From a virus: a stretch of DNA of 64,000 nt. The notes under the pieces are model-generated. The model ran no database searches, was not told where the DNA came from, and saw only the letters and a list, made by a program, of their open reading frames with translations. The position numbers and the translations under genes are program-made. Location: UHGV virus genome UHGV-1362809. The stretch is one strand, 5' to 3'. Positions 1 to 64,000 of this stretch are shown here, piece after piece; the first letter of the stretch is position 1; the number at the start of each line of letters is the position of its first letter.

Positions 1-109
1 GTACTGGAGCAGGTTTCGATTTTGAAAGCGGAGGACGAGTTGAAGAAAGGTCGTACTATTCATTAATATATAAGCGGATATATACTTAGTACTCTGCATA
101 CTTTCAAAT

Positions 110-145
110 AGGAGTGTGACTTATGCTGCACTCCTATTTTTTTTG
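110..145 (+). terminator. Likely rho-independent terminator (hairpin aggagtg/cactcct plus T9 run) for a gene upstream of the window
   Basis: 7-bp inverted repeat 110-116/129-135 followed by atttttttt. Confidence 0.4.
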
Positions 146-174
146 TTGACAATGCCATTAAACTGTGTTATGTT
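146..174 (+). promoter_or_regulatory. Sigma70-like early promoter TTGACA-17nt-TATGTT
   Basis: Exact -35 hexamer at 146-151, 17-nt spacer, TATGTT at 169-174, about 35 nt upstream of first gene. Confidence 0.4.
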
Positions 175-208
175 TAAGTAAAATTACACGACCGAAAGGG
201 GTACTAAA

Positions 209-1411
209 ATGGCTACGAATTTGAATGTTAATCAATGCACCTATGATGAAGCTCTTCAACTTGTTAATCATTGTATTGATTTAAAACTGGCGGTGTTGGT
301 TCACGGTGCGCCCGGACTGGGTAAATCGACTATCCCCCGTGATATTGTTAAACAACGCAACGAGGACTTAGTTAAGTCTATTATCAAAGTTCGCAAAACT
401 AAGGGGAAGTCTATTAAGGGCATCGAACAGTCTCCTCGGTACATTAGAGAGCACTGGGAAGTTATGGATATTCGTTTGGGGCAATACCCCGTCGAAGACG
501 TTGCGGGTTTACCTGTGCCTATTGAAGTCGAAAAGGATGGAGTAAAATCCTACACTACTTTGAGATCACTACCCGACTTTTTACCCAGACAAGGTAATGG
601 TATTTTGTTATTGGACGAAATTAACCAAGCTAATGCCATCGTTTTGGGTGCAGTGTTTCAACTTATCTTAGACCGTAAGATGACCAATGGTTATGACTTG
701 CCCGATGGGTGGTCGATTGTTGCGGCTTGCAACGATGTGGAATATAACAGTGACGTGACAGAGTTCAATAGCCCTATCAATGACCGTTTCGTACACCTTT
801 CTCTCAAACCCGACAAAAAACAGTGGTTGGAATGGGCGAGGAACAACGATATTCACGCCAATGTGATTGACTTTGTTTCACAGGCGTCTTCGGAAGACCT
901 GTGTGGCGAACAGCACATGAATGACGACATCGTGTTTGCTACACCTCGAAGCTGGGCACGAGTTAGTGAGTTTGAAAAGCTTTTTGACGAAGGCAAGCTT
1001 TCAGTCGGTTTGTTGACCACTGCCTTAACAGGTATCGTTGGTACTTCTATCGCCACTCGTTATATGATGTTTAACAGCGGTAGACGTGACGGTAAGGTGT
1101 CGCTTTCGGTGTACAAGAAACTGTTGCTTACACCTAAAAATTCCGATATTGAAACATCAGTAGAACCTCGCAAATGTTTGGAATATATGGTTATGGCATT
1201 TCGTAAGTACACGGTTACCGATGAACAGGACGAGTTGGCAGTATACAACTTGACCCGTTGGGCATATAACAAATGTGGTATGCTGATGGAGGAATTGGAA
1301 AATATGTGGAGTCGTTTGTACACCGTTGAAGAAGACGGGTTTGTGAGTGATTCCGCATATATTAAGCAAAACTACCCCGATGCATGGGCGGTTGTAGCTC
1401 CCTTATTTTAA
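209..1411 (+). CDS. MoxR-like AAA+ ATPase (AAA_5/MoxR family)
   Basis: Walker A VLVHGAPGLGKST near N-terminus, Walker B ILLLDEINQA, 400 aa; paired with downstream VWA protein. Confidence 0.75.
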   Translation: MATNLNVNQCTYDEALQLVNHCIDLKLAVLVHGAPGLGKSTIPRDIVKQRNEDLVKSIIKVRKTKGKSIKGIEQSPRYIREHWEVMDIRLGQYPVEDVAGLPVPIEVEKDGVKSYTTLRSLPDFLPRQGNGILLLDEINQANAIVLGAVFQLILDRKMTNGYDLPDGWSIVAACNDVEYNSDVTEFNSPINDRFVHLSLKPDKKQWLEWARNNDIHANVIDFVSQASSEDLCGEQHMNDDIVFATPRSWARVSEFEKLFDEGKLSVGLLTTALTGIVGTSIATRYMMFNSGRRDGKVSLSVYKKLLLTPKNSDIETSVEPRKCLEYMVMAFRKYTVTDEQDELAVYNLTRWAYNKCGMLMEELENMWSRLYTVEEDGFVSDSAYIKQNYPDAWAVVAPLF

Positions 1412-1453
1412 GGTTGACTTTTACCTTGGACGTGGTATAATAGGTATATACAG

Positions 1454-3202
1454 TTGAAAATGACTGGTAATGATTGCGAGGTAGCTATGTATAAAGAACC
1501 TGTGATGGAATTGTTGAAAGATTGTTGTCGAAAAGACTTGAGTAGCTTACTCGGTTTTTTACGGGAACGTGTTGTAGACCAGCCCTTTTATGCGTGCGTG
1601 ACGAACGACAACGAGCTGGTACTGGGTAAACGGTTTTTTACTCTCAATCAAAAACAACGTACTTTTGCTATTTTACATGAGCTGTTGCATATTAGCTATG
1701 GACATTTCAAGTTTTACAAAGCGGGTGTAAATCACAAAGTTATGAATATAGCTAATGATGCTGTTATCAATGAAGCTATTTTGCTCGGTAAGATAGTACC
1801 TGTGGAATATGTGCAGGCGGTTGACGGTATTCCTTTGTTAAAGAATACGGTGTACCGAAATAAGGACAATTTGGTTGCCTTTTGTAAGAGCTATTATGGT
1901 AATTTAAGACAGGGAGACCTTACAGACGGGTGGTTTAAACGGTATCTTACTTCCTCTATTGTGTACAAGGTATTGATGGAATCCCCTGTACCAGAGGTTC
2001 CTAAGGTTAGTCCTCGTAAATCTAACAGCCAAAACAGTCAGGATACAAATCAAAATACTGGTTCTGACGATAACAATGTTAAACAGGAGAATAATGATGA
2101 ATACAAAGACGAACACAAAGCAAACGGCAAAGAAGATGATGCTGAAAATACAGGGGATGAAGAATCCACAGGGGAAAGTGGAGGTTCGGATTACAGCCCC
2201 GACCGAGATTATGACGAAACCGAGTGTGATGGACAAGATAGCCAAGATAGCCGAGATAGTGAAGCAGATATAGACCTCGATGATGAGTCAGACCAAGATG
2301 ACGAAACACAGTCTGATGATGGGTCAGATTCTGATGACGAGTTAGACCAAGACGATGAAGCACAATCGAACAACGAATCTCAAAATAGTGACACGCAGGG
2401 GGAACAACCAGACCCCCTGCAATATGAACCTGTAGCTTTTGACCTTGAGAGCTTGGGTCAAGAATACCAAGACGATTTTGACGGTGCGTCTAACCCGTTT
2501 GAAGTGTACAAAAACTGTGACGGACAGTTTGACAACAGCAATCAGATTTGTGGTGGTTTGAGTTCCGACGAAGCCTATGAAAACGGTTATAATGCGTATC
2601 TTGTTAAAGAGGCATTATCAAGAAATATCGACTGGAAATCGGTTGTAAAGACGTGTATTGCACAGTCAAAAAAGACTATAAAGCAATATGGTTTTAGTGT
2701 TCCTAATCGTCGGAACTACAAACTGCAGCAGGTTACCCAGTCTAAGGTACAGCTCCCCAATCAATGTAGCACTCAACCCGTTCCTACGGTGCATATTTAT
2801 GTGGATACCTCGACAAGTGTGTCTGACTACAGTTTGGCGTGTATGATATATGAGATTAAGGATATCTACAAATTTAGCGGGAACATTGATTTGACTGTAC
2901 GGTTCTTTACTGAATATGTGTACGGGGAAATGAATACCAAAGCCAAAACCTTCAACTATCGTAATATGCCTAAATTGAGGCGTGGTGGAACCAGTTTTAA
3001 CGCTATTTATGCGCAGTACTACAGTCCTAATGGAGAAGTACACCATAAAATTCCCGATGTTTGTGTGGTAATTACGGACGGTTATTGTTGGATTGATAAC
3101 CAATTCTTACCCCTTCCCCTTGGACGTAAGACTGTATGGGTAACTGATAGAACGATGCGTATGCCCAACCCCAAATGTATCAACGTAGTAAGACCTTTTT
3201 AA
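1454..3202 (+). CDS. VWA-domain protein with N-terminal putative HExxH metallopeptidase domain and acidic low-complexity linker (DUF2201-like MoxR partner)
   Basis: ILHELLHISYGH motif; long D/E/S/Q-rich linker; C-terminal MIDAS-like DxSxS (VDTSTSVSD); directly downstream of MoxR ATPase. Confidence 0.65.
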   Translation: MKMTGNDCEVAMYKEPVMELLKDCCRKDLSSLLGFLRERVVDQPFYACVTNDNELVLGKRFFTLNQKQRTFAILHELLHISYGHFKFYKAGVNHKVMNIANDAVINEAILLGKIVPVEYVQAVDGIPLLKNTVYRNKDNLVAFCKSYYGNLRQGDLTDGWFKRYLTSSIVYKVLMESPVPEVPKVSPRKSNSQNSQDTNQNTGSDDNNVKQENNDEYKDEHKANGKEDDAENTGDEESTGESGGSDYSPDRDYDETECDGQDSQDSRDSEADIDLDDESDQDDETQSDDGSDSDDELDQDDEAQSNNESQNSDTQGEQPDPLQYEPVAFDLESLGQEYQDDFDGASNPFEVYKNCDGQFDNSNQICGGLSSDEAYENGYNAYLVKEALSRNIDWKSVVKTCIAQSKKTIKQYGFSVPNRRNYKLQQVTQSKVQLPNQCSTQPVPTVHIYVDTSTSVSDYSLACMIYEIKDIYKFSGNIDLTVRFFTEYVYGEMNTKAKTFNYRNMPKLRRGGTSFNAIYAQYYSPNGEVHHKIPDVCVVITDGYCWIDNQFLPLPLGRKTVWVTDRTMRMPNPKCINVVRPF

Positions 3203-3213
3203 GGAGACGAAGA

Positions 3214-3918
3214 ATGTATTGTATTGTTAATGCTCAAACCCCGATTTCAACGTGGGAAAACTTGGACGACGCCTTACTCAACATTATTGCCTTATCAAAG
3301 TTTACACAACCAGAGCAGTTTGACGATAGCTCTTGGAGTATTGTGGACAACTATTTTGCAGGGTGCAACTTGGACGAACTACCCAGAGTAACAATTTCTT
3401 CACAGGTAAAATGTTGTTCCCATTGTGGTCTTCTTTATCCTCTTAGTTGGTTTGTTGGGGCGCGTAAATCCCATCGTGTTACAAAGGAATGTAAAGCCTG
3501 TAGGCAAGACCGTGCTGTCAGACATGGTGGGTTTGCCAAATCAAAACCGCAAGGATGGAAACCATTTAGGATGATGACCATCGAGGAAAAACGACAGTAT
3601 TTTAAGGACAGAGGTTTTACTACCAAACGTCCTGGCAGGGATACGCCCAAAGTAGTGCAAATTAAAGAACCTTCTGCTATTGAAAAGCGATACATGGAAA
3701 ATGGTGTAAATATGTTTAGGTGGTCGCTGTGGTACTACGACCTAACTTCTACACCTGTTGTTGATAAGATGATATGGGATTTGGAGTGTCCGTCCAAGGT
3801 ACAGTGTAAACACGAAGGAGTAGTGGCTGATAAAGGGTGGCGTTTTATTGTGTATGCGACATCAAAGGAAAAGGCTATAGAAAAGGTGCAACAGTACATT
3901 TCTAAAATGGCTGCCTAA
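3214..3918 (+). CDS. Hypothetical protein, Cys-rich (CCSHCG...CKAC zinc-ribbon-like)
   Basis: ORF with strong RBS aaggag 7 nt upstream of ATG 3214 (the ORF track's 3175 start lacks an RBS). Confidence 0.5.
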   Translation: MYCIVNAQTPISTWENLDDALLNIIALSKFTQPEQFDDSSWSIVDNYFAGCNLDELPRVTISSQVKCCSHCGLLYPLSWFVGARKSHRVTKECKACRQDRAVRHGGFAKSKPQGWKPFRMMTIEEKRQYFKDRGFTTKRPGRDTPKVVQIKEPSAIEKRYMENGVNMFRWSLWYYDLTSTPVVDKMIWDLECPSKVQCKHEGVVADKGWRFIVYATSKEKAIEKVQQYISKMAA

Positions 3919-3941
3919 TTACCTATTGCAAGGAGAATGAT

Positions 3942-4292
3942 ATGAATTTAGATAAACCTCTTAATACCGTGATGGGTGTGCAAGTTCCCCGTGAACAACG
4001 GTACAAGAGATTGACAGACCCAAAGTCATTATTTACGCAACCTGCTGATATTCCATTTTCGTTTTATGACGGGGCTAATTGTATTGGTAGAAATGCGTAT
4101 GATGATAGTTGTCAGAACCACGTTCCTTCTATCAAAAATTTCTTAGACTATTTGTATGAATGTAAGCCTATAGGGTTTAAGGAATTTGAAAAAGACCATA
4201 TTTGGACTTACATAGATGTTGCTTTTGATTTTGGGGAGATTGTGGATGAGTACCTCAGATCTGTTAAAGGCACGGTCAAAAAACCAGTTTAA
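3942..4292 (+). CDS. Hypothetical protein
   Basis: 116-aa ORF, RBS aaggag upstream. Confidence 0.5.
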   Translation: MNLDKPLNTVMGVQVPREQRYKRLTDPKSLFTQPADIPFSFYDGANCIGRNAYDDSCQNHVPSIKNFLDYLYECKPIGFKEFEKDHIWTYIDVAFDFGEIVDEYLRSVKGTVKKPV

Positions 4293-4296
4293 CTGG

Positions 4297-4875
4297 ATGT
4301 GCAGAAAAATACCGAGACCTACTGATGAACAATACGAGGAATGGGTCAGGACTAAGGACTACGACGCTATTGTGTACCATAGTATACCTCTAATAGCTTA
4401 TATTTTGAGAATACACCTTGGTACATACGACGATTATTTAGACATTGTGCAGTCCTGTATAGTGCGTATACTAGAAGTATTGCCCAAATTTGATCTTCAA
4501 AAAGGGTGTAAATTGACTTCCTGGTTGTTTGTGATAATCAAGCATTTTGTGTACAACTATACTCGCTCTGCCGCATACCACGTATCTTTGAATAGTTTGA
4601 TAGGGGATAGCGACGATTGTGTGCAGGATTTTTTGATTGACTCATCTCCAACGCCGCACGAAACTGTACAACGCAGGAGTGATTCTCAACATTTTTATGC
4701 CAAGGTTTGCAGAATTCTTAAACCGTGCAACGAAAGAGACAGAAAAATGATGTTGGAGTACATATTTTCTGACCAGTCGATTACTCAAGCGGATATAGCT
4801 CGTAAGTATGGAGTGTCAAGACAGTACTTTTCACAGGTGTTTTTCAAGAGATTTAGCAATTACAAGAGAGGTTAA
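4297..4875 (+). CDS. Phage-encoded RNA polymerase sigma factor (sigma-70/ECF-like: region 2 and region 4 HTH)
   Basis: Region 2.x-like FDLQKGCKLTSWLFVIIKHFVYNY and C-terminal HTH SITQADIARKYGVSRQYFSQV; start placed at first ATG after the upstream stop (ORF track start 4216 overlaps the upstream gene). Confidence 0.6.
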   Translation: MCRKIPRPTDEQYEEWVRTKDYDAIVYHSIPLIAYILRIHLGTYDDYLDIVQSCIVRILEVLPKFDLQKGCKLTSWLFVIIKHFVYNYTRSAAYHVSLNSLIGDSDDCVQDFLIDSSPTPHETVQRRSDSQHFYAKVCRILKPCNERDRKMMLEYIFSDQSITQADIARKYGVSRQYFSQVFFKRFSNYKRG

Positions 4876-4876
4876 G

Positions 4877-5299
4877 ATGATTTGGTATGTGATTATACCT
4901 TGTATGGCGTTGTTTGGGTTCGGTTTTATGAAACTGTTAGACGTGTGCTACTCTAAGAGTTTAGCTCTTTTAGATAGACATAGTATAAAATATGACAGTA
5001 GAGGGGTACCATTGAACCTCGACTTGCCGGAACAAATCGTACAACACCTGTTAGACTTACAAAAACAGGGTTTGGAAATTAGTTGGGATCAGTGGTGGTG
5101 TTATAGAGATGAATACTGGGCTAATGGTGCCTTATGGTTTCCCTCGCTTCCCAACGTTAAATCCACTATCAAACTAAACGAAGACGGTAGTGGGTTTACT
5201 GACCTAAAAAATAGACCGATAAAAGTGTTTTCTGACCATGGATATTGGTACTATTTTGACTTAGATACAGGAAAAAAGACGTACTGTATTTTTGGATAA
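4877..5299 (+). CDS. Hypothetical membrane-anchored protein
   Basis: RBS agagg upstream of ATG 4877; hydrophobic N-terminus IWYVIIPCMALFGFGF. Confidence 0.45.
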   Translation: MIWYVIIPCMALFGFGFMKLLDVCYSKSLALLDRHSIKYDSRGVPLNLDLPEQIVQHLLDLQKQGLEISWDQWWCYRDEYWANGALWFPSLPNVKSTIKLNEDGSGFTDLKNRPIKVFSDHGYWYYFDLDTGKKTYCIFG

Positions 5300-5369
5300 C
5301 AGTGTACAGGCAATACTGTAAATAAACATGGGTGGAATGCACCTAACTTTTGATAAATGGAGAACTGAT

Positions 5370-6164
5370 ATGAAATTGGTAGAATGTTTCAACACGAATT
5401 TTGAACCTCGTTTGTGGCAGGTAGATGAGTTTAGTAAATATAGACCCGCTTTGCAAACGGAGCGAGACCTTGGTAGAGTGTTGAGTGATAAACGTGCGAA
5501 GTATAAATATAAGCTGGAAAAGGCTAATTTGTGTAGTGACGAAGATGCAAAGTCCAAAATTATGCACAGCGCCAATGATATGCGCAAGGTAATTTTTAAG
5601 CTTAATAAGGCTAAGGAAGAAGCCACCAAAGAAGTATATGCCGACCCTATGGTAAGACACTATATTCGTTGCCAGAGACTGTGCGACAAAGATACTGCTG
5701 GTAACATTGTCAGAATGATTTATTTCAACCTTGCAGGCTGTACTTTTGACGAAGCGATGTCGTATGTGAAACAGTCACAGGATCCCGTAAAATGCTGGAT
5801 GGAACTGGAAAACTACACAAAACAAACTTTGTGCCTGTGGTCAGCATTTTTCAACAATGTTTATTACACAGGTGAAGAAGCCGAAAAGGTAATTGACGAG
5901 GCTCACAAAGTAAAAGGCAGTTATCACCCCAAGGTTTTGTGCTGGTTTAGTGAGTGTTCTGATTCCACCCGTGACTTTTTGTTTGGCACTAATTTTGACC
6001 GTTTGTGCAGTGCTATTAAACAGAATAATTGGATGGGTAGAAACTCGAAATTGCAGTATGACGGTATGTCATTTGTAAACAATGTCACTATGGAAAAAAC
6101 AGGTAAAGAATACTCAAGCTTCGCTAAGTTGGTTGGTTATATTTATCAAGGGATTAAGCCATGA
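5370..6164 (+). CDS. Hypothetical protein
   Basis: ORF; GGAGA RBS 8 nt upstream of ATG 5370 (ORF track start 5328 lacks an RBS). Confidence 0.5.
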   Translation: MKLVECFNTNFEPRLWQVDEFSKYRPALQTERDLGRVLSDKRAKYKYKLEKANLCSDEDAKSKIMHSANDMRKVIFKLNKAKEEATKEVYADPMVRHYIRCQRLCDKDTAGNIVRMIYFNLAGCTFDEAMSYVKQSQDPVKCWMELENYTKQTLCLWSAFFNNVYYTGEEAEKVIDEAHKVKGSYHPKVLCWFSECSDSTRDFLFGTNFDRLCSAIKQNNWMGRNSKLQYDGMSFVNNVTMEKTGKEYSSFAKLVGYIYQGIKP

Positions 6165-6418
6165 AATACATTGTGTTGTTAGAGAATGATTACCCGCACG
6201 GGTATGGAGTAGTATGTCCTGACTTGCCTGGATGTGTTACTTGTGGTGACACTCAAAAGGAAGCGTTGAAAAATATGAAGGAAGCAATTACTTTGTATTT
6301 GTATGAAGAAACACCTCCTAAACCGAGTACTTTGGACGAAATTAAAACAAATTGGAACGATTGGGGCGATTGGAAAGCTCATCGTGACTTTACAGTAGAG
6401 GAAATTGACTATGAATGA
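6161..6418 (+). CDS. HicB-like (UPF0150) antitoxin-fold protein, orphan
   Basis: Characteristic N-terminal YxVVxPDLPGCVTxGDTxxEALxNxKEAI signature of HicB/UPF0150; 85 aa; ATGA start overlap with upstream gene. Confidence 0.65.
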   Translation: MKYIVLLENDYPHGYGVVCPDLPGCVTCGDTQKEALKNMKEAITLYLYEETPPKPSTLDEIKTNWNDWGDWKAHRDFTVEEIDYE

Positions 6419-7265
6419 AAAAGAATACATTTTGGTAGATCCTATTGAACTGTTGCCTAAACAAAGTGTTGCACGTTTTGACTTGTGGTCAGACCATATT
6501 GAAGACGATTTTAGGGAACATTTAAGTTATTTGTATCCCGACTCCGAGTTTAAACTGTTTAGAACACGATGTTTTTGCTTTTCCAAACCTATTGGCACGC
6601 CTACTGGCGTGTTTACTTTGACCAGTCATAGCGGTTGGTTGTGCATGGCGCAAGTATCTACCTCCTTGGCTCCTGCACTGCTGTTGACGAACGCACCCTT
6701 CGTAAAATTTAATGCTCGTAATCCTCAGTTGAAATTTTCCTTTATTAAAGGCGAGACAGGGGTGACTTTCAAAGTTATTGACGAGGGTGAACGAATTGTT
6801 CTTTGCAGTGAAAACCTGTATGACGATGTGTTGCGCAAAGAGTTTGAGTCCATCCTCCCTCCCAACGTAAATACTTCTGGTATTTATGGTTTGCATCTTG
6901 AAACAGTATCAACTATTGTAGATTGGGCTATTTCTAACAACACTCACGGCGTATACAAAGTCGGGTTTGAAGGAGTGTGCGGCAAGTCAGTTACAGCGGC
7001 AACCATTTCGTACCAATGGGAAAAACAGGGTGTGACGTTTGGTTATACGTGCTGCGATAACTGGGCTACTGCTTCCATAATTAACAACCTAAACAAGACT
7101 TACGGGTGTCATCTTAAAACGGTGTTGACCAACAACATACACAATAAAGGAGACGTGCTGTTTGTGGAGCATTTCAACCCCAGTGACGAACTGCTTAAAA
7201 AGTTAAAGGCTAAGTGGAATATCATTATTATTCTCAATGACGATAATTACACAGTTCAGGAGTAA
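6405..7265 (+). CDS. Hypothetical protein
   Basis: 286-aa ORF overlapping upstream stop. Confidence 0.5.
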   Translation: MTMNEKEYILVDPIELLPKQSVARFDLWSDHIEDDFREHLSYLYPDSEFKLFRTRCFCFSKPIGTPTGVFTLTSHSGWLCMAQVSTSLAPALLLTNAPFVKFNARNPQLKFSFIKGETGVTFKVIDEGERIVLCSENLYDDVLRKEFESILPPNVNTSGIYGLHLETVSTIVDWAISNNTHGVYKVGFEGVCGKSVTAATISYQWEKQGVTFGYTCCDNWATASIINNLNKTYGCHLKTVLTNNIHNKGDVLFVEHFNPSDELLKKLKAKWNIIIILNDDNYTVQE

Positions 7266-7267
7266 AG

Positions 7268-7612
7268 ATGATTAAACAGGAATATCAGCTGTTAGATGCA
7301 GTGATTATGTTAAACGAGTACCTCCGTACCAGTAAACAGCAGGATAGAATTATTACCTTGGGGTATGGTTCTAATGCGGATTACTTGGGTGCAATCAAAG
7401 AGTTTGCGGATAATCATCCTGATAAAGTGTGTGGTTTCTTTGGTGACGATACTGACGCCGAAATTATGACAAAGAATCAAGCCAAGGTTGTTATCCTGGA
7501 TTCCTTGTCTCCAATCGAGGTGGACTATGTGTTTGTAACAGAGGGTTGTTTGTACAAACTTGATTGTATCGCTAAGGCAATTCCTTATTGTACCATTGTT
7601 GCACTGGGTTAA
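7268..7612 (+). CDS. Hypothetical protein
   Basis: 114-aa ORF. Confidence 0.5.
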   Translation: MIKQEYQLLDAVIMLNEYLRTSKQQDRIITLGYGSNADYLGAIKEFADNHPDKVCGFFGDDTDAEIMTKNQAKVVILDSLSPIEVDYVFVTEGCLYKLDCIAKAIPYCTIVALG

Positions 7613-7626
7613 TATATCTAAGCACA

Positions 7627-7664
7627 CGGGCGTATCCTAAATACAGGGGTACGCCCGATTTTGT
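7627..7664 (+). terminator. Putative rho-independent terminator
   Basis: cgggcgta/tacgcccg 8-bp stem (7627-7634/7650-7657) followed by attttgtgtgt. Confidence 0.4.
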
Positions 7665-7700
7665 GTGTATCGGTGGAATTTATTACATATTTGAGGACTT

Positions 7701-7829
7701 ATGAAAAGAGAAGATGTGATTGTGTATGTGTTTTTGTTGTTGACTTGCTCTTTTATATTTGGTATAATTGGTTATCAAATGGGTAAATATGACACCATTG
7801 AACGGTGTGGATGTGAGCATAGGACGTAG
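7701..7829 (+). CDS. Possible small membrane protein (42 aa)
   Basis: Short ORF with hydrophobic core VIVYVFLLLTCSFIFGIIGY; weak GAGGA RBS; below ORF-track size cutoff. Confidence 0.25.
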   Translation: MKREDVIVYVFLLLTCSFIFGIIGYQMGKYDTIERCGCEHRT

Positions 7830-7832
7830 GAA

Positions 7833-8390
7833 ATGACTGATTTTAATGATACCCTTAAAAAGATGGGTTTTATATCTAACAAGTGGTATGTGGGGATACC
7901 TATTCCTGGACATTATGATATATATGTAGAATATAAACAAAAGATGTACGACGATAGTCTTAATAATGGTGACTTTGAGAGGTGCATAAGTATTGTAGAG
8001 CGTCCTTACCGATTTCAAGAGTTCGTGGATTTGATGTGGAAAATGACTCCTAAACAGCGGTTTGAATGTCTTAGGTATGTTTGGACTGATTGTGAAGAAC
8101 CATACATCAATATAGACGTGTGGAAAATCGTGTTTGAGGATGACTCCATACAGTCTTACTTACAGGATACCCTTACGGATCTACCAGACGAAGTAGTTAT
8201 ATACCGTGGTATTTCTTATAAAGGTGCGACTTTAGACACAGGTATAAGCTGGATACTATCTAAAAGGGTAGCTAAAAAGTTTGCATTTAGATGGGGAGAC
8301 AAGGGTAAAGTGATATCCAAAAAGGTGCATAAATCGGATTTAAAGGCATATTTTAATGACCGTAACGAGCAGGAGGTAATATACTGGTGA
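7833..8390 (+). CDS. Hypothetical protein
   Basis: 185-aa ORF. Confidence 0.5.
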   Translation: MTDFNDTLKKMGFISNKWYVGIPIPGHYDIYVEYKQKMYDDSLNNGDFERCISIVERPYRFQEFVDLMWKMTPKQRFECLRYVWTDCEEPYINIDVWKIVFEDDSIQSYLQDTLTDLPDEVVIYRGISYKGATLDTGISWILSKRVAKKFAFRWGDKGKVISKKVHKSDLKAYFNDRNEQEVIYW

Positions 8391-9475
8391 AATACTTTGA
8401 ATTTTTGGTAATTGGCGACGTGCATCTGGAGGCTCATTCTCGTTATTCTTTATTAGAGGACTGGGTTACCCCTGTGTCACGGGTAATGACTCAAGTTAAG
8501 GACTATGCTAAAAGAGAAGGCATCAAAACAATAATTCAGCTTGGTGACGTGTTTAATTCACCCTACCCGCTTAAAACTACCCAAATTGCGTGGTTAAAGA
8601 TGTTAGACCCAGATTTTGATTGGCATATTATTATGGGAAATCACGACTATGTGTACGAAGAAGCTGATGGTAATCAAGAACTGGGTGAATCCAACGCCTA
8701 TACACTGCTGGAATACTTTGAACAAATGGGGGCTTTACCGCATATTCATTACTATCTTAAACCCACATACAAAAAACTGGGTGGCATTCCGTTCAATTTC
8801 TTACCCTTTCCTTATACGCAACCTAAGGCTAAGTTCAGAGATGAAAACACAGGAAAATCGTCTATCAAGATTGGTCACTACGAGGTAGGTGGGTACAAGA
8901 TGGACAACGGGTTTGACATCAAATCGACGAACAAAGCAGATAGGTTGACAATACTCGGTCATATCCATACTCCTCAGTTTCCTTTGTATCCTGGGAGTTT
9001 GATTCAGTGTAATTTTGGGGAATCCCCTAAAAAGCAGTTTTGGCACTGCACTGCGGTTCTTAAGAAGGGTCATTTAAGGGTTGAAAAAAAGGTTGTTCCT
9101 ATTGTGCTTCCTTTTCAGCTGGTAAATGTTCAAGTCAATAATGACGAGGACTTGAAGCAGTTAGATAACTATAAGGACGATACAACGCACAAATATCTGT
9201 TGAAGTTAATTGTCAATAAAGACGTTGTTCTACCTGCCGACCTAAAAATACGGTACAACAATATAGAGTCTATTGTTGGGTGTAATTCAAAACAACAGGC
9301 TCTAGCGTTAGAAAAAGGAGTACTTATAGACAATGAAGTAAATTCTAACCTGCTAGATGAGAAAAAACTACTCAAAAAATATCTCAAAAACTCAGGTCTT
9401 AGTAAAGAGGACATAAAAACCTCTATAAAAATAATCAATTCAATCAAACCATTTAGCACAGGAGAAGCAAAATGA
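8387..9475 (+). CDS. Calcineurin-like metallophosphoesterase, Mre11/SbcD-like nuclease subunit (T4 gp47-like)
   Basis: Motifs IGDVHLE, LGDVFN, IMGNHDY, LGHIHTP in the order typical of Mre11/SbcD phosphoesterases. Confidence 0.55.
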   Translation: MKYFEFLVIGDVHLEAHSRYSLLEDWVTPVSRVMTQVKDYAKREGIKTIIQLGDVFNSPYPLKTTQIAWLKMLDPDFDWHIIMGNHDYVYEEADGNQELGESNAYTLLEYFEQMGALPHIHYYLKPTYKKLGGIPFNFLPFPYTQPKAKFRDENTGKSSIKIGHYEVGGYKMDNGFDIKSTNKADRLTILGHIHTPQFPLYPGSLIQCNFGESPKKQFWHCTAVLKKGHLRVEKKVVPIVLPFQLVNVQVNNDEDLKQLDNYKDDTTHKYLLKLIVNKDVVLPADLKIRYNNIESIVGCNSKQQALALEKGVLIDNEVNSNLLDEKKLLKKYLKNSGLSKEDIKTSIKIINSIKPFSTGEAK

Positions 9476-9681
9476 AGCTAAAAATTGGTACTTATGTTAG
9501 AATACAGGATAAAGTGTACAGAGTACACACTACGTTTGATTGGGAATGTTATCCTACAGGTTGGTTGGAACACTATGAATATGTAGTAGATTTAAGTAAG
9601 GAGGAACGGTTTAACGAGTGGATTAAGTACCTTGTGTCTAATAACTATCTATGCCCGTTAGACATTGTTGACCTAAAATAA
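9472..9681 (+). CDS. Hypothetical protein
   Basis: 69-aa ORF, ATGA overlap with upstream. Confidence 0.45.
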   Translation: MKLKIGTYVRIQDKVYRVHTTFDWECYPTGWLEHYEYVVDLSKEERFNEWIKYLVSNNYLCPLDIVDLK

Positions 9682-9684
9682 TGG

Positions 9685-9713
9685 TTGACATTGCTGGTTG
9701 ACTGTGGTAGTAT
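9685..9713 (+). promoter_or_regulatory. Sigma70-like promoter TTGACA-17-TAGTAT
   Basis: -35 at 9685-9690, 17-nt spacer, TAGTAT at 9708-9713, upstream of the secreted-protein gene. Confidence 0.45.
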
Positions 9714-9761
9714 AGAATATAGTTGCGATTGTGCGACGGTAGATGATGAAAGGAAACTAAA

Positions 9762-10313
9762 ATGAAAAAGATGTTGATTGCGTTGTTGTTGGCACTGTTA
9801 CCTATGAAAGCTAATGGTGCAGTTTACACAGGGGACGAGGTATTAAAACTTATAACGAATGCCGACAGTATGAGAGCAGACTTAAAAGCCCATAATTGTC
9901 AAAATCTCGAAAATTATGTGTTTGCCTCTCCGTTGTACGGACTGAATGAAGCCAAGGTTAAGTACGTTGCAGCTATGTGGATTCCTGTGCAGGATTCCCC
10001 TGCAGCCGTTTTTAGTGCAGCAGGTTTACCCTTTGTGTTATTGTACTCCATTAACTCTGTAACCGAACCCGCATTGGCTTCTTTTGTTAAGGATTATTCC
10101 TGTAAAATCAAGCCGGACAAAATAACGTTGTATTTTAAGAACTCACAGGAGACGTTTAGAATTGACTTTAAGGCGGAAAATGATACAATTTTACTGCCCC
10201 AAGGGGAGGGTCATACGGATCACGGACAAAAAGAGGAAGACGGCTACTACAGTGGTATAGCTCTTGAGTACGATGGGCTTATTAAACGTTGGCTGATGTT
10301 TTTGGCTGATTGA
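9762..10313 (+). CDS. Secreted protein (signal peptide), moron-like
   Basis: N-terminal MKKMLIALLLALLPMKANGA signal peptide; own promoter and terminator. Confidence 0.55.
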   Translation: MKKMLIALLLALLPMKANGAVYTGDEVLKLITNADSMRADLKAHNCQNLENYVFASPLYGLNEAKVKYVAAMWIPVQDSPAAVFSAAGLPFVLLYSINSVTEPALASFVKDYSCKIKPDKITLYFKNSQETFRIDFKAENDTILLPQGEGHTDHGQKEEDGYYSGIALEYDGLIKRWLMFLAD

Positions 10314-10333
10314 TATATGCTGACTGGTAATAC

Positions 10334-10366
10334 AAGGTGCAATCTAAACAAGGTTGCACCTTTTTT
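10334..10366 (+). terminator. Rho-independent terminator
   Basis: Perfect 9-bp stem aaggtgcaa/ttgcacctt followed by tttttt. Confidence 0.55.
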
Positions 10367-10367
10367 G

Positions 10368-10395
10368 TTGACATTTTGGGTGGATTTGTTATAAT
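10368..10395 (+). promoter_or_regulatory. Consensus sigma70-type promoter TTGACA-16-TATAAT
   Basis: Exact -35 (10368-10373) and exact -10 (10390-10395) hexamers. Confidence 0.5.
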
Positions 10396-10435
10396 ATAAT
10401 AATGGTAATATACTTTGAATGAAAGGAGAACTACT

Positions 10436-10615
10436 ATGTCACAACAGGATACAGCGTGGGTTGTTACCGAATTGTCTATCACGGGTTTTGAAACTAAGAA
10501 AGAAGCAGAATCCTATATTAAAAGAAACGGTGGAGTATTGTTTACTGACAGAGAAGAGGCAGAAGACGAATACTATAGTTTAAGAGACCCAAGAAATTTC
10601 TTCTGGGAACCCTAA
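10436..10615 (+). CDS. Hypothetical small protein
   Basis: RBS aaaggag upstream of ATG 10436. Confidence 0.4.
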   Translation: MSQQDTAWVVTELSITGFETKKEAESYIKRNGGVLFTDREEAEDEYYSLRDPRNFFWEP

Positions 10616-10676
10616 ACAAAGAAGGGTAAAATCAAACGAACAGGAATATGTACATCTAGAGATATGGAGAAATGTC

Positions 10677-11144
10677 ATGAAACGATTTGTAGTTTTAGCG
10701 CTTATGTTGGGTTTGACAGGATGCGTACATTTTGACCCAGACGCCCAAAGATTGTTCACCGAGGAAGTATGGTTGAATATCGAAGGCGAGGATCCTTCAT
10801 ATACTTATTTGACTCCTGGACGAGTTGTTGTAACGGACGACTGGTGCGGTGGTGACCAAGCCCTGCGATTTGTACCGACCAAAGGAAAACAAAGTTATGC
10901 GGATTACTTTGGTAGTGGAGTTTTCTTTCCCCTCGGTGCAACAATAGACCCCGTTGTAGTGTGTACGGAGTTTAAAAAACGTCGGGGCATGTATGTGGTG
11001 GGCTACAAGAACCAACCTCTTAATTATATCGCTTTCGACTGGACTGTGCAACAGGTGCTGAAACAATCTAAAGAAGCAGCTAAATCGTGCAACTTAAAAG
11101 CGGGTCAGGACTACCGTATCAAATGTAAGGAGGCTTGGAAATGA
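10677..11144 (+). CDS. Lipoprotein
   Basis: Signal peptide with lipobox LTGC (MKRFVVLALMLGLTGC). Confidence 0.55.
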   Translation: MKRFVVLALMLGLTGCVHFDPDAQRLFTEEVWLNIEGEDPSYTYLTPGRVVVTDDWCGGDQALRFVPTKGKQSYADYFGSGVFFPLGATIDPVVVCTEFKKRRGMYVVGYKNQPLNYIAFDWTVQQVLKQSKEAAKSCNLKAGQDYRIKCKEAWK

Positions 11145-11425
11145 AAAGTTATAATATAAATGGCATAGTAAAAACTATTGAAGAATGGAAAAAGGATATT
11201 GCACCCCAAGTAAAAAAGCTGCACTTTGGTTGGAATGATGCCGATGTGCAAAGGGAAATGAAGAATTGGGACAAAACTATTGTGCATTTCTTTGAAAACT
11301 TAGACTGTGAGTATCCCTGTGACGACCAAGGTAATCTGTACAAAAGAGAAATTATTGTGGACGAACATAGGTATTATGATAGGTTAGAGGATATATCTCG
11401 TCTTATTGCAGATTGTATCATATAA
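11135..11425 (+). CDS. Hypothetical protein
   Basis: 96-aa ORF. Confidence 0.45.
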   Translation: MEMKSYNINGIVKTIEEWKKDIAPQVKKLHFGWNDADVQREMKNWDKTIVHFFENLDCEYPCDDQGNLYKREIIVDEHRYYDRLEDISRLIADCII

Positions 11426-11439
11426 GGGAGGAGATACTA

Positions 11440-11634
11440 ATGTATAAAGTGTTAGACCGTCTTATGTATAGTGTGGTCGGTAGAGGAGTATCTCAATCTA
11501 CTTGGGATAAAATGAGTTTACGAGATAAACAATCTTATCTAAGGAAGTATCGTAATTCCAAGTATAAACCCAAATATAAAAATTGGGTAATTCGTCCTTT
11601 TGCTGATATGTATAAATTTATTGAAAGTGTGTAA
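11440..11634 (+). CDS. Hypothetical small basic protein
   Basis: RBS gggaggag upstream of ATG 11440. Confidence 0.4.
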   Translation: MYKVLDRLMYSVVGRGVSQSTWDKMSLRDKQSYLRKYRNSKYKPKYKNWVIRPFADMYKFIESV

Positions 11635-12127
11635 GCTTACACTCGCTCCAAAATATAGGTGGAGGGTAGACGATACGCATACTGTTGCGGACTATAATAA
11701 TGATAAATTGTTTTCCACAAAGGGTGGCAGTGTAGTAGCAGTAGACGCCGACGGTGATATTATTTCACTATGTAAAAATGATGGAGACCTTTATTTTGGG
11801 TCTGATATACTAAAAGTTGCTGTTAAGAATGGAGGTAAAAAGTTAGACGCCTATGGTGATAGTTTGTACGAGTTTTATACAAAAAATGGATTTAGACCTA
11901 TTTCTTGGACACCTTTTAATAAAGAGTACGCTCCTCACGATTGGGGAGAAGATTTTGGGGACAATCATCATATAATTTTTTATGTATATGACCCTAATTA
12001 TATTTGCACTAAAACATACGAGGAATTTTTGCAAAGTGTTCCATGTTGTAAATATAATGATGGTTATGAAAAGGCACGAAAAATAAGGGATGAATATCTC
12101 TTAACTATGGAGAATAATAATGGCTAA
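11600..12127 (+). CDS. Hypothetical protein (start uncertain)
   Basis: 175-aa ORF; strong RBS ggtggagg inside the ORF suggests a non-ATG internal start. Confidence 0.4.
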   Translation: MLICINLLKVCKLTLAPKYRWRVDDTHTVADYNNDKLFSTKGGSVVAVDADGDIISLCKNDGDLYFGSDILKVAVKNGGKKLDAYGDSLYEFYTKNGFRPISWTPFNKEYAPHDWGEDFGDNHHIIFYVYDPNYICTKTYEEFLQSVPCCKYNDGYEKARKIRDEYLLTMENNNG

Positions 12128-15100
12128 GGATTATAATGCCAATTCAATCAAAGTACTGGACTACCCCGTCTGTTGCCACGTTCGCCCAGGAATGTATATC
12201 GGCGATACAACGGCTCCCAAGGGTGGATACTGCGATGGTGTGTTGCAGTGTGTAAAAGAAGCTCTTGATAATGCGGTTGACGAGGCTTCAAACAAGTATT
12301 CTAATGTTGTCGGTTTTGTGGCACAAAAGGACGGTTCCTTTGTAATTTATGATACGGGACGTGGTATTCCTGTTGAAGTACACCCCAAGTTTAAAAAAGA
12401 AAAGAAGTCAACTTTGGAGGTTATTTTTACCGTGTTACACGCAGGCGGTAAAATGGACTCTTCCAATTATGATAAATCGGTCGGTCGTAACGGTTTGGGT
12501 ATTTCTGTCACAAATGCTTTAAGCTCTTGGTTTCGAGTTACAACGTGCAGGAATCGTAAATGGTATACCCAGTTGTACCAAGAGGGGTATGTTAAGTCTA
12601 AAGTGCGGACTACCGTAAATCCTTCTAAAAGATTGGGTATAAAAGTTTCTAAAGGCACAGTAATTGAATTTTTACCCTTGTCCAAGGTGTTTAAAGATAG
12701 TATCAAGTGCGATTTGTCTGCTGTTTTTAAATGGATGAAGTTTAGTCAATACCTACTTCCTGGGATTACATTCAAGTACGAAAATCGTCTAAAAGGTAAA
12801 AGTAAGGAATTTTGTTCCACCAAGGGCATCGAGGGATACCTTAATAAACTGTGTAAGGATATCGGTTCTGAGGATATTACTGACACTTTTACGCTAAGAT
12901 ATCCTACTATTGACTTGTCTCTTAAATGGGTAAAAAATGACGACTGTATCATAGAATCCTATGTAAATGGAAGCCCTACTCCTAACGGAGGTACACACGT
13001 CAATGGGTTGAAAAAAGCTCTTACTGCTTGCATTTCTAACTATTCCAAACGGTCAGACTCCTTTAAGCCCGACGATTTGTTAGAGGGACTGGTGTGCGTT
13101 TTAAACTACAAAATGGACGAACCCTTGTTCGATAGTCAGACCAAGACAAAGTTGGTAAACAAAGGTACGGTGGATGATTTACCTGCTGAGATTGAAAAAG
13201 ATTTGACTAAGTGGGGCAGAGCTAATAAACAGGCATTATTGGAGATTATTCAACGTGCTAACGATATTAGGGGTGCAAAATTACAGTTTGAACAGGCTCG
13301 TAAGGCTATTGCAGCTGTTAAGGGTAAACGAGGTAAATCGTCGCTTCCCCCTTCTTCCAAATTTTCAGTTTCCACGACCAAAAATGCAAAGGATAGAGAA
13401 CTTTACATCGTGGAAGGTTTGAGTGCGGCAGGTACGGCTAAAGCAGCTAAGGATCACCATTATCAGGAGTCGTTGGCTCTTCGTGGTAAATTTCTTAATG
13501 CTGAAAAAACAACTGCAAGTCGTTTGTTTGAAAGTGATGAAGTGCTTAATATACTTAAAGCGATTGGGTATAATTCTGACGATAAATCTATAACCTATCG
13601 TGTCGGTAAAGTAATTATGTTGAGCGATGAGGATGATGATGGTTGCTTGGATGGTAACACCCGTATTTTGACTTTGGACGGTAAAAATCCAAAAATTAAA
13701 ACTTTGGTGAAGCAGTATGAAAAGGATAAGAACCCTATTGAAGTATATTCAGTAGATAAAGATGGTAATTTGGTAGTAGGAAAAGCTATTGAACCTCGTG
13801 TAACTAGAACTGTCAACAAAATGATTAAACTAACTTTTGACAACGGTTCTACGGTTTTGTGTACGCTTAACCATAAGTGGCTTATAAATAATCCTTCTAG
13901 GAAAGATGATAGAGTTATTTGGAAAGATGGTTTGGGGTATATACAAGCTAAGGACTTAAAGGAAACAGATAGTATTCGTAGCGTGTATCTTGAAAATAGA
14001 CATTCAGATGGGTCTTTTGTTTCTAATAGATATAAGTGTATTATAAATGCTTCCTCACAGGGAAAATACTGTGATAGAGATACTATGCCTGTGCATCAAT
14101 GGGTTAAATGTTGTGAGCAAAAAGGTTGGAAAAAATATAGAAAGGCTGGTAGGGGTATAGCTATACATCATATAGACGAAAACCCACAAAATAATTGCTC
14201 GAGTAATTTAAAGTATTTAACCCAAGCGGAGCATGGTAAGTTGCATATAAAGGAGCAGTGTGAAAAATATAATGGGTCTCAAAAACAGAAAGATGATTTA
14301 GCTAAAAACTGGGCTAACGGTGTTTATGATAAGATAAAGGATACTATTATTATATATAATAGATCAAAAAAACACAGAAAGCTGGTAAGTAAAATGAATG
14401 GAGATAAGAACCAATGCTTCAGACAGGCTATGGGAAAATTAAAGAACTATTATTTAACATTGAAGCATAACCACATAAAGGTAAATAGAGATAATTGGAA
14501 TCTCTATGTGGGTAAAAAGGGAATAGGTGGTGTTATGACTTGGGAGCTCTTTCATTCTAAAGGTATAAAGTTAAAAGATATTAAAACTTTTACTAATATG
14601 AGAGAAAGTGTCCGGTTGTACAAGTTATCTACTGTGAAAAACTGTTATCCTACTCAAAAACTTACAAAGTTTGAGTCTTTTTGTGACTATTTAAAGTCCA
14701 AGGGGTTGTCCGTTAATAAAGCTACATATAATAAGATAAGGATAAAGCTTATTCGTAAAAAGAAACTTTCTCAAGGGACGCCTAAATGGGAAACAATAAA
14801 GAACCATAAAATTGTTAAAAAGGAAGTTATTAATTCCGAACAGGAAGTTTATTGTATGACTGTTCCTGATTATGGTAACTTTATGGTGGCGGATAAGTAT
14901 GGTAACGGAATTGGTAGTAGCAATAGTCATATTGATACTTTGGTTTGTACATTGCTACAAAAGTTATGTCCTGATTTAATTGAAAAGGGTATGCTGTACA
15001 AGGTAAAGGCACCTTTATTCGTTGGGAGAACTGACTCTACCCAATATTATGGTGCTAGTATGAATGACCTAAAACGGCAGTATAAAGGAAAGTTTAAGTC

Positions 15101-15281
15101 TATTACCCGTATCAAAGGTTGGGGAGAAGCCAGTGCATCTTTGTTAAGAGAAGTTGCCTTCGACCCTGCTACCCGTAAACTAATTCAAATAAAACAGAGC
15201 GACAAAAAGGGTATACAACAGGCTAAGAAACTTTTGGGTGACGACATCGAAGCTCGTAGACAGTTGTTAAGTGAGGAATAA
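12120..15281 (+). CDS. Type II DNA topoisomerase ATPase subunit (GyrB/T4 gp39-like, GHKL + TOPRIM), interrupted by an intein
   Basis: GHKL motifs EALDNAVDEA, YDTGRGIP, GRNGLGISVTNALS; TOPRIM EGLSA...DEDDDG|intein|SHIDTL. Confidence 0.85.
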   Translation: MAKDYNANSIKVLDYPVCCHVRPGMYIGDTTAPKGGYCDGVLQCVKEALDNAVDEASNKYSNVVGFVAQKDGSFVIYDTGRGIPVEVHPKFKKEKKSTLEVIFTVLHAGGKMDSSNYDKSVGRNGLGISVTNALSSWFRVTTCRNRKWYTQLYQEGYVKSKVRTTVNPSKRLGIKVSKGTVIEFLPLSKVFKDSIKCDLSAVFKWMKFSQYLLPGITFKYENRLKGKSKEFCSTKGIEGYLNKLCKDIGSEDITDTFTLRYPTIDLSLKWVKNDDCIIESYVNGSPTPNGGTHVNGLKKALTACISNYSKRSDSFKPDDLLEGLVCVLNYKMDEPLFDSQTKTKLVNKGTVDDLPAEIEKDLTKWGRANKQALLEIIQRANDIRGAKLQFEQARKAIAAVKGKRGKSSLPPSSKFSVSTTKNAKDRELYIVEGLSAAGTAKAAKDHHYQESLALRGKFLNAEKTTASRLFESDEVLNILKAIGYNSDDKSITYRVGKVIMLSDEDDDGCLDGNTRILTLDGKNPKIKTLVKQYEKDKNPIEVYSVDKDGNLVVGKAIEPRVTRTVNKMIKLTFDNGSTVLCTLNHKWLINNPSRKDDRVIWKDGLGYIQAKDLKETDSIRSVYLENRHSDGSFVSNRYKCIINASSQGKYCDRDTMPVHQWVKCCEQKGWKKYRKAGRGIAIHHIDENPQNNCSSNLKYLTQAEHGKLHIKEQCEKYNGSQKQKDDLAKNWANGVYDKIKDTIIIYNRSKKHRKLVSKMNGDKNQCFRQAMGKLKNYYLTLKHNHIKVNRDNWNLYVGKKGIGGVMTWELFHSKGIKLKDIKTFTNMRESVRLYKLSTVKNCYPTQKLTKFESFCDYLKSKGLSVNKATYNKIRIKLIRKKKLSQGTPKWETIKNHKIVKKEVINSEQEVYCMTVPDYGNFMVADKYGNGIGSSNSHIDTLVCTLLQKLCPDLIEKGMLYKVKAPLFVGRTDSTQYYGASMNDLKRQYKGKFKSITRIKGWGEASASLLREVAFDPATRKLIQIKQSDKKGIQQAKKLLGDDIEARRQLLSEE
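13644..14924 (+). mobile_element. Intein (427 aa) with HNH homing endonuclease, inserted in the TOPRIM DxDxDG-SHI motif
   Basis: Starts CLDGNTRILTLDG (Hint block A), internal HNH IAIHHIDENPQNN...HGKLH, ends ...GSSN followed by extein SHI. Confidence 0.75.
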
Positions 15282-17763
15282 AATGAAAAAAGCACAGAAT
15301 GTTATCACAGATTATAATTCCTTTGTTAGAAGCAGTTATAAAAGGTATGCAATTAGTGTATTGAGCGACCGTGCGTTACCAGATTTTCGTGACGGTTTGA
15401 AGCCCGTTCAGAGAAAAATGTTGTGGACTGCCTATAAACTTGGTCTACATAATAACAAGGCTTTTACAAAATGTACGAATATTACTGGTAATTTGATGGC
15501 TCGTTTTTCCCCGCACTGTTTAGACGGTAATACTCAAATACCGTTATTAAACGGGGAAAAAATTAAATTAAAGGATATGGATTATAATAAAGTTTATGAT
15601 GTTCTTTCAGTTGACGAAAGCGGTAAAATAGTTGCTGCTAAGCTTTCAAAGGCTCGTAAAGGTAAAATTGTTGATAAAGAATATCATATCGTATTGTCCA
15701 ATGGTACAGTACTACCTTATTGTTCCAACAATCACCAGTTTTATATGGGTAATTCCACTTGGAAGAGGGCAGACGAAATACAGGTTGGAGATGAAGTGTA
15801 TGGAGGGACTTGGCTCTTTGAACAGGATTATTGTCCTATCGTAAGTTATTCTTCAAATAGTAAAAATACGAGAAGAACTGGAGTACATAGAATAGTTGAC
15901 TTCACTTACAGAGGTATTCTAAATAAAACTAATGAGAATACTGGGGATAAGTTACAAGTTCATCATAAGGACTTAAATACCCGTAATAATTTAATATCTA
16001 ACTTGAAAAGACTATCTTATAATGACCACATGAGATTACACAGTAGTTCTGGAGGTAATACTGTTAATGAAGTATTAAGGTCTTCAAAACGAGTAGTAAA
16101 AGCTAATAAGGAAAAAAATTCCTTTTTACTCTCAAGTTATAATAAATACAGATGGTTATATGTAGCCATTAAAGCAGTTAAAATTTTAAAGGAGAATAAA
16201 CTTCCCCTTACATGGAAAAACTATGATAGTTTAAGAACTAAGATACGAGGTTTGACCCTAAAGACCACGTTGCTTGAAAGGGGTTGGGATTTAAAAAGAC
16301 TATACAAAGAAAGAAATTGGACTTTTGATAAAACACCAATTCTTGGAAAAGTAACAAGAGCCTTATTAGGAAATAATAAACGACATCCCTATGAAGGAAA
16401 AGGCTACGGTTGGAGTAAAGGTTTAAGTCATAATTGGAATAACAGTAACATTAAACCAAAACTCTATGTAAAAGAAATAATAGTTAAAAAAGTAAAAAGA
16501 AAACAACTCTATGACTTTACTGTTAAAAAGCATCAAAATGTTTTGATTATTTTGGGAGATAACAAGACGTTTATTTGTGCCCATAATAGTGATGCCTATG
16601 GGGTGCTGGTTAATTTGACTGGTAATAGCGTAAAATTCAATCTTTTTGAAGGAAACGGGAACTTTGGTAACTACATTGACGAAGCTGCCGCACCCCGTTA
16701 TACGGAAGCCAAATTAAGTAAGTATAGCGACGACTTTTTGTTGAATCAGAACTATTTGGAAGTGTGTAAAATGCTTCCAAACTATTTGGACACCGAGGAA
16801 GAACCTATGTTGTTACCCTCCTTGTTGCCTGTGTTGTTTTTGATTGGATGTCAAGGTATTGCGGTAGGTTATAAAACTGAAATTCCAACCTTTACTCTTA
16901 AGTCTCTTATAAAAGTTGTCAAAAAAGGGTTGGTCAAAAAACTAAAAAGTAAGGATTTACTGTGTTTAGAGTTTGATGACATCTATAACGCTCAGTATGT
17001 TGGGACTGACCAGCAGTTGTTGGATTATTATACTTCTGGTAAGGCAGCCCTACCTTTTAATGTATTCTATAAATTGGATAGCACTAAATCATTTACTATC
17101 AATTCTATCATAGGAAATGGGGAAACTATGATTAACAAGATAGAATCTGACGATAGGGTTTATCAAGTAAATGATTTGACAAGTGGCAACGACATCAAAA
17201 TACAAGTTGTGTTGAAGCCTTCTATAGCCAGTAAGGACGTGAAAAATGTAGCTGCTGATATTGTGGCTAAGTTAAAAATAAATAGAATATTTATTACAAA
17301 CGTTATCAAAAGAGTTGTTACTGAACAAAAGGACGGAGACCATACGTTTTATGACGAGGGTGCGGTCTTAAAAGAGTCTAACCCAGTTGACTTGCTCAAC
17401 GAATGGATTAAATGGCGTGTTGAACTTGAAGTAAAGATGCTTAACAACCAAGTATCTAAGACAAATGACAAGGTAAACCAGTTGGAGTTTTATCGTTATT
17501 TAATTTCTAAATTAGATATTATCTTTAAAGTACTCAAATCGAAAACAAATGATTTGAAGGGAGCGATGAAGAAGGCTCTTAAGTGTACCGATGACCAAGC
17601 TCAAACGGTGTTAGATATGCCTGTTAGACGGCTGAGTAAATTGAGCGACGACGAGTTAAAGGGACAAATTAAGGACTTACAGCAGTATTCAAAGGACTGT
17701 AAAAAATGGTTGAAAAAACCACAAGATAAAATTTTGCAAGATTTGAACAAGGTAAAGGTGTGA
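15271..17763 (+). CDS. Type II DNA topoisomerase DNA-cleavage subunit (GyrA/T4 gp52-like), interrupted by an intein
   Basis: N-terminal YAISVLSDRALPDFRDGLKPVQRKML; HPH|intein|SDAYGV...GNGNFGN matching the GyrA HPHGDSAVY...GQGNFGS region. Confidence 0.85.
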   Translation: MRNKMKKAQNVITDYNSFVRSSYKRYAISVLSDRALPDFRDGLKPVQRKMLWTAYKLGLHNNKAFTKCTNITGNLMARFSPHCLDGNTQIPLLNGEKIKLKDMDYNKVYDVLSVDESGKIVAAKLSKARKGKIVDKEYHIVLSNGTVLPYCSNNHQFYMGNSTWKRADEIQVGDEVYGGTWLFEQDYCPIVSYSSNSKNTRRTGVHRIVDFTYRGILNKTNENTGDKLQVHHKDLNTRNNLISNLKRLSYNDHMRLHSSSGGNTVNEVLRSSKRVVKANKEKNSFLLSSYNKYRWLYVAIKAVKILKENKLPLTWKNYDSLRTKIRGLTLKTTLLERGWDLKRLYKERNWTFDKTPILGKVTRALLGNNKRHPYEGKGYGWSKGLSHNWNNSNIKPKLYVKEIIVKKVKRKQLYDFTVKKHQNVLIILGDNKTFICAHNSDAYGVLVNLTGNSVKFNLFEGNGNFGNYIDEAAAPRYTEAKLSKYSDDFLLNQNYLEVCKMLPNYLDTEEEPMLLPSLLPVLFLIGCQGIAVGYKTEIPTFTLKSLIKVVKKGLVKKLKSKDLLCLEFDDIYNAQYVGTDQQLLDYYTSGKAALPFNVFYKLDSTKSFTINSIIGNGETMINKIESDDRVYQVNDLTSGNDIKIQVVLKPSIASKDVKNVAADIVAKLKINRIFITNVIKRVVTEQKDGDHTFYDEGAVLKESNPVDLLNEWIKWRVELEVKMLNNQVSKTNDKVNQLEFYRYLISKLDIIFKVLKSKTNDLKGAMKKALKCTDDQAQTVLDMPVRRLSKLSDDELKGQIKDLQQYSKDCKKWLKKPQDKILQDLNKVKV
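15517..16587 (+). mobile_element. Intein (357 aa) with HNH homing endonuclease in the GyrA-like subunit
   Basis: Begins CLDGNTQIPLLNGE, HNH-like VHHKDLNTRNNLISNL...HMRLH, ends ICAHN followed by S. Confidence 0.75.
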
Positions 17764-17764
17764 C

Positions 17765-18097
17765 ATGAATGTAAAAGAACAACAAGAAAATCTTATTGAA
17801 CAATTAGCTGATGCCTTAAATAAATATGATGGCATCGACGCGGATATTAACTACGTTGCTGAGGAGGGTAAAGGCACTATTATATTTTATGTAGAAAATA
17901 TGGAACATCTAAGGCAGTTTTGTACTGATGTAAAAGACGCTTTGAGTGCCGTTTTTGTTATCAGCTATTTATACTACGATGACACTGAGACTGATAAACT
18001 TGGTTTTGCTCTTGAGCCTAAGTGTCGTAATCCAAAGGTTTTTGAGGAATCTGTAAATAACCTTATAAATGCAATAAAAAAGGTGACGGAGAAATAA
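17765..18097 (+). CDS. Hypothetical protein
   Basis: 110-aa ORF. Confidence 0.45.
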   Translation: MNVKEQQENLIEQLADALNKYDGIDADINYVAEEGKGTIIFYVENMEHLRQFCTDVKDALSAVFVISYLYYDDTETDKLGFALEPKCRNPKVFEESVNNLINAIKKVTEK

Positions 18098-18703
18098 ATG
18101 CAATATGATGAAGAACGTGTGACAAGTGCGGCTGAGAATATTATACAGGCATGTGAACGTTATGTCACGAATACTGTATATGTAGGTTCCGCAGGAAATA
18201 CTATTTTTATTAATTCTAAGGCGAAGGGGTCTTTTCGATTATTAGAAGATACTCCTGAATTTGTGCGGGAGGTAATTGTAAAAATATTTCAGCAATTTGA
18301 TGTTGTTGCTCCTGTAGAGTTAGAAAATAAATATATAACACTTCCCTTTGAGTTTGAAGACTCAATTAATACGCTTGTTAGTGCATCTACCTCTTGTTTG
18401 CAAAGTCTGCGTAATGATTGTTATCTTAATCTGCACAGTTTTAAAAGACGGTTATGTTGCATAGATGAGATATTAAAATCTCGTAAGAAGGAACCAAAGC
18501 CTGTGGAAGACCTATTTCCTATATTGAAACAGGGTTACGTGGCTATGAATAAAGACTGTATTTGGTATTGGTTTGAAAATTCTCCTGAGTTGCAGAGCTT
18601 TGGTGTTTGGCAGGATCCAGAGCAGGGTAAAGTATGTAGTTTATCTTGTTTCTGTTTATTGTCCGTGGACGATTACAAAACATCTAAACGTTGTATAGAT
18701 TAA
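18098..18703 (+). CDS. Hypothetical protein
   Basis: 201-aa ORF. Confidence 0.45.
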   Translation: MQYDEERVTSAAENIIQACERYVTNTVYVGSAGNTIFINSKAKGSFRLLEDTPEFVREVIVKIFQQFDVVAPVELENKYITLPFEFEDSINTLVSASTSCLQSLRNDCYLNLHSFKRRLCCIDEILKSRKKEPKPVEDLFPILKQGYVAMNKDCIWYWFENSPELQSFGVWQDPEQGKVCSLSCFCLLSVDDYKTSKRCID

Positions 18704-18713
18704 GGAGGTTCGT

Positions 18714-19109
18714 ATGCAACCCTATTATTTGACGGAAAAAGACCTTGAGAGTAAGTATGGTACTTATGGTATTGTGCGTAAGGAGGAGATTATTAAATAT
18801 GTGGACATAGCGTTTGACCACGGAAGAGCCTCCTTAGTAATACGGTTGTACAATATGTGCTGTTATTCTGGGTTTGTTTGTACTGTTTCCTTAGGTACTC
18901 AACTTGAAGACTTACGGAGATTTGTTGACCTCGGTGACGATAAAGGGTTGGATGATTTTTCCGATAAATTTTTGACAGTTGTGTACAAAAAAGTAATGGG
19001 AAGAGATGAAGAATATCCTATAGCCATAGGTGATAGCGTTAAGGATATATACGTTGACATCGTAGATTGGTGTGGTGAAATTACTCATAGCATAAGAGGT
19101 GGGAAATGA
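18714..19109 (+). CDS. Hypothetical protein
   Basis: RBS aaggagg upstream. Confidence 0.5.
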   Translation: MQPYYLTEKDLESKYGTYGIVRKEEIIKYVDIAFDHGRASLVIRLYNMCCYSGFVCTVSLGTQLEDLRRFVDLGDDKGLDDFSDKFLTVVYKKVMGRDEEYPIAIGDSVKDIYVDIVDWCGEITHSIRGGK

Positions 19110-19507
19110 AAATTCAGATATACACTAAAAAAGCTATTGAAGAACTACATAAACTTGATGAAGAAAGAGAACGTAAAGAGTTAATTTCCTATAGTAGTAA
19201 GGTAGCGGCACAACAAGTAGCAATACTTAGGCACGTAATTCCTTCATATTTGGCTTGTTTGCATCAGGCTCACAATCATACTTGGGATCATGATTTGTGT
19301 AATTCTATTATTTCTATTTTAGTAGAAATGAATAGTCCTATTCCTAATAAGTCAATTATATTAGCTCTAAAAACTTTAATATCAAAAGTAAATGTATTAG
19401 CTTCTAATTGTGATGAAGAATATAATCAAGTATTGATGTTAATGCGTTCCAATTTTGTTAGTTCTCTGTTTGAGCTAGATTGTGCTATGAAAAATATGGA
19501 GGGTTGA
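19106..19507 (+). CDS. Hypothetical protein
   Basis: 133-aa ORF. Confidence 0.45.
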   Translation: MKIQIYTKKAIEELHKLDEERERKELISYSSKVAAQQVAILRHVIPSYLACLHQAHNHTWDHDLCNSIISILVEMNSPIPNKSIILALKTLISKVNVLASNCDEEYNQVLMLMRSNFVSSLFELDCAMKNMEG

Positions 19508-19569
19508 TTTCAATAAACTTAAATATGAGAAATCTTTTAATAGAACTAATGGTTGCATGGAGTAAATAA

Positions 19570-19929
19570 ATGAAAGTACTGTTTGAAGATAAAGACATCG
19601 ACACACTGGATATGGATGACTTTAGAGTGGTAGATATAGTTGAGCTCTCATATATTGAGGGTTTAAAAGAAGGAGACGCTTTTGGTTGCGGCACCATAAC
19701 TGTTGGTGAATGGAATAGCTGGTCGGAAGATAAAAAGTCCAAGTTTATAACTTTGAGAAGGTATCCTGTTCAAAAGTTCAAGGTAGTAGGCGACTCTACT
19801 GCTCTTGGGGTTAAGCACGACATCAAAACAGATAAGTATTTTTTGCGTGGTGTTATTCGTACAGGTAAGGAATTTGATAGCATCGACTTTATTGAACCAA
19901 GGCATGTAGAATATGAAAAAGCAAGCTAA
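19570..19929 (+). CDS. Hypothetical protein
   Basis: 119-aa ORF. Confidence 0.45.
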   Translation: MKVLFEDKDIDTLDMDDFRVVDIVELSYIEGLKEGDAFGCGTITVGEWNSWSEDKKSKFITLRRYPVQKFKVVGDSTALGVKHDIKTDKYFLRGVIRTGKEFDSIDFIEPRHVEYEKAS

Positions 19930-20092
19930 AATTCCTGAATTAACTGAAGTCCAAGTGAAACAGTTATATGTTGACCCAGAGGAATATCCTGTATATAAGG
20001 TATCCAAAAAGTGTTTAGAGGATAACAAGTTAGAAGGTAAACCTCCCACTTGGAACCCTTGGGATTATTATCCTATGTAATAGGAGGACGTT

Positions 20093-20365
20093 ATGAAACT
20101 GGTGCGAGTTGTAAAAGATGGTGTGAATAAGATTGCTTTTGAAATGACCTCAAAGCAAAAACGTAGAGTAAACAAATGTAAAGCTACTTTGCACAAAGGT
20201 ATGTTGGTAGAGAAATTAGGATTGGATTACTGCCATCAGCGTACTGGTATTTCCAGACGCCACCTTACCCATTTATTGCACGGGTATAACTTACTAACAA
20301 AGCGCGAGAGTGTAAAGTTAGATAGTTTTATAGAAAAGGAGGCTAAAAATGGACACCTTATATAA
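20093..20365 (+). CDS. Hypothetical protein
   Basis: RBS aggagg upstream. Confidence 0.45.
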   Translation: MKLVRVVKDGVNKIAFEMTSKQKRRVNKCKATLHKGMLVEKLGLDYCHQRTGISRRHLTHLLHGYNLLTKRESVKLDSFIEKEAKNGHLI

Positions 20366-20945
20366 CATACCTTCTACTTTAGAGGATTCCTTGATAAAAT
20401 TGTTTGAGGATACCCAGTATTCAATGGCTCTTAAAGAATCCTCGGATAAACTTTCCTCTATATGCAATAATAGAGTTGTATTGCCCATTAATGATTGCTG
20501 TCTTAAAGTATGTCCAAACTGTAGTAGTTTTATTAAAGAATACTTTGACCAATGTCCAAAATGTGGATACAAGCATTTACACAAACAGCCAAAACCCGTA
20601 GACCAGTTTAGTTATCCTTTGCGTGTAAAACAGTCTATCAATTACAATTATTTGTTCTTGTACAAGGAGTTATGCAGGTATAGTTCTAATACTGAAATGA
20701 ATATAAAGGCAATAAATAGTTGGGTGCAGGGTAAATATCCTACGAATTTGTTGCTGGATATACTGTTTTGCAAAGCATTGTATCACTTGCGGTTTAGAGT
20801 TACTGGGTTCAAGTGGTGTCCTTATTATTATAAAGACGGAGAACCAAAGGTTAAAAAAGATGCCTTACAGGATTGGTTTCAACTAAAATACTCTAAAAAG
20901 AAATGGTATCTCATATATCAAGGTATCAAAACAAAGTACGAATAA
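20349..20945 (+). CDS. Hypothetical protein with zinc-ribbon (CPNC...CPKC)
   Basis: 198-aa ORF with CxxC...CxxC. Confidence 0.45.
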   Translation: MDTLYNIPSTLEDSLIKLFEDTQYSMALKESSDKLSSICNNRVVLPINDCCLKVCPNCSSFIKEYFDQCPKCGYKHLHKQPKPVDQFSYPLRVKQSINYNYLFLYKELCRYSSNTEMNIKAINSWVQGKYPTNLLLDILFCKALYHLRFRVTGFKWCPYYYKDGEPKVKKDALQDWFQLKYSKKKWYLIYQGIKTKYE

Positions 20946-20960
20946 TTTTTAATATATATT
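20941..20960 (+). promoter_or_regulatory. Late-promoter-like AT-rich motif aataatttttaatatatatt
   Basis: One of five copies of AATAATTTTTA(T)ATATA upstream of late/structural genes. Confidence 0.35.
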
Positions 20961-21045
20961 GTTACTTGGTTGGTACATAGGTATCTAACGCTAAAGAAAA
21001 CAAGTGGAGTGTATATTTTTACACGTTTGATATAGGAGAATACAA

Positions 21046-22272
21046 ATGAAAAAACGCTTATTAAAAGCTGTTGTTCGTAGTGGAGTTTCTTCTTGGAAAC
21101 TTTTTGACTATGACGACAAAAAGTCTCAAATTAAGGCAGTTACTCCTTTTAACTACCTGTACAAATTTGCAACTTCAAGATTGGAGTTGACTGTAGGGGA
21201 TGTTTCCCTGGCGGTAAAAGTACTTGGTTCCTTTAAGGGTATGGGATTTTTGTTTGAAAAGGACGAAAAACTTTTTAAGGCTGAAATCAATAATGGTGTT
21301 GCCTCCTTTGTAGAATTTACTGGAATCAATACTCCCTTTGTGATTATTGAACAAGGTAACACTATCGAGGAATTAAATTCTATTAAATCCTTTGCAGAAA
21401 AAGGAAACGTAGTATTGGTTGCGGGATGTAGTTTTAAACATAATCCTCCTGAACTTTCACTTACGTTGTCAAATAAGCAGGTGGTGGATATCGACGACCC
21501 TACCGTTCCCGTTAAGGAAAATGATCCAGACCGTGTATTTGTTGTTTCCGGTACAGCTTCCGAAGGAATTACTATCAATGGCAAAGGGGCGGAATTAACT
21601 GACGTTGTTTTGACCTCTGATTCACGTTTGCGTGTTGATGCTTCTGAACACGTCAAGATGTCAAATATGAAAGTACAAGGTTCTTTCACAAAGTCTAAAG
21701 GTAATTCGCAGACTATTATTAACGCATCTAGCATCGACATTGCAGATTCCTCTTTCGAGGCAACTGGTTATAATGCCGTTGAGTGCGGTATGTGGTCTAA
21801 ACCGACGGAAATTAATATTGAAAACATTGTTTTTAGTGGAAAGCTAGACAATAATGCCATCAATGTGTTTGATACTGCGGATGGGGCTGTGGTGAATATT
21901 AAAAACTGTGTGTTTGACGATGTTGCTAACCCTGTTAGAATTAGTAATAATTCTAACGCAAAGGTTACCTACAACTTTATAGATTGTGAAGTTAAGAAAT
22001 GGAATTCTCGTGTTGAGTATCGAGGCTTGATGCTTTTCCAGGATTACACTTCAAAAAGTGCCGAAGACTCTAAGAAAAACAATATGTTCGGTCCAGATAA
22101 AATGACCGTTAATATTGTCAACTGCACTACGCCTAATGGTAAGATAGGACCTGTTGAAGACTTATCCACGGTATGCGGTACTAAGGACGCTAACCAACTG
22201 TTTTATATGTATGATAAAGAAGGCGAAGTTGCCTATAGTGCTGACCGTTTCCCAGTTATTACAATTAAATAA
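21046..22272 (+). CDS. Hypothetical protein with probable beta-helix (pectate-lyase-like) C-terminal region; paralogous N-terminus shared with the next gene
   Basis: N-terminal 110 aa homologous to the 22285 ORF; repetitive G/N/T/V-rich C-terminal region. Confidence 0.5.
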   Translation: MKKRLLKAVVRSGVSSWKLFDYDDKKSQIKAVTPFNYLYKFATSRLELTVGDVSLAVKVLGSFKGMGFLFEKDEKLFKAEINNGVASFVEFTGINTPFVIIEQGNTIEELNSIKSFAEKGNVVLVAGCSFKHNPPELSLTLSNKQVVDIDDPTVPVKENDPDRVFVVSGTASEGITINGKGAELTDVVLTSDSRLRVDASEHVKMSNMKVQGSFTKSKGNSQTIINASSIDIADSSFEATGYNAVECGMWSKPTEINIENIVFSGKLDNNAINVFDTADGAVVNIKNCVFDDVANPVRISNNSNAKVTYNFIDCEVKKWNSRVEYRGLMLFQDYTSKSAEDSKKNNMFGPDKMTVNIVNCTTPNGKIGPVEDLSTVCGTKDANQLFYMYDKEGEVAYSADRFPVITIK

Positions 22273-22284
22273 TGGGAGGTCGGT

Positions 22285-22863
22285 ATGATTAAGAAACGTT
22301 TGCTGCGTGCAATTTTAAACTCCGGCGTATCCGCTTGGAAGGAATTTAGTTATGACCAGAAAAAGGTAGCAATTTTAGAAGTTACTCCTTTTGACTACAA
22401 TACTAAATACGCCTTGGTTCAACTTCCTTCTATTGAAGTTGGTAAGGACGCTGTATCTTTTAACTTAGACATCAAAGGAAACTTTATAGATTTCGGAATG
22501 TTGTTTATACGCAATTCTGAATTAGTCAAGTTAAGCATCAATGATGGTGTCGCACACCTTGAACAGGTGGACATTAAAAAGAGTCCTGTTTTGGTTATAG
22601 GTAGAGGTAACACTGAACAGGAAATTGACAGTGTGGAACAGTTGTCAATTTCCGAAGGTACTGTTTTGACACCTATTGCTGGTGTTAAGTTTAAAACTTC
22701 TATTCCCACTATAACTCTCGGTATTAAAATTGCGGAGTCAAGTGATGAAGAAGTGGTGGACCCTGTTCAACCACAGCCAGAACCAGAAGAACCTGCAAAG
22801 GAAGAACAACAAACTGAAGAAGTTGTAAACCCTGTTGACTTAGAGTTCCCAACAGAGGAATAA
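22285..22863 (+). CDS. Paralog of the upstream protein (shared N-terminal domain) with Pro/Glu-rich C-terminal tail
   Basis: MIKKRLLRAILNSGVSAWKEF... aligns to MKKRLLKAVVRSGVSSWKLF...; C-terminal PVQPQPEPEEPAKEE. Confidence 0.5.
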   Translation: MIKKRLLRAILNSGVSAWKEFSYDQKKVAILEVTPFDYNTKYALVQLPSIEVGKDAVSFNLDIKGNFIDFGMLFIRNSELVKLSINDGVAHLEQVDIKKSPVLVIGRGNTEQEIDSVEQLSISEGTVLTPIAGVKFKTSIPTITLGIKIAESSDEEVVDPVQPQPEPEEPAKEEQQTEEVVNPVDLEFPTEE

Positions 22864-22874
22864 CTCCTTACTAC

Positions 22875-22907
22875 GGGGTGCGTGAAATTCACGCACCCCT
22901 ATTTTTG
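22875..22907 (+). terminator. Rho-independent terminator (ggggtgcgtg/cacgcacccc hairpin plus T-run)
   Basis: 10-bp perfect stem then tatttttgtcttgattttt. Confidence 0.55.
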
Positions 22908-22909
22908 TC

Positions 22910-22938
22910 TTGATTTTTACCCTGTTTTTTAGTATACT
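22910..22938 (+). promoter_or_regulatory. Sigma70-like promoter TTGATT-17-TATACT
   Basis: -35-like at 22910-22915, -10 TATACT at 22933-22938. Confidence 0.4.
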
Positions 22939-22973
22939 GTAAATAGTAATAAGTTGACAAAAGGAGTATGACT

Positions 22974-23183
22974 ATGACTTATGAGGAAGCAGTATGTTTG
23001 ATGAAGCAAGGTAAAATGGTGCGCCGGAATAATGGCGTATATTTTATACGAGATGGTAAATCAATGTGTTTGGTAATAGATTCCTATCCAAAAGATAAGG
23101 ATACCAGAATTGATACCTTTTTGATTGATTCAGATATTGATGATTTTGACAGAAATGCTACTGACTGGGAGGTAGTAGGATGA
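22974..23183 (+). CDS. Hypothetical small protein
   Basis: RBS aaaggag 8 nt upstream of ATG 22974. Confidence 0.45.
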   Translation: MTYEEAVCLMKQGKMVRRNNGVYFIRDGKSMCLVIDSYPKDKDTRIDTFLIDSDIDDFDRNATDWEVVG

Positions 23184-24121
23184 TTTGGTTGTGTGTTTGT
23201 TTATGGGTTTGTACCTATTTGTTTTTCGCCAATGTGGCTGATGACTGCTATACTTTTGACGGAGACGCATTAGAACAACGTATTTTTAAACTGTGTTGCC
23301 TGTTGTTAGCCCCTTTGCTTGTCGTATGGTATATTGCTATAAGCCTATTTGACTTTAAGTTGTCCTACAAGACAAAACGTTGGTTGGTAGGGTTGGAGCT
23401 TGGTAATTTAGATTGGCAGTTCTGGTTTCCTGTTGGTAAAAGACAACGTCATACTTTTTATGGTACGAGCAGACGTCAATTCTACCATTATAAGTATGTT
23501 TTATCCGAAACTTTGGTGCGCTGGTATCGTAATATAAAACTGCTTAACCCATTTAGCTTGTACGCTAATTTTGTTGGACAACAGCTGTTATCTCACATGG
23601 ACGCAAAGCTGTATGAAAACAATTTAAGCAGAGTGTATGAAGTAGATAAGACAGTATTTTATTCGTACACGGTTACTTTTGGTTATCTTACCATTTATTC
23701 CTATGAAGAAGACGAACAGTTCGATACTAAGAAAAATATTACTACTTTGTATCAAGGCTTCATTTATACTTCTAACCAAGCATCTAAGGTATTTAGACTG
23801 TTTATGTCTAATCCTTCGTATAAGTACTGGCACGAGGGAATGTTCTGTAGAGGTTTGTACTGTTATCTATTATTTCTTATAAATGGAGACAATGCAGACC
23901 TGTATAAAAAACAGGTTAAAAAAGTAGGTAAATATACTATGCTTGGGTATATTATAAGCCAGTGGTGTATACATTGTTCTAATACATCATTTATGAAGGC
24001 TCTGTACAATGTAATGTTTTATGTAGTATGCGGGTCTAAGAAAGATGTGCAGCAATACTTAGAAATAGCTTTGGGGCAATGCAAAACTTATGTTCCTGCA
24101 TTTAGAATAAACTTTTATTGA
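23180..24121 (+). CDS. Hypothetical membrane protein
   Basis: Hydrophobic N-terminal segments MIWLCVCLWVCTYLFF, LLLAPLLVVWYIAISLF. Confidence 0.45.
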   Translation: MIWLCVCLWVCTYLFFANVADDCYTFDGDALEQRIFKLCCLLLAPLLVVWYIAISLFDFKLSYKTKRWLVGLELGNLDWQFWFPVGKRQRHTFYGTSRRQFYHYKYVLSETLVRWYRNIKLLNPFSLYANFVGQQLLSHMDAKLYENNLSRVYEVDKTVFYSYTVTFGYLTIYSYEEDEQFDTKKNITTLYQGFIYTSNQASKVFRLFMSNPSYKYWHEGMFCRGLYCYLLFLINGDNADLYKKQVKKVGKYTMLGYIISQWCIHCSNTSFMKALYNVMFYVVCGSKKDVQQYLEIALGQCKTYVPAFRINFY

Positions 24122-24513
24122 GGAGAATAATTATGGGGTTCAAGAGAAAATTTTATGAAGAACGTGCCCTGTTGATTAAAGCTGTTTATCAAACGCTTCA
24201 TTTAGGTCTTCTTAATTGTATTCCTACAATTTCTAATTTGGAACATCATACATGGGATAAACAGGAGTGCATAAAGGCTAATATATTTTTTACTAAGGCT
24301 ATTAATATGTTTGCCGAGAAAAGCTATGACCTACAACATGCAAAGTTAAAAGAATGTTGGAATCTTTTGTTGGAAGTTAATGATAGCCTCAATATCATTA
24401 GGAAAAATGCTAATTCTAAACAGGAGGACTGTAGTATTGGGTACTTCCAACACGATTTTATTAATTTGACAAACATACTGGCTAGCACAATATATCTGCT
24501 GGACGAAAAATGA
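24118..24513 (+). CDS. Hypothetical protein
   Basis: 131-aa ORF. Confidence 0.45.
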   Translation: MRRIIMGFKRKFYEERALLIKAVYQTLHLGLLNCIPTISNLEHHTWDKQECIKANIFFTKAINMFAEKSYDLQHAKLKECWNLLLEVNDSLNIIRKNANSKQEDCSIGYFQHDFINLTNILASTIYLLDEK

Positions 24514-24890
24514 CGAAGCTGTTTGCGTGTGTGATAAAAGCAGGGTTAGAAGAATGTAAAAAATCTACTTTTAGTCCTAAGATTGGTGCCGTAGTGTTCA
24601 AAGGTAAAAAGATCTATAGCACTGGTCATAACGGAATAAGAAGTAGTAGTATTTCTATGAAACACCGTCATTGGGAAGAATCCTTACACGCTGAACAAGC
24701 TGCCCTGCTTAATTTAGACTGGTGTAAACTTAAAGGTGCAAGCATACTGGTGTTAAGGTTGTCTAAATCTGGTAAGCTTGGTATGTGTAAGCCATGTCCT
24801 ATGTGTGAAAAACTTATACGTTATGTTGGTATGAAGGACGTATGGTACTCTACCGTCTCTGGGGAAATTATTTGTGAAAGACTAGACTAA
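24510..24890 (+). CDS. Cytidine/deoxycytidylate deaminase-family zinc enzyme (CDA fold)
   Basis: HAEQAAL (H-A-E) and PCPMC (PCxxC) zinc-binding motifs in the correct order and spacing. Confidence 0.6.
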   Translation: MTKLFACVIKAGLEECKKSTFSPKIGAVVFKGKKIYSTGHNGIRSSSISMKHRHWEESLHAEQAALLNLDWCKLKGASILVLRLSKSGKLGMCKPCPMCEKLIRYVGMKDVWYSTVSGEIICERLD

Positions 24891-25495
24891 TGACTGTGTA
24901 TATAACTTCCGACTTGCACTTTAACCATTCCAAGGTTATGGAACAACGTGGTTATACCGACCTTGCTAAAATGAATTGGGACTTGATTGATTTTTGGAAC
25001 TCAAAAATCACTGAGAATGATGATGTGTATTATCTTGGTGATTTTTGTTTTGGGGATATAGACCATACTCTAAAGAGTTATAAAATCGAACTTCCTAATG
25101 GCTATGTTTCCTGTAATGATTTGTTACGTCATTTGAGATGTAGAACTCTACATTTTGTAATTGGAAATCATGACACTTCCTCAAAGCTTAAGATATATAA
25201 TAACTACGGATATACGGATAAGACTATTCGTTTTTATTCCTGTTTGACTTATAAAGTATCTGAGTTTGAAAAAGTGTTGTTTACTCACTATCCCATTCAT
25301 CCTTATTTATTTAATGAAGAGTCACGGGAAGGAGTAAAGAAGTTGGGTAATGTACACGGTCATATACATTTTGGAACTGTAAATGATAGTAGGTATATTA
25401 ATGTGAATTATGACGTATGTCATAAGATTTATACCTTGGACGAAGTGTTAGACTATTTTAATGGAGATAAAGATGCAGGAATACAGAAAAATTAA
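24890..25495 (+). CDS. Metallophosphoesterase (calcineurin-like)
   Basis: ITSDLHFNH, LGDFCFG, GNHD, GHIHFG motif series. Confidence 0.65.
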   Translation: MTVYITSDLHFNHSKVMEQRGYTDLAKMNWDLIDFWNSKITENDDVYYLGDFCFGDIDHTLKSYKIELPNGYVSCNDLLRHLRCRTLHFVIGNHDTSSKLKIYNNYGYTDKTIRFYSCLTYKVSEFEKVLFTHYPIHPYLFNEESREGVKKLGNVHGHIHFGTVNDSRYINVNYDVCHKIYTLDEVLDYFNGDKDAGIQKN

Positions 25496-25742
25496 ACCTT
25501 TGCTGGACAATAATAGAGGCAAGCTTTTGTTAAGTGGGTGGGTAGTTATAAATCTAAATGGAAATTTACCCACTGTTGTACATGAGAATATGGATAGTGC
25601 GAATGATGCTGTGAAAAAAGCAGTAGCTAATGGAGATAAGGGAACTTATTTAGTGTGTGAAATTCGTGCGATTCACGCTTTGGAAATGCACACCTATACA
25701 AATCAAGGACGCATTGATGCTGATTACGGTTTTTGTGGCTGA
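25461..25742 (+). CDS. Hypothetical protein
   Basis: 93-aa ORF. Confidence 0.4.
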   Translation: MEIKMQEYRKIKPLLDNNRGKLLLSGWVVINLNGNLPTVVHENMDSANDAVKKAVANGDKGTYLVCEIRAIHALEMHTYTNQGRIDADYGFCG

Positions 25743-26064
25743 ATCACTTAAAGCTTGGAAAAGTTTATTTCCTAAGGCTAATGTGGAAGAATATCCTGGA
25801 GTTTCTATCTTAGAGCAAAGACAGTTAGGAGCAAGGTGTAGTTATTTAGCTAAGTCCGAATGGGGTACTATGTCTCCCTTTTTGCTAAATTCCTTTATAC
25901 AATGCGCAAAAGAAGATGGTTTATTTTCTTATGTACGCATTAGGTATATTTATGACAATGGGGACGTTAAGGACTTCACTGATAACTTGCCTGGATTATA
26001 TCGTATGATGTTTAAACCTATGGAAGCTTTGTACGATCCTGCTTTTGAAATAACGGTCAAATAA
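25717..26064 (+). CDS. Hypothetical protein
   Basis: Internal ATG with AAGGA RBS; the longer 25657 start overlaps the upstream gene by 86 nt. Confidence 0.4.
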   Translation: MLITVFVAESLKAWKSLFPKANVEEYPGVSILEQRQLGARCSYLAKSEWGTMSPFLLNSFIQCAKEDGLFSYVRIRYIYDNGDVKDFTDNLPGLYRMMFKPMEALYDPAFEITVK

Positions 26065-26097
26065 TTTTGAGTAGTATAAACTCAAGGTTATTTAGTC

Positions 26098-26559
26098 ATG
26101 ATATACGAATATAAAGAGGGAAATATTCTAAGTTGCTCCTCCAACATTTTGTTGTGCAACGTAGACGATGTTGGTACTCTTAAGGGATTATGTTGGCAGT
26201 TTTGTCAGCGGTTTGACGGGTTCCAGGATTTTTATATAAATGCTTGTAAAACGAATGTATTTAGTTCTACTTGCATATTGAGTAAGGATTTTGAAGATCC
26301 GTATACCAAATCTATAAAAAAGGTTGTTTGTGTACGGTGCAAGGACTGGGAGGGTAATTCAGATTATTTAGGTCTTAAACTTGGGTTGTTTGAATTGAAG
26401 GAACAGCTATTATGTCTAGACAGTAAGGTTATTGTAGCTGTTCCTCCTCTTGCCTATACTTCTAAACATAATAGTTTATCAAAGGCTACCATAGAGGGTT
26501 TGCTTAAGGAGGTATTTTGGAATACCTCCTGTTTGTTTTGGTTGTATAATTTTAGGTGA
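26098..26559 (+). CDS. Hypothetical protein
   Basis: 153-aa ORF. Confidence 0.45.
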   Translation: MIYEYKEGNILSCSSNILLCNVDDVGTLKGLCWQFCQRFDGFQDFYINACKTNVFSSTCILSKDFEDPYTKSIKKVVCVRCKDWEGNSDYLGLKLGLFELKEQLLCLDSKVIVAVPPLAYTSKHNSLSKATIEGLLKEVFWNTSCLFWLYNFR

Positions 26560-26563
26560 AAAT

Positions 26564-26887
26564 ATGGCTTTAAATGATTATAAATGTCCTTTAGGGTGCG
26601 TTGATTCCGGCGTGGAGCAAATTGATGTCTTGACAGGTTGGGTTATTGGACAAAAACAATGGGCTATGGATAAAGCTACGGAGTTGATGCAAAAAATTAA
26701 AGAGGAAATGGAAGAGCGTAGCAAAAAACGCAACGCCAATAAGCCTCCCGCACCTCCTAAAAAGCCTGACCCTTGTTTAGAAAAATGTAAGGCTCGATTT
26801 CAACAAATAGAGAAAGACGTTAAGGCAGGTAAAATAAAAGAAGAAGATAAAAAACAAGCCTATGTGGATGTAATTATAGAAGAATAG
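26564..26887 (+). CDS. Hypothetical protein (Pro/Lys-rich segment)
   Basis: 107-aa ORF. Confidence 0.45.
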   Translation: MALNDYKCPLGCVDSGVEQIDVLTGWVIGQKQWAMDKATELMQKIKEEMEERSKKRNANKPPAPPKKPDPCLEKCKARFQQIEKDVKAGKIKEEDKKQAYVDVIIEE

Positions 26888-26977
26888 GTAAATCCTAAGC
26901 TTAATGAAAAATTAGAAGATATTAGGTCTTCGATTATTGTAGAAGGTCAAGCTGCCGTTGGTTGGGCTAAGGACATA

Positions 26978-27367
26978 ATGGATAAGTTAGCTCCTTTGAT
27001 GGAAATGCCTTCTATTGATACTATTCTTACTTGGGTTTCCAGTATTATTAGTCTGCTGAAAGAGTTAAAGGGTAAGTTGCAAGAAATAATTGAGTGTATA
27101 CCAGATCATATTTCTGCTACTACTGGTGCTATTGATGATCTTAAACAAGAATGTGGTATGGGAGAAAAAGATCCAAAAGAGGATAAGCCTATTGATTTTT
27201 CTAAATTAAAAGTAGAATTTGAGCCCATCACTATGGCTGATTTTATGAATGGTAGAAAATTTCCTAAATTGAAATACAAAAAGCCAACGAAGTATTCTAA
27301 AAAATCTATGCCACCTGATAAGTGTTATTCTAAAGCAAGAAATAAAGCCAATAAAGATAGCAAATGA
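26978..27367 (+). CDS. Hypothetical protein
   Basis: 129-aa ORF. Confidence 0.45.
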   Translation: MDKLAPLMEMPSIDTILTWVSSIISLLKELKGKLQEIIECIPDHISATTGAIDDLKQECGMGEKDPKEDKPIDFSKLKVEFEPITMADFMNGRKFPKLKYKKPTKYSKKSMPPDKCYSKARNKANKDSK

Positions 27368-28176
27368 AAATATATAATAAAGATGCATTAGATTTATTAA
27401 AGTCTATAAAGTCGGATTCTATTCATTTTATACACACAGATATACCTTATTATATTACCGAAAACGGTATTACTAAGTCTAGCGAAAGTGGGTATAACTG
27501 GGCTTCTAAAGATAAAAAATGGGATGAGCAGTGGTCTTCACTAAAAAGTTATCGTAGATGGTTGCGTACCGTAGTTAGACAACTTATTAGAGTGCTAAAG
27601 CCGCAACGGCATTGTGTAATATGGTGCAACATTAGAGATATTAGCTATATAACGGATGTGGCTATAAAATATGGTTGCACCATTAATCCTATGTGGGTGT
27701 GGCAGAAAACTAATCCTGTTCCTCAAGCCGCAGGGGTTACACCTAAAAAAGACGTAGAAGTAGCTGTCTGGTTTGTTAAAGGGGACCGAAAACAAAAATA
27801 CTATAATAAGCACTATGGGGCTATTTCTCAAGTTATACGATGTTCTATTCCTCGTAATGAAGGTAGTGATATACGACATCCAAGTCAGAAGCCTTTGTTT
27901 TTGGTAACAATAATAAACTTGTTTTTGTCTAAAAAGGGGTCTATTGTATTGGATCCTTTTGGTGGTACTGGGTCTATAGCAATAAGTGCCAATTTTTTGC
28001 AACGAAATGTTATTGTAAATGACATTGATAAGAAATATTATCAGTGTATAAAAAATAGAGAAAAAGACTTTGATTGTACCAAAGTGTTTGATTACCTAAC
28101 ATCCTTAGGTGGAAATGATGGTAAGCTAAGGAAAATACTAAAATGTTGTCAAAAAAGACCAAAAAGGGTATTTTAA
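27364..28176 (+). CDS. DNA methyltransferase, beta-class amino-MTase (N6-adenine or N4-cytosine); no cognate restriction enzyme seen
   Basis: Motif IV-like DIPYY N-terminal to motif I VLDPFGGTGS (circularly permuted beta order). Confidence 0.6.
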   Translation: MKIYNKDALDLLKSIKSDSIHFIHTDIPYYITENGITKSSESGYNWASKDKKWDEQWSSLKSYRRWLRTVVRQLIRVLKPQRHCVIWCNIRDISYITDVAIKYGCTINPMWVWQKTNPVPQAAGVTPKKDVEVAVWFVKGDRKQKYYNKHYGAISQVIRCSIPRNEGSDIRHPSQKPLFLVTIINLFLSKKGSIVLDPFGGTGSIAISANFLQRNVIVNDIDKKYYQCIKNREKDFDCTKVFDYLTSLGGNDGKLRKILKCCQKRPKRVF

Positions 28177-28415
28177 ATATGATTGAATACTGGAATAAAC
28201 ATTTATCCAGTGGTGGTAATCTTAGTTTGCAGGATTATTCTCATCATTACTGTAAAGCCAACCGACCCTACTACAAGGAATGTATAAAAACCCATTTCGA
28301 TTGCTCCTTGATTGTTACCAAGCAAATGGTTAAGCTTTTTGTACAAGATAGGGATACACTCTTTCAAAAAGGGTTTACTGATATAGAGGTAAAAGATGGA
28401 CATACTATACAATAA
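28170..28415 (+). CDS. Hypothetical protein
   Basis: Short ORF following the MTase. Confidence 0.4.
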   Translation: MLNMIEYWNKHLSSGGNLSLQDYSHHYCKANRPYYKECIKTHFDCSLIVTKQMVKLFVQDRDTLFQKGFTDIEVKDGHTIQ

Positions 28416-28974
28416 ACAACATTTTTTAAACTTATTGCAATGCGTACAGCGGCAGGGAATTAGTCAGTTAAATCAATATCTTTGCGACTCGGACTTTTTT
28501 ACTGCTCCAGCTTCTGTTAAATACCATGATAGCTACGAAGGTGGTCTGTGTCAACATTCTTTAAACGTGTACAGATACTTAGTCAAACTTGACGATTTTT
28601 ATAAAACACACCTTTCTAAGGAGAGTATGATTATTGTTGGTTTGCTACACGATTTGTGTAAGGTAGACTTTTATGTTCCCACTAAAAGAAATCAAAGGAT
28701 TGATGGTAAATGGCAAGAAGTAGATACCTATACCTACAATGACGATTTTCCTTGTGGTCACGGGGAAAAGTCAGTATTTAGAATTATGCAGTTTATTAAG
28801 CTCAATAAACAAGAAATACTTGCTATTAACTGGCACATGGGTGCATACGACGTTAGAGCAGACCAGTTTAATCAGTTGGATAGTGCATATAGAATAAGCC
28901 CCCTTACCTTTTTATTACATCAGGCTGATATGTCTGCTACTTATATGGGAGTTGAAAATGAAGCAGGAAATTGA
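28396..28974 (+). CDS. HD-domain phosphohydrolase
   Basis: H...HD pattern: VKYHDSYEGGLCQHS and VGLLHDLCK. Confidence 0.65.
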   Translation: MDILYNKQHFLNLLQCVQRQGISQLNQYLCDSDFFTAPASVKYHDSYEGGLCQHSLNVYRYLVKLDDFYKTHLSKESMIIVGLLHDLCKVDFYVPTKRNQRIDGKWQEVDTYTYNDDFPCGHGEKSVFRIMQFIKLNKQEILAINWHMGAYDVRADQFNQLDSAYRISPLTFLLHQADMSATYMGVENEAGN

Positions 28975-29179
28975 TACTTATGCTAAAATTGCTCTTCATA
29001 ACGATTTTGAACTAACTGAAAAAGCTAACAAAGTTATCAATGCTAAGAAAGTGTTAGGCGTTGGTATAAAGTGTCCTTGTGAGCCTGATAATCACGACCG
29101 ATACTGCGGTTCTAAATTTTGTATGAATGAAGTATCACAGACTGGTATTTGTCATTGTGGCTTATTTCGTAGAAAATAG
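28952..29179 (+). CDS. Small Cys-rich protein (putative zinc-binding)
   Basis: KCPCEPDNHDRYCGSKFC...ICHCG. Confidence 0.4.
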   Translation: MKMKQEIDTYAKIALHNDFELTEKANKVINAKKVLGVGIKCPCEPDNHDRYCGSKFCMNEVSQTGICHCGLFRRK

Positions 29180-29206
29180 TGTAGGGTAAATTACTTAGGA
29201 GGTATT

Positions 29207-29530
29207 ATGCCTATTTGTTATGTGTGTGAATCCAGTTTAGCACTACCTAATGGTGTATCAACAGAAGAATGTAATCGGTCTATAGAAGAAACAATCCAGC
29301 AGGCGGAAAAAGCCGTTGACAGTGAAAAGTCCGTTTATACTATGTCCCCGTTTTTTCTACAGCCCTTAATTTTATTTGCCGATGAAAAAGGTGTTTTGGA
29401 TAGCTGGAAACTTGTATTGTTACATGATGATGGTTCCGAGGAAGATAAAACTGATAAGCGGGAACATCTGTTTGAAATGATGTCGTCACCTCTAGACCGT
29501 CTATTTACTACAGCCTGGAAGGACGGATAA
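29207..29530 (+). CDS. Hypothetical protein
   Basis: RBS aggagg upstream. Confidence 0.45.
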   Translation: MPICYVCESSLALPNGVSTEECNRSIEETIQQAEKAVDSEKSVYTMSPFFLQPLILFADEKGVLDSWKLVLLHDDGSEEDKTDKREHLFEMMSSPLDRLFTTAWKDG

Positions 29531-29748
29531 TGAAGGTTTGGGAACAAGGTACAAGGTTAAAACACTTTAAAGGGAATTTGTATACCGTTGTTACTATGGC
29601 TTTAGAAGTTTCTTCTGATAAAGAAATTCCTTATTGTGTTTATACTGACGGAAACAATACTTATTGTAGACCTGTTAGTAATATGCAGGATATAGTAGTA
29701 AATTTTCAAGGTAAAAGCGTTCAACGATTTGTAGAGGCGTCTAAATGA
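29530..29748 (+). CDS. Hypothetical protein
   Basis: 72-aa ORF. Confidence 0.4.
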   Translation: MKVWEQGTRLKHFKGNLYTVVTMALEVSSDKEIPYCVYTDGNNTYCRPVSNMQDIVVNFQGKSVQRFVEASK

Positions 29749-30371
29749 TTGTTATCATGACAGGACACGCAGGAGCAGGTAAGGATACCATAGCTGATTA
29801 TTTAGTGTCTAACTATAATTTTACAAAGTTGAGTCTAGCAACTAAACTTAAAGAAGGAGTTGCACATATATTTGGTTGGGATTATGAAATGTTATTAGGC
29901 AGTACTCCCCAATCACGTTTATGGCGAGAACAACCAGACCAGTACTGGTCATCTGTATGTGGTAGACAAATTACTCCTCGTATTGCCCTACAACAGGTAG
30001 GAACCGAATGTTTTAGAAAAGTGTTTGGTGAGGATTTTTGGGTAGGTTGTTTAGCCAAAGAGATTGTTCAAAATAAGTCTAACAATTATGTTATATCTGA
30101 TGCTAGATTTATGAGTGAAATAACCTATCTTAAAAATTTAGGCGGTCAAGTATGGGAAGTACAACGCTCTTTACCTTGGTATTACACTACTATTTGGGCG
30201 GCTAAAAGAGATGGTACTTATGATACTGATCCTGAGGTGCTAAAAATTAAGGAGCAGGTGCATAGTTCGGAACTCGAATGGATTTATGATAATAAGCCTA
30301 TGCACACTATTAGAAATACAAATGATTTTGATACTTTGTACAAGTCGATAAACGAGTTAATGAAATTTTAA
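29745..30371 (+). CDS. Deoxynucleoside monophosphate kinase (T4 gp1-like)
   Basis: MIVIMTGHAGAGKDTIADYLVSNY matches the T4 gp1 N-terminal P-loop SGVKRSGKDTTADFIMSNY; conserved downstream blocks (QQVGTE, YVISDAR). Confidence 0.8.
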   Translation: MIVIMTGHAGAGKDTIADYLVSNYNFTKLSLATKLKEGVAHIFGWDYEMLLGSTPQSRLWREQPDQYWSSVCGRQITPRIALQQVGTECFRKVFGEDFWVGCLAKEIVQNKSNNYVISDARFMSEITYLKNLGGQVWEVQRSLPWYYTTIWAAKRDGTYDTDPEVLKIKEQVHSSELEWIYDNKPMHTIRNTNDFDTLYKSINELMKF

Positions 30372-30418
30372 CTTTTTTGTTTTAGTATGAAATCATCAAC
30401 AAATGAAAGGGTTGAAAA

Positions 30419-30613
30419 ATGACAACATACGAACAAGAAGTTAAACAAATGCGTAATCGCCAAGTATTGACGAAGGTCTTTTCAGTTTTATCATTTTTAA
30501 TGATAATGGTCTTTGTCATTGTTGTAATGGTGTATTGCTGGGATAGTGGTATGTCGAAGAACGAACACTACAAAAATTCCAATGCGTGCATATTCAAGTC
30601 AAACTGTAAATGA
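30419..30613 (+). CDS. Small membrane protein
   Basis: TM segment VLSFLMIMVFVIVVMVYCW. Confidence 0.4.
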   Translation: MTTYEQEVKQMRNRQVLTKVFSVLSFLMIMVFVIVVMVYCWDSGMSKNEHYKNSNACIFKSNCK

Positions 30614-30623
30614 GAGGTGCGAT

Positions 30624-30887
30624 ATGGATATGCGTATAGTGATAAGATTGTGTGAGTCTGCATACTCCAATCGTTTTGGGGGTTCTTCTATCAGAATAGT
30701 TGAATGTTCTGATTCAAAGATAGGTTACGGTTTGGATTTATCAGACATACCTACCGACCAACATTCCTTAGTATCTACTCGTTTTAATAAAATTTTAGAG
30801 GAAGTATGCACTATAATAGCCTACTCCTCGAAGGACGATCTGCGATACTATATGAGCGGTAAACAAGTATCTCTTAGTATTAATTAA
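30624..30887 (+). CDS. Hypothetical protein
   Basis: RBS gagagg upstream of ATG 30624. Confidence 0.4.
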   Translation: MDMRIVIRLCESAYSNRFGGSSIRIVECSDSKIGYGLDLSDIPTDQHSLVSTRFNKILEEVCTIIAYSSKDDLRYYMSGKQVSLSIN

Positions 30888-30898
30888 AGGAGGCAGCT

Positions 30899-31192
30899 AT
30901 GGAATTTTGGGCTCCAGGAAAACCGTTTAATCTAAACCTTACGATATTGTTTATTGCGTATCTAGGTATTTGGTTTTATGTGCTGAAAGTATGGTGGCAT
31001 GCGCTGAATAATACTGCCTATTTTAAATACAAGATTTTTCATTTTGTAAAAAGATGGGGTAGTATTATTTTGGAACGTAGAATATCAATTAAAATTCAAA
31101 TAGCTCCTAAGGGTACTCCTTTGTTTAACTATACGAATAAGGATGAAAACATCATAGACGCTATTTATGAAGACATTGAAAATTGTAAATAA
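30899..31192 (+). CDS. Small membrane protein
   Basis: RBS aaggagg; TM LTILFIAYLGIWFYVL. Confidence 0.45.
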   Translation: MEFWAPGKPFNLNLTILFIAYLGIWFYVLKVWWHALNNTAYFKYKIFHFVKRWGSIILERRISIKIQIAPKGTPLFNYTNKDENIIDAIYEDIENCK

Positions 31193-31210
31193 CACTATAA
31201 GGAGATTGTT

Positions 31211-31408
31211 ATGAAAATTGAAAATATTTCTTTTAGCGTCGAACGTGTGATAAATACGGGCAACTATGAGTCAGTTCGGATTAGAGCTGAAATGGGTGGA
31301 TCAACAGAGGACGTAAAGTCTGATATGAAATTGCTTAAAAAGGCAGTATATAAATGTATCGACGCTGAGTCTGATGTAGTATTAGAAAAATATGGAAATG
31401 ACAAATGA
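31211..31408 (+). CDS. Hypothetical protein
   Basis: RBS aaggag upstream. Confidence 0.45.
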   Translation: MKIENISFSVERVINTGNYESVRIRAEMGGSTEDVKSDMKLLKKAVYKCIDAESDVVLEKYGNDK

Positions 31409-31866
31409 AACTTATCAAGAAAATCAAACGACTGTTCAATAAGATTATTACCCCTATGATTTTGGGTATTCCTGTGTACTCTACTAAGTTTTTTAGACAT
31501 GTTTGTCATAAGAACTTTTTGCAGGGTATTACATACGCTTTGTCCAAAAAACAAAAGGCTCTCAATAAAATAAAAAATAAAACTATCTGGGATAACGTTG
31601 TTAATTTTTCCATCGTTTATTCTACTTTGTGTAGTACCAAGGTAAAGAATAAATGGGTACAAGAAGCAAAAGACTTTTGTTGTTATTATGCCTTTACTTG
31701 TTGTCACGGGCAGACTAAGGAATTTAAAGCCGCTGTCATTAAACGTATTGTGGAGGCACCGCATTTTAAATCTTTGTCTGAAGACCAAGTGAAAACTTTT
31801 ATTTCCTCAGTGACTTGCAATCATAAAGACTTGATGGAACTTTTGTTTTTGAAATGTAGGATATAA
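31405..31866 (+). CDS. Hypothetical protein
   Basis: 153-aa ORF. Confidence 0.45.
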   Translation: MKLIKKIKRLFNKIITPMILGIPVYSTKFFRHVCHKNFLQGITYALSKKQKALNKIKNKTIWDNVVNFSIVYSTLCSTKVKNKWVQEAKDFCCYYAFTCCHGQTKEFKAAVIKRIVEAPHFKSLSEDQVKTFISSVTCNHKDLMELLFLKCRI

Positions 31867-32085
31867 ATGAAGGAAGAACTTATAAAATTAAAGGGCGAAG
31901 TTGTAGAAAAATGTCCTAATGCTTTGTTTCGTGTAAAGCTAGAAAATGAAATGAATGTACTGTGTACTCTTAATGGTAAGATGCGCAAGAATAGTATTTA
32001 TGTGTTGGTTGGGGACGCTGTGGACGTGGAGTTAAGTACTTATGACTTTACCAAAGGGCGTATTTGCTTTAGGTATAAAAAATGA
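31867..32085 (+). CDS. infA: Translation initiation factor IF-1 homologue
   Basis: 72 aa, collinear with bacterial IF-1: ...MFRVELENG...GKMRKNYI...GD.V.VEL.PYD..KGRI.FR... conserved throughout (about half identical to E. coli IF-1 by eye). Confidence 0.85.
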
Positions 32086-32243
32086 TTATACTTGTATTTT
32101 TCCTTGGAGTTTTTGTAGGGCTGATAGTGGATGAGTTTATTACAAGATATTTATTTGCAAAGTATGACTTGTATTCCGAATACACTACACTAATGGATGA
32201 AATGCACGAAAGGTCTGAAGATGAAAATCGTTCCTCAAAAAGC
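32082..32243 (+). CDS. Possible small membrane protein, translationally coupled to infA via ATGA overlap
   Basis: 54-aa [22 protein letters not shown]...; below ORF-track cutoff. Confidence 0.3.
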
Positions 32244-33162
32244 TGAACTAATTGCAGTACAACATCCCCTTCGGGACGTAAATCCTTTAAAAATTGTGGA
32301 GTCTTGCGGTAGGGTGTGTTATCGGTCTGAAGATAAAATAACCGATGATTCTTATAAGGATTTTTGTGCTAAGTTGTACAAAATGGGACATTGGGCAGTT
32401 TTTGAACATGGAGTTTATACATTTAGTATTAATAAACATAGTTTCTTAAATCTGTGTGAATGTAAAGGTTTTGCAGATTTATACGGCGTGCAATATACTC
32501 CTGTCAATGACGGCCACTATTGTGAAGTAAGCTTGAATTTAAGCCACTTATACCAACTTGTTAAATGGTGCAAATCCTTAGATAAAGATTCTTATGAATA
32601 CCATTGTTTGCACGTTTTGGTTGGTTCATTTCCTAAAGAAGTGCTAGATTTAGCTGGTGAAAAACCTTCGTCCTATGTGTATCCACTTACAAGTAATATT
32701 GACGTAAATTCTGTATTCTATACGTTTAAACTAACTACATTTAGAAGTGTAGCTGATGAATTGTTTAGACATAGACGTAACGCCTTAAATATGGAAAGCT
32801 CCCGTTATTGTTCCTATAATAAGGATAAATTCGATAGCTCCATCAAAACGTGTGAGCAACATTGGGTATTAAATAAGGAAGTATATAAGGACAAAACAGA
32901 ATCCTTAAATATGAAACTGGTGAAGTATCTAAGAGAAGCTGAAAAGAATTATCTCGATTTGGTAAATAGTGGTATGCGACCCCAAGACGCCAGAGCTGTA
33001 TTGCCCTTGGACTACTGTGTGGACTGTTGTATTACAATGTCTATGAAACAGTTTGAGTATATATACAAAATTAGAACTAGCGACGCCGCTCACCCAAATA
33101 TCCGTCATTTATTAAAACTAATGAAGGAGAAATTAGATGAAAGCTGTACAACGTGCCTTTAG
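32221..33162 (+). CDS. thyX: Flavin-dependent thymidylate synthase ThyX
   Basis: ThyX signature RHRxxxxxxxS present as RHRRNALNMES; N-terminal ...ELIAVQ...RVCYRS typical of ThyX; start placed at [10 protein letters not shown]. Confidence 0.75.
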   Translation: MKIVPQKAELIAVQHPLRDVNPLKIVESCGRVCYRSEDKITDDSYKDFCAKLYKMGHWAVFEHGVYTFSINKHSFLNLCECKGFADLYGVQYTPVNDGHYCEVSLNLSHLYQLVKWCKSLDKDSYEYHCLHVLVGSFPKEVLDLAGEKPSSYVYPLTSNIDVNSVFYTFKLTTFRSVADELFRHRRNALNMESSRYCSYNKDKFDSSIKTCEQHWVLNKEVYKDKTESLNMKLVKYLREAEKNYLDLVNSGMRPQDARAVLPLDYCVDCCITMSMKQFEYIYKIRTSDAAHPNIRHLLKLMKEKLDESCTTCL

Positions 33163-33334
33163 TATTGGCTGTTTGGTTATGATTGCAGCCTTTGTTGTTG
33201 TATTTTTAGCGTATGTTTTAGCCACTTCCTTAGCTGATGACTCCTATGAAGAGGGAAGACATTCGGTCATACAGGAGTTGTGTGAACAGAAACAGTACGA
33301 TTTTTGTCAGACTAAACTTAATCCTGTAGAGTAG
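33137..33334 (+). CDS. Small membrane protein
   Basis: TM LVMIAAFVVVFLAYVLA. Confidence 0.4.
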   Translation: MKAVQRAFSIGCLVMIAAFVVVFLAYVLATSLADDSYEEGRHSVIQELCEQKQYDFCQTKLNPVE

Positions 33335-33361
33335 ACTATTAAAGAGTTGTAAATAACTGTA

Positions 33362-33736
33362 ATGAAATTTATACCTTTTACATTAAAAATTGGAAAATTT
33401 GATTGGGCAATAACTTGTACTCCAAGAAATAATAAGGACTTAGATGGAGACGACGGTTGTTGCGACTTTTCATCCAAAGTAATTTATATAGCAAATGACC
33501 TTTCCCAGCAAAGATGTTTTTACACTTTGTTGCATGAAATTACTCACGCATTACTGGATGAAAGCTCCTTTGAAAGTGATATATGTAAACTTCTTGGTAG
33601 CAACTATGAAAGATTCGTAGACTTGTTTAGTAGCAACCTAGATTGTTTTGTAGATAATGATTTGAAAAAGCTTTTAAGGTTTGAAAATTCGTTTGGTTAT
33701 ATTCAAAACAAAGCAAAGGAGACCAAAAATGCTTAA
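33362..33736 (+). CDS. Small putative HExxH metallopeptidase (ImmA/IrrE-like pattern)
   Basis: LLHEITHALLDE followed about 25 aa later by an acidic/aromatic NYERFVDLF block. Confidence 0.45.
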   Translation: MKFIPFTLKIGKFDWAITCTPRNNKDLDGDDGCCDFSSKVIYIANDLSQQRCFYTLLHEITHALLDESSFESDICKLLGSNYERFVDLFSSNLDCFVDNDLKKLLRFENSFGYIQNKAKETKNA

Positions 33737-34544
33737 TACTACTTATTCTAAATGGTTTAAACCTTGTTCCTGTGGGGCTACACAAGAAGACTTGACAGTT
33801 TCAAATAGTTGGAACTCTGCAACCCATACTTCTACCTCTAAAATTGTGTGTAGTAAATGTGGCAAGATTCTTGCAACTTCGTCATCTGCAAAAAATACTG
33901 TATACAGTCTTAGTAAATTGTGGAACGCTCAAAATGTAAAAGATGTTCCTGCTGGGGAAGTTTGTGAAGTAAAAGAACCTGCTGAAACTAAAAAGCCTGC
34001 ACAGACACAAGTTGAACCGAATAAAATTCCTGGACATATTTCCCTAAGTAAGTGCGGTGCAGGGTTGTTTAAAGCTACATTAGAGCTACAGGGTGGAAGC
34101 TTCTTCTTTGCAACTGGTAATACAAAAAATGAAGCCCAAATGGCAGTTATTAAAAAGTATGAGGATTCTAAAAAAGATATTGCTACTTTTGTAAACGGCG
34201 TAAAGGATGAAGTTGAACAGGCTTTTCAAAAACCCCTATCCGAAAATTATAATAGTGGTAGCAATGTTGACAGACAGGTTGCGAGCGCAAAAATTGAGTA
34301 CATTAAACATTCTGCTTCCAATGTTAATAATGATATAAAAACAGAAACTTTGTTGTCCGACTTGCAAAAACAGTTTAAGGAAATGGCGGCTATTCAAACT
34401 AAAATGGTAGACGCTGTTGTAAAGGCAAACGAACTTCAAACCGAAATTCTTAAGGTTGTGACTCAGATGCAAAAGGATAATCACCACGCCATATACGGTG
34501 TTGAAATGGATCCTTGTAAGGTGTCTTTTCCTCAACCATACTAA
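33729..34544 (+). CDS. Hypothetical protein
   Basis: RBS aaggag upstream of ATG 33729. Confidence 0.45.
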   Translation: MLNTTYSKWFKPCSCGATQEDLTVSNSWNSATHTSTSKIVCSKCGKILATSSSAKNTVYSLSKLWNAQNVKDVPAGEVCEVKEPAETKKPAQTQVEPNKIPGHISLSKCGAGLFKATLELQGGSFFFATGNTKNEAQMAVIKKYEDSKKDIATFVNGVKDEVEQAFQKPLSENYNSGSNVDRQVASAKIEYIKHSASNVNNDIKTETLLSDLQKQFKEMAAIQTKMVDAVVKANELQTEILKVVTQMQKDNHHAIYGVEMDPCKVSFPQPY

Positions 34545-34558
34545 TTGTAAATAAAATT

Positions 34559-34594
34559 GCGGGGCGTGTTATTATGCACACCCCGCTTAATTTG
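34559..34594 (+). terminator. Rho-independent terminator (gcggggcgtg/cacaccccgc)
   Basis: 10-bp stem with one mismatch followed by ttaatttg. Confidence 0.45.
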
Positions 34595-34608
34595 TATTAG
34601 AGGTACTT

Positions 34609-35547
34609 ATGGACGGTAATTGGGTATTACAGCAGCTTCGCACTCTAGATTATAAATGGGGTTTCAAAGTTGTAAACGATAAAGCTTGGATTCGATGTCC
34701 TTTTCATAAAAATAGAGGGGGTTTGGAAAAAACTCCGTCCTTGACGATAAATCTTGATTCAAGTATGCGTTATAAGGTGGGTGAGTTCCATTGTTTTGGT
34801 TGTGGTAAATCAGGATTATGGAATGACTTAGCCAAGGAATTAAATTTACAGTTAGTTGACGAGGAAGAAGAGCAGTTAGCTGTTGGTAGTTTGAGTCAAA
34901 AAGACCGTGACGAATTGTTTAATCCTGTGTCAAAAAAAGAAGACGTTGTTTCAGTTGAATGGGACTCAAAGGACGATTGGAGAGGTATTAAAGGTTCGTT
35001 GGTTACAAAAGTAGGCGGTCAGTTGACAAGTGATAAATGGATGACCGATACGATGCTGTATCTTCCTGTAAATGTCAACAAAAAAGAAGTTGGCGGTATT
35101 TATTGTAAAATCGTCCGAAAGTCAAAAAAGGAACGTGGCTATATAAATACCGAAGGTACTTGGATTAGGTCGAAAGGTTTGTTTCCATTTGACTACACAA
35201 AAAAGTTGTTATCCAAGTTGAAAAGTGAAGGTAAGCCCAAAGTATTATGTTTAACGGAGGGTCCTCGTGATACTCTTAACTTGTTGCAAAATGGTATCCC
35301 AAGTTTGGCAATACTTGGTTCAAATAACTGGTCACAGGCAAAGTGCAACATCATATCATTTTTGAATGTTGACAGAATTGTACTGGCGTTTGACCCTGAT
35401 ACAGCAGGACAACACGCATTTAATCGAGTTAAACAAAGTGTAAAGGATTTAGCCAAAGTATCGAAACTTGAATTTAATGAAGGTACGGATCCTGCTGATT
35501 TGACAAAAAAGCAATGTAACAACATAAAGAAAAAGTTGGGTATTTGA
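34609..35547 (+). CDS. DNA primase (DnaG/T4 gp61-like: CHC2 zinc finger + TOPRIM)
   Basis: CPFHKNRG...FHCFGCGKSG zinc finger; TOPRIM VLCLTEGPRDTLNL and LAFDPDTAGQ. Confidence 0.75.
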   Translation: MDGNWVLQQLRTLDYKWGFKVVNDKAWIRCPFHKNRGGLEKTPSLTINLDSSMRYKVGEFHCFGCGKSGLWNDLAKELNLQLVDEEEEQLAVGSLSQKDRDELFNPVSKKEDVVSVEWDSKDDWRGIKGSLVTKVGGQLTSDKWMTDTMLYLPVNVNKKEVGGIYCKIVRKSKKERGYINTEGTWIRSKGLFPFDYTKKLLSKLKSEGKPKVLCLTEGPRDTLNLLQNGIPSLAILGSNNWSQAKCNIISFLNVDRIVLAFDPDTAGQHAFNRVKQSVKDLAKVSKLEFNEGTDPADLTKKQCNNIKKKLGI

Positions 35548-35551
35548 TTTT

Positions 35552-35585
35552 AGGGTGCGCAAAAAAATGCGCACCCTTTTATTTT
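35552..35585 (+). terminator. Rho-independent terminator (agggtgcgc/gcgcaccct)
   Basis: 9-bp perfect stem then ttttatttt. Confidence 0.55.
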
Positions 35586-35610
35586 GTCAAAAATCAGTTT
35601 TTGGTATTCA

Positions 35611-35630
35611 AATAATTTTTATTATATAAT
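35611..35630 (+). promoter_or_regulatory. Late-promoter-like motif aataatttttattatataat
   Basis: Copy of AATAATTTTTA(T)ATATA about 49 nt upstream of the first head-module gene. Confidence 0.4.
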
Positions 35631-35678
35631 GAAAACAACGTCATTATATTTTGGTAGACCCGTAAAGGAGAATATTAA

Positions 35679-37211
35679 ATGCAACATACATACGAAGTAT
35701 TTGCTTCCGCGGAAACACCAATACTGGTTGCCAAGGGTAAAAAAGACACCGTAGTTGTTGCGTCATACAAAGACCCTGAAAATGGTTCTGTTGTTTTGAC
35801 AAATGCGATGAAAAATGTTTTTAGTCCTATCACTGGTGGCGAATTAGAACGTGCTAGCAATGCGAGTGAAGTTTTGAGCTCCACTGACTTAGACGAACTA
35901 ACTGAAGTTGCAACCTGCTCCTGTGGAGCTAAGTTGTTGACAACTGCGTCACTGGCTGATAAGCTCTTTGGCGACGACCTATATTGTGTTGTTTGCGGTG
36001 AAAAAATTAAACTCGACGAAGATGAAGAAGTCGATGATACAGACGACGACGAAGAATTAGAAGTCGAGGAAGATGACGAAGAAGAAACTGCTTCCGAAAA
36101 ATGCAAGTGCGAAAAGGAAGAAACTGAAGAAGACGAATCCGATAAGGACGAAGATTCCGAAGAAGACCCTGAAGTCGAAGAATCTTGCGACGACGAAGAA
36201 GAAATTGAAATTGACGACGACGAAAACGAACAGCCGAAATCTGAAAAGGAAGAAGCTTGCGATGAAGTTGACGACAAGGACGATGCTAATTCTGAAGAAG
36301 TAGTTAAAGAAACAAAGGTTGAAGAAGAAACTTCTGAACCCGATGTCGAAGAATCTTGCGACGAACCAAAGGACGAATCAAAAGAAGAAGATTCCGAAGA
36401 GGAAGAAACTGAAGTTGAAGAATCCTGCGGCGAACCAAAAGAAGCTGAAGAAGTCGATTTGGAAGTTGAAGAAGAGCCTGAAGACCTAAAAGAAGAAGGT
36501 TGTTTGCATTATAACTGTCTGAGTTCAGTTAAAAACGTTGAAAGTGTTGAACTTGTAAAATGTGAAGCTGGATACAGAGTGTTAGTGAATAACGACCCCG
36601 TTGCTACTTTGGTTAAAGACTCTATCAAACCTGAATTGGCAAGTTTGAAAGACGACGTTAAATCATTAACGAAGGCTTTAAGTGCCTCTGTTTCAGAAGA
36701 AGGTTTTAGCAAACAGGTTATTGCCTCTTTTGGTATTAAACCCTTGTTTGTCAAAATAAATGTTGACGAAGCAGCTAACCAACGTTTAAATGCCGTTGAA
36801 GCTTCTTTGAAGACGAAATACGACGAAGAACAAAAGGCTTTTGTTGAAAGATTCAAACAGTCCATGACGATTGCGTCCGCAGGGGTCAACAAAGGACTGT
36901 ATGGTGCTAACCTAATGTCACAAGCTATTATTAAATGTTTGTCAGCTTCTGGTGCTGTTGACGCTGAAGAAGTTGTCAATGAAATTATGGCTAAGTACGG
37001 TGAAGGTTATTTAAAACAAATCATTGATAAAGCGTCTGAACTTGTTGGTAAGTCCGACGAAGTTAGAAATGAAACAGCCAGTTTGGTTTTAGCGGCTGAC
37101 TTCTCTAAAACTCGTTCAACCTATACTCATAAAGCGGTTGAACCTGTTGCAGAAACAGCATCAGTTGTTGAAGAACAACCCAAACAAAATCGTTATGCAA
37201 ATTTATTTTAG
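35679..37211 (+). CDS. Highly acidic Cys-containing protein, probable scaffold/internal head protein
   Basis: Central ~170-aa D/E-rich region with repeated EESC[DG][DE] motif; first gene of the GC-enriched, codon-optimised head block; strong RBS aaaggag. Confidence 0.45.
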   Translation: MQHTYEVFASAETPILVAKGKKDTVVVASYKDPENGSVVLTNAMKNVFSPITGGELERASNASEVLSSTDLDELTEVATCSCGAKLLTTASLADKLFGDDLYCVVCGEKIKLDEDEEVDDTDDDEELEVEEDDEEETASEKCKCEKEETEEDESDKDEDSEEDPEVEESCDDEEEIEIDDDENEQPKSEKEEACDEVDDKDDANSEEVVKETKVEEETSEPDVEESCDEPKDESKEEDSEEEETEVEESCGEPKEAEEVDLEVEEEPEDLKEEGCLHYNCLSSVKNVESVELVKCEAGYRVLVNNDPVATLVKDSIKPELASLKDDVKSLTKALSASVSEEGFSKQVIASFGIKPLFVKINVDEAANQRLNAVEASLKTKYDEEQKAFVERFKQSMTIASAGVNKGLYGANLMSQAIIKCLSASGAVDAEEVVNEIMAKYGEGYLKQIIDKASELVGKSDEVRNETASLVLAADFSKTRSTYTHKAVEPVAETASVVEEQPKQNRYANLF

Positions 37212-37222
37212 GAGATGTATAG

Positions 37223-37927
37223 ATGCTAAATATAGCTTATACTCGTTACCAGTTGACGACTAATAAACTGGTTTCAGAAGCGATTGCCTCTGAAGGTATT
37301 TTGGAAGGTGCTGGTGTTTTCAGTACTTTAGAAAACGGTATTCAGGTCGTCAGCAACGGCGCTCCTGAAGAAACCAATGTGTTTAGTGGTATTGCCTTCA
37401 GTCAGTATCGCGCTCAGACTGCTTCCATCAAAGTTGAAGAATTTGTTGCTCCTGCCAATGGTGGCTCGGTCGTTTTAGCCCGTACACCTGTTGATGGTAT
37501 TGCTAAAGTGTTGGTCAAAATTGACGGCACGAAAGCTACGGTTCAGGCTGGTGCAGCTGCGGCGGCTGGTCAGGTTCAGTTGGTTGGTAACGTTTTGACG
37601 TTCAACGCTGAAGACGCTGGCAAAAAGGTTTATGTTTGCTACAAATATAACCTAACTGTTGCTGAAATCGAATCCATTCCCTTTATGGGCGATGGTGTTC
37701 CAGGAGCTCCTGTTTCCGCTCAGACGAATACTGTTTCAGTTGCTCAGAAGGGTGAGTTCTACACCGACCAGTTCGATGCTTCTTGCGATTGGGCTCAGGA
37801 CGGTTTAGTCATTCACTTGGTCGAAGGCGGTATCTTCACAACTGCTGAAGAAGGTTGTGCGGTTAATGGTGTTGTTTGTCACGTTCCTACGGCAGACGTA
37901 CCATTCTTAGGTATTGAATTGTTGTAA
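37223..37927 (+). CDS. Abundant virion structural protein (head decoration/minor head?)
   Basis: Strongly biased codon usage (ggt/gct/gtt/cgt) and raised GC, shared only with neighbouring head genes. Confidence 0.35.
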   Translation: MLNIAYTRYQLTTNKLVSEAIASEGILEGAGVFSTLENGIQVVSNGAPEETNVFSGIAFSQYRAQTASIKVEEFVAPANGGSVVLARTPVDGIAKVLVKIDGTKATVQAGAAAAAGQVQLVGNVLTFNAEDAGKKVYVCYKYNLTVAEIESIPFMGDGVPGAPVSAQTNTVSVAQKGEFYTDQFDASCDWAQDGLVIHLVEGGIFTTAEEGCAVNGVVCHVPTADVPFLGIELL

Positions 37928-39021
37928 TGGAGATTGGACACATGACAATGGAAACTTTATTTCGCTCCTCAACGGCTATGCACCCAACCGAAGCTAACCT
38001 GCGTGGTTCTGCTTCAAAATTAGTTGGTGCTAATGGAGAACTAAATGCCGTCAATAAGGAAGACGCTGTTCGTATTTTCAAACAGTTGGCTTCTGCTTTG
38101 GAAAATAAAGAAATTACTCGCCCCGAACAGGCTTCTGCTGAAAAGAAATCTGAACGTCGTAAGGCTCTAATCGAAGCTATGGCTTCTGACCAGAAATGGG
38201 CTGAAATGGGTGCTGCTTTGTCAGCGGCTTTGTACACGACTGCGAATCGTGACGGCTTTATGCGTCGTTTGTTCGCTCGCCAGGACTTAGCTCAGGGTAA
38301 CATTCCTCGTTTTCCTGTCAAGTTCAAAAACACCGTTGCGATGGTTGCGGCTGGTGCTGGTCAGGTCATTCCTACGAATGTTCGTGACAAATACGTTATG
38401 CCCCCTGAATTTTACATCGAAGTCAATCTTTGGATTGAAGAACGTGAATTAGCTCAGGGTACAGGCGACCAGTTGGAAGACAAATTCTACGAAGGTCAGG
38501 AAGCCATTCAGGTTCAGGAAGACCGTTACTGGAAGAAATTGTGCGACCAGACAATCGGTGTTTCCAACGACCTGCAGATCTTGGGTGGTGGTTTAGACCC
38601 CGACTCATTGGCTCTAATGAAAGAACAGGTCATTCGTTATGCTCTACCCGCTGCTAACCTACTGTTCGCAGTTGACGGACTAAACGATTTGAACGGAACG
38701 GTCTTCGGCGGTTGGTTTGACCCCGTTACCCAGTACGAAATCGTTATGTCTGGTACACTTGGTCAGCTGAGCGGTATGACGGTTACGACCGATGCTTATC
38801 GTGAACCAATGCTTAAAGTGTTCAACCGTGGTGAATTCTACATAACGTCAACGCCTGAATATCATGGTGGTTATACCGACCGTGGTCCTATTCAGTCGAA
38901 GACGAAAGAATCGAACGGCGAAGGCATGGGACCAAGTCGCGGCTGGTATATGTTCGAGCTAATGAGCATGGTCATGCACAACGCTCGTTCGTTTGTTAAA
39001 GGTACAAAAACCTTCAACTAA
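37927..39021 (+). CDS. Putative major capsid protein
   Basis: 364 aa, the same strong codon bias, position after a scaffold-like gene; no motif-level confirmation possible. Confidence 0.4.
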   Translation: MEIGHMTMETLFRSSTAMHPTEANLRGSASKLVGANGELNAVNKEDAVRIFKQLASALENKEITRPEQASAEKKSERRKALIEAMASDQKWAEMGAALSAALYTTANRDGFMRRLFARQDLAQGNIPRFPVKFKNTVAMVAAGAGQVIPTNVRDKYVMPPEFYIEVNLWIEERELAQGTGDQLEDKFYEGQEAIQVQEDRYWKKLCDQTIGVSNDLQILGGGLDPDSLALMKEQVIRYALPAANLLFAVDGLNDLNGTVFGGWFDPVTQYEIVMSGTLGQLSGMTVTTDAYREPMLKVFNRGEFYITSTPEYHGGYTDRGPIQSKTKESNGEGMGPSRGWYMFELMSMVMHNARSFVKGTKTFN

Positions 39022-39107
39022 TTAGGTCAGCGTAAGTACTTCTTGTGAATGTATATGTAGTAGTATTTTTTGTACTGCTTAGATATGCGTTGCAAGGAGT
39101 ACTTACA

Positions 39108-39206
39108 ATGAAGTTTAAACAAGTTTTACTCTCGCTTAAATCATACTTTAAGATTCTTTATGAAGGTTTAGTTTGGGAATCCAACGGTATTGTTAAAGAT
39201 TTAAAG
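39108..39206 (+). CDS. N-terminal part of a small protein; candidate -1 frameshift fusion with the downstream frame
   Basis: RBS aaggag 8 nt upstream of ATG 39108; frame A turns into low-complexity nonsense (IIVIRIRIL) after the T_TTA_AAG site. Confidence 0.3.
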
Positions 39207-39538
39207 TTAAGAAAGCTTATACACAAGTTTTCAAGTGTAAGCCTAAAAATACATTTGAATACTGGTATAATCGTCATAAGGATAAGGATTTTAAATCCAA
39301 AGTTACTTGTCCAATGTGCGACAACGTTATAGACGTTGAATGTAAGTATTGCTGTAATAAATGTCGTAGACCAAATCCTAATTACAAAGTTTACAAAAAT
39401 AATTGGTATAAGAAATACGATACGAACTTAGATGCAATACTTCACACTGGTACATTGTTTGGCGGTTCTACGCATAAACGTATTACAAAACAATCACTTG
39501 TCAGATTGTATGGTTTAAGTGAGAGTAAAACTTTATAA
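39197..39538 (+). CDS. Cys-rich zinc-finger-like protein (CPMC...CKYCCNKC) in the -1 frame, lacking its own upstream start
   Basis: Frame B is open from 39197 and protein-like (KVKKAYTQVFKCKPKN...), but the first ATG is at 39314 inside the CxxC pair. Confidence 0.35.
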   Translation, partial: RFKVKKAYTQVFKCKPKNTFEYWYNRHKDKDFKSKVTCPMCDNVIDVECKYCCNKCRRPNPNYKVYKNNWYKKYDTNLDAILHTGTLFGGSTHKRITKQSLVRLYGLSESKTL

Positions 39539-39553
39539 CAAGAGGATTATATT

Positions 39554-40084
39554 ATGGCTACATATTATAACAAAGCTGGTGACCTAATTGTTTTAGCAAA
39601 TACCTGCATGGAAAAGGGCAAAACTAAAAAAGCCCTTGAATGTATGGAATTAGCTTTGCAGATGCCTGATATGCAGGATATCGTTGCAGGACTGCAGCAG
39701 TTAAACACCGTTGAAGCTAACGAAATTGAAGACGAAAACGAAGACGAAGAAGTTGAAATCGACGAATCCTGCGATGATAAAAATATGGACGACGAAGACA
39801 TCGAAGAATCCTGTGGTGACGACGAAGTTGAAGACGAAGTCGATATTGACGTAGACACGGATGACGAAGAAGATCCTGAAGAAGAAACTGCCTCTGACGA
39901 AGATGAAGATATTGATGAAGACGACGACGAAGATGACGCAGAGGAAGATGAAGATATTGATGAAGCTCGCCTTGATGAAGTTTTGTGTTCCTTACGCAAA
40001 CAGTACAATGTTACGAGTTCAATAAAATCCTCAAAAACATTGGGATCTCGTTTGGCGGCTTTAGCCAGTAAAGCTGGTAAGTAA
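39554..40084 (+). CDS. Acidic ESC-motif protein, paralogous in composition to the 35679 protein
   Basis: IDESCDDK and IEESCGDDE within a 100-aa D/E-rich block. Confidence 0.45.
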   Translation: MATYYNKAGDLIVLANTCMEKGKTKKALECMELALQMPDMQDIVAGLQQLNTVEANEIEDENEDEEVEIDESCDDKNMDDEDIEESCGDDEVEDEVDIDVDTDDEEDPEEETASDEDEDIDEDDDEDDAEEDEDIDEARLDEVLCSLRKQYNVTSSIKSSKTLGSRLAALASKAGK

Positions 40085-40164
40085 TTTTATTTACTATCAG
40101 CCTTTCAATTAGTAGGAGGTTAGGTGGATTCATCTAACCTCCTATTTTGATAAGTAGGTGGTAA

Positions 40165-40869
40165 ATGCAGCAAATAAACTCTTTTAGTAGTCCTATACTT
40201 ACGCAGTCTATTGAGTCTGTAGCAATAAAGTTGCGGGAAATTTGTGGTATACCAAACATCAAAGTTATGGGTATAACGGAACAGCAGTTTAATAGAGAGC
40301 TTGGTAGAGTACACTCCTCTGATAAGTTTGTTCCTTATTGGAATGTAATGCCTATTAGTATGGAAAATGATACAACATATAATTCATTCGTTGCATCTAA
40401 TATGGGATTTAGAACTCGTCAAGTAGGAGATTGTCTGTTCAAGTTTAAACTAATACCCGTTAAATTTATGCTAAGATGTATGTACTATACACAAAATACA
40501 CAGCAGTTATTAGCATGTATGCAAAAACTATCGTTTAATCAGCGACGTTCCTCATTTAGACTTAGTAGTGAATCAGGATTTGACGTAGATATTTGGACAC
40601 AGGTTGACTCCAGTTTAGAATTTCCTCAAAAGAATATGTCTACTGGCGAAAGCTATGTGCTTAGTACTACGATGAGTTTGCACACTTATGCCGGGGAAAT
40701 ATTTAAGTATATCCCAGTTAAGCAAATTAATGTTAATTTGATAGAGCAGGTAGGTAACGCACCTAAGGAAGAATCTAAACCGACATTTGTTCCTGAAATT
40801 GTGTTTACTGTTAAACAGATAGGAGAGGATGATGAACAATTTAAACAGGGCTGTGGTCGTACAAACTAA
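40165..40869 (+). CDS. Hypothetical structural-region protein
   Basis: 234-aa ORF. Confidence 0.45.
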   Translation: MQQINSFSSPILTQSIESVAIKLREICGIPNIKVMGITEQQFNRELGRVHSSDKFVPYWNVMPISMENDTTYNSFVASNMGFRTRQVGDCLFKFKLIPVKFMLRCMYYTQNTQQLLACMQKLSFNQRRSSFRLSSESGFDVDIWTQVDSSLEFPQKNMSTGESYVLSTTMSLHTYAGEIFKYIPVKQINVNLIEQVGNAPKEESKPTFVPEIVFTVKQIGEDDEQFKQGCGRTN

Positions 40870-41155
40870 AACAATACTATCGGGAGACAGAAAACGTTCC
40901 GTCATTGATGACAGTACGGTTTCAGCGGGTCTTGATGACGTTACTCAAAAAGAAATTGCGTTGTGTCCTGGACAGGAAGTATATATTACAGTCAATAAAT
41001 TTTTGTCATTTAGAGCCTCTGATACCGTTCAAATGGTGATAGATGTTGGACAGCCTCTTGACTTGCAGTTTATAAACTGTATAGGAACATTAGGAACTGT
41101 TACATTTACAAATACTACTTCCAATATTGTTACGGCTACTATACTTTATGGTTAG
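40829..41155 (+). CDS. Hypothetical protein
   Basis: RBS aggagagg upstream. Confidence 0.4.
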   Translation: MMNNLNRAVVVQTKTILSGDRKRSVIDDSTVSAGLDDVTQKEIALCPGQEVYITVNKFLSFRASDTVQMVIDVGQPLDLQFINCIGTLGTVTFTNTTSNIVTATILYG

Positions 41156-41452
41156 GAGACCAAAATGAAAACAATTAAAAACACGGCTAATTATGCCATT
41201 GATTTAAAATCTACTGATGGTGATTCTGTTACGGTTAATCCTGGCGTGTCAAAAGTAGATGATAAATTTTTGGTTAATTTACCTCCCAAAATTATTATAT
41301 TAAAATAATGACTTTATGCTTAATGTAAAATCAATCCGAAAACTTGTTAATAGCATAGCTAAAGAATACTCAGAACTATGTGAAATTAGTTCCAAGACAT
41401 TAGCATAAAATCCGAAGTATGACAAAGTACGCTCTAAAATAAAAACCTATAT

Positions 41453-41980
41453 TTGGTGATTTTTACTGCCCGCAACTGTTGTACTGGATTGCTAATGATA
41501 CAGTTGAAAAAGATTGTGTATGCCATAAATGTGGGCGTCATACAAAATGGAATTATACAACACACTGCTATAATACTTTTTGTAGTAGGGAGTGATAAAG
41601 GAATAGAAACTAAGCGTGTTAATAATACATTAAATAGTTCTAACCCTGAAAAACAGGTATTGGAATTATTATGTACAAGGTATAAGAACGTAAAGGTTCA
41701 GTACAAGACTGATTTGTATCCTTGGCACTGCGATTTTTATATTCCTTGAATAAAGACTTGTATAGAACTCAACTTTCCTTGGACACACGGTTCCGAACCC
41801 TACAACAGTAGGTCTAAACTGCACGAACAAAAGTTAGCGGATTGGAAACAGAAAAGCCTAAAATCAAAATTTTATTCAACAGCTATTTATGTTTGGACAC
41901 GTCTTGACGTGCAAAAGCGTAAATGTGCTAAAACAAATAATCTAAAATACTATGAATTTTATAGTATGCAACAGTTTTAA
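41453..41980 (+). pseudogene. PD-(D/E)xK endonuclease (DUF559/Vsr-like), disrupted by an in-frame TGA at 41747-41749
   Basis: ...YPWHCDFYIP-TGA-IKTCIELNFPWTHG... matches the D-FY-P....IE.DG..H core of DUF559-type endonucleases, continuous in one frame across the stop; low coding density around it. Confidence 0.4.
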
Positions 41981-42004
41981 ATTTCTTTTATAGGAGAAAT
42001 TAGC

Positions 42005-44602
42005 ATGAGTTTTGGCATCACGGCTGGGGTGTACATGTATGAAGTTGATAGAAGTAGCTTTGTTACTTCTACAGCGACATCTATTGGGGCTTGCGTGGCA
42101 GGTTTAAAACAGGGTCCTTTAGGTCCTAAGTATATTACCTCTACGGAAGAGTTCCTTAGATACTACGGAGAAACCCCTGCTTCTTGGAGTAAAGCTCCTT
42201 ATTGTATCAAGGCTGCCCTAAGGCAGACTTCTATGTTTTATGTCAATCGTGTTGTTAATGGAGCTTTGTACGGTGGTACGGCATACTTTAATGACGTTGA
42301 CAATAATCGCACAATGACGGCTCCTTTTCCTACGGGGTCTTCTTTGGACTACGAAAGTGGCTCTCGTTCGTTGAGTCTATTGACTTTAAGTTCCTATTTA
42401 TCTGAAGGTCAGAAAATTTCAGTTGGCATCAATGATGGTGAAAACAACATCGTTACTGTTGAACAGGAATTTTCAACTTCTTCTAACGAAACATTGTTAG
42501 ATTTTGCCACTAAGATTAACGACGAGCTGGCTAAACTGGGTAGTGGTGGTAATGCGTCCGTTATTAAAGAATGGACGAGTGCCGCTCGTAATCAGCAAAT
42601 TACCCTAACATTTAACGAACAGCTAACTGCTGAAAACTTTACAAAAATTAGCGGTAAGATACTTCCCTTAGGTGGTGTAGCTCAACCGTATGAAGTTGGA
42701 TTTACTGAATCCAATGACAAAACACTTCAGGCTATCGCCGATGCCTTTAGTAAAATTGTTGGGTTTAATGCCGCCGTCGTTCCCGGATTGACTGGTGAAA
42801 ACAGCAACCGTAGTATTCAAATCAATAGTGAATTAGCTGGTCCTGATAACTTCACCCTCCAATTTCAAATTGAAGGAACGGCTACTGCAAGTCAGAGTGT
42901 TACTAAGCAGGGTCATGGTGTGTATGACGACCGAGTGATTCAGGTGACCTTCCCAGAAAATAGTCAGGCTTTCTTTGCGGATCCTGATGTTACTGGTAAT
43001 GCTGCCCCTGTACTTTCTATTCAGACCGATGTGAAGTTTTTAGACATTTTTGCGCAGAATCCTGGCGAATGGGCTAATAACTATGGCGTAAAAATAACGA
43101 ATGTTGACTTGGGTATTGCTTCTAGACATACCATTACATTGTCTCAGGCACTATTGCCTACAAACATCATTTCAGCTGACCTAATTTGGAAAGGTGAAAC
43201 GCATACAGTAGCAGTAGAGTTTAGTCAAACCAGTGATAACACCTTAGACCTATTTGCTAAGGCTATTACAGAAAAACTTGCTCCTTTGGGTGGTTTCGGT
43301 GAAGCTTTTGTTACAAAGGTTGCCGGAGGCTACGATAATGACAGAGACGTTATTGTTGTTTCTCCTAATGCTGAAGACGATTTAGAAATCGAAAATGTAA
43401 TCGTTACTGGAGGAACGAGTCAGGCTATTTGCACCGTTAAAAAGACATTAGATGCTATTCCTTCTTCCCGTACATTTACTTTAAGCGTGTATTCAAGAAG
43501 CGATATAAACACCCCTATTGAAACGTTCAAATGCGCCTTTAATAAACAAACTGATAGCAATGGTAATCAGTTGTTCGTTGAAGACGTTGTTAATAACGAA
43601 TCCAGCGGTTCTATTTATATTCGTGTGAAGACCAATCCAAGTGCGGAATTAAAAATCTTGCAGGAAGATTCGGTTATCAGATGGATGGCAGCTGGTGACG
43701 ATGGTGCATTACCGACAAACGCACAAATCATCAAGGGCTGGAATGATTTTGAAGACCCAGAAAAAATTACCGTGCGTGTTTTGATTAACGGTGGTTATAC
43801 GAACGTTGCAGTTCAGCAAGCAATGGATAGTTTAGCACAGTCCCGTAAGGATTGCTTCGCAATTTTGGATTGCCCAAGTGATAAACAATCTGCTACTGCC
43901 TATGTCAACTATCGTAAATATGATCTCAATATCAATAGTAGTTATTCGGCTATTTATGGACCAGACCTATTGATTACAGATGATACTACGGGCGAACAGT
44001 TGTATGTTCCTCCCAGTGGTCACGTTGCCGCACAGTATTTCTATACTGATTCAGTAAGAGATACTTGGTGGGCTCCTGCGGGTCTTAACCGTGGTCTTGT
44101 TCTTAATGTTCAAGGGTTGAGATTCCAGTATGGTAAAGGCGATAGACCCATTTTGGATATGGCTCAGTGCAACTACATTCGTAGTATGTCTGGTCTTGGT
44201 TACCCAATTTGGTCTGAACACACTTTGCAGTCTAAATCAAGTGCGCTGAGCGACGTTCACGTTAGACGTTTGCTTATTACTCTTGAAGTTAGTATTGCCG
44301 ATTACTTGCAGTATGGTTTGTTTGATCCTAATGACCAGTACACCAGAGACGCTTTGGTGGATAGCATTAGAGATTACTTGACAACTATTCAGCGTCGCCG
44401 TGCGTTCCAGATTACCACCGAGGGTGAAGATGGGTTCTATGTCGTTAGCGATGAATCCAACAACCCTGCGGAACAGGTTGACCAAGGCATTATGGTGATT
44501 GACGTAGCTATTAAGCCTATTAGAGTTGCGAAATTCATCAGACTTAATGTTACGATTGCTAAGACAAGTGCTAACTTTACTGAACTATTAGAAGCAGCGT
44601 AA
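42005..44602 (+). CDS. Contractile tail sheath protein
   Basis: N-terminal pattern GVYMYEVDRSS...TSIGACVAGLKQGPLG...ITSTEEFLRYYGE typical of myovirus sheath N-termini; 865 aa; followed by a tube-sized gene. Confidence 0.65.
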   Translation: MSFGITAGVYMYEVDRSSFVTSTATSIGACVAGLKQGPLGPKYITSTEEFLRYYGETPASWSKAPYCIKAALRQTSMFYVNRVVNGALYGGTAYFNDVDNNRTMTAPFPTGSSLDYESGSRSLSLLTLSSYLSEGQKISVGINDGENNIVTVEQEFSTSSNETLLDFATKINDELAKLGSGGNASVIKEWTSAARNQQITLTFNEQLTAENFTKISGKILPLGGVAQPYEVGFTESNDKTLQAIADAFSKIVGFNAAVVPGLTGENSNRSIQINSELAGPDNFTLQFQIEGTATASQSVTKQGHGVYDDRVIQVTFPENSQAFFADPDVTGNAAPVLSIQTDVKFLDIFAQNPGEWANNYGVKITNVDLGIASRHTITLSQALLPTNIISADLIWKGETHTVAVEFSQTSDNTLDLFAKAITEKLAPLGGFGEAFVTKVAGGYDNDRDVIVVSPNAEDDLEIENVIVTGGTSQAICTVKKTLDAIPSSRTFTLSVYSRSDINTPIETFKCAFNKQTDSNGNQLFVEDVVNNESSGSIYIRVKTNPSAELKILQEDSVIRWMAAGDDGALPTNAQIIKGWNDFEDPEKITVRVLINGGYTNVAVQQAMDSLAQSRKDCFAILDCPSDKQSATAYVNYRKYDLNINSSYSAIYGPDLLITDDTTGEQLYVPPSGHVAAQYFYTDSVRDTWWAPAGLNRGLVLNVQGLRFQYGKGDRPILDMAQCNYIRSMSGLGYPIWSEHTLQSKSSALSDVHVRRLLITLEVSIADYLQYGLFDPNDQYTRDALVDSIRDYLTTIQRRRAFQITTEGEDGFYVVSDESNNPAEQVDQGIMVIDVAIKPIRVAKFIRLNVTIAKTSANFTELLEAA

Positions 44603-44613
44603 TGGAGGAATAA

Positions 44614-45159
44614 ATGGTTACTCGTTATAATTATACAACAGAAACGTTGGGTAATCTAACCGACGTAATGACGACGGACGCATTTATTGTGCAGTTCGCC
44701 AAGATACCAAGTTTGAGTGGTACTTCTACCGACTTGGCTCTAAGATGTTCAGGTGTTTCGTTGCCCGGCGTTTCAAACCAAAAAGTTCCTGTTGACATTC
44801 ATGGCTATCAGATGTACTTCCGTGGTAAGAAAACAACGGGTGGCGGTGATATTACTTTGACATTTACCGAGTTTAAGGACGTCAAGGTAGGAAAGACCTT
44901 AATGAGTTGGCACGAATTTGTTGTTGGCACTTCAACTGGTAACTCTAAAGGTTATAAATCAGTGTATTCAACAACGATGACAGTCACAGCGTTTGATGTA
45001 ACTGGTAAGGCAGCCTTGCAGTATAGATGTTTTAATGTGTTTCCAACAAGTGTTCCTGGAGTTACTTTAGATAGTACGAACGTTACTCCAATGCAATTAC
45101 AGTGTACATTTAGCACAGACTACTATTTGCAAGTGCAACCTCTCGTGTTGCCATTGTAA
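44614..45159 (+). CDS. Putative tail tube protein
   Basis: 181-aa gene immediately downstream of the sheath, as in T4 gp18/gp19. Confidence 0.45.
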   Translation: MVTRYNYTTETLGNLTDVMTTDAFIVQFAKIPSLSGTSTDLALRCSGVSLPGVSNQKVPVDIHGYQMYFRGKKTTGGGDITLTFTEFKDVKVGKTLMSWHEFVVGTSTGNSKGYKSVYSTTMTVTAFDVTGKAALQYRCFNVFPTSVPGVTLDSTNVTPMQLQCTFSTDYYLQVQPLVLPL

Positions 45160-45165
45160 CAAATT

Positions 45166-45193
45166 CGGGTGTGCAGGGAAACTTGCGCACCCG
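45166..45193 (+). terminator. Terminator hairpin cgggtgtgca/tgcgcacccg
   Basis: 10-bp stem (one G-U) after the tube gene, followed by the AT-rich motif. Confidence 0.45.
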
Positions 45194-45210
45194 ATAATTT
45201 TTATATATAA
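45194..45210 (+). promoter_or_regulatory. Late-promoter-like motif ataatttttatatataa
   Basis: Copy of the conserved motif 23 nt upstream of gene 45233. Confidence 0.4.
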
Positions 45211-45232
45211 CAGTTTTATGGGGTAATATAAT

Positions 45233-45706
45233 ATGCCTATTAATGTAGTAGACGGGTTTAATATATCAAGTGCGTTACCCTTAGACTTGCGTACTGTGTA
45301 CAATACAGTGGAGGAAGCACTTGTAAGCATACACGAATACCAAAGATACGATGGACTTACTGTTTGGATTAAATCCTTACAAAAGTCCTACAGATTTGTT
45401 GGTGGTACGGATAATTCAAATTTCCAGGAAGTAAAAACAGGTAGTACTGGTGGCGCAGGTGTAAAGTATTTTGAATATAGTTTTACAGAGCAAGATTTTG
45501 ACGAGCAGTCTAAGCTATTGAGTATAAAGTCCCCCCAACATGGTTTAGGAAATAAAATTATAGTTGGATACGTACAAAAAAATATTGACTCTAAGTGGTG
45601 TGACGTTTTGTATGATTACTGTGTACAGGACGGAAATATCATATTAGATTTGGGTATCCCTTCAAGCGGAAGGGTACTATTATTTTCAGTTGAAGGAGGT
45701 AACTAA
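45233..45706 (+). CDS. Hypothetical tail-associated protein
   Basis: 157-aa ORF. Confidence 0.45.
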   Translation: MPINVVDGFNISSALPLDLRTVYNTVEEALVSIHEYQRYDGLTVWIKSLQKSYRFVGGTDNSNFQEVKTGSTGGAGVKYFEYSFTEQDFDEQSKLLSIKSPQHGLGNKIIVGYVQKNIDSKWCDVLYDYCVQDGNIILDLGIPSSGRVLLFSVEGGN

Positions 45707-47574
45707 TGTCTGTAGAGTTATTAGGTACTACTAAAAGACAGTTTATAGACCAGTTAAATACTGAATTATCTTCTAAAGCTGATAGTGCCACTGTTAATAC
45801 TTTAGAGTCAACAGTGCTTGAACTTGATGATTCTTTAACGACTGTTAAGAATAATCAGTCTGAACTGGGGGATCAAGTACAAGGTATTCAGGCGGATACA
45901 AATACTCTCAAACAAAGTGTAACTGCTCTTTCCTCTGATATGAAGGCAACAAAAGAGGGTTTGGAAAATTTAACAACGCAGGTGCAGACAAATTATACTG
46001 ATTTAGACTCCGCACAAACAGTTTCCAATAAAACTTTGGTGGACGCTACAGTAAAAGATAAACTGCACATTGTTGGAGACAAATCCGTTGGTGAAACTTT
46101 CGATGTTTCCTTTGTCAATAACACAGCCCAGTTAGCCACTAATAATGGTTTAGATATTTTATCTAATACCACATTTTTGACTTTACCAAGCACAGAGGCT
46201 ACTACTTCCTACGATGAAGCTGACGTAAAAAACTTTGTCACTAAACAGATGGTATCCCAGGCTGTTAGTAAAGTATCGGAAGGTTATGTAGACTTAGATT
46301 CTAAACAGACTCTAAAAAATAAAACCTTAGAATTTCCTACTATTACTAAGGAATTAGTTATAGAAAATGATGCGACCGCAGGGGAAGTTTTGACCGTCAA
46401 GTTTATGGACGGAACTCCTCAAATTGGGTCTAATAATGAAATTGATTTTCTTAACAAAGTAGACTTTATGGTGTTGCCTGTTACTCAGGATAACACAACG
46501 TTTGATGTAGCTGAAAATAATTCCTTTATAACAAAAGGTATGGCTCAGGGTAATTTTATTACTGCCACACAACAGACGTTTACAGAGGAACAAAAAACTA
46601 CTATACGGTCTAACATAGACGCACTTCAAGGGTCTGTGTACTCCGCAAAAATAGAAAATTTGGACTCTTCCGTAGGAGGCATACAAACCGCTATACAAGG
46701 TATAAACTCCGATATATCTACCATAAATTCTTCATTGGAGAATAAGGCTGATAAAAGTACTACTTTGCAGGGTTATGGAATTGAAGACGCTTACACAAAA
46801 AATGAGATAGACACTCAGATTAGCGACCTCGACTCAAAAATATCTAGCATAGATACTTCTACTTTTGTTGCTGTGAAACCACAAACTTGGACAGACGCAC
46901 AGAAGTTACAGGCTCGCACAAATATAGGTGTTCCTTCAAAAGTTAGTGAACTTTCTAACGACCTAAACTTCATAGATAAAAATGTTTCTGACCTGACTAA
47001 TTATACCACTACAACTGTTTTAAATCAGCAGTTAGCTCAAAAACAAAAAACTCTAATTGCTGGTTATGGTATAACCATAGAAGACGATGGTACGATTAGT
47101 TCCACAGGTGGCGGTGGAGGTGGTACGATAGATGCATATACAAAAGCTCAGTGCGATGAAAAGTTTGGGCTTAAGCAGTACCAACACTGGCACGATAATA
47201 AGGATATTTTGGACGATTTAACGGTTGTTAATGACGACACCCTGTTATTCAGAGGTAAGCCTGTTGCCGTAATGGCTACTAAGGTGTTTAACCACACCTA
47301 CACAGGAAACACGGACAGTATCCAACAGGTATTGGATATCAGTCAAGTGTTTGCCCAAGTAGCTGGTACTGCAATTTATAATCAGCAGTTTACTATCGGC
47401 AATATGTCAACGTCAGACACTTTGACAGTGCAAGTTAAACAGGAAGATTTAGTAATTCTAAATCAAGTAATAAAAGCCTCCGAAGTACAATCTTATGAAT
47501 TAAATCATAGTAGTAGCCTAAAAATCCTTATAAAAGGAAATTATAAGCTTATTTATGATTTGATTGCTTTTTAA
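45706..47574 (+). CDS. Tail fibre protein with N-terminal coiled-coil, two ~97-aa tandem repeats and a Gly-run
   Basis: Repeats starting YTDLDSAQTVSNKTL and YVDLDSKQTLKNKTL; GGGGGGT; Ser/Thr/Asn-rich fibre-like composition. Confidence 0.55.
   Translation: MSVELLGTTKRQFIDQLNTELSSKADSATVNTLESTVLELDDSLTTVKNNQSELGDQVQGIQADTNTLKQSVTALSSDMKATKEGLENLTTQVQTNYTDLDSAQTVSNKTLVDATVKDKLHIVGDKSVGETFDVSFVNNTAQLATNNGLDILSNTTFLTLPSTEATTSYDEADVKNFVTKQMVSQAVSKVSEGYVDLDSKQTLKNKTLEFPTITKELVIENDATAGEVLTVKFMDGTPQIGSNNEIDFLNKVDFMVLPVTQDNTTFDVAENNSFITKGMAQGNFITATQQTFTEEQKTTIRSNIDALQGSVYSAKIENLDSSVGGIQTAIQGINSDISTINSSLENKADKSTTLQGYGIEDAYTKNEIDTQISDLDSKISSIDTSTFVAVKPQTWTDAQKLQARTNIGVPSKVSELSNDLNFIDKNVSDLTNYTTTTVLNQQLAQKQKTLIAGYGITIEDDGTISSTGGGGGGTIDAYTKAQCDEKFGLKQYQHWHDNKDILDDLTVVNDDTLLFRGKPVAVMATKVFNHTYTGNTDSIQQVLDISQVFAQVAGTAIYNQQFTIGNMSTSDTLTVQVKQEDLVILNQVIKASEVQSYELNHSSSLKILIKGNYKLIYDLIAF
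45994..46560 (+). repeat. Intragenic tandem duplication (2 x ~290 nt) encoding repeated fibre domains
   Basis: Protein-level repeat units aa 97-193 and 194-~285 of the fibre ORF. Confidence 0.5.
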
Positions 47575-47586
47575 AAGGGATAAGAA

Positions 47587-49008
47587 ATGAGTTTACCTAT
47601 TTTATCTTCTAACACAATTCAAGCTATGGTGACTCCTTGGTGTACTTATAGGGGTCAGCAAGCTTACGATAACACAAACTTAGCACCTCTGTTGAGTATG
47701 CCAAAAATACAAGATGTTACTTGTGACGTAGTGGCAGGCAAGACAAGTAATTCAGGTTACACTTTAGAAGGAACTACGTATCAGTCTAAATATGATCCTA
47801 ACTGGTATATATGTTTTACTTCCAGTACTGAGGCTGTTGTATTTTCATCTAAGTATAGCCATACTAAAATTACTTTTACTTCTCCTATAATGCAGATAAT
47901 AGATGAAAGTTTGGATAAAATATATTTTACTTATGGAGAACTTAAATTTTCAGGTAGTTTAACAGACTACTGTTTCTGTGGTGTTATAGTACTAAATAAG
48001 CAAACAAATACTATCACGCCTATACAAATGCTTAATGCCTATAATATTCCTGCCTTTTATTGCATCTGGGAGTCACAAAATACATATTTGTTTGCTGTCA
48101 CTAATGGAAGTGGTTTTAGTAATACTGGGTATGTTAATCTGATGCAATATAACTATACTACTAATTCTTACTCTATTGTACGCACATATAAATACACAGA
48201 TAATAGATACAGTTATTATAATGATATAAGATATTCTAAAGTAGTAGATGGCTATTTTTATGGCGGCTATACCAATGGAAGTATATGGTATTTATTTAAA
48301 GCAAGTATTGACAGCAGCTCCTTGTATCAGATGGAGTGTAGTGAATCTTCTTCACTTTACAATAGTTCTGTGTATAAACAAGTATTTCCAACTAAGGATA
48401 AAGATGGCAACATTTATATCTCTCTATATGAGAACTATATCAGTAATCAATCTGGGAGAATAAGAGTATACACGACGGAAGGATGGTCTTCTGACTTAGC
48501 AACTATTCCAACTATTTCTGCCGTTCAAACTATTAATTCAATTAGTCATTTAGTTGTTATTGATGAGGAAAACTTACTTGTGGGAAATGGAACTACCATT
48601 TCACGACTCCAGTGGAATAAAAACACTATTAGTTGGGAAACTAAATCTACCTTTGATGTAAATATGATGTATAATTATTTTTGTATGGATATAGCAGGTA
48701 GAATTTGGGTCAGGGGAGACAGTACAATAGTTCGTATACTTCCTGGACAAGGGGTAAACTTAATGTGTTCCTTTGAAAAGGATACATATCTATGGGAAGG
48801 TCAGAATATAAATACTATGGTTACTTTGAGCATCTTAGACCAGATAGGCAACTCTGTTACAACTGACCAAAAAGTACACCTATATGGCAATATAACTTTT
48901 GAGGACGGGTCCCAAACTAAGGTTCTAAGTTTTGATAAAGCCTCCGAATTATCGATTCCTGTGACAATAACGGGAGTAGGTAACATGGATTGTTTATTGG
49001 AGTTTTAA
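47587..49008 (+). CDS. Putative receptor-binding / tail fibre protein A
   Basis: Tyr/Asn/Ser/Thr-rich; C-terminal ~50 aa homologous to the C-terminus of the next gene (IPVTITGVGN vs IPVQITGDGV). Confidence 0.5.
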   Translation: MSLPILSSNTIQAMVTPWCTYRGQQAYDNTNLAPLLSMPKIQDVTCDVVAGKTSNSGYTLEGTTYQSKYDPNWYICFTSSTEAVVFSSKYSHTKITFTSPIMQIIDESLDKIYFTYGELKFSGSLTDYCFCGVIVLNKQTNTITPIQMLNAYNIPAFYCIWESQNTYLFAVTNGSGFSNTGYVNLMQYNYTTNSYSIVRTYKYTDNRYSYYNDIRYSKVVDGYFYGGYTNGSIWYLFKASIDSSSLYQMECSESSSLYNSSVYKQVFPTKDKDGNIYISLYENYISNQSGRIRVYTTEGWSSDLATIPTISAVQTINSISHLVVIDEENLLVGNGTTISRLQWNKNTISWETKSTFDVNMMYNYFCMDIAGRIWVRGDSTIVRILPGQGVNLMCSFEKDTYLWEGQNINTMVTLSILDQIGNSVTTDQKVHLYGNITFEDGSQTKVLSFDKASELSIPVTITGVGNMDCLLEF

Positions 49009-49010
49009 TA

Positions 49011-50663
49011 ATGAAATTACAGGTAAATTCAAATTTTTTCGGTATTTTTAATAATAACTATATTGCCTCCAGTCAATTATTAACAAGGGATTTTAAATGT
49101 TTCCCATTAACTTGTAGTGCTGTTGGTTTTGACAAAACAAATTCTTATTTGTATAGTTATAAAAATCCTATTTTGAAGTGTTCCACGAGTATAGGCGCCC
49201 GCAGAAATTTTCCTTGCTACCTTACTGGCTATGAAAATAATGGTGTGGACTATTTAGTGTATACAACACCAGAAGAAGAAATAACTGGTAGTAATAAGTT
49301 GTCATTTTCTAATAATTTAGTGGACTGCGTCTCCACGTCACAAATTGTTCCTTTACCAAGATATAAGACGCAGCTGTATTTATACGCTGATGGAGGAGAT
49401 GCTCAAGCTGGATCTAGCTCCTACTATTCTTATGGTAATCCTAATTTTTCGGGATTTAGCGTAAGAGACAGTGACGGTCACGCCTTGTTATGGTTTAACT
49501 TTTATACCAATGATGCCTATCATTGTTCTAACTATTGCTCTTATAGAATTATATCTCAGTCTTCAGAAAGGGACATAATAGGATTGGACACACTACATAG
49601 TGGAAGATCCGCAGCTACTGGATCTTCCACTACTGGTATATCTAACATTACTATCGATGATATTATCACTAAAAATTCCAAAACTAATAGGTTTTCTATT
49701 TTTTCTGTGGATAAAGACAAAGTAGGTAACTCTTATACTATAACCACCGATACCGATTGGGATATTACTATTTCCACAGATTACACAGACCAACAACCAG
49801 TGTTAGACACTCGGTGTTCCTTATCCATTGATAATTCCGATGGTACGTTTACACTTTATCAAGTTCGTAGACTTAAATCAGATAATAAAATTCTTGGTTT
49901 ATGGAAATTAGTAGGAAATGAGCAAGAGCATACTGTACAAGGCACTTTAATTACTATCGATGTTCCTATTCCTTTTGCTATTTATGACTGTACCAATAAG
50001 AGTAATACTTATAATTACCATACAGAGTACTACAGAGAAAATAATAAATCTTTTGTAACAGTAGTAGTTTGTGCTAACACAAATATGACTACTTATAGTG
50101 AGAACGTAGGCATTTACACTTATGAAGTAGACGAAACTGCAAATACAGCCACCTTTAAGGGGTCTTATAAAAATCCCAACAACTATATTATGAGCTACTT
50201 TATGATAGCCTCAAAAACTATGCTTACTGCCTCTCCACTTGGTTATGAAATTTTGAGTTTTGATACCACCGCAGGTGTTTGGAAAAAGACGGCTGGTAAA
50301 GATTTATCCTTAGATTGTATTGTATATGATGACGTTTCTAATGCACTATTTTATGTAGATACCTCTCATGTTGCGTACATGGATAAACTTGACTTAGCTA
50401 TGACTGCCGACTGGGGTTGGTCTAACCCCAACCAAATTTGGGAAGGCTCAGCTATAGATACTACCTTGTATATGTCTTGCGCTGACTATACAGGTAAATT
50501 AGTATCCCAAAACGTAACTTTGTACATAGAAGGAAATGCAGTGTTTACAGAGAATAATCTCAAATCAATTACTGTTTCTACTTCTGCTACTGATAAAATC
50601 TTGATTCCTGTACAAATTACTGGAGATGGTGTTATAACAGTTTCAGCAAAAGCCGCTATTTAA
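49011..50663 (+). CDS. Putative receptor-binding / tail fibre protein B (paralogous C-terminal domain)
   Basis: Shared C-terminal domain with the 47587 ORF; start at MKLQVN with GGAG RBS. Confidence 0.5.
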   Translation: MKLQVNSNFFGIFNNNYIASSQLLTRDFKCFPLTCSAVGFDKTNSYLYSYKNPILKCSTSIGARRNFPCYLTGYENNGVDYLVYTTPEEEITGSNKLSFSNNLVDCVSTSQIVPLPRYKTQLYLYADGGDAQAGSSSYYSYGNPNFSGFSVRDSDGHALLWFNFYTNDAYHCSNYCSYRIISQSSERDIIGLDTLHSGRSAATGSSTTGISNITIDDIITKNSKTNRFSIFSVDKDKVGNSYTITTDTDWDITISTDYTDQQPVLDTRCSLSIDNSDGTFTLYQVRRLKSDNKILGLWKLVGNEQEHTVQGTLITIDVPIPFAIYDCTNKSNTYNYHTEYYRENNKSFVTVVVCANTNMTTYSENVGIYTYEVDETANTATFKGSYKNPNNYIMSYFMIASKTMLTASPLGYEILSFDTTAGVWKKTAGKDLSLDCIVYDDVSNALFYVDTSHVAYMDKLDLAMTADWGWSNPNQIWEGSAIDTTLYMSCADYTGKLVSQNVTLYIEGNAVFTENNLKSITVSTSATDKILIPVQITGDGVITVSAKAAI

Positions 50664-50675
50664 TAGGAGGCTACG

Positions 50676-51281
50676 ATGGCTAAAGTTATACAAACTTTAG
50701 GAAATTCACAGGTACGGATAACCAACGCACATTCTTTGTGCGTTGGTGACAATCATACTTTTGATTCCTACAACGATCTTGGTTATAGAAAATCAGATGG
50801 TACATCAGGAGATTTTTCGGATGTTGTCTGTGTTGAATACACCAACGTAGAATATCCTAAACCGCATTACCCGACAACTTCAAATCCTAATACCTGCTTA
50901 TTTGAACAACAGCAAATAGAAGTATATAGGAAACTGTATCAGTACCAGCCAGAAGATTTTTTGGTTACTTCTGTACCAGAGCAATTCAACACCACAAGAC
51001 AAATTATGGTGCCTAATTATTCCAAGGACGTTCAACCTGACGTGAATATTTCAAGCCTTGGTGATTTTGTTATTACAGTTCCAAAACAGAGATGGTTTAG
51101 TTTGCAGTTAGAAATTTCTGAAAACTCCAATTACACAGAATTGCCTCCTGGAGTAGAACTTAAAGGTAATACCTTACAGGGAATAGTTCAACAGTCTGGT
51201 ACTTGGAAGGGAACAATAACTTCCGGGACTACGATGGTTGGGTATACAATAGTTGTACCGGAAATTTTAAGAATAGGATAG
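50676..51281 (+). CDS. Hypothetical tail-associated protein
   Basis: RBS aggagg upstream. Confidence 0.45.
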   Translation: MAKVIQTLGNSQVRITNAHSLCVGDNHTFDSYNDLGYRKSDGTSGDFSDVVCVEYTNVEYPKPHYPTTSNPNTCLFEQQQIEVYRKLYQYQPEDFLVTSVPEQFNTTRQIMVPNYSKDVQPDVNISSLGDFVITVPKQRWFSLQLEISENSNYTELPPGVELKGNTLQGIVQQSGTWKGTITSGTTMVGYTIVVPEILRIG

Positions 51282-51285
51282 TACT

Positions 51286-51861
51286 ATGATTAAATATTAT
51301 ACAAATGGTTTCGAGTTTGCGGACGAAAACTGTAGGTTAGCACAATTTCACGATCCAGCAACAGGGTTACCTTTTGAAGGGTATGAAGAAGTTGCCCAGT
51401 ACGTCGTGGATAATGTTTATCCTTCCTACCCTAATATTATTGATGAGTCGTTTGATTGGTTTAATCAGAATGAAATAGAGTGTCCTAAGGCTATTTTGAC
51501 CTACAAATTAGATGACCTTAAATCCTTAAAATATCAGGAAATAAATGACTCTAAACAAAAAGCTCAGGATATTGGGGTACTATACAAAGGCTATCACTAT
51601 CAAATGGATGCAGATGGTAAAGCAAACATTTTGGGTATTCGTATTGCAATACAAGATGGTTCCTATACGCAGTTCCCTATTGCTTTCAAAACGTATGAAA
51701 ACAAATATGTACAGTTGTCAAAAGACGAATACATAGAAATGTCCAATGCGGCTTTAAACTTCGTGTACAAATGTCTTGAACAAAAAGAGACATTGTGTGC
51801 CAAAGTAAATGCGGCTACCTCTGTTGAGGAACTTGACGTAATTAAATGGGAGTTTGAATGA
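51286..51861 (+). CDS. Hypothetical protein
   Basis: 191-aa ORF. Confidence 0.45.
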   Translation: MIKYYTNGFEFADENCRLAQFHDPATGLPFEGYEEVAQYVVDNVYPSYPNIIDESFDWFNQNEIECPKAILTYKLDDLKSLKYQEINDSKQKAQDIGVLYKGYHYQMDADGKANILGIRIAIQDGSYTQFPIAFKTYENKYVQLSKDEYIEMSNAALNFVYKCLEQKETLCAKVNAATSVEELDVIKWEFE

Positions 51862-52499
51862 TGACTTTTATTTTATCTATTTTGTGCGGGTTTTTTGAAT
51901 CCTGTTGGCGTAGAGTATTCGGTGGTAAAGACTGTAAATATCAAGTGTTTGAAATACGTGGAGTACAACACGTTATAAACTGTTTGTTTTTAGCGGCAAT
52001 TTTTACCTACAAGTTTTGGTTTTTGCCGACTTGGTGGATACTAGCACTTTCCGTAGTGTATATGACAATTATTTGGGAGATAGAATTTTGGACTCGTGCC
52101 CATGGTCCTCAGTTTGACGAAGGCAGAGACCTTAATCCTACATCTTATGCTATTAAACGTTATGAGAGACAATGGTTTTGTCATTATCTTCTAACTCCAT
52201 TGTACAACAAAATGGGTTGGACTAAATATAAGTTTAGCTATGACTTTGTGTCAATGGCAATGAGATATACTTTCCCTTGTCTGTGGTTGACTCCATTTTA
52301 TGGTTGGAATATACTATGGATAGGTGCTTTAGTTAGTCCTATTTATTCATTTTGTTGGCAGTTCAAAGAACTGGAAAATAATAGGTATGGAAGTACTCAA
52401 TTAGCTGAATACATTGTTGGGGCATTAGTTGGTTTTGGTCTAATGTTTTTACCGACAAACGGATGGTTATTAACTTATTTAAAGGTGTCAAATGTTTAA
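51858..52499 (+). CDS. Polytopic membrane protein
   Basis: At least 4 hydrophobic segments (e.g. CLFLAAIFTYKFWFLPTWWILALSVVYMTIIW, ILWIGALVSPIYSF, IVGALVGFGLMFL). Confidence 0.5.
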   Translation: MMTFILSILCGFFESCWRRVFGGKDCKYQVFEIRGVQHVINCLFLAAIFTYKFWFLPTWWILALSVVYMTIIWEIEFWTRAHGPQFDEGRDLNPTSYAIKRYERQWFCHYLLTPLYNKMGWTKYKFSYDFVSMAMRYTFPCLWLTPFYGWNILWIGALVSPIYSFCWQFKELENNRYGSTQLAEYIVGALVGFGLMFLPTNGWLLTYLKVSNV

Positions 52500-53307
52500 G
52501 GAACAAGCAATAAGTCAACGTCAATGGGATGAAATGAAACAGTCTGAAAAGAAGGCGTTTTCAAAACAGCATCCAAACTCTAAATTCGCAAAGGCTTTTC
52601 AGTTGGCAATCTACAAAACGAAAAAGTCAAAACTGTCAAAAGAAATTAGAGAATTAAAAGTAGGCCTTACAAAACGAATTTCTAAATCCCGTAAGGAACT
52701 TTTAACCAAATCTATTAAGTCTAAACAGACCAAACTCAAAAATCTAAATACTTTGATTAAAGAATTAGAAGTTGTGAATACTGTTAAGACTGCTCCTAAG
52801 TCTTCTGCTTCTACTATAAAATCCGTTCGTACAGATGCATCAAATATGTATGACTTGCTCAATGAAATAGAAACCTTAGACTCTTGGGTAAGATACTATT
52901 ATGCTGACGACACAACAAGTCAGTGGGATGACGCAAAAAAGTATGAAAAACTATTGGCTGAAAAGGAAGAACAGTTAAAGCAACTGTTAGCTAAGCCTAA
53001 AAAACAAAAACCCCTGATAAATATTTTACAGGATTTGATCCCCTTTGTTGGATTTAAGGAATCAGAGGTACAGTTCGACAAAAAACATAATAGTATGCTC
53101 GTTCGTGCCGTACAACCTCTTAATGCCTCTGAAACTCCCTATACAATTAGTGGAAACCTTGTTGGTAAAAAGAATGGTTGGGAAATAGAGGGTAAGTTCA
53201 ACCCGTATTATGAGTCTAAACTACAAAATATTGCTAAGGTGTTATCCACCTTTGGCACAAATGTTACCAACGTCAAGAAAATACATTTTGAAATCGAAGT
53301 AAAATGA
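52492..53307 (+). CDS. Protein with conserved basic N-terminal module (family member A)
   Basis: N-terminal ...QWDEMKQSEKKAFSKQHPNSKFAKA... plus K-rich coiled-coil, homologous to the N-termini of ORFs 55854, 57484, 63888. Confidence 0.55.
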   Translation: MFKEQAISQRQWDEMKQSEKKAFSKQHPNSKFAKAFQLAIYKTKKSKLSKEIRELKVGLTKRISKSRKELLTKSIKSKQTKLKNLNTLIKELEVVNTVKTAPKSSASTIKSVRTDASNMYDLLNEIETLDSWVRYYYADDTTSQWDDAKKYEKLLAEKEEQLKQLLAKPKKQKPLINILQDLIPFVGFKESEVQFDKKHNSMLVRAVQPLNASETPYTISGNLVGKKNGWEIEGKFNPYYESKLQNIAKVLSTFGTNVTNVKKIHFEIEVK

Positions 53308-54431
53308 AAGATATATCAAACAGATTTGGTATTTATGACCGACCACTTGATTTAGATAAACTTCCTTACACGCCGTCCTTATTCTCAATAAGTAGGTGGG
53401 GCGGTATTTTGGATAAGTCTACAACCAAGTGGTTTGGTTTTCCTTCTAAAAATTCTATACAAACTGTATGTACCAGACACTATGGGTTTTACAGTACTCC
53501 TTTAAAGTGCGTATTGCATCTGGTGCAGGACGGGGAGGTAGTTTTTAATTATATACAAGACCGAGCTATACAGGAATTTGACTTTACTTCCTCTGGTAAA
53601 TCTATTTTGGAAGTATACGTTCAGCCATCTAAAATTCAAAATCGACGTATGATATTGACTATACAATCTATAGCAAAACAGTACCAACAGTTTTTTAAAG
53701 CAAATGGTAGTTCTAAAACCTTATACTTTGACCTGTATATACCTCAGAATAATGCTTTTGTAAGACGTCAGACTTACGGGGTTTCAAGTTTTGAAAGTGC
53801 CTTGATTGACGTACAGCGAAATTACAAAGCCTATGAGTCTAATAAACTGCATACTTCCGCTCCGAGATTTAAAGTTATAAGTAAGGAGGCTTTTATGGAA
53901 CCAAAAAAGCTTAAAAAGAGATTTGAAAATATTGATATAGAAGATGCTAACTATATGTTGGACGACCAAGGCTATTTTACCAAGGATATACCTATAAATA
54001 CCCACCCAGTAGAACAGAGGGTAGGAACAGTTTTGAGTAGTTTAGAAACTGCCTGTTTGGTAGATACCTTTAATTACGGTGATGACGTGATACAGCGTTG
54101 TATGGACGTAGATAGGGGTAATAGAGTATTTTCACGTTATTATATCCTTAACAGGGATAAAGAGCTACAGCAAAAAATAGAATCCATGTTTCCTTGTACC
54201 TGTGTCGTAGTAGATAAGTGTATAAAGCAGTTATACACGGTTCCTGAGTACAGAAATAATGGTTATGCTAAAACCTTGTTGAAATTTTTATTTAGTACTC
54301 CTTCTATTTGTGATGCTAAAATAATACGGGCTGAACCTTTTGGTGATAAGTCGATGACTGCCGAGGACTTAAAAAGTTTATATAAGTCCTTAGCCCTTAG
54401 CTGTGGTAGGTCAGATATTCAAGTACTTTAG
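53304..54431 (+). CDS. Hypothetical protein with possible C-terminal GNAT acetyltransferase motif
   Basis: C-terminal VVVDKCIKQLYTVPEYRNNGYAKTLLKFLF resembles GNAT motif A (Q/R-x-x-G-x-G/A). Confidence 0.35.
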   Translation: MKDISNRFGIYDRPLDLDKLPYTPSLFSISRWGGILDKSTTKWFGFPSKNSIQTVCTRHYGFYSTPLKCVLHLVQDGEVVFNYIQDRAIQEFDFTSSGKSILEVYVQPSKIQNRRMILTIQSIAKQYQQFFKANGSSKTLYFDLYIPQNNAFVRRQTYGVSSFESALIDVQRNYKAYESNKLHTSAPRFKVISKEAFMEPKKLKKRFENIDIEDANYMLDDQGYFTKDIPINTHPVEQRVGTVLSSLETACLVDTFNYGDDVIQRCMDVDRGNRVFSRYYILNRDKELQQKIESMFPCTCVVVDKCIKQLYTVPEYRNNGYAKTLLKFLFSTPSICDAKIIRAEPFGDKSMTAEDLKSLYKSLALSCGRSDIQVL

Positions 54432-54532
54432 GAGGTTAGTTATGTATGGATACCCAAGTACAAAAAATGTTATATTTATTGGAAAAACAGTAAAATATCC
54501 TGATTTAAAATTTCCTAAATAGGAGGCTTTAT

Positions 54533-55786
54533 ATGGCGATAAATATTGGAAGGGGTGTCAGACAGCAGTCCTCTGTTTTGAAACCGTCCAACTACGGTAT
54601 GTCCCATATTGCAAAAGAACGATTGGTACAGTATGTTGGCATGGCAGTGCAAAAACATATAGAGGCTGTTGAAGTAGATGGTACTCCTGCTGAAATATGG
54701 ATAAAACAAACTGGTGGTAGAGTATGTAGCTGTCAACACCCACAAATAACTACTTCTAACTCTGTTGGTAGCGACACCCCTATACATATCCAGGAAGTTC
54801 AGGAACAAAATCCTTTTACTTTTAAGATAAAATCTCCTGAGGACGTTATTGACGCAGGAGAATATTACAATGAAAATAGGGAACCTGCTACAACATTAGA
54901 AACAGACGAAGGTAATTGGACAACCCAGTTTAATACTGGTGGTTCTGGTTTAACAGACCAACCTTCTAATTTGTTGGACGAGGGTGTAGCAAGTTTATTG
55001 TTTGGTGGGGATAAATCTACCTGTGGTATTTGCTTCGGTACTGGGTGGACAGATGGTTATCGACTTGTTAATGGGCAACGTGTTGTAATAGACGCTACTT
55101 TGCCTAACAACGTGTGCATGGCGTCTATAGATGTTGATACTTTACCATATTCATTTAAACTTCCAGGAGATAATAAATCCTATATAGAATGGTTAGGTGT
55201 ACAAGTACCTAGATACTTTAAAGACGCACAATTTAGTTTGTTCAACAATACAATTCCTGTGCAGGGTGTAGTGCTGATAAGACCGTCAAATACTGAAGAA
55301 TATAAACCTTTGTCGTTGTCCAATTTGTTAGACATAAAGAGTGCTTTTATGGATGTTAAGATTGTTGGACAGTTTAACAAACCGTTGCAGTTTACACATC
55401 TTAACTTGGTATATACTACTTCGGACTTTCCAAAAATAGATACACCTCCTTTTGAAAGGTCGGAGAATTATCAGTTTTTCGAGGCTCTTATGACTACCAA
55501 CTTTGAGGTTCCTGGATCTATTCCTTATGTTGACCGTGAGTCCGTAATAGGAATTGCCAAGGAAGGTTTTTTGTGGAAAGTAAGTTCGGTAAACCAAACC
55601 ATGACACACGAAAGACAAATATTCAAGTCAACTATAACCGCTCGTCTAATTCAACGAAGTGAATGTCTATACCTGCTCAATGGATTATTTAGACCAAAAA
55701 CGGTGTATAATTTTAGGGGACTTGAACGTATACAAGGACTAAGTAATTATATCGATAGGCAGTATAAAAATATGCAAGGTGTCTAA
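54533..55786 (+). CDS. Hypothetical virion-associated protein
   Basis: RBS aggagg upstream; 417 aa. Confidence 0.45.
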   Translation: MAINIGRGVRQQSSVLKPSNYGMSHIAKERLVQYVGMAVQKHIEAVEVDGTPAEIWIKQTGGRVCSCQHPQITTSNSVGSDTPIHIQEVQEQNPFTFKIKSPEDVIDAGEYYNENREPATTLETDEGNWTTQFNTGGSGLTDQPSNLLDEGVASLLFGGDKSTCGICFGTGWTDGYRLVNGQRVVIDATLPNNVCMASIDVDTLPYSFKLPGDNKSYIEWLGVQVPRYFKDAQFSLFNNTIPVQGVVLIRPSNTEEYKPLSLSNLLDIKSAFMDVKIVGQFNKPLQFTHLNLVYTTSDFPKIDTPPFERSENYQFFEALMTTNFEVPGSIPYVDRESVIGIAKEGFLWKVSSVNQTMTHERQIFKSTITARLIQRSECLYLLNGLFRPKTVYNFRGLERIQGLSNYIDRQYKNMQGV

Positions 55787-55794
55787 CTTGGTAA

Positions 55795-55818
55795 GGGTGT
55801 GGAGGTATTTCCACACCC
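55795..55818 (+). terminator. Terminator hairpin gggtgtgg/ccacaccc
   Basis: 8-bp perfect stem followed directly by the AT-rich motif. Confidence 0.45.
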
Positions 55819-55835
55819 AATAATTTTTATATATA
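55819..55835 (+). promoter_or_regulatory. Late-promoter-like motif aataatttttatatata
   Basis: Copy of the conserved motif 19 nt upstream of gene 55854. Confidence 0.4.
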
Positions 55836-55853
55836 GTCAAAATAGGTGATATT

Positions 55854-57491
55854 ATGTATATTATTGAAGCTATAACAAAACAAGGTTGGGATAAACTTAC
55901 TCCTGCTGAAAAGAAGAAATATGCTAAACAACACCCTAACTCTAACTTTTCAAGAGCTCTTAATTTATCAATTCTTAGGGTTAAAGCTAAGGAAATAAGT
56001 GGTAAAATAGCTCAGTTAAAGGTAGATATTGTTAAGTACAAGTCTAAGGCTAAAAAATTACAGCTCACTCAAAGTATAAAGTACAATACTACTCGTTTAT
56101 CTAATATAAAAGCTGAAATAGTTAGACTACAAAAATTATTAACACCTTCTAATCAAGGTACAGTAGTTAAAGTCCCTTCCAAACCAAAAGTATCCAAGGA
56201 GCCTATTACCAAAACTAAAAACTACGACAAACTACCTATGCCTGTTGAAGACGACTATATGGATAAACGGTGGAAACAGTCTAAACAAAAAATAGAAAAA
56301 TTGTATGAATTAGAAGCAGATGAAGATGCTTTACGTCGTAAACATTTAGACTGGACTAATCAGCATAAGGATGTTGATTTTACACAGTTACCAGAGTATC
56401 AGCAGTACCATCAAAAACGGGGAGATTTGTTCGAAGAGTGTATGAAATTAAAAAAGTCTTTTAAACCGTATGATAATATGCGTTATAGACAAATGAATTT
56501 TATTGCCTCTTTAGAAGACTCAAATAAACGTGTTCGTTCTAACTTGTTTAAATACTTAGATAAATGTATGACTTCACAGCCTATATCACCTAAGGAATTT
56601 AATGAAATAAAACAGCAAGTATCTCAGTCAATAGATGATTGTGGTATAGATTATTTTATTGCGTTGGTAAATACTAATGAAGACTATGGCGACTACTGGG
56701 ATTATATAGAAAAACATCCTGAAAAGCGTAGTTTGATGGTGCCTATTATGACTCTGTTTGATGAAGAGCAAGTGACAGATGATTCTGAATTTAGTACAGT
56801 ACAACAGCAAAATGAATACTTAGCTACTCTTGCTCCGACGGTACATCTTAATTCCATCAATGATAAGAGACCTATTTGTGAACAGTTTAAAGAACTTGAA
56901 TCTAAATACGTTCCGTTTAGAGTTGACGAAATAAAAACTACCAACCAAAAGTATTCTATTGCTCGTATAAATCTTAATACTTTATCCTTAAATGCCGATA
57001 GTTTTAATAATGCCAAGCTGTATGAAGACGAAACTTATGGAGAGTTCTTAAAGGGTCAAATTAAACGGGCAAATGACATACTTACAGATAACCCTGACCT
57101 ATTGTCCTCTGAACGCAGACAGGTTCTTAACAAAATAAAAGCACTTGAGGAGTCTTTAAAGTATAGATGGTTTACCTTTAGGCAACAAGGTAAATTAGAA
57201 AGTAAATACACGATTACCCACGAATATGGACATTACTTGAGTTTTATTTCAAGATGGGCTGATTCAACAGGCAATATGATACAGCAAGTTTATAATCAGG
57301 TGTACAATAGCAACCTAAAATATAAGCTGACCGAGTACAGTATGTCTAACAGGGAAGAATTTTTTGCTGAATGTTTTAATATGTATCACTACGGTGAGCC
57401 TTTACCAGACATTTGCAAAAATTTAGTGGAAACAGTTATAGAAAAAGCTAAACAAGCTTATAAGGTATTACATGGAGAGAAGTATGTTTAA
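55854..57491 (+). CDS. Family member B: conserved N-terminal module + C-terminal HExxH...E zinc metallopeptidase-like domain
   Basis: N-terminus aligns to member A over ~90 aa; C-terminal ITHEYGHYLSF ... NREEFFAECF (HExxH followed ~30 aa later by an E-x-x-A-E block). Confidence 0.55.
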   Translation: MYIIEAITKQGWDKLTPAEKKKYAKQHPNSNFSRALNLSILRVKAKEISGKIAQLKVDIVKYKSKAKKLQLTQSIKYNTTRLSNIKAEIVRLQKLLTPSNQGTVVKVPSKPKVSKEPITKTKNYDKLPMPVEDDYMDKRWKQSKQKIEKLYELEADEDALRRKHLDWTNQHKDVDFTQLPEYQQYHQKRGDLFEECMKLKKSFKPYDNMRYRQMNFIASLEDSNKRVRSNLFKYLDKCMTSQPISPKEFNEIKQQVSQSIDDCGIDYFIALVNTNEDYGDYWDYIEKHPEKRSLMVPIMTLFDEEQVTDDSEFSTVQQQNEYLATLAPTVHLNSINDKRPICEQFKELESKYVPFRVDEIKTTNQKYSIARINLNTLSLNADSFNNAKLYEDETYGEFLKGQIKRANDILTDNPDLLSSERRQVLNKIKALEESLKYRWFTFRQQGKLESKYTITHEYGHYLSFISRWADSTGNMIQQVYNQVYNSNLKYKLTEYSMSNREEFFAECFNMYHYGEPLPDICKNLVETVIEKAKQAYKVLHGEKYV

Positions 57492-58254
57492 GGAAGAAGC
57501 AAGGGGTTTAAGTGAGGACTCCTTTAAGGCTCTCACACCAACGCAACAAATCAGATACATAAAAGACCATCCTAATTCTAAGTATGCTAAAGAATCAAAA
57601 TGGTTAAGCAGAGCTAAAAGATTAAAGGCAAATAAGGCTGTTCGTAGCACACAGCATAAAGCTCCAAAAAATGTTGTCAACCTATTTATGGACGCAGTTA
57701 AAAAATCCTTTACTCAACGTCAAAAGGCGGCTAACGCAAATAAAAAAGGTGCTATAGTAGTTAAACAGCCAAGTAAATTAACGGTGCCTCCTCCTAAACA
57801 AACCCTATTAGAACAAAAAATTGCCAAGTTAGACCCTTTGTCCTTTATTAAACCAGAGGATACTAAACGACCAGCCCCTACACAGGTAGGTCTAATTACC
57901 AGACGTTATTTGAAAGCCTTGGGATTAGATGGTTCTGTTACTACTGAAAAAGGAAGGGCTTCTTTTGTTTATATTTATTTAAACAACTTATCTCCTGATG
58001 AGGAGTATGCCTTGAATAGCAAACTGCACAGAATCTTCGTGCGTGGAACATTTGATGGTATGCAGGATTGTTATATAACAAATAATTACCGTCCTGGAAT
58101 ACCACAGGTAGATTATTTGTCGCTTACTGTAAACTATACTCCAGATGTTCAAATCAAAATGAATAAATTTATTGAGTCTAAGGGTTTCAAGGTAGTAGAT
58201 ACACTGGGCAGAGAAACAATTAGAATGGCTGAAAAGTTAGGTTTTTGGAAGTAA
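57484..58254 (+). CDS. Family member C: conserved N-terminal module protein
   Basis: MFKEEARGLSEDSFKALTPTQQIRYIKDHPNSKYAKES aligns with members A/B; RBS ggagag upstream of ATG 57484. Confidence 0.5.
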   Translation: MFKEEARGLSEDSFKALTPTQQIRYIKDHPNSKYAKESKWLSRAKRLKANKAVRSTQHKAPKNVVNLFMDAVKKSFTQRQKAANANKKGAIVVKQPSKLTVPPPKQTLLEQKIAKLDPLSFIKPEDTKRPAPTQVGLITRRYLKALGLDGSVTTEKGRASFVYIYLNNLSPDEEYALNSKLHRIFVRGTFDGMQDCYITNNYRPGIPQVDYLSLTVNYTPDVQIKMNKFIESKGFKVVDTLGRETIRMAEKLGFWK

Positions 58255-58264
58255 GAGGTGTGTA

Positions 58265-59545
58265 ATGCCTGATAATAAAGGTATTCCTTGTTATCTTTGG
58301 TTTGAAGCTCAGGTACAGCCTGGAGTTGAACCATTTATAAAAATTCCTCAACGTATAAACATAATAGGGGAAGTTATAGGGGTTAATCCAAAATTCAAAG
58401 AAAGTTTTTTGAGAAAAGCTCTTAATATTTATTTTTTGAATGGTGTTATTCCCCTTGACGATTTAAACCAACATTGGATTAAAACAGAGTCCTTTGATAC
58501 TGGACTACGTCCTACTCTTAAGGTAAAAATACAAGCTAAGGATTTACTTAGTGCTGTTATAAATAGGGATTTTGCAAAACAGGGTACTGGGCTTAACATA
58601 ATTCGTCAAGCTGACTATGTGGCTAATAGTCCTACCCTGTATAATCAAATGGGTCAGCAGTCAGCTACTTTTGCTTCTACTAATGGAGTGGATAAGTATG
58701 GGTTTTTACTCAAACCCTTTATACTATCCAATACTGATGTTGACTGGCTTGTACGGTGTTTGCGTACTTGGACACCGATGCTTGAAAAGTACTATACACA
58801 AAAGAAAACTTTTATGGTATCCGTTGTAGGTGGTCCCAAAGTATATACTATCTTTAAACCTAAAAATCCAGGCGGTGATTACTATGACGGAGGTCGTATA
58901 AATATATACTTATCTAAATTTGAGTCCAAACCTAAGTGCATAAAAGATTTTACTCGTTTGCTGGTACATGAATACACGCACTTTTTGCAATATCTTTTTG
59001 TAAAAACAAATAAATCATTGGTATCAAGTTGGGCTAAATCAGCTCCTGTATCCAACCCAGTTAAATACTATAGTCGTATGTGGGAACGTGACGCTTATGC
59101 GGTGCAGTTTTTATGGGAATTTTTATCCTCCCATAATTTACCTTTAAAGGCTCTATCAAATGGTAAAATTCTTAAAGAACATTTTACTCCTGATGTTTTT
59201 AAAGCCTATTTAAAGACAAATTCCGATATTAAGTACCACCTAAGCCGTATGCCTAAACAAATGCGTTCTAAGTGGTTGAATGGGCTAATAATTGCTGCTC
59301 AAAAGTTTGTCAACGATATGCAAGTTAATGTTGTGGAAAGTAGTGTATCTGCTAATGATTATATAATGCTTAAGCAGTATCCTTTGCAGTATTCGTCTGA
59401 ACAAGTAAAATCTTCGTATACAGGTAACAAGTTAGACGATTTTACATACATGGTAAATGCGGAGTACTATCAGTACAATAATGTTCAGCCTGCGGATACT
59501 AAATTACCTGCTATTATGTCAAGAGTTAGCTTATATGTGGAGTAA
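58265..59545 (+). CDS. Putative HExxH zinc metallopeptidase-like protein
   Basis: LLVHEYTHFLQYLF followed ~30 aa later by WERDAYAVQF (E-x-D-A-x-A), the same arrangement as in ORF 55854. Confidence 0.45.
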   Translation: MPDNKGIPCYLWFEAQVQPGVEPFIKIPQRINIIGEVIGVNPKFKESFLRKALNIYFLNGVIPLDDLNQHWIKTESFDTGLRPTLKVKIQAKDLLSAVINRDFAKQGTGLNIIRQADYVANSPTLYNQMGQQSATFASTNGVDKYGFLLKPFILSNTDVDWLVRCLRTWTPMLEKYYTQKKTFMVSVVGGPKVYTIFKPKNPGGDYYDGGRINIYLSKFESKPKCIKDFTRLLVHEYTHFLQYLFVKTNKSLVSSWAKSAPVSNPVKYYSRMWERDAYAVQFLWEFLSSHNLPLKALSNGKILKEHFTPDVFKAYLKTNSDIKYHLSRMPKQMRSKWLNGLIIAAQKFVNDMQVNVVESSVSANDYIMLKQYPLQYSSEQVKSSYTGNKLDDFTYMVNAEYYQYNNVQPADTKLPAIMSRVSLYVE

Positions 59546-59550
59546 AATAT

Positions 59551-59931
59551 ATGTGGTTAGTTTGTGGAAATGAATACAGATGGGTGGATGACGATAAGTA
59601 CATATCAATTCAGCCTATTTTAAAAGAGAAGGGTATAAAATATAAGATTACTAAGTATAAACCAAAGTATGGCGAGGAAGTACTTACTAATCTACAGGAC
59701 TTACCGATTCTAGATATGCAGTATTATATTTCTAAAATCATCAAACAATACGGAATAAAAGGATTACTACAAATGATTAGAAATTCAAAAGGAACTTCAA
59801 ATGGTGTGCAAGTTTGTGTGCAAGCTAGCACCTATAAAAAGTTAAAACCCCGTTTTAAAGAAATTGAAAAGATTGAAAAGGAAATCGAGGAATCGAAAAT
59901 TGAATGCCCCGAAAATATTGAAATCGTGTAA
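59551..59931 (+). CDS. Hypothetical protein
   Basis: 126-aa ORF. Confidence 0.4.
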   Translation: MWLVCGNEYRWVDDDKYISIQPILKEKGIKYKITKYKPKYGEEVLTNLQDLPILDMQYYISKIIKQYGIKGLLQMIRNSKGTSNGVQVCVQASTYKKLKPRFKEIEKIEKEIEESKIECPENIEIV

Positions 59932-59953
59932 ATATAAACGACGGTTAAAAACT

Positions 59954-60253
59954 ATGGGAGGTACTTTTAGTTCCTCCCTTTCTGGCAATAAATACAGTAG
60001 TAAATTATCTAATACAGGTAAATATTCCGAACAGTGGGATAGGCTCAGAAAACAACGTTTAGAAATGGATAATTACACTTGTCAGAAATGTGGCTTTGAC
60101 GGACATAAATGTCCAAATAAACTGCAAGTGCATCACAAAGTACCCTTGGCAAGAGGTGGTAAAAATAAGCTTAGCAATCTTATTACTTTGTGTGTCAAAT
60201 GCCACAAGAAACAACATTACAAGGTACTAACAAAAGGACGTAAATATGTTTAA
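59954..60253 (+). CDS. Free-standing HNH endonuclease
   Basis: CQKCGF...VHHKVPLARGGKNKLSNLITLCVKCHKKQH (CxxC...HH...N...CxxCH); start at the first ATG after the upstream stop. Confidence 0.65.
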   Translation: MGGTFSSSLSGNKYSSKLSNTGKYSEQWDRLRKQRLEMDNYTCQKCGFDGHKCPNKLQVHHKVPLARGGKNKLSNLITLCVKCHKKQHYKVLTKGRKYV

Positions 60254-60434
60254 TTTAGAACCTTTCCTACATAAAGGAATCCTAAGGCATACTATCATCG
60301 AAAAAGATGGTAACAAATACCCTGTTTGGGTGTGTTCCGCAAATGCTACGGAAAAAGATAAACAGGAATTACAAAAAATTACTGACGAATACAAAAAATG
60401 TTACGGTATTCCTTTAATCGGTTTTGAAAAGTAG
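60246..60434 (+). CDS. Hypothetical small protein
   Basis: 62-aa ORF. Confidence 0.35.
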   Translation: MFNLEPFLHKGILRHTIIEKDGNKYPVWVCSANATEKDKQELQKITDEYKKCYGIPLIGFEK

Positions 60435-60444
60435 GAGAACTAAT

Positions 60445-60702
60445 ATGGACTATGAATTATACATAATTGAAAGTGCCGACCAGTTATCTGACGTACAAGT
60501 AAAAGGTACTGTTCCAGAAGGTACATTCACAGGAGGTTCTTACACGATTGTCAAAAAATTATTAGAAGCCTCCAAAGGTGACATCAGTAAGGCTATAAAG
60601 AAGTTGGTGTTTTATCGAAATAGAGCTGGTGAAAACCTAACAAACAAGACCAACATCGAAAAAGCTCTTAAGATTTTACAAAACAAGAAAGAACTTCAAT
60701 GA
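60445..60702 (+). CDS. Hypothetical protein
   Basis: RBS aggaga upstream of ATG 60445. Confidence 0.45.
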   Translation: MDYELYIIESADQLSDVQVKGTVPEGTFTGGSYTIVKKLLEASKGDISKAIKKLVFYRNRAGENLTNKTNIEKALKILQNKKELQ

Positions 60703-61265
60703 CACAGCTTGCGTTATTTGGATTAGAGCACGCAGACTCCAAAGTGGTTAGTCAACAAACATACAACTCTTGGTCGACTCTAGAAAAAATAAATTACTTA
60801 AAGCGCAAAGTAAAAGAGAACTATGCTTATATAAATGGGGTGCGCAGTGAGCAAATGAAGGCTAAAAGTAAAACGTATGCCAAATGGTGTGAGTCTATTG
60901 TCAAACCTGATTATTTTGACCCCGACAATAATCAATCCTGCTTAGAGGATGGAATACGTGCTGTAGATTCCCTGAGAGAAACCCAGTCAGAGGAAGGTGT
61001 GTCCCCTACTGAAATTGAAAATGAACACGCCTTTAATGCCCTTAGAAATCAAATAATGCTTAAAAATTACAACATATTTGACTATGATCCTAAGGTGGAC
61101 TTTACTAATATGTCTTTAGATGGATTTAAAGACTGGGGTTATAATCTAAATAAACGCAAACTCCAACAAGAGAAAAACAAAAAGAAAGCTGAAAAGTTGA
61201 GAAAAAGTTATACTGGTGGACTTTTCTCCCACTATAATATTCCTGACGAGGACGAGGAGGAGTAA
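60699..61265 (+). CDS. Hypothetical protein
   Basis: 188-aa ORF. Confidence 0.45.
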   Translation: MTQLALFGLEHADSKVVSQQTYNSWSTLEKINYLKRKVKENYAYINGVRSEQMKAKSKTYAKWCESIVKPDYFDPDNNQSCLEDGIRAVDSLRETQSEEGVSPTEIENEHAFNALRNQIMLKNYNIFDYDPKVDFTNMSLDGFKDWGYNLNKRKLQQEKNKKKAEKLRKSYTGGLFSHYNIPDEDEEE

Positions 61266-61498
61266 TGCCTACACTATCTTTACAGCCCACTATTACACTA
61301 CAACCATTCGGTATTAATGTTACCGAATTAAAGATTAATGATTTTGCCTTAATAATAAATCCTTACAAACCTCCTACACCTCCTATACCCGTTGACCAGT
61401 GGTTGTTGCAACCGAGACCAATTCCTTCTGGTGTGGATAAAACTGTGTGGGACGACATTCAGTTTTGGATGGATAATAAGTATTGGACTGAAGTATAA
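61265..61498 (+). CDS. Hypothetical Pro-rich small protein
   Basis: 77-aa ORF. Confidence 0.4.
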   Translation: MPTLSLQPTITLQPFGINVTELKINDFALIINPYKPPTPPIPVDQWLLQPRPIPSGVDKTVWDDIQFWMDNKYWTEV

Positions 61499-61524
61499 AG
61501 TACTAAGTTATAAGGAATGTTATA

Positions 61525-62397
61525 ATGCCTATTCAACATATTGAAAATAATGAAGTTGCTTCCTCTGTTAGAGAAAAACTAAACAACTCCATCGACCAAG
61601 TAAACTCACTTGGCGAGGATATTAAAAACGTAAGATATACAAACGATGTTCCTACTCCTACGGATATTGGAGGCATCAAAAAGGGAACAACGTTTGACAA
61701 CCTTACAATCGGTCAAATTTTAGATGACTTACTGTACCCTTACACGGTTCCTACGGTAGAATTAGTTACCTCTCCTGACCCCAAAGTGCTTAGGGAATAT
61801 GGTGATTCTATTTCACAGCTAACTTTGACAACGGTAATCTCTAAAGGCTCTTCTTCTAACCTAACGGCTACATTTAAACGAGGAGAAGAAGTAATTGGAA
61901 CCTTACCGACCTCTGGTTTTAATGTTACTTTTACATACAAGCCTAATCCTCCTCTTAATGAAGACGCTACTTTTACAGTAGAACTATCTGATGAAAAATC
62001 GACCGCAGTATCTAAAGAAGTATTTTATGACTTTGCGTATCCTTATTATTGTGGTATTTCAAATACAGATAGTGTGGATGAAGTTACAATTAAAGCGTCC
62101 ACAAAGGTGCTGCAATTAAAGGATAACGTAAATCCTCGTTTTACTTGTGTCAACGCCCACCCGTTTTTTGCATTTCCTCCTGATTGGGGCAATGTAATTG
62201 CTATCTATGACACCAACAAATTCAACATCACAGATAGTTTTAATCAGTCTAAAGTATCTATTACGACCAATGATGGTAGAACTACAGAGTATAATTGTTA
62301 TACCCTAAAAACTGCTACAACAATAAATGACTACACAATATATGCTACGTTCAAACCAGAGGGAGTGTTGTCGTGCGTAAAAGCTGTACCTATTTAA
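61525..62397 (+). CDS. Hypothetical protein
   Basis: RBS aaggaa upstream. Confidence 0.45.
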   Translation: MPIQHIENNEVASSVREKLNNSIDQVNSLGEDIKNVRYTNDVPTPTDIGGIKKGTTFDNLTIGQILDDLLYPYTVPTVELVTSPDPKVLREYGDSISQLTLTTVISKGSSSNLTATFKRGEEVIGTLPTSGFNVTFTYKPNPPLNEDATFTVELSDEKSTAVSKEVFYDFAYPYYCGISNTDSVDEVTIKASTKVLQLKDNVNPRFTCVNAHPFFAFPPDWGNVIAIYDTNKFNITDSFNQSKVSITTNDGRTTEYNCYTLKTATTINDYTIYATFKPEGVLSCVKAVPI

Positions 62398-62624
62398 AAA
62401 ATGTTTTGATTGGAATAGACCAACTGGTTAATACTTTACTTGGTGGCTATCCTGACGAAACAATGTCTGCAAGGGCGTATCGTCTTGAATATAATGGCAA
62501 ACTAATAGGTAAAACACTCAGACCTATTATTGACTGTATAATGTTCTGGGACGATAATCATTGTAAAGAATCATACGAAAGTGAAGTACTCAAAAAACAA
62601 CTTCCTAAGGACTACGACGTTTAA
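62373..62624 (+). CDS. Hypothetical protein
   Basis: 83-aa ORF. Confidence 0.4.
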   Translation: MRKSCTYLKNVLIGIDQLVNTLLGGYPDETMSARAYRLEYNGKLIGKTLRPIIDCIMFWDDNHCKESYESEVLKKQLPKDYDV

Positions 62625-62626
62625 GG

Positions 62627-62655
62627 TTGACATCTAATATAAAATATGTTAGTAT
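62627..62655 (+). promoter_or_regulatory. Sigma70-like promoter TTGACA-17-TAGTAT followed by a structured ~90-nt leader
   Basis: Exact -35 at 62627-62632, TAGTAT at 62650-62655; leader has hairpin cagtaag/cttactg (62665-62705) and palindrome aagggttataaccctt (62715-62730). Confidence 0.45.
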
Positions 62656-62752
62656 GGTAATAATCAGTAAGGTATGTTTATACTCTACTTATAGGTATCT
62701 TACTGTTTAAGCTGAAGGGTTATAACCCTTAAACTATTAAAGGAGAATTAGA

Positions 62753-63781
62753 ATGCTTACGGAACAAAATAAAGACTTATATATTAAAATTATGGCTAAT
62801 CCAAAACCCATAGTGGATAAGTTTAGTTTATATAGTGCCAGAGACCTATGCTGCTATAGTGTATCCTGGCTTGGCTATTACAATGTATTGTGGAAAAAAG
62901 GTATCAAACTTATTTCCGTATTTCCTAATAGTCAATACAAAGTTAGAGCATTGAAGATTACTGGGGAGTCTATTCCTATCAGTATGAAAGATTGGGAAAA
63001 AATTAAAAGACAGTTTAAGAAATACCCTACTAATGGTATTAGTGTTAAAGAGAGAATTAAAATGTACTATGAGTATGTAGTAGAATGTAGTTCCTTTAAT
63101 AGGATTAAAAGTCATTTTAATAATAAGAAGGTCTGTATGTTATCCGCTTTTAGACAGGAGGACGAGGAAGGAAATCATATTAGTCTAAAAGAAAATTTAA
63201 GGAGAACGAAAAGGTTAAAGGATAAATTAAAATTTTTAGCTAAATCCTTTAATTGGAGATACTTTGAAGTAGAAGGTTGTTATTTAGAACAGGGTCAAAC
63301 TATTCCTTCTATTGAGAAATCCTTTTTTGTTGTAGCAGATGATAATGATGTGGATTTTAATAAAATAATGATTTCATTAGGAAAGGCTTTTAATCAAGAT
63401 AGTATTTTATTGAAGTCTAAAAAAGATAATGCCTATTATGTTTCTACTAATCAAAAGTCTGATAAAATATCGGGAGTCAAACTTGGTAGATTCGTACCAA
63501 ATGTTATAGGAGAATTTTATTCTAAGCTAAGAGGCAAACCTTTCATCTTTAAGTATTCTAAACCTCATCATTATTTTAAAAATGAAAAAGGAATAAAAAT
63601 AAATAAAATATTGGGCAAACCTAATGCTAATAAATATACTTATTTAGGTATTCCTAACATATATAAACAAGGGAATAAATTTTTAGTTAAGAAATATATA
63701 AAGGGAAAATTATATAAGGAACTTTTTGATACATTACCAGAGGCTAAAACATTTTTAAATAGTCTAAAAAGATTTAGCTAA
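62753..63781 (+). CDS. Hypothetical basic protein
   Basis: RBS aaaggag upstream; 342 aa, Lys-rich. Confidence 0.5.
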   Translation: MLTEQNKDLYIKIMANPKPIVDKFSLYSARDLCCYSVSWLGYYNVLWKKGIKLISVFPNSQYKVRALKITGESIPISMKDWEKIKRQFKKYPTNGISVKERIKMYYEYVVECSSFNRIKSHFNNKKVCMLSAFRQEDEEGNHISLKENLRRTKRLKDKLKFLAKSFNWRYFEVEGCYLEQGQTIPSIEKSFFVVADDNDVDFNKIMISLGKAFNQDSILLKSKKDNAYYVSTNQKSDKISGVKLGRFVPNVIGEFYSKLRGKPFIFKYSKPHHYFKNEKGIKINKILGKPNANKYTYLGIPNIYKQGNKFLVKKYIKGKLYKELFDTLPEAKTFLNSLKRFS

Positions 63782-63797
63782 ATAGTAAAAGGTGCAA

Positions 63798-63832
63798 GGG
63801 TGTTGGGATTTACCCAACACCCTATTTTTTTT
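63798..63832 (+). terminator. Rho-independent terminator gggtgttggg/cccaacaccc plus T8
   Basis: 10-bp perfect stem, 5-nt loop, tatttttttt. Confidence 0.6.
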
Positions 63833-63835
63833 GTC

Positions 63836-63852
63836 AATAATTTTAATATATG
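63836..63852 (+). promoter_or_regulatory. Late-promoter-like motif aataattttaatatatgg
   Basis: Copy of the conserved motif 36 nt upstream of gene 63888. Confidence 0.35.
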
Positions 63853-63887
63853 GTTGCAACCCAAATATATGAAAGAGGTAACAAAAT

Positions 63888-64000
63888 GAAATTTTTAGAT
63901 ATTGTTTTGGCGATGAAAGTTCCAGGCAAAGTCACGAAAAAACAGTGGGTTAAGTTGAGTGACAGCGTTAAAAGAGCTTACGTCAAACTACACCCCACTT
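63888..64000 (+). CDS. Family member D (partial, 5' end): conserved N-terminal module protein
   Basis: KVTKKQWVKLSDSVKRAYVKLHPT matches the QW....K.AF.KQHP module; runs off the window end. Confidence 0.45.

Follow-up and report, generated by a model that had tools for sequence, protein, structure and literature searches.

A phage-encoded homologue of translation initiation factor IF-1 in an undescribed jumbo myovirus, with tyrosine at a decoding-centre contact site

The DNA analysed here, referred to as the window, is a stretch of 64,000 nucleotides from the virus genome UHGV-1362809, in which all genes lie on one strand and 95% of the sequence is coding. It harbors an infA-like gene for a 72-aa homologue of translation initiation factor IF-1, which is preceded by a 153-aa ORF and followed by a 54-aa ORF and by thyX (Table 1). 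The 153-aa ORF begins with an ATGA overlap on the preceding 65-aa ORF (31211-31408) and its TAA stop (31864-31866) directly abuts the IF-1 ATG; its position is conserved in seven further loci (L002, L003 and L009 to L013), and in the window it is part of the same tightly packed gene string. Shine-Dalgarno motifs are strongly enriched in front of genes across the window: AGGAG is found in 20 of the 86 upstream regions, where 1.2 would be expected. The thyX gene starts at the ATG at 32221, behind an AAAGG, and shares its first 26 nt with the end of the 54-aa ORF. A thyX gene call of 313 aa was also obtained in L002, L010 and L013, and the adjacency of IF-1 and thyX is kept in all three relatives of the clade. 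Scans for promoters and terminators near IF-1 returned consensus-level matches only, which do not define a transcription unit.

Table 1. Positions of the IF-1 gene, its neighbours and its putative ribosome-binding site in the window
Feature	Position	Strand	Basis or remark
153-aa ORF upstream of IF-1	31405..31866	+	No Pfam or PHROG match
Shine-Dalgarno-like AGGA	31858..31861	+	Within the 3' end of the 153-aa ORF; 5-nt spacing to the IF-1 ATG
infA-like gene, 72-aa IF-1 homologue	31867..32085	+	Family and PDB matches, fold model, selection, residues
54-aa ORF, N-terminal transmembrane-like helix, acidic C-terminal tail	32082..32246	+	ATGA start overlap, dN/dS, hydropathy
thyX (flavin-dependent thymidylate synthase), 313 aa	32221..33162	+	PF02511; TIGR02170, 104.9 bits

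A preliminary description of this DNA had presented the IF-1 gene as coupled through an ATGA to a small hydrophobic ORF. The overlap is present, as the ATGA at 32082-32085 is common to the IF-1 stop and to the start of the 54-aa ORF, but a special coupling does not follow from it, since 4-nt overlaps account for 14 of the 88 junctions in the window and are the commonest junction type (12 of the 14 being ATGA). The arrangement is thus ordinary gene packing, and the 54-aa ORF is coupled to IF-1 only in the way that many neighbours in this genome are coupled. The small ORF itself is a real gene, because it is 73% identical at the amino-acid level to its counterpart in a relative with 79% DNA identity, with a dN/dS of 0.12, and because many stops interrupt the other two frames. 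Its N-terminus is hydrophobic (Kyte-Doolittle mean of 2.5 over residues 1-19) and its tail acidic. No relatives were found in Pfam, NCBIfam, PHROG or the IMG/VR scan, and the gene is an ORFan of this phage clade alone. Nor is it bound to IF-1: in a more distant locus (L189), whose IF-1 is 68% identical, the small ORF is missing and the IF-1 gene runs straight into thyX.

The assignment of the 72-aa ORF, which the preliminary description had called unmistakably IF-1, is confirmed by sequence, by a curated family threshold and by predicted fold, and we regard it as a bona fide IF-1 homologue. The protein is a single OB-fold domain lacking extensions. It scores 93.7 bits against the NCBIfam equivalog TIGR00008 (infA; cut-off 61.15), covering model positions 1-69 of 69, and 73.3 bits against Pfam PF01176 (E = 1.2e-20), which is well over the cut-off of 30.2. 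A sequence search of the PDB matched it to 12 solved IF-1 structures (E = 1e-13 to 2e-20). The collinearity with Escherichia coli IF-1 that had been proposed for the whole length also holds, as the two proteins share 53% identity over 70 residues in an ungapped alignment; the E. coli entries 1ah9 and 9fco fall in the same ungapped register, and the match is free of gaps over residues 2-70 of 1ah9 and residues 4-70 of the Thermus thermophilus structure 1hr0_W. The motifs named at that stage were GKMRKN and KGRI.FR, found at residues 37-42 and, as KGRICFR, at residues 63-69, and FRVELEN, which has to be amended, as the letters read FRVKLEN.

The AlphaFold2 model of the protein (pLDDT 88.2) has predicted strands at residues 5-16, 20-25, 30-35, 51-57 and 63-69 and a predicted helix at residues 37-41, corresponding to the short helix between strands 3 and 4. 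When the model was compared with known structures by Foldseek, ranks 1-14 were all bacterial IF-1, 1hr0_W among them, with TM scores of 0.77-0.93; against the 30S-bound E. coli IF1 (9fco_I), the predicted structure superimposes with a TM score of 0.93 and an rmsd of 0.9 A. Other OB-fold families were rejected as the identity of the ORF: S1 reached 14.7 bits (cut-off 22) and RsgA_N 26.6 bits (cut-off 27), Pfam returned no CSD match that would indicate a CspA-like protein, and no Csp appears among the 50 fold matches listed, in which the first RsgA structure stands at rank 31.

The genomic context is that of a phage. The window encodes a major head protein, a tail sheath, topoisomerase II, a primase, a dNMP kinase and ThyX, and contains no tRNA genes. 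An identical IF-1, together with the same capsid gene, is found on contigs of 234,035, 235,353, 237,166 and 237,192 bp from independent assemblies, hence the source is a jumbo phage, and we regard it as a jumbo myovirus, as yet undescribed, with a genome of about 235 kb as assembled. Its capsid has relatives in phiRSL1, PaBG and the Erwinia jumbo phages (35-39% identity), in none of which an IF-1 was scored, and a megablast of the 15 kb around IF-1 against 50,697 phage records gave no DNA match.

Could the gene nevertheless be a cellular infA, brought in by chimeric assembly or contamination, or a recent passenger with no role in the phage? Such cases occur among public records, and the GenBank 'phage' matches obtained by tblastn from Acinetobacter phage MD-2021a, MT836093 and other 'Bacteriophage sp.' scaffolds were left out as cellular DNA: the MD-2021a contigs carry leuBCD, truA and ansA, and MT836093 encodes an IF-1 almost identical to one from an alphaproteobacterium of the sheep colon. 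Short Listeria, Staphylococcus and Enterococcus 'phage' records, which are probably cellular DNA as well, were likewise left out of the phage comparison. For the present gene this explanation is effectively refuted, as the gene order around it is found again on 24 or more contigs from numerous samples (the four of 234-237 kb included) and in diverged relatives, no cellular relative is more than 64% identical, the gene composition is that of the phage, selection is strongly purifying, and the stop and start codons abut or overlap on both sides.

The protein is under strong purifying selection. Compared with a relative at a dS of about 1.27, the gene shows 27 synonymous and five non-synonymous differences (dN/dS = 0.023), and among five strains that are ~98% identical all differences in IF-1 are synonymous; 49 indexed blocks of public assemblies contain the identical protein. 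Cellular IF-1s share 53-64% identity with it, the highest values coming from Alphaproteobacteria (59-63%), towards which the scan is biased. No cellular protein above 64% was found among 1.84 billion cluster representatives, a search whose matches were mostly over-long representatives, none of them a close relative, and which serves only as an upper identity bound, and none was found in a search of 5.8 billion clusters. With 64% as the highest identity to any cellular IF-1, the protein was not recently captured from a host. It is long resident in the phage lineage: the gene has the composition of the surrounding phage DNA (GC 35.2%, GC3 34.7%), and relatives at 79% DNA identity and at 68% IF-1 protein identity preserve the synteny around it. 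In a neighbour-joining tree of 172 IF-1 sequences no sister group of the window clade was resolved, because 70 residues carry too little signal.

The residues through which IF-1 touches the 30S subunit are known from the literature. In T. thermophilus, Pro18, Arg23 and Arg41 contact h44 and A1492, Lys2, Gly38 and Lys39 contact the 530 loop, and Tyr60 and Asp61 contact uS12, with further contacts by Arg64 and Arg66 and, in E. coli, by Arg69; T. thermophilus Arg46 touches the flipped-out A1493 and is described as conserved across homologues. The phage protein keeps P17, R22, R40, K2, G37, K38, Y59, D60, K63, R65 and R69 of these, K63 standing for T. thermophilus Arg64 at a site where 80% of relatives have Lys. 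The site of Arg46, which is treated here as a conserved contact rather than as a formal criterion of the family, is occupied by Tyr45, so that the basic residue is absent and the contact with A1493, as read from the alignment, would be lost. Of the 177 closest database proteins, 97% have Arg or Lys there, as do all 80 cellular loci, and Tyr occurs in none of either set, while Tyr45 is common to the whole clade (the window and the relatives P0001, P0002 and P0003), down to 68% identity. The consensus residues His29, His34, Glu7, Leu16 and Pro58 are changed as well; position 29 carries Met instead of His, position 34 Thr instead of His or Tyr, position 7 Lys instead of Glu and position 16 Cys instead of Leu. 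These changes, including Tyr45, mean that the phage protein may act differently from host IF-1; Tyr45 lowers the confidence in functional equivalence to cellular IF-1, not the confidence in homology.

Non-basic residues at this site recur among viral homologues. IMG/VR holds at least 589 stretches that encode IF-1 relatives, and in the best 80 of these, selected as those most similar to the phage query, the site reads R27, K18, N16, Q13, T4, A1 and S1, which makes 44% non-basic, or 12 of 34 clusters at 70% identity. The IF-1s with a non-basic site lie in clearly viral contexts, with PhoH, virion proteins, an Rz-like spanin, tail fibres and an ATP-dependent DNA ligase. Loci of the Q type had been suspected, from an upstream gene of ~430 aa, to be cellular secY-adk-map-infA operons, yet they are viral, because Pfam shows this gene to be the ATP-dependent DNA ligase.

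One reading of these data is that the phage protein is a specialised IF-1, which docks in the 30S A-site but, through an altered contact with the decoding centre, retunes initiation in favour of phage mRNAs or impedes initiation by the host, instead of just supplementing it. Tyr45 and the changes at positions 29, 34 and 43 would then alter its affinity, its release kinetics or the IF3-dependent check on fidelity. The clade-wide retention of Tyr45, its absence from both reference sets and the frequency of non-basic residues in viral homologues, including Asn in the huge phages Phosso and LR756508, would fit this reading, as would the reported conservation of the Arg that contacts A1493. However, the comparison of viral with cellular residues ignores kinship and sets 80 viral loci picked for likeness to the query against a mostly alphaproteobacterial cellular sample from genome_contigs that forms only three clusters at 70% identity, and stacking on A1493 might still be possible for a Tyr, which would make the change functionally conservative. 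We therefore hold the specialised reading to be possible but rather doubtful.

E. coli IF1 has RNA-chaperone activity and is able to replace Csp proteins. The phage protein could have its main role away from the ribosome, where it would serve as a small RNA chaperone or an antiterminator in the manner of cold-shock proteins. The OB fold is common to RNA binders of the S1 and Csp type, as the sub-threshold S1 and RsgA_N scores reflect, and the loss of one decoding-centre Arg would matter less for a chaperone. Such a role is nonetheless unlikely, as the residues for uS12 (Tyr60/Asp61) and for the 530 loop (Gly38/Lys39) are strictly kept at a dN/dS of 0.02 and have no obvious part in generic RNA chaperoning, and the top fold matches of the predicted structure are all IF-1 or eIF1A, not Csp proteins.

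The reading that we prefer, and hold to be probable, is that the 72-aa protein is a functional, phage-adapted IF-1 that supplements or replaces host IF-1 in infection. Judged solely from its neighbours, it would be made during infection from a tightly packed early or middle block of nucleotide-metabolism and replication genes, which comprises dCMP deaminase, a DNA methylase, the dNMP kinase, thyX and the primase. As for cellular IF-1, its most likely binding place is the host 30S A-site, where helix 44, the 530 loop and uS12 would surround it, and it would assemble 30S initiation complexes together with IF2 and IF3 of the host. By supplementing or replacing the host factor, it may allow phage mRNAs, which carry ordinary Shine-Dalgarno sites, still to be initiated while a 235-kb genome is being expressed. 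The proposals of the preliminary description, a bias of initiation towards phage mRNAs or compensation for host shutoff, are hypotheses. Whatever the benefit to the phage may be, a protein kept by very strong selection over long phage evolution must be useful.

Seen in many public assemblies, the present jumbo lineage is of modest interest alone, and the comparative lead lies in a ribosome-binding face that is whole except for one decoding-centre Arg, at a site where about one-third to one-half of the closest viral IF-1 lineages, but none of the sampled cellular ones, have a non-basic residue. A tentative generalisation, which we put forward as speculation, is that viral IF-1s, this one included, are not just duplicates of the host factor but a recurrent, re-engineered class in which the Arg that grips A1493 is replaced (by Tyr here, and by Asn, Gln or Thr in many further phages) and the neighbouring helix is changed, shifting initiation towards the phage. 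If so, such an IF-1 would bind or leave the 30S A-site differently and would be a small natural tool with which many phages, not only jumbo phages, tune the decoding centre at initiation. The huge-phage literature has raised the question of whether such proteins add to host translation or re-tune it, and in the literature searched we found no test of it and no experimental evidence on any phage IF-1.

Compared with bacterial IF-1 (E. coli 1ah9 and 9fco, T. thermophilus 1hr0), the phage protein has the same length of 72 aa, aligns gaplessly at 44-54% identity with the solved structures, is predicted to form the same five-stranded OB barrel with a short helix, and presents the same residues to h44, the 530 loop and uS12 (GKMR, YD, GR and the C-terminal Arg69). 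In contrast to cellular infA, it is encoded among nucleotide-metabolism genes, and its identity to cellular IF-1s of just 53-64% differs from the 64-69% that solved bacterial IF-1s of different phyla share with the Clostridioides difficile protein (PMC10913371).

A phage IF-1 is not new. The preliminary description had considered translation factors rare in phages, particularly outside jumbo phages, but the source is itself a jumbo phage, and IF-1 has been reported in Lak megaphages (10.1101/356790), in huge phages from many ecosystems (PMC7162821) and in soil huge phages (PMC11748809) and is a core gene of Jug phages (PMC12880540). The PHROG family phrog_30201 covers the phage protein, and the present case adds one more lineage to the known carriers, alongside the IMG/VR homologues counted above. 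The IF1s of huge phages (Lak, those of Al-Shayeb et al., 2020, Jug, Sinorhizobium Phosso and Bacteroides DAC) are likewise single-domain proteins encoded by genomes of >200 kb, with a presumed role in redirecting or sustaining host translation. They belong to a different lineage, with 37-56% protein identity to the present IF-1, and at the Arg46 site, where the present phage has Tyr, Lak and DAC have Lys, Phosso and LR756508 have Asn and LR756511 has Arg.

A further, widespread set of IMG/VR loci (for example L001/L119, L116, L149 and L121) shows the order PhoH, two virion proteins, IF-1, Rz-like spanin and, in parts of the set, peptide deformylase. Several of these contigs measure 35-180 kb, which is below jumbo size as assembled. 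Their IF-1s share 50-63% identity with the window protein, with which no clade was resolved, and the downstream gene is a spanin of 155-170 aa, whereas the 54-aa ORF and then thyX follow in the window. Like the present IF-1, they are non-basic at the Arg46 site, and in L001 the IF-1 stop overlaps the start of the downstream membrane protein as ATGA, just as in the present phage.

The 72-aa product of the window is IF-1, which is established by four lines of evidence, namely family thresholds, sub-threshold scores of alternative families, solved structures and the predicted fold. It scores 93.7 bits over the full length of the NCBIfam infA equivalog TIGR00008 (cut-off 61.15) and 73.3 bits with Pfam PF01176 (cut-off 30.2), the profile check proposed in the preliminary description, and S1 (14.7 bits) and RsgA_N (26.6 bits) both remain below threshold, with no match to the cold-shock domain in the Pfam search. 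Twelve distinct solved IF-1 structures match it in an ungapped register (E = 2e-20 to 5e-13), and it shares 53% identity with E. coli IF1. An AlphaFold2 model built from 31 sequences (mean pLDDT 88) shows the five expected strands and, between the third and the fourth, a short helix, and the best 14 PDB fold matches to this model are all bacterial IF-1, among them T. thermophilus IF1 on the 30S (1hr0_W) and 30S-bound E. coli IF1 (9fco_I; TM 0.93, rmsd 0.9 Å over 70 residues), ranking before archaeal and eukaryotic IF1A. Family scores, structures and fold thus bear out the preliminary call of IF-1 against the outcome named there as contrary, namely low similarity or a CspA-like protein. The coordinates, ORF lengths and ATGA overlap described there are also correct, as are the motifs GKMRKN and KGRI.FR, whereas 'FRVELEN' actually reads FRVKLEN.

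Features of the window around the IF-1 gene and elsewhere
Feature	Position	Strand	Remarks
ATPase gene (phrog_1297), then gene for 582-aa DUF2201 protein	209-3202	+
GyrB-like topoisomerase II subunit (1053 aa)	12120-15281	+
ParC/GyrA-like topoisomerase II subunit (830 aa)	15271-17763	+
Upstream ORF, 153 codons	31405-31866		stop directly abuts IF-1 ATG
AGGA	31858-31861		5 nt 5' of IF-1 ATG
IF-1 ORF, 72 codons	31867-32085	+	ATG start
Small ORF, 54 codons	32082-32246	+	shares ATGA with end of IF-1 ORF
thyX	likely start 32221 (313 residues)		downstream of small ORF; start 32197 (321 aa) in ORF list
IrrE/M78-type protein, 124 aa	33362-33736	+	two genes downstream of thyX
Major head protein	37927-39021
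Tail sheath	42005-44602
DnaG-type primase, dNMP kinase, dCMP deaminase, DNA methylase	within window

In the A site of the 30S subunit, IF1 is flanked by h44, the 530 loop and uS12; it acts together with IF2 and IF3 and keeps A1492 and A1493 in a flipped-out state (PMC4611024; PMC13345285). According to the literature, T. thermophilus IF1 contacts h44, A1492 and A1493 through Pro18, Arg23, Arg41 and Arg46, the 530 loop through Lys2, Gly38, Lys39 and Met42, and uS12 through Tyr60 and Asp61, and further listed contacts are Arg64 and Arg66 as well as Arg69 in E. coli. With numbering taken from ungapped registers (window = E. coli mature = T. thermophilus minus one), the window IF-1 retains P17, R22, R40, K2, G37, K38, Y59, D60, K63, R65 and R69. 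The most economical reading of the sequence is that the phage protein would bind the A site of the host 30S and function as IF-1. Its neighbours in nucleotide metabolism and replication suggest early or middle expression, and promoter and terminator scans returned consensus-level matches only. The benefit would presumably be a sustained or boosted IF-1 supply for phage mRNAs during the long infection of a large phage, as has been proposed for huge phages generally (PMC7162821). Taken as a whole, the explanation of a functional IF-1 at the host 30S A site that sustains initiation on phage mRNAs is probably correct.

One contact residue differs, as position 45, which corresponds to Arg46 of T. 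thermophilus IF1 and to the A1493 contact, is Tyr. Of the 177 closest database proteins, 90% have Arg at this site, 7% have Lys and none has Tyr, and 80 cellular loci from a genome scan, mostly Alphaproteobacteria and with frequencies not corrected for phylogeny, have Arg (73) or Lys (7). Tyr45 is kept throughout the phage clade, down to 68% identity, and positions 29, 34 and 43 of the same region are likewise atypical, both in the window IF-1 and in numerous viral homologues. The 80 best IMG/VR homologues, which were chosen by similarity to the query, have R27, K18, N16, Q13, T4, A1 and S1 at the site, and 12 of the 34 clusters of viral IF-1s at 70% identity are non-basic. These non-basic IF-1s are truly viral, with PhoH, virion structural proteins, an Rz-like spanin, peptide deformylase, tail fibres and a phage-type ATP-dependent DNA ligase as neighbours. 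Asn is found in the huge phages Phosso and LR756508, Arg in LR756511, and Lys in the Lak and DAC phages and likewise in the sole Bacteroidota (Salinivenus) IF-1 sampled. An IF-1 of altered function, with a changed A1493 contact, could be read from a residue that is absent from the sampled cellular loci and closest proteins yet kept through the clade, and from the recurrence of non-basic residues in verified viral IF-1s; however, the composition of both samples and the uncorrected frequencies weaken the comparison, and Tyr could be a functionally conservative replacement that stacks on A1493. We consider this rival unlikely and rank it below a functional IF-1. That viral IF-1s have been recurrently re-engineered at the A1493 contact is a slightly more doubtful proposition still. 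Tyr45 is a single residue-level peculiarity that points to a testable question.

The infA-like gene is an old and well-maintained phage gene. In a relative with 79% DNA identity (L002/L003) the gene order is as in the window, and IF-1 is 93% identical, with 27 synonymous and 5 non-synonymous differences (dN/dS 0.023, dS about 1.3), and in five strains about 98% identical to the window all IF-1 differences are synonymous. The 68% identical IF-1 of contig L189 (P0003) is again encoded directly upstream of thyX. Outside this clade, neither a word-indexed search of 5.8 billion clusters nor an exhaustive phmmer scan of 1.84 billion representatives returned a protein more than 64% identical, and the nearest cellular proteins are alphaproteobacterial IF-1s (59-63% identity) in ordinary cellular contexts such as nusA-infB-rbfA-infA; for scale, C. 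difficile IF-1 is 64-69% identical to solved bacterial IF-1s of other phyla (PMC10913371). The GC content (35.2%) and GC3 (34.7%) of the gene match the surrounding phage DNA, and a neighbour-joining tree of IF-1s resolved no sister group for the clade. Recent host capture is ruled out by selection, the lack of a cellular relative above 64% identity in these searches, the phage-like composition and the synteny in relatives, and an assembly artefact by the selection, the composition and the synteny in diverged relatives.

The 54-aa ORF is a real gene, as its 49-aa counterpart in L002/L003 is 73% identical, dN/dS is 0.12 and stop codons close the other frames. Its N-terminus (residues 1-19) forms a single strongly hydrophobic segment, its tail is acidic, and no relatives were found in Pfam, NCBIfam, PHROGs or IMG/VR. 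The 4-nt overlap is the commonest junction type in the window (14 of 88 junctions, 12 of these ATGA) and recurs two genes upstream of IF-1, hence the ATGA at IF-1 is normal packing for this genome and probably permits termination-reinitiation coupling, as elsewhere in the genome. An unrelated family of phages with IF-1 has, on at least one contig (ATGA in L001), a comparable overlap between the stop of IF-1 and the start of a membrane protein; this Rz-like spanin of about 160 aa has no similarity to the 54-aa ORF, and the shared arrangement is treated here as coincidence. The likely thyX start follows from sister-contig gene calls of 313 residues and an AAAGG upstream, and implies a 26-nt overlap with the end of the small ORF. 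The gap between IF-1 and thyX holds only the 54-aa ORF in the window, two additional genes (98 and 225 aa) besides the small ORF in L002/L003 (L002 4330-5523) and nothing in L189 (486-495), so that the small ORF is not obligatorily linked to IF-1, and the gap looks like a hotspot at which small accessory genes are gained and lost.

The window holds about 89 ORFs, all on the + strand and covering 95% of the sequence, and no tRNA genes. Of 86 regions upstream of genes, 20 contain AGGAG (1.2 expected), and this strong enrichment of Shine-Dalgarno motifs indicates a host with SD-led initiation. Public assemblies contain the identical 72-aa IF-1 in 49 indexed blocks, and contigs of 234,035, 235,353, 237,166 and 237,192 bp from different projects carry both it and the identical capsid protein, hence the genome is about 235 kb, that of a jumbo phage. 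Its capsid protein shares 35-39% identity with the capsids of phiRSL1, PaBG, BcepSauron and a group of Erwinia and Xanthomonas phages (195-265 kb). No DNA-level relative was found among 50,697 deposited phage records, so the lineage appears undescribed there.

Inteins with HNH homing endonucleases appear to interrupt, in frame, the genes of both topoisomerase II subunits (Pfam Intein_splicing at residues 520-923 with HNH at about 679-706 in the GyrB-like protein; residues 91-426 with HNH PHROG matches at about 190-269 in the ParC/GyrA-like protein). The 582-aa protein combines DUF2201_N metallopeptidase-like and VWA-like DUF2201 domains and may hold a mid-protein insertion, since its PHROG match also mentions an HNH endonuclease. 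An indel of about 645 bp just 3' of the major head gene (about 39020-39550, against 17222-18331 in L009/L010) distinguishes strains that are about 98% identical; at this site L009 and L010 have a DUF7487 gene of 363-369 aa, of which the window and L011-L013 have a truncated form or none. The IrrE/M78-type protein has the metallopeptidase motif HEITH and scores 22.8 bits with PF06114, just over the cut-off.

At least 589 stretches of IMG/VR are IF-1-like, and several of these lie on contigs far shorter than 200 kb. One widespread phage group (L149, L153, L159, L162, L121, L133, L136, L123, L116 and L119, the last being L001) shares a conserved locus of PhoH (opposite strand), two virion structural proteins, IF-1 with Asn, Thr or Ala at the Arg46 position, an Rz-like spanin and an unknown gene, with peptide deformylase also in L121; in L001, the putative spanin is followed by two lipoprotein-like ORFs (possible o-spanins). 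A second viral type (L114, L129, L137, L167, L169), with Gln at this position, lies directly 3' of a 430-450 aa ATP-dependent DNA ligase, with collagen-like (tail-fibre-like) proteins nearby. Cellular-looking infA genes occur in phage-labelled GenBank records (CAKLQH020000005.1/CAKLQF020000005.1, L108; MT836093.1, L099; MT840008; MT835508; MT836419), as on an 'Acinetobacter phage MD-2021a' contig, where ansA, truA, gadX and leuBCD surround infA, and a sheep-colon alphaproteobacterial MAG (L019) has nearly the same IF-1 as MT836093. Such records, which probably reflect mislabelling or host DNA in viromes, inflate apparent phage IF-1 counts.

The identification as IF-1 is solid and the selection evidence clean, and no experimental study of any phage IF-1 was found in the literature searched. 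The window IF-1 matches phrog_30201 ('unknown function'; E = 1.3e-23), and an IF-1 is annotated in Sinorhizobium phage Phosso. The window IF-1 comes from an apparently undescribed jumbo-phage lineage. The preliminary remark that translation factors are rare in phages holds in relative terms, but IF-1 in a 235-kb phage is in itself no surprise to the specialist, as IF1 has been reported from Lak megaphages (10.1101/356790), from huge phages of diverse ecosystems, alongside IF3 and ribosomal proteins (PMC7162821), from soil huge phages (PMC11748809) and, as a conserved core gene, from Jug phages (PMC12880540). In Bacteroides phage DAC19 (L101, MT074139.1), the homologue at 627-932 is annotated as 'hypothetical protein', and its N-terminus is, as annotated, extended by a basic stretch of about 30 residues (MANEKRQVKSNYRKGGVQNQQSSSDRKFRT...), reminiscent of the basic extensions reported at the N-terminus of phage ribosomal protein S21.

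Follow-up and report, generated by a model that had tools for sequence, protein, structure and literature searches.

A short helical module on otherwise unrelated jumbo-phage proteins as a candidate docking tag

Described systems with common leaders and exchangeable domains

The internal proteins IPI-III and Alt of phage T4 are packaged and injected together with the DNA; their targeting signal comprises about 10 residues, is strictly N-terminal and is cut off by the prohead protease at an (L/I)-x-E site. As a looser analogy, an N-terminal leader also precedes diverse toxic domains in the payloads of the contractile injection systems PVC and AFP and in proteins with the type VI MIX motif. In the contractile-tail operons of PVC and AFP type, the payloads are encoded downstream, past the tail-fibre end. 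The extracellular systems of this kind derive from phages but are particles devoid of a genome, and their leaders are largely disordered. MuF toxins and polyvalent proteins combine a virion-associated N-terminal part with swappable effector domains (PMC5512222), and for the polyvalent class both packaging and injection have been predicted (Iyer et al. 2017, PMC5512222). Genes of Alt-family ADP-ribosyltransferases adjoin baseplate genes, which fits late synthesis and packaging (PMC5512222).

The window considered here, i.e., the whole analysed stretch of 64,000 nucleotides from an uncultured giant phage, encodes downstream of its tail-fibre genes a cassette of proteins sharing an N-terminal module. 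They resemble T4 IPI-III and Alt in having a short N-terminal element common to otherwise unrelated, late-made proteins, and the position of the cassette recalls that of the Alt-family genes. However, the module shows no sequence similarity to the T4 signal, is predicted to fold and, as stated in the earlier note, is much longer (about 30 vs 10 residues). The leaders of PVC, AFP and MIX proteins are likewise unrelated in sequence to the module. Different from polyvalent proteins, which unite 2 to 15 effector domains, among them hallmark ones such as LPDs, MPTase or RelA/SpoT, in a large polypeptide, the window proteins (256-545 aa) each possess one C-terminal domain, with at most one recognisable, and the module falls outside the Pfam LPD families. 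MuF-fused toxins were also considered; the N-terminal regions contain neither Phage_Mu_F nor any other Pfam match, nor a portal domain.

Module genes of the window

All features lie on the plus strand:

11440..12127, +: fifth member, split by a frameshift (HMM match and relatives)
11440-11634, +: its module ORF, 64 aa, core W22-K45 at 11503-11574, stop TAA at 11632-11634
11600-12127, +: its C-terminal domain ORF, in the +1 frame relative to the module ORF
45165..45208, +: terminator and promoter-like motif heading the tail/fibre transcription unit
52492..53307, +: module protein 1, 271 aa (ORF list, BLASTP to ORF 55854)
52525-52596, +: its core, W12-A35
52582-52785, +: its Lys-rich long helix, residues 31-98
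55795..55834, +: terminator hairpin (55795-55818), then promoter-like motif AATTTTTATATAT (55822-55834), upstream of ORF 55854
55854..57491, +: module protein 2, 545 aa (ORF list, BLASTP to ORF 52492)
55887-55955, +: its core, W12-R34
57219-57377, +: its C-terminal, anthrax-lethal-factor-like metallopeptidase motifs HEYGH...EEFFAECF
57484..58254, +: module protein 3, 256 aa, alternative ATG at 57472 (ORF list, BLASTP)
57523-57594, +: its core, F14-K37, followed by a basic tail and then the C-terminal domain
63797..63851, +: terminator hairpin (63797-63823), then promoter-like motif AATTTTAATATAT (63839-63851), upstream of ORF 63886
63886..64000, +: module protein 4, 5' end only (38 codons; window HMM, E 1.6e-15)
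63946, +: start of its core, W21

The tail tube gene is located at 44614-45159, and the subsequent tail/fibre transcription unit (45233-55786) ends with ORF 52492, ORF 53304 and ORF 54533, the start of ORF 52492 overlapping the upstream gene by 8 nt. ORF 51286-51861 matches tail-fibre PHROGs (E 1.6e-12), in agreement with the placement after tail-fibre genes proposed earlier. The promoter-like motif AATTTT[TA]ATATAT has nine matches (1.7 expected). Its copies at 45196, 55822 and 63839 each follow a terminator hairpin, and these three hairpins are the strongest of the region. The four genes at 52-64 kb belong to transcription units that begin with this promoter-like motif, as the tail unit does, and two of them are directly preceded by it, as had been claimed. 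A similar AATAATTTTTTATATAA precedes two module genes of relatives, the ORF 63886 orthologue of L011 and a further one in L012.

The claim that four ORFs share an N-terminal module before unrelated C-termini was borne out by pairwise BLASTP (52492 vs 55854, E 4e-19, 37 % identity across 110 aa; 52492 vs 57484, E 4e-5; 55854 vs 57484, E 5e-4) and by an HMM of 45 positions made from the four copies. Out of all 1,239 ORFs that the six frames of the window contain, this HMM recovered the four ORFs and one further member, with all others at E > 0.4; the count of four holds for the cassette but is one short for the window. The start of the fourth gene had been placed at 63888 and is corrected to the ATG at 63886. 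Its complete product has 545 aa (source contig L001, 11134-12771; translation MKFLDIVLAMKVPGKVTKKQWVKLSDSVKRAYVKLHPTSIFAELY...), and P0034 is its orthologue. The fifth member (E 1.8e-4 against the profile from the window alone, 8.4e-20 against that of the family) lies beside topoisomerase II genes, where the promoters of the window are of sigma-70 type, and its two parts form a single ORF in P0036 (223 aa) and P0129 (210 aa). ORF 60699-61265 is marginal to the family HMM (E 0.013).

Module protein 3 has orthologues (P0001, P0004) and many relatives that are alike only over the first ~70 aa; its AlphaFold2 model comprises helices at residues 11-15, 19-28 and 33-57 (pLDDT 88-95 over residues 11-50). 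In the model of module protein 1 (helices 9-14, 17-26 and 31-98, pLDDT 95-97) the third helix is far longer and is followed by a C-terminal alpha/beta region; the protein has no match in Pfam or PHROG. The basic helix of module protein 2 reaches about residue 96. The similarity that extends over ~90-110 aa and includes the Lys-rich helix is limited to ORFs 52492 and 55854, the pair for which the earlier note had described it over ~90 aa.

Receptor-binding proteins usually have an N-terminal anchor and swappable distal domains. The ~70-residue helix of ORF 52492, by similarity also present in ORF 55854, together with the location after tail-fibre genes could be taken to mean that the module is anchored in the surface of capsid or tail, with the helix as a stalk displaying the C-terminal domain outside. 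We consider this highly improbable: instead of beta-helix or lectin folds, the C-termini hold enzymes of an intracellular type or small domains, disordered basic linkers replace the stalk in most members, and some members are encoded within replication modules.

The earlier note had already named a metallopeptidase domain in one of the four proteins. The C-terminus of ORF 55854 is predicted to be an anthrax-lethal-factor-like zinc metallopeptidase. It matches Pfam ATLF with E 2.8e-4 (21.1 bits, below the gathering cut-off of 27.4), and a profile of three orthologues matches lethal factor (PDB 2l0r, E 3.8e-4). The HExxH zinc site (HEYGH, residues 456-460) is followed ~45 residues downstream by the glutamate of the (E)FFAE motif (EEFFAE, residues 501-506), as in lethal factor. 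H456, E457, H460 and E502-F503-F504-A505-E506 are invariant in the orthologues P0014 and P0019, and of all residues in the two motifs only Y458 and E501 vary. The likeness is confined to this C-terminus, the other lethal factor domains being absent from ORF 55854.

The module core and its family

The core of the module comprises ~30 residues, [W/F]xx[L/M](S/T)xx(E/Q)(K/R)KxY(I/L)KxHPNSK(Y/F)AK, or in short W..L...K.YIK.HPNSKYAK. AlphaFold2 predicts three short helices with a basic tail behind them (pLDDT above 90 for the helices; 92-97 for the module in two different paralogues): (i) helix 1 with W..L, succeeded by an (S/T)xxE capping box, (ii) helix 2 ending with K.Y(I/L)K.H, succeeded by a P-N-S turn, and (iii) helix 3 beginning with K(Y/F)AK and leading into the basic, often low-complexity tail. 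In many relatives (V/I)-E-E-(A/S)-R-G stands just ahead of the motif; ORF 55854 starts with MYIIE-A. The module had not been recognised as a known family in the earlier note, and indeed no counterpart was obtained with Pfam (130 members and module-only queries), the annotated PHROG set or a PDB sequence search, and no informative match in Foldseek searches. HMG box, SAP/HeH and HTH domains were specifically considered and are not among these Pfam, PDB and Foldseek results.

With its second half the motif recalls BamD/YbgF-type TPR hairpins (Pfam YfiO), the two having hydrophobic-x-K-x-(H/Y)-P-x-(S/G)-K-Y-x-x-x-A across a helix-turn-helix in common. Of the canonical members only P0103, named BamD by JGI, matched YfiO (E 0.003, 17.7 bits vs a cut-off of 25). 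About eight YfiO/TPR proteins with YLKKYPNGKY repeats were also retrieved by the profile, and module copies can stand anywhere in a protein or in tandem, which would suit interaction repeats. The module may be an adaptor of the TPR-hairpin type that brings the domains fused to it to a hub outside the virion, for example a chaperone, protease, polymerase or membrane complex of host or phage. Yet the likeness to Y(I/L)K.HPNSKYA spans about 15 residues, and the module forms one unit and no array of repeats, with a W..L first helix and a basic tail that TPR proteins lack. BamD/YbgF-type carriers are periplasmic lipoproteins, whereas module carriers are phage proteins, and confinement to one jumbo-phage group favours a phage-encoded over a conserved host partner. 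Since such an adaptor also leaves the structural-gene synteny unaccounted for, we regard it as unlikely.

The 'HPNSKY' family was defined by [WF]xx[LM]...(K/R)xY(I/L/V)xx(H/Y)PxS(K/R)(Y/F) plus a library-wide profile match at E <= 1e-3; the five window members conform, scoring 50-72 bits against the family HMM. Searching 1.84 billion protein clusters yielded 192 cluster representatives at this threshold (14 at E <= 1e-10), most of them with the motif at the N-terminus and unrelated C-termini behind, which supports the notion that one tag is common to exchangeable effectors. Similarity between most pairs of members is limited to the module. The strict motif is present in 122 of 151 sequences examined (150 matches listed and P0001). 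It starts within 45 residues of the N-terminus in 102 of 143 copies, the other 41 being internal or C-terminal, and 17 proteins contain two or three copies. A T4-type capsid targeting sequence of ~10, exclusively N-terminal residues does not describe such a module, and judged from these architectures an N-terminal signal that is cleaved off does not agree with copies that are repeated or that lie internally or at the C-terminus. The earlier comparison with T4 targeting stands for the N-terminal tag before unrelated C-termini, but not for these copies, for the members in replication neighbourhoods or for Y3 gp145, which lacks the module although its orthologues Yoloswag gp144 and NCTB_233 have it. 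The module is thus dispensable in this orthologue group.

The motif could in principle be just a stable N-terminal helical cap spread by recombination, its bearers having no common molecular partner. The core is very short, and its first half reads W..L(S/T)P.E(K/R), a frequent pattern at helix caps that unrelated repeats show as well (P0037, P0038; weak DUF1289 and OmdA matches). However, the polar residues H, P, N, S, K and Y are near-invariant in more than 100 divergent proteins, which argues for selection for a specific contact, and DNA identity among the window paralogues is not elevated (third-position identity 0.27-0.48), rendering this explanation very unlikely.

Among 185,579 cellular genomes, one contig alone was confirmed to carry the module. 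IMG/VR provided 25 loci (contigs mostly 130-295 kb), and all cultured carriers are jumbo phages within the capsid clade of the window. Groups of two to four module genes are present in L005, L011, L012, L014, L017, L027 and L033. Relatives likewise show a late-type promoter context and module genes syntenic with those for head and tail: the tail tube gene directly precedes a module gene in L038 and BcepSauron (gp075), capsid and sheath genes flank it in L031/L032, module genes lie upstream of capsid genes in L027, and they follow baseplate and fibre genes in RHph_N46 as in the window. The module is shown to be real, modular, present in multiple copies per genome, virtually phage-restricted and frequently adjacent to structural genes.

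Other carriers could point towards DNA. The module is fused to topoisomerase IB in P0067 and to a SAM-lyase-family domain in P0097; P0008 shows a DG.HR-type (ParB-like) motif as read by eye; P0072 and P0033 are encoded among SNF2, PolA and DnaB genes; and the fifth window member adjoins topoisomerase II genes. The net charge per residue is +0.13 over the 45 residues after the motif (+0.06 for whole proteins), and the K/A/P-rich tails of P0011 and P0049 are like those of histone H1. Module and basic tail might bind phage or host DNA as a tether by which enzymes are concentrated on the genome during replication or entry, without virion loading. Although to be taken seriously, this possibility appears doubtful, as known DNA-binding families in Pfam or PDB show no similarity to the module, the conserved core is not especially basic, many partner domains, peptidase-like and others, have no link to DNA, and a tether does not predict that module genes associate so strongly with clusters of head and tail genes.

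Proposed role in jumbo phages

We infer a docking function, the module serving as a tag common to accessory proteins; the full reading, with the assembling particle as partner and virion loading as a speculative outcome for the genes at 52-64 kb, has a rough probability of 0.4. The module would attach otherwise unrelated proteins to one common phage-specific partner, the cargo being the lethal-factor-like peptidase here and, in other carriers, topoisomerase IB, a SAM-lyase-family domain or RelA/SpoT-HNH polyvalent proteins. In the case of the four 52-64 kb genes, which share the promoter type of the tail genes, this partner would most likely be a component of the assembling particle, and the basic tail would lie along the packaged DNA. 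In favour of this reading is P0075, a polyvalent protein of 2,530 aa with LPD1, HNH and RelA/SpoT domains and three module copies, a class for which packaging and injection are predicted (PMC5512222). The replication-gene neighbourhoods of P0072 and P0033 and the sigma-70 setting of the fifth member count against virion loading. Reports on virion proteomics or processing in module-carrying phages were found for none of the carriers.

We propose that the module is a small, autonomous, helical unit, previously undescribed and specific to jumbo phages, in which it most likely acts as a docking or loading tag. Packaging of module proteins into virions is plausible, and one may speculate that they are loaded for co-injection; they would then enter virions and reach the host together with the genome, in analogy to T4 Alt and internal proteins, MuF-fused toxins and the payload leaders of contractile injection systems.

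Phage and module genes of the window

The window covers positions ~32,001–96,000 of JGI metagenome contig Ga0495776_003993 (237,166 bp; sample 3300045988) and belongs to a jumbo myovirus with recognisable head and tail genes, its major head protein sharing 35–39 % identity with those of phiRSL1, PaBG, BcepSauron, Erwinia/Dickeya "Lupandier"-type and Rhizobium jumbo phages. Megablast of the region retrieved no nucleotide-level relatives from 50,697 phage records, nor did ORF 55854 yield a tblastn match among them, and no homologue of the BcepSauron prohead protease was detectable in the window.

Structural genes and module genes of the window
11440-11634: fifth module copy; TAA at 11632-11634 ends the ORF
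11600-12127: ORF in the +1 frame with the conserved C-terminal domain of the fifth member
37223-37927: head structural protein
37927-39021: major head protein
42005-44602: tail sheath
44614-45159: tail tube
52492-53307: module protein 1
55854-57491: module protein 2
57484-58254: module protein 3
63886 (ATG) onwards: module protein 4; complete product of 545 aa taken from the source contig

The earlier note had claimed an N-terminal module common to four ORFs. This was borne out by pairwise BLASTP (ORF 52492 vs. 55854, E 4e-19, 37 % identity over 110 residues; 52492 vs. 57484, E 4e-5; 55854 vs. 57484, E 5e-4) and by an HMM of the four copies, which recovered from 1,239 six-frame ORFs of the window the same four and one extra copy (E 1.8e-4; next best E 0.45). 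The fourth gene starts at 63886 instead of the proposed 63888. The extra copy at 11440 is separated from its C-terminal domain by a frame junction (...FIESV* / KLTLAPKYRWRVDDTH...); since a single ORF encodes both halves in P0036 and P0129, relatives from the protein-cluster search, the window has five members. It may be that assembly or sequencing introduced this split, that the gene is mutated or a pseudogene, or that a +1 frameshift takes place at GTG-T-AAG. ORF 60699-61265 (188 aa), possibly a degenerate relative, lacks HPNSKY and matched marginally (E 0.013), over no more than the first half of the module (VSQQTYNSWSTLEKINYLKR). Recent gene conversion among the window paralogues was rejected, because DNA identity between them is not elevated.

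Anatomy of the module and partner domains

The conserved core of this HPNSKY module comprises ~30 residues, [W/F]xx[L/M](S/T)xx(E/Q)(K/R)(K/R)xY(I/L/V)(K/R)x(H/Y)PxS(K/R)(Y/F)(A/G)(K/R), and in many N-terminal members is preceded by a short leader, e.g., MKIFISVSAGVT, MK.LDRLEVLAG...(V/I)EE(A/S)RG or MRHAIV. AlphaFold2 modelling with family alignments, a step suggested in the earlier note, was confident for the module in two paralogues: helices 9-14, 17-26 and 31-98 in ORF 52492 (pLDDT 95–97), and helices 11-15, 19-28 and 33-57 in ORF 57484 (pLDDT 88–95 over residues 11-50). Both models thus point to three helices, the first two short and the last one following a P-N-S turn; in ORFs 52492 and 55854 this last helix is Lys-rich and extended to ~70 residues. 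The long shared N-terminus described before applies to these two proteins (similarity over ~110 residues), whereas only the ~30-residue core is family-wide. The remaining members carry a basic low-complexity tail after the module, and the net charge per residue across the family is +0.13 in the 45 residues following the motif versus +0.06 overall. The polar residues H-P-N-S-K-Y are nearly invariant, which argues for a specific contact; that the module is a functionless helical cap is considered unlikely.

The C-termini of the module proteins are unrelated to one another, as had been noticed, and relatives are likewise mostly unrelated outside the module. The metallopeptidase previously assigned to one member is the C-terminus of ORF 55854, an anthrax-lethal-factor-like zinc peptidase with HEYGH and EEFFAE motifs; neither of two orthologues departs from it at the catalytic histidines and glutamates, and similarity was found to Pfam ATLF (E 2.8e-4, under the cut-off) and, with the orthologue profile, to PDB 2l0r (E 3.8e-4). 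In ORFs 52492 and 57484 the C-terminal domain gave a low-confidence AlphaFold2 model and no match, and Foldseek of both models against PDB and BFVD returned nothing at E ≤ 0.001. A GNAT-like appearance of ORFs 11600-12127 and 53304, by eye or at E 0.013 only, is not claimed. Most partner regions of the relatives have no Pfam family; recognisable ones include (i) topoisomerase IB (P0067), (ii) a SAM-lyase-family domain (P0097), and (iii) a 2,530-aa polyvalent protein (P0075) with LPD1, zinc ribbons, HNH, RelA/SpoT and three internal module copies. The module is a portable, phage-restricted unit.

Family size, novelty and distribution

The proposed profile search, run with the window copies against 1.84 billion protein-cluster representatives, matched 192 proteins at E ≤ 1e-3 and 14 at E ≤ 1e-10. 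Among 151 sequences examined (the 150 matches listed of the 192, plus P0001), 122 contain the strict motif in altogether 143 copies, of which 102 start within 45 residues of the N-terminus, 35 are internal and 6 C-terminal; two or three copies occur in 17 proteins. The comparison with T4 capsid targeting drawn in the earlier note is hence not supported in its simple form of a cleaved peptide, because 41 of the 143 copies are internal or C-terminal and some are repeated within one protein.

Other queries yielded little: a word-indexed protein search with the window alignment retrieved one fragment (P0001) only, the same alignment alone revealed no related loci in viral and metagenome contigs, and none of the 600 matches listed for the pattern K[QD]HPNS[KN][FY] in metagenome contigs was confirmed as a relative. 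Bacterial TPR/YfiO proteins (~8) as well as caspase, FGE-sulfatase and SLH proteins among the profile matches were set aside, since only the YLKKYPNGKY half of the motif matched. Local TPR-like resemblance also accounts for the label "BamD" given to one member by the JGI pipeline. A role as a TPR-like adaptor to a hub outside the virion is one of the two main rival readings, possible but less favoured.

That the module lies outside recognised families, as the earlier note supposed, agrees with all database comparisons. Module-only queries and canonical short members had no Pfam match above noise (sole signal a weak one to DUF5535, E 0.05, in one paralogue), a PHROG scan of the cassette and module-only sequences provided no family for the module, and PHROGs matching members are all without annotated function. 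Profile searches against PDB sequences gave nothing, literature searches with motif strings and DUF names found nothing usable, and the excerpted accounts of jumbo phages and polyvalent proteins in PMC7824862 and PMC5512222 do not contain the module. Shared tags on exchangeable effectors are known in principle; this module, its broad occurrence and its confinement to a jumbo-phage clade appear to be undescribed.

A scan for KxHPNSKYA in one genome per species (185,579 bacterial and archaeal species) gave 11 stretches, of which only two were confirmed; both come from the same 184.6-kb contig in a "Clostridiaceae" MAG, and this contig has at least four module ORFs. IMG/VR contributed 25 confirmed loci, mostly on contigs of 130–295 kb. 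In case of cultured phages, tblastn detected the motif only in jumbo phages sharing the capsid clade of the window: BcepSauron and BcepSaruman (gp075, three copies), BCSR5 (QRE00245), Rhizobium RHph_N46-type (QXV73834), NCTB (BN7874_233), and the Erwinia phages Yoloswag and pEa_SNUABM_5. An apparent fusion to the Yoloswag glycosyltransferase was rejected, as the motif lies in another frame and forms the true N-terminus of the mis-started downstream gp144 (fetched locus L006, NC_047815, 4971-5972): the public start is at locus position 5238, and the module with a typical leader (MLISLSQNQDWWNSLTRAEQERYLKRHPRSKY) is found upstream in the same frame. This region reaches into the stretch annotated as the end of the glycosyltransferase gene; probably one annotation or the other is in error. 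The gp144 orthologue of phage Y3 is devoid of the module.

Gene neighbourhood, transcription signals and possible function

Module genes are clustered in several fetched relative loci: three within 5 kb in L012, four ORFs within 12 kb in each of L017 and L027, three each in L033 and L014, and two adjoining in L005. Many are located near structural genes, i.e., immediately after the tail tube (BcepSauron, L038), between capsid and sheath genes (L031/L032), ~2 kb upstream of capsid genes (L027), or after baseplate and fibre genes (RHph_N46). In the window, the position after tail-fibre genes is supported by the tail-fibre-related ORF 51286-51861. A function as anchor of external decorations is rated unlikely. 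BcepSauron gp075 has no homology with the ORF at the same post-tube position of the window and was rejected as its counterpart.

Of the terminator hairpins in the 44.1–64 kb stretch, the strongest three (45165-45194, 55795-55818 and 63797-63823) are each followed after 2–16 nt by AATTTT[TA]ATATAT, which occurs 9 times versus 1.7 expected (9 reached in 0/100 shuffles); sigma-70-type matches are not enriched (72 vs. 75 expected). The late-promoter-like motif reported ahead of two module genes thus precedes ORFs 55854 and 63886, and AATAATTTTTTATATAA-like motifs occur upstream of module genes in L011 and L012.

Transcription units delimited in the structural region
45233 onwards: tail and fibre genes, with ORFs 52492, 53304 and 54533 at the end
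55854-63781: opens with ORFs 55854 and 57484
63886 onwards: module gene 4

This punctuation suggests that the four module genes are probably co-regulated with the tail genes, from which we infer their expression timing. Promoters of TTGACA-N17-TATAAT type are found between genes in 1-23000 (e.g., near 100, 7700, 9700, 10370 and 22900), and hairpins followed by ATAATTTT[TA]ATATA in the structural half (35000-64000), suggesting an early/late division.

Further genes accompany the cassette. The tail-fibre-related gene and module gene 1 enclose a gene (51858-52499) for a 213-aa protein without family match, hydrophobic and possibly multi-pass as read by eye; it overlaps module gene 1 by 8 nt. A Cys-rich 417-aa protein (54533-55786; CSC...CGIC, phrog_21298) lies between module genes, its homologues adjoin a module gene in L015 and lie ~7 kb from module genes in L005, and it may function as a partner. 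Directly after module protein 3, a second HExxH protein (58265-59545; LVHEYTHFLQY) lacks the module and any Pfam or PHROG match. At nine other loci (L005, L008, L011, L016, L017, L023, L029, L030, L033), homologues of the cassette's HNH endonuclease (59864-60253) lie no more than ~10 kb from module genes, which might reflect cassette shuffling driven by homing endonucleases or mere HNH abundance in jumbo phages. The gene directly upstream of module gene 4 (62753-63781) codes for a SAM-lyase-family protein in which Pfam S-AdoMet_lyase matches residues 129-240 (E 2.2e-15), preceded by an extension of ~120 aa at the N-terminus; in the metagenomic relative P0097 such a domain is fused to two module copies.

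The fifth member adjoins topoisomerase II genes in the sigma-70-promoter part of the window. These encode GyrB-like (12120-15281) and GyrA/ParC-like (15271-17763) subunits, each split by an intein (Pfam Intein_splicing over residues 520-923 in the former and 91-426 in the latter); each insert also has a match to HNH homing endonucleases in PHROG, the first additionally to Pfam HNH_3. Farther upstream, an ATPase (209-1411, phrog_1297) is followed by a protein with DUF2201_N metallopeptidase and VWA-like DUF2201 domains and an additional HNH PHROG match (1454-3202). These two genes may be the equivalent of a MoxR-vWA chaperone pair, with an N-terminal peptidase, that Iyer et al. (2021, PMC7824862) describe for group 2.2 jumbo phages, the MoxR identity being putative.

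Other members are sited among SNF2, PolA and DnaB genes. Such replication-module contexts, the basic tails and the topoisomerase fusion are in line with a tether to DNA or nucleoprotein, a possible but less favoured role. Late-type regulation, recurrent synteny with structural genes and the presence of the module inside a polyvalent protein, a class predicted by Iyer et al. (2017, PMC5512222) to be injected, make a docking tag the preferred reading, with virion loading as its candidate task in this cassette (probability roughly 0.4). The architecture parallels T4 Alt and internal proteins as well as MuF toxins (PMC5512222). Virion proteomes of carrier phages were not found in the literature. 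More tentatively, one may speculate that the module is a sufficient, transferable cargo-loading tag in a large jumbo-myovirus clade, whereby the fused protein would dock to a virion component or the packaged chromosome and be delivered into the host infected next. On this view, the multi-gene clusters would represent a fast-diversifying arsenal of ready-made anti-host and anti-defence enzymes, loaded by a packaging system separate from the T4 targeting sequence, MuF fusions and the phiKZ inner body.

Jumbo phages are rich in orphan genes, and how their particles acquire the enzymes for the first minutes of infection is poorly known. A tag marking a whole polymorphic set, comprising well over a hundred clusters and several genes per genome, would allow candidates for injected effectors and for anti-defence factors to be picked out computationally and, if sufficient for loading, would be a tool to package foreign proteins into large phage particles. 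Even with DNA or a non-virion hub as partner, the module would constitute a new, widespread, phage-restricted domain family that has been missed or mislabelled in databases.
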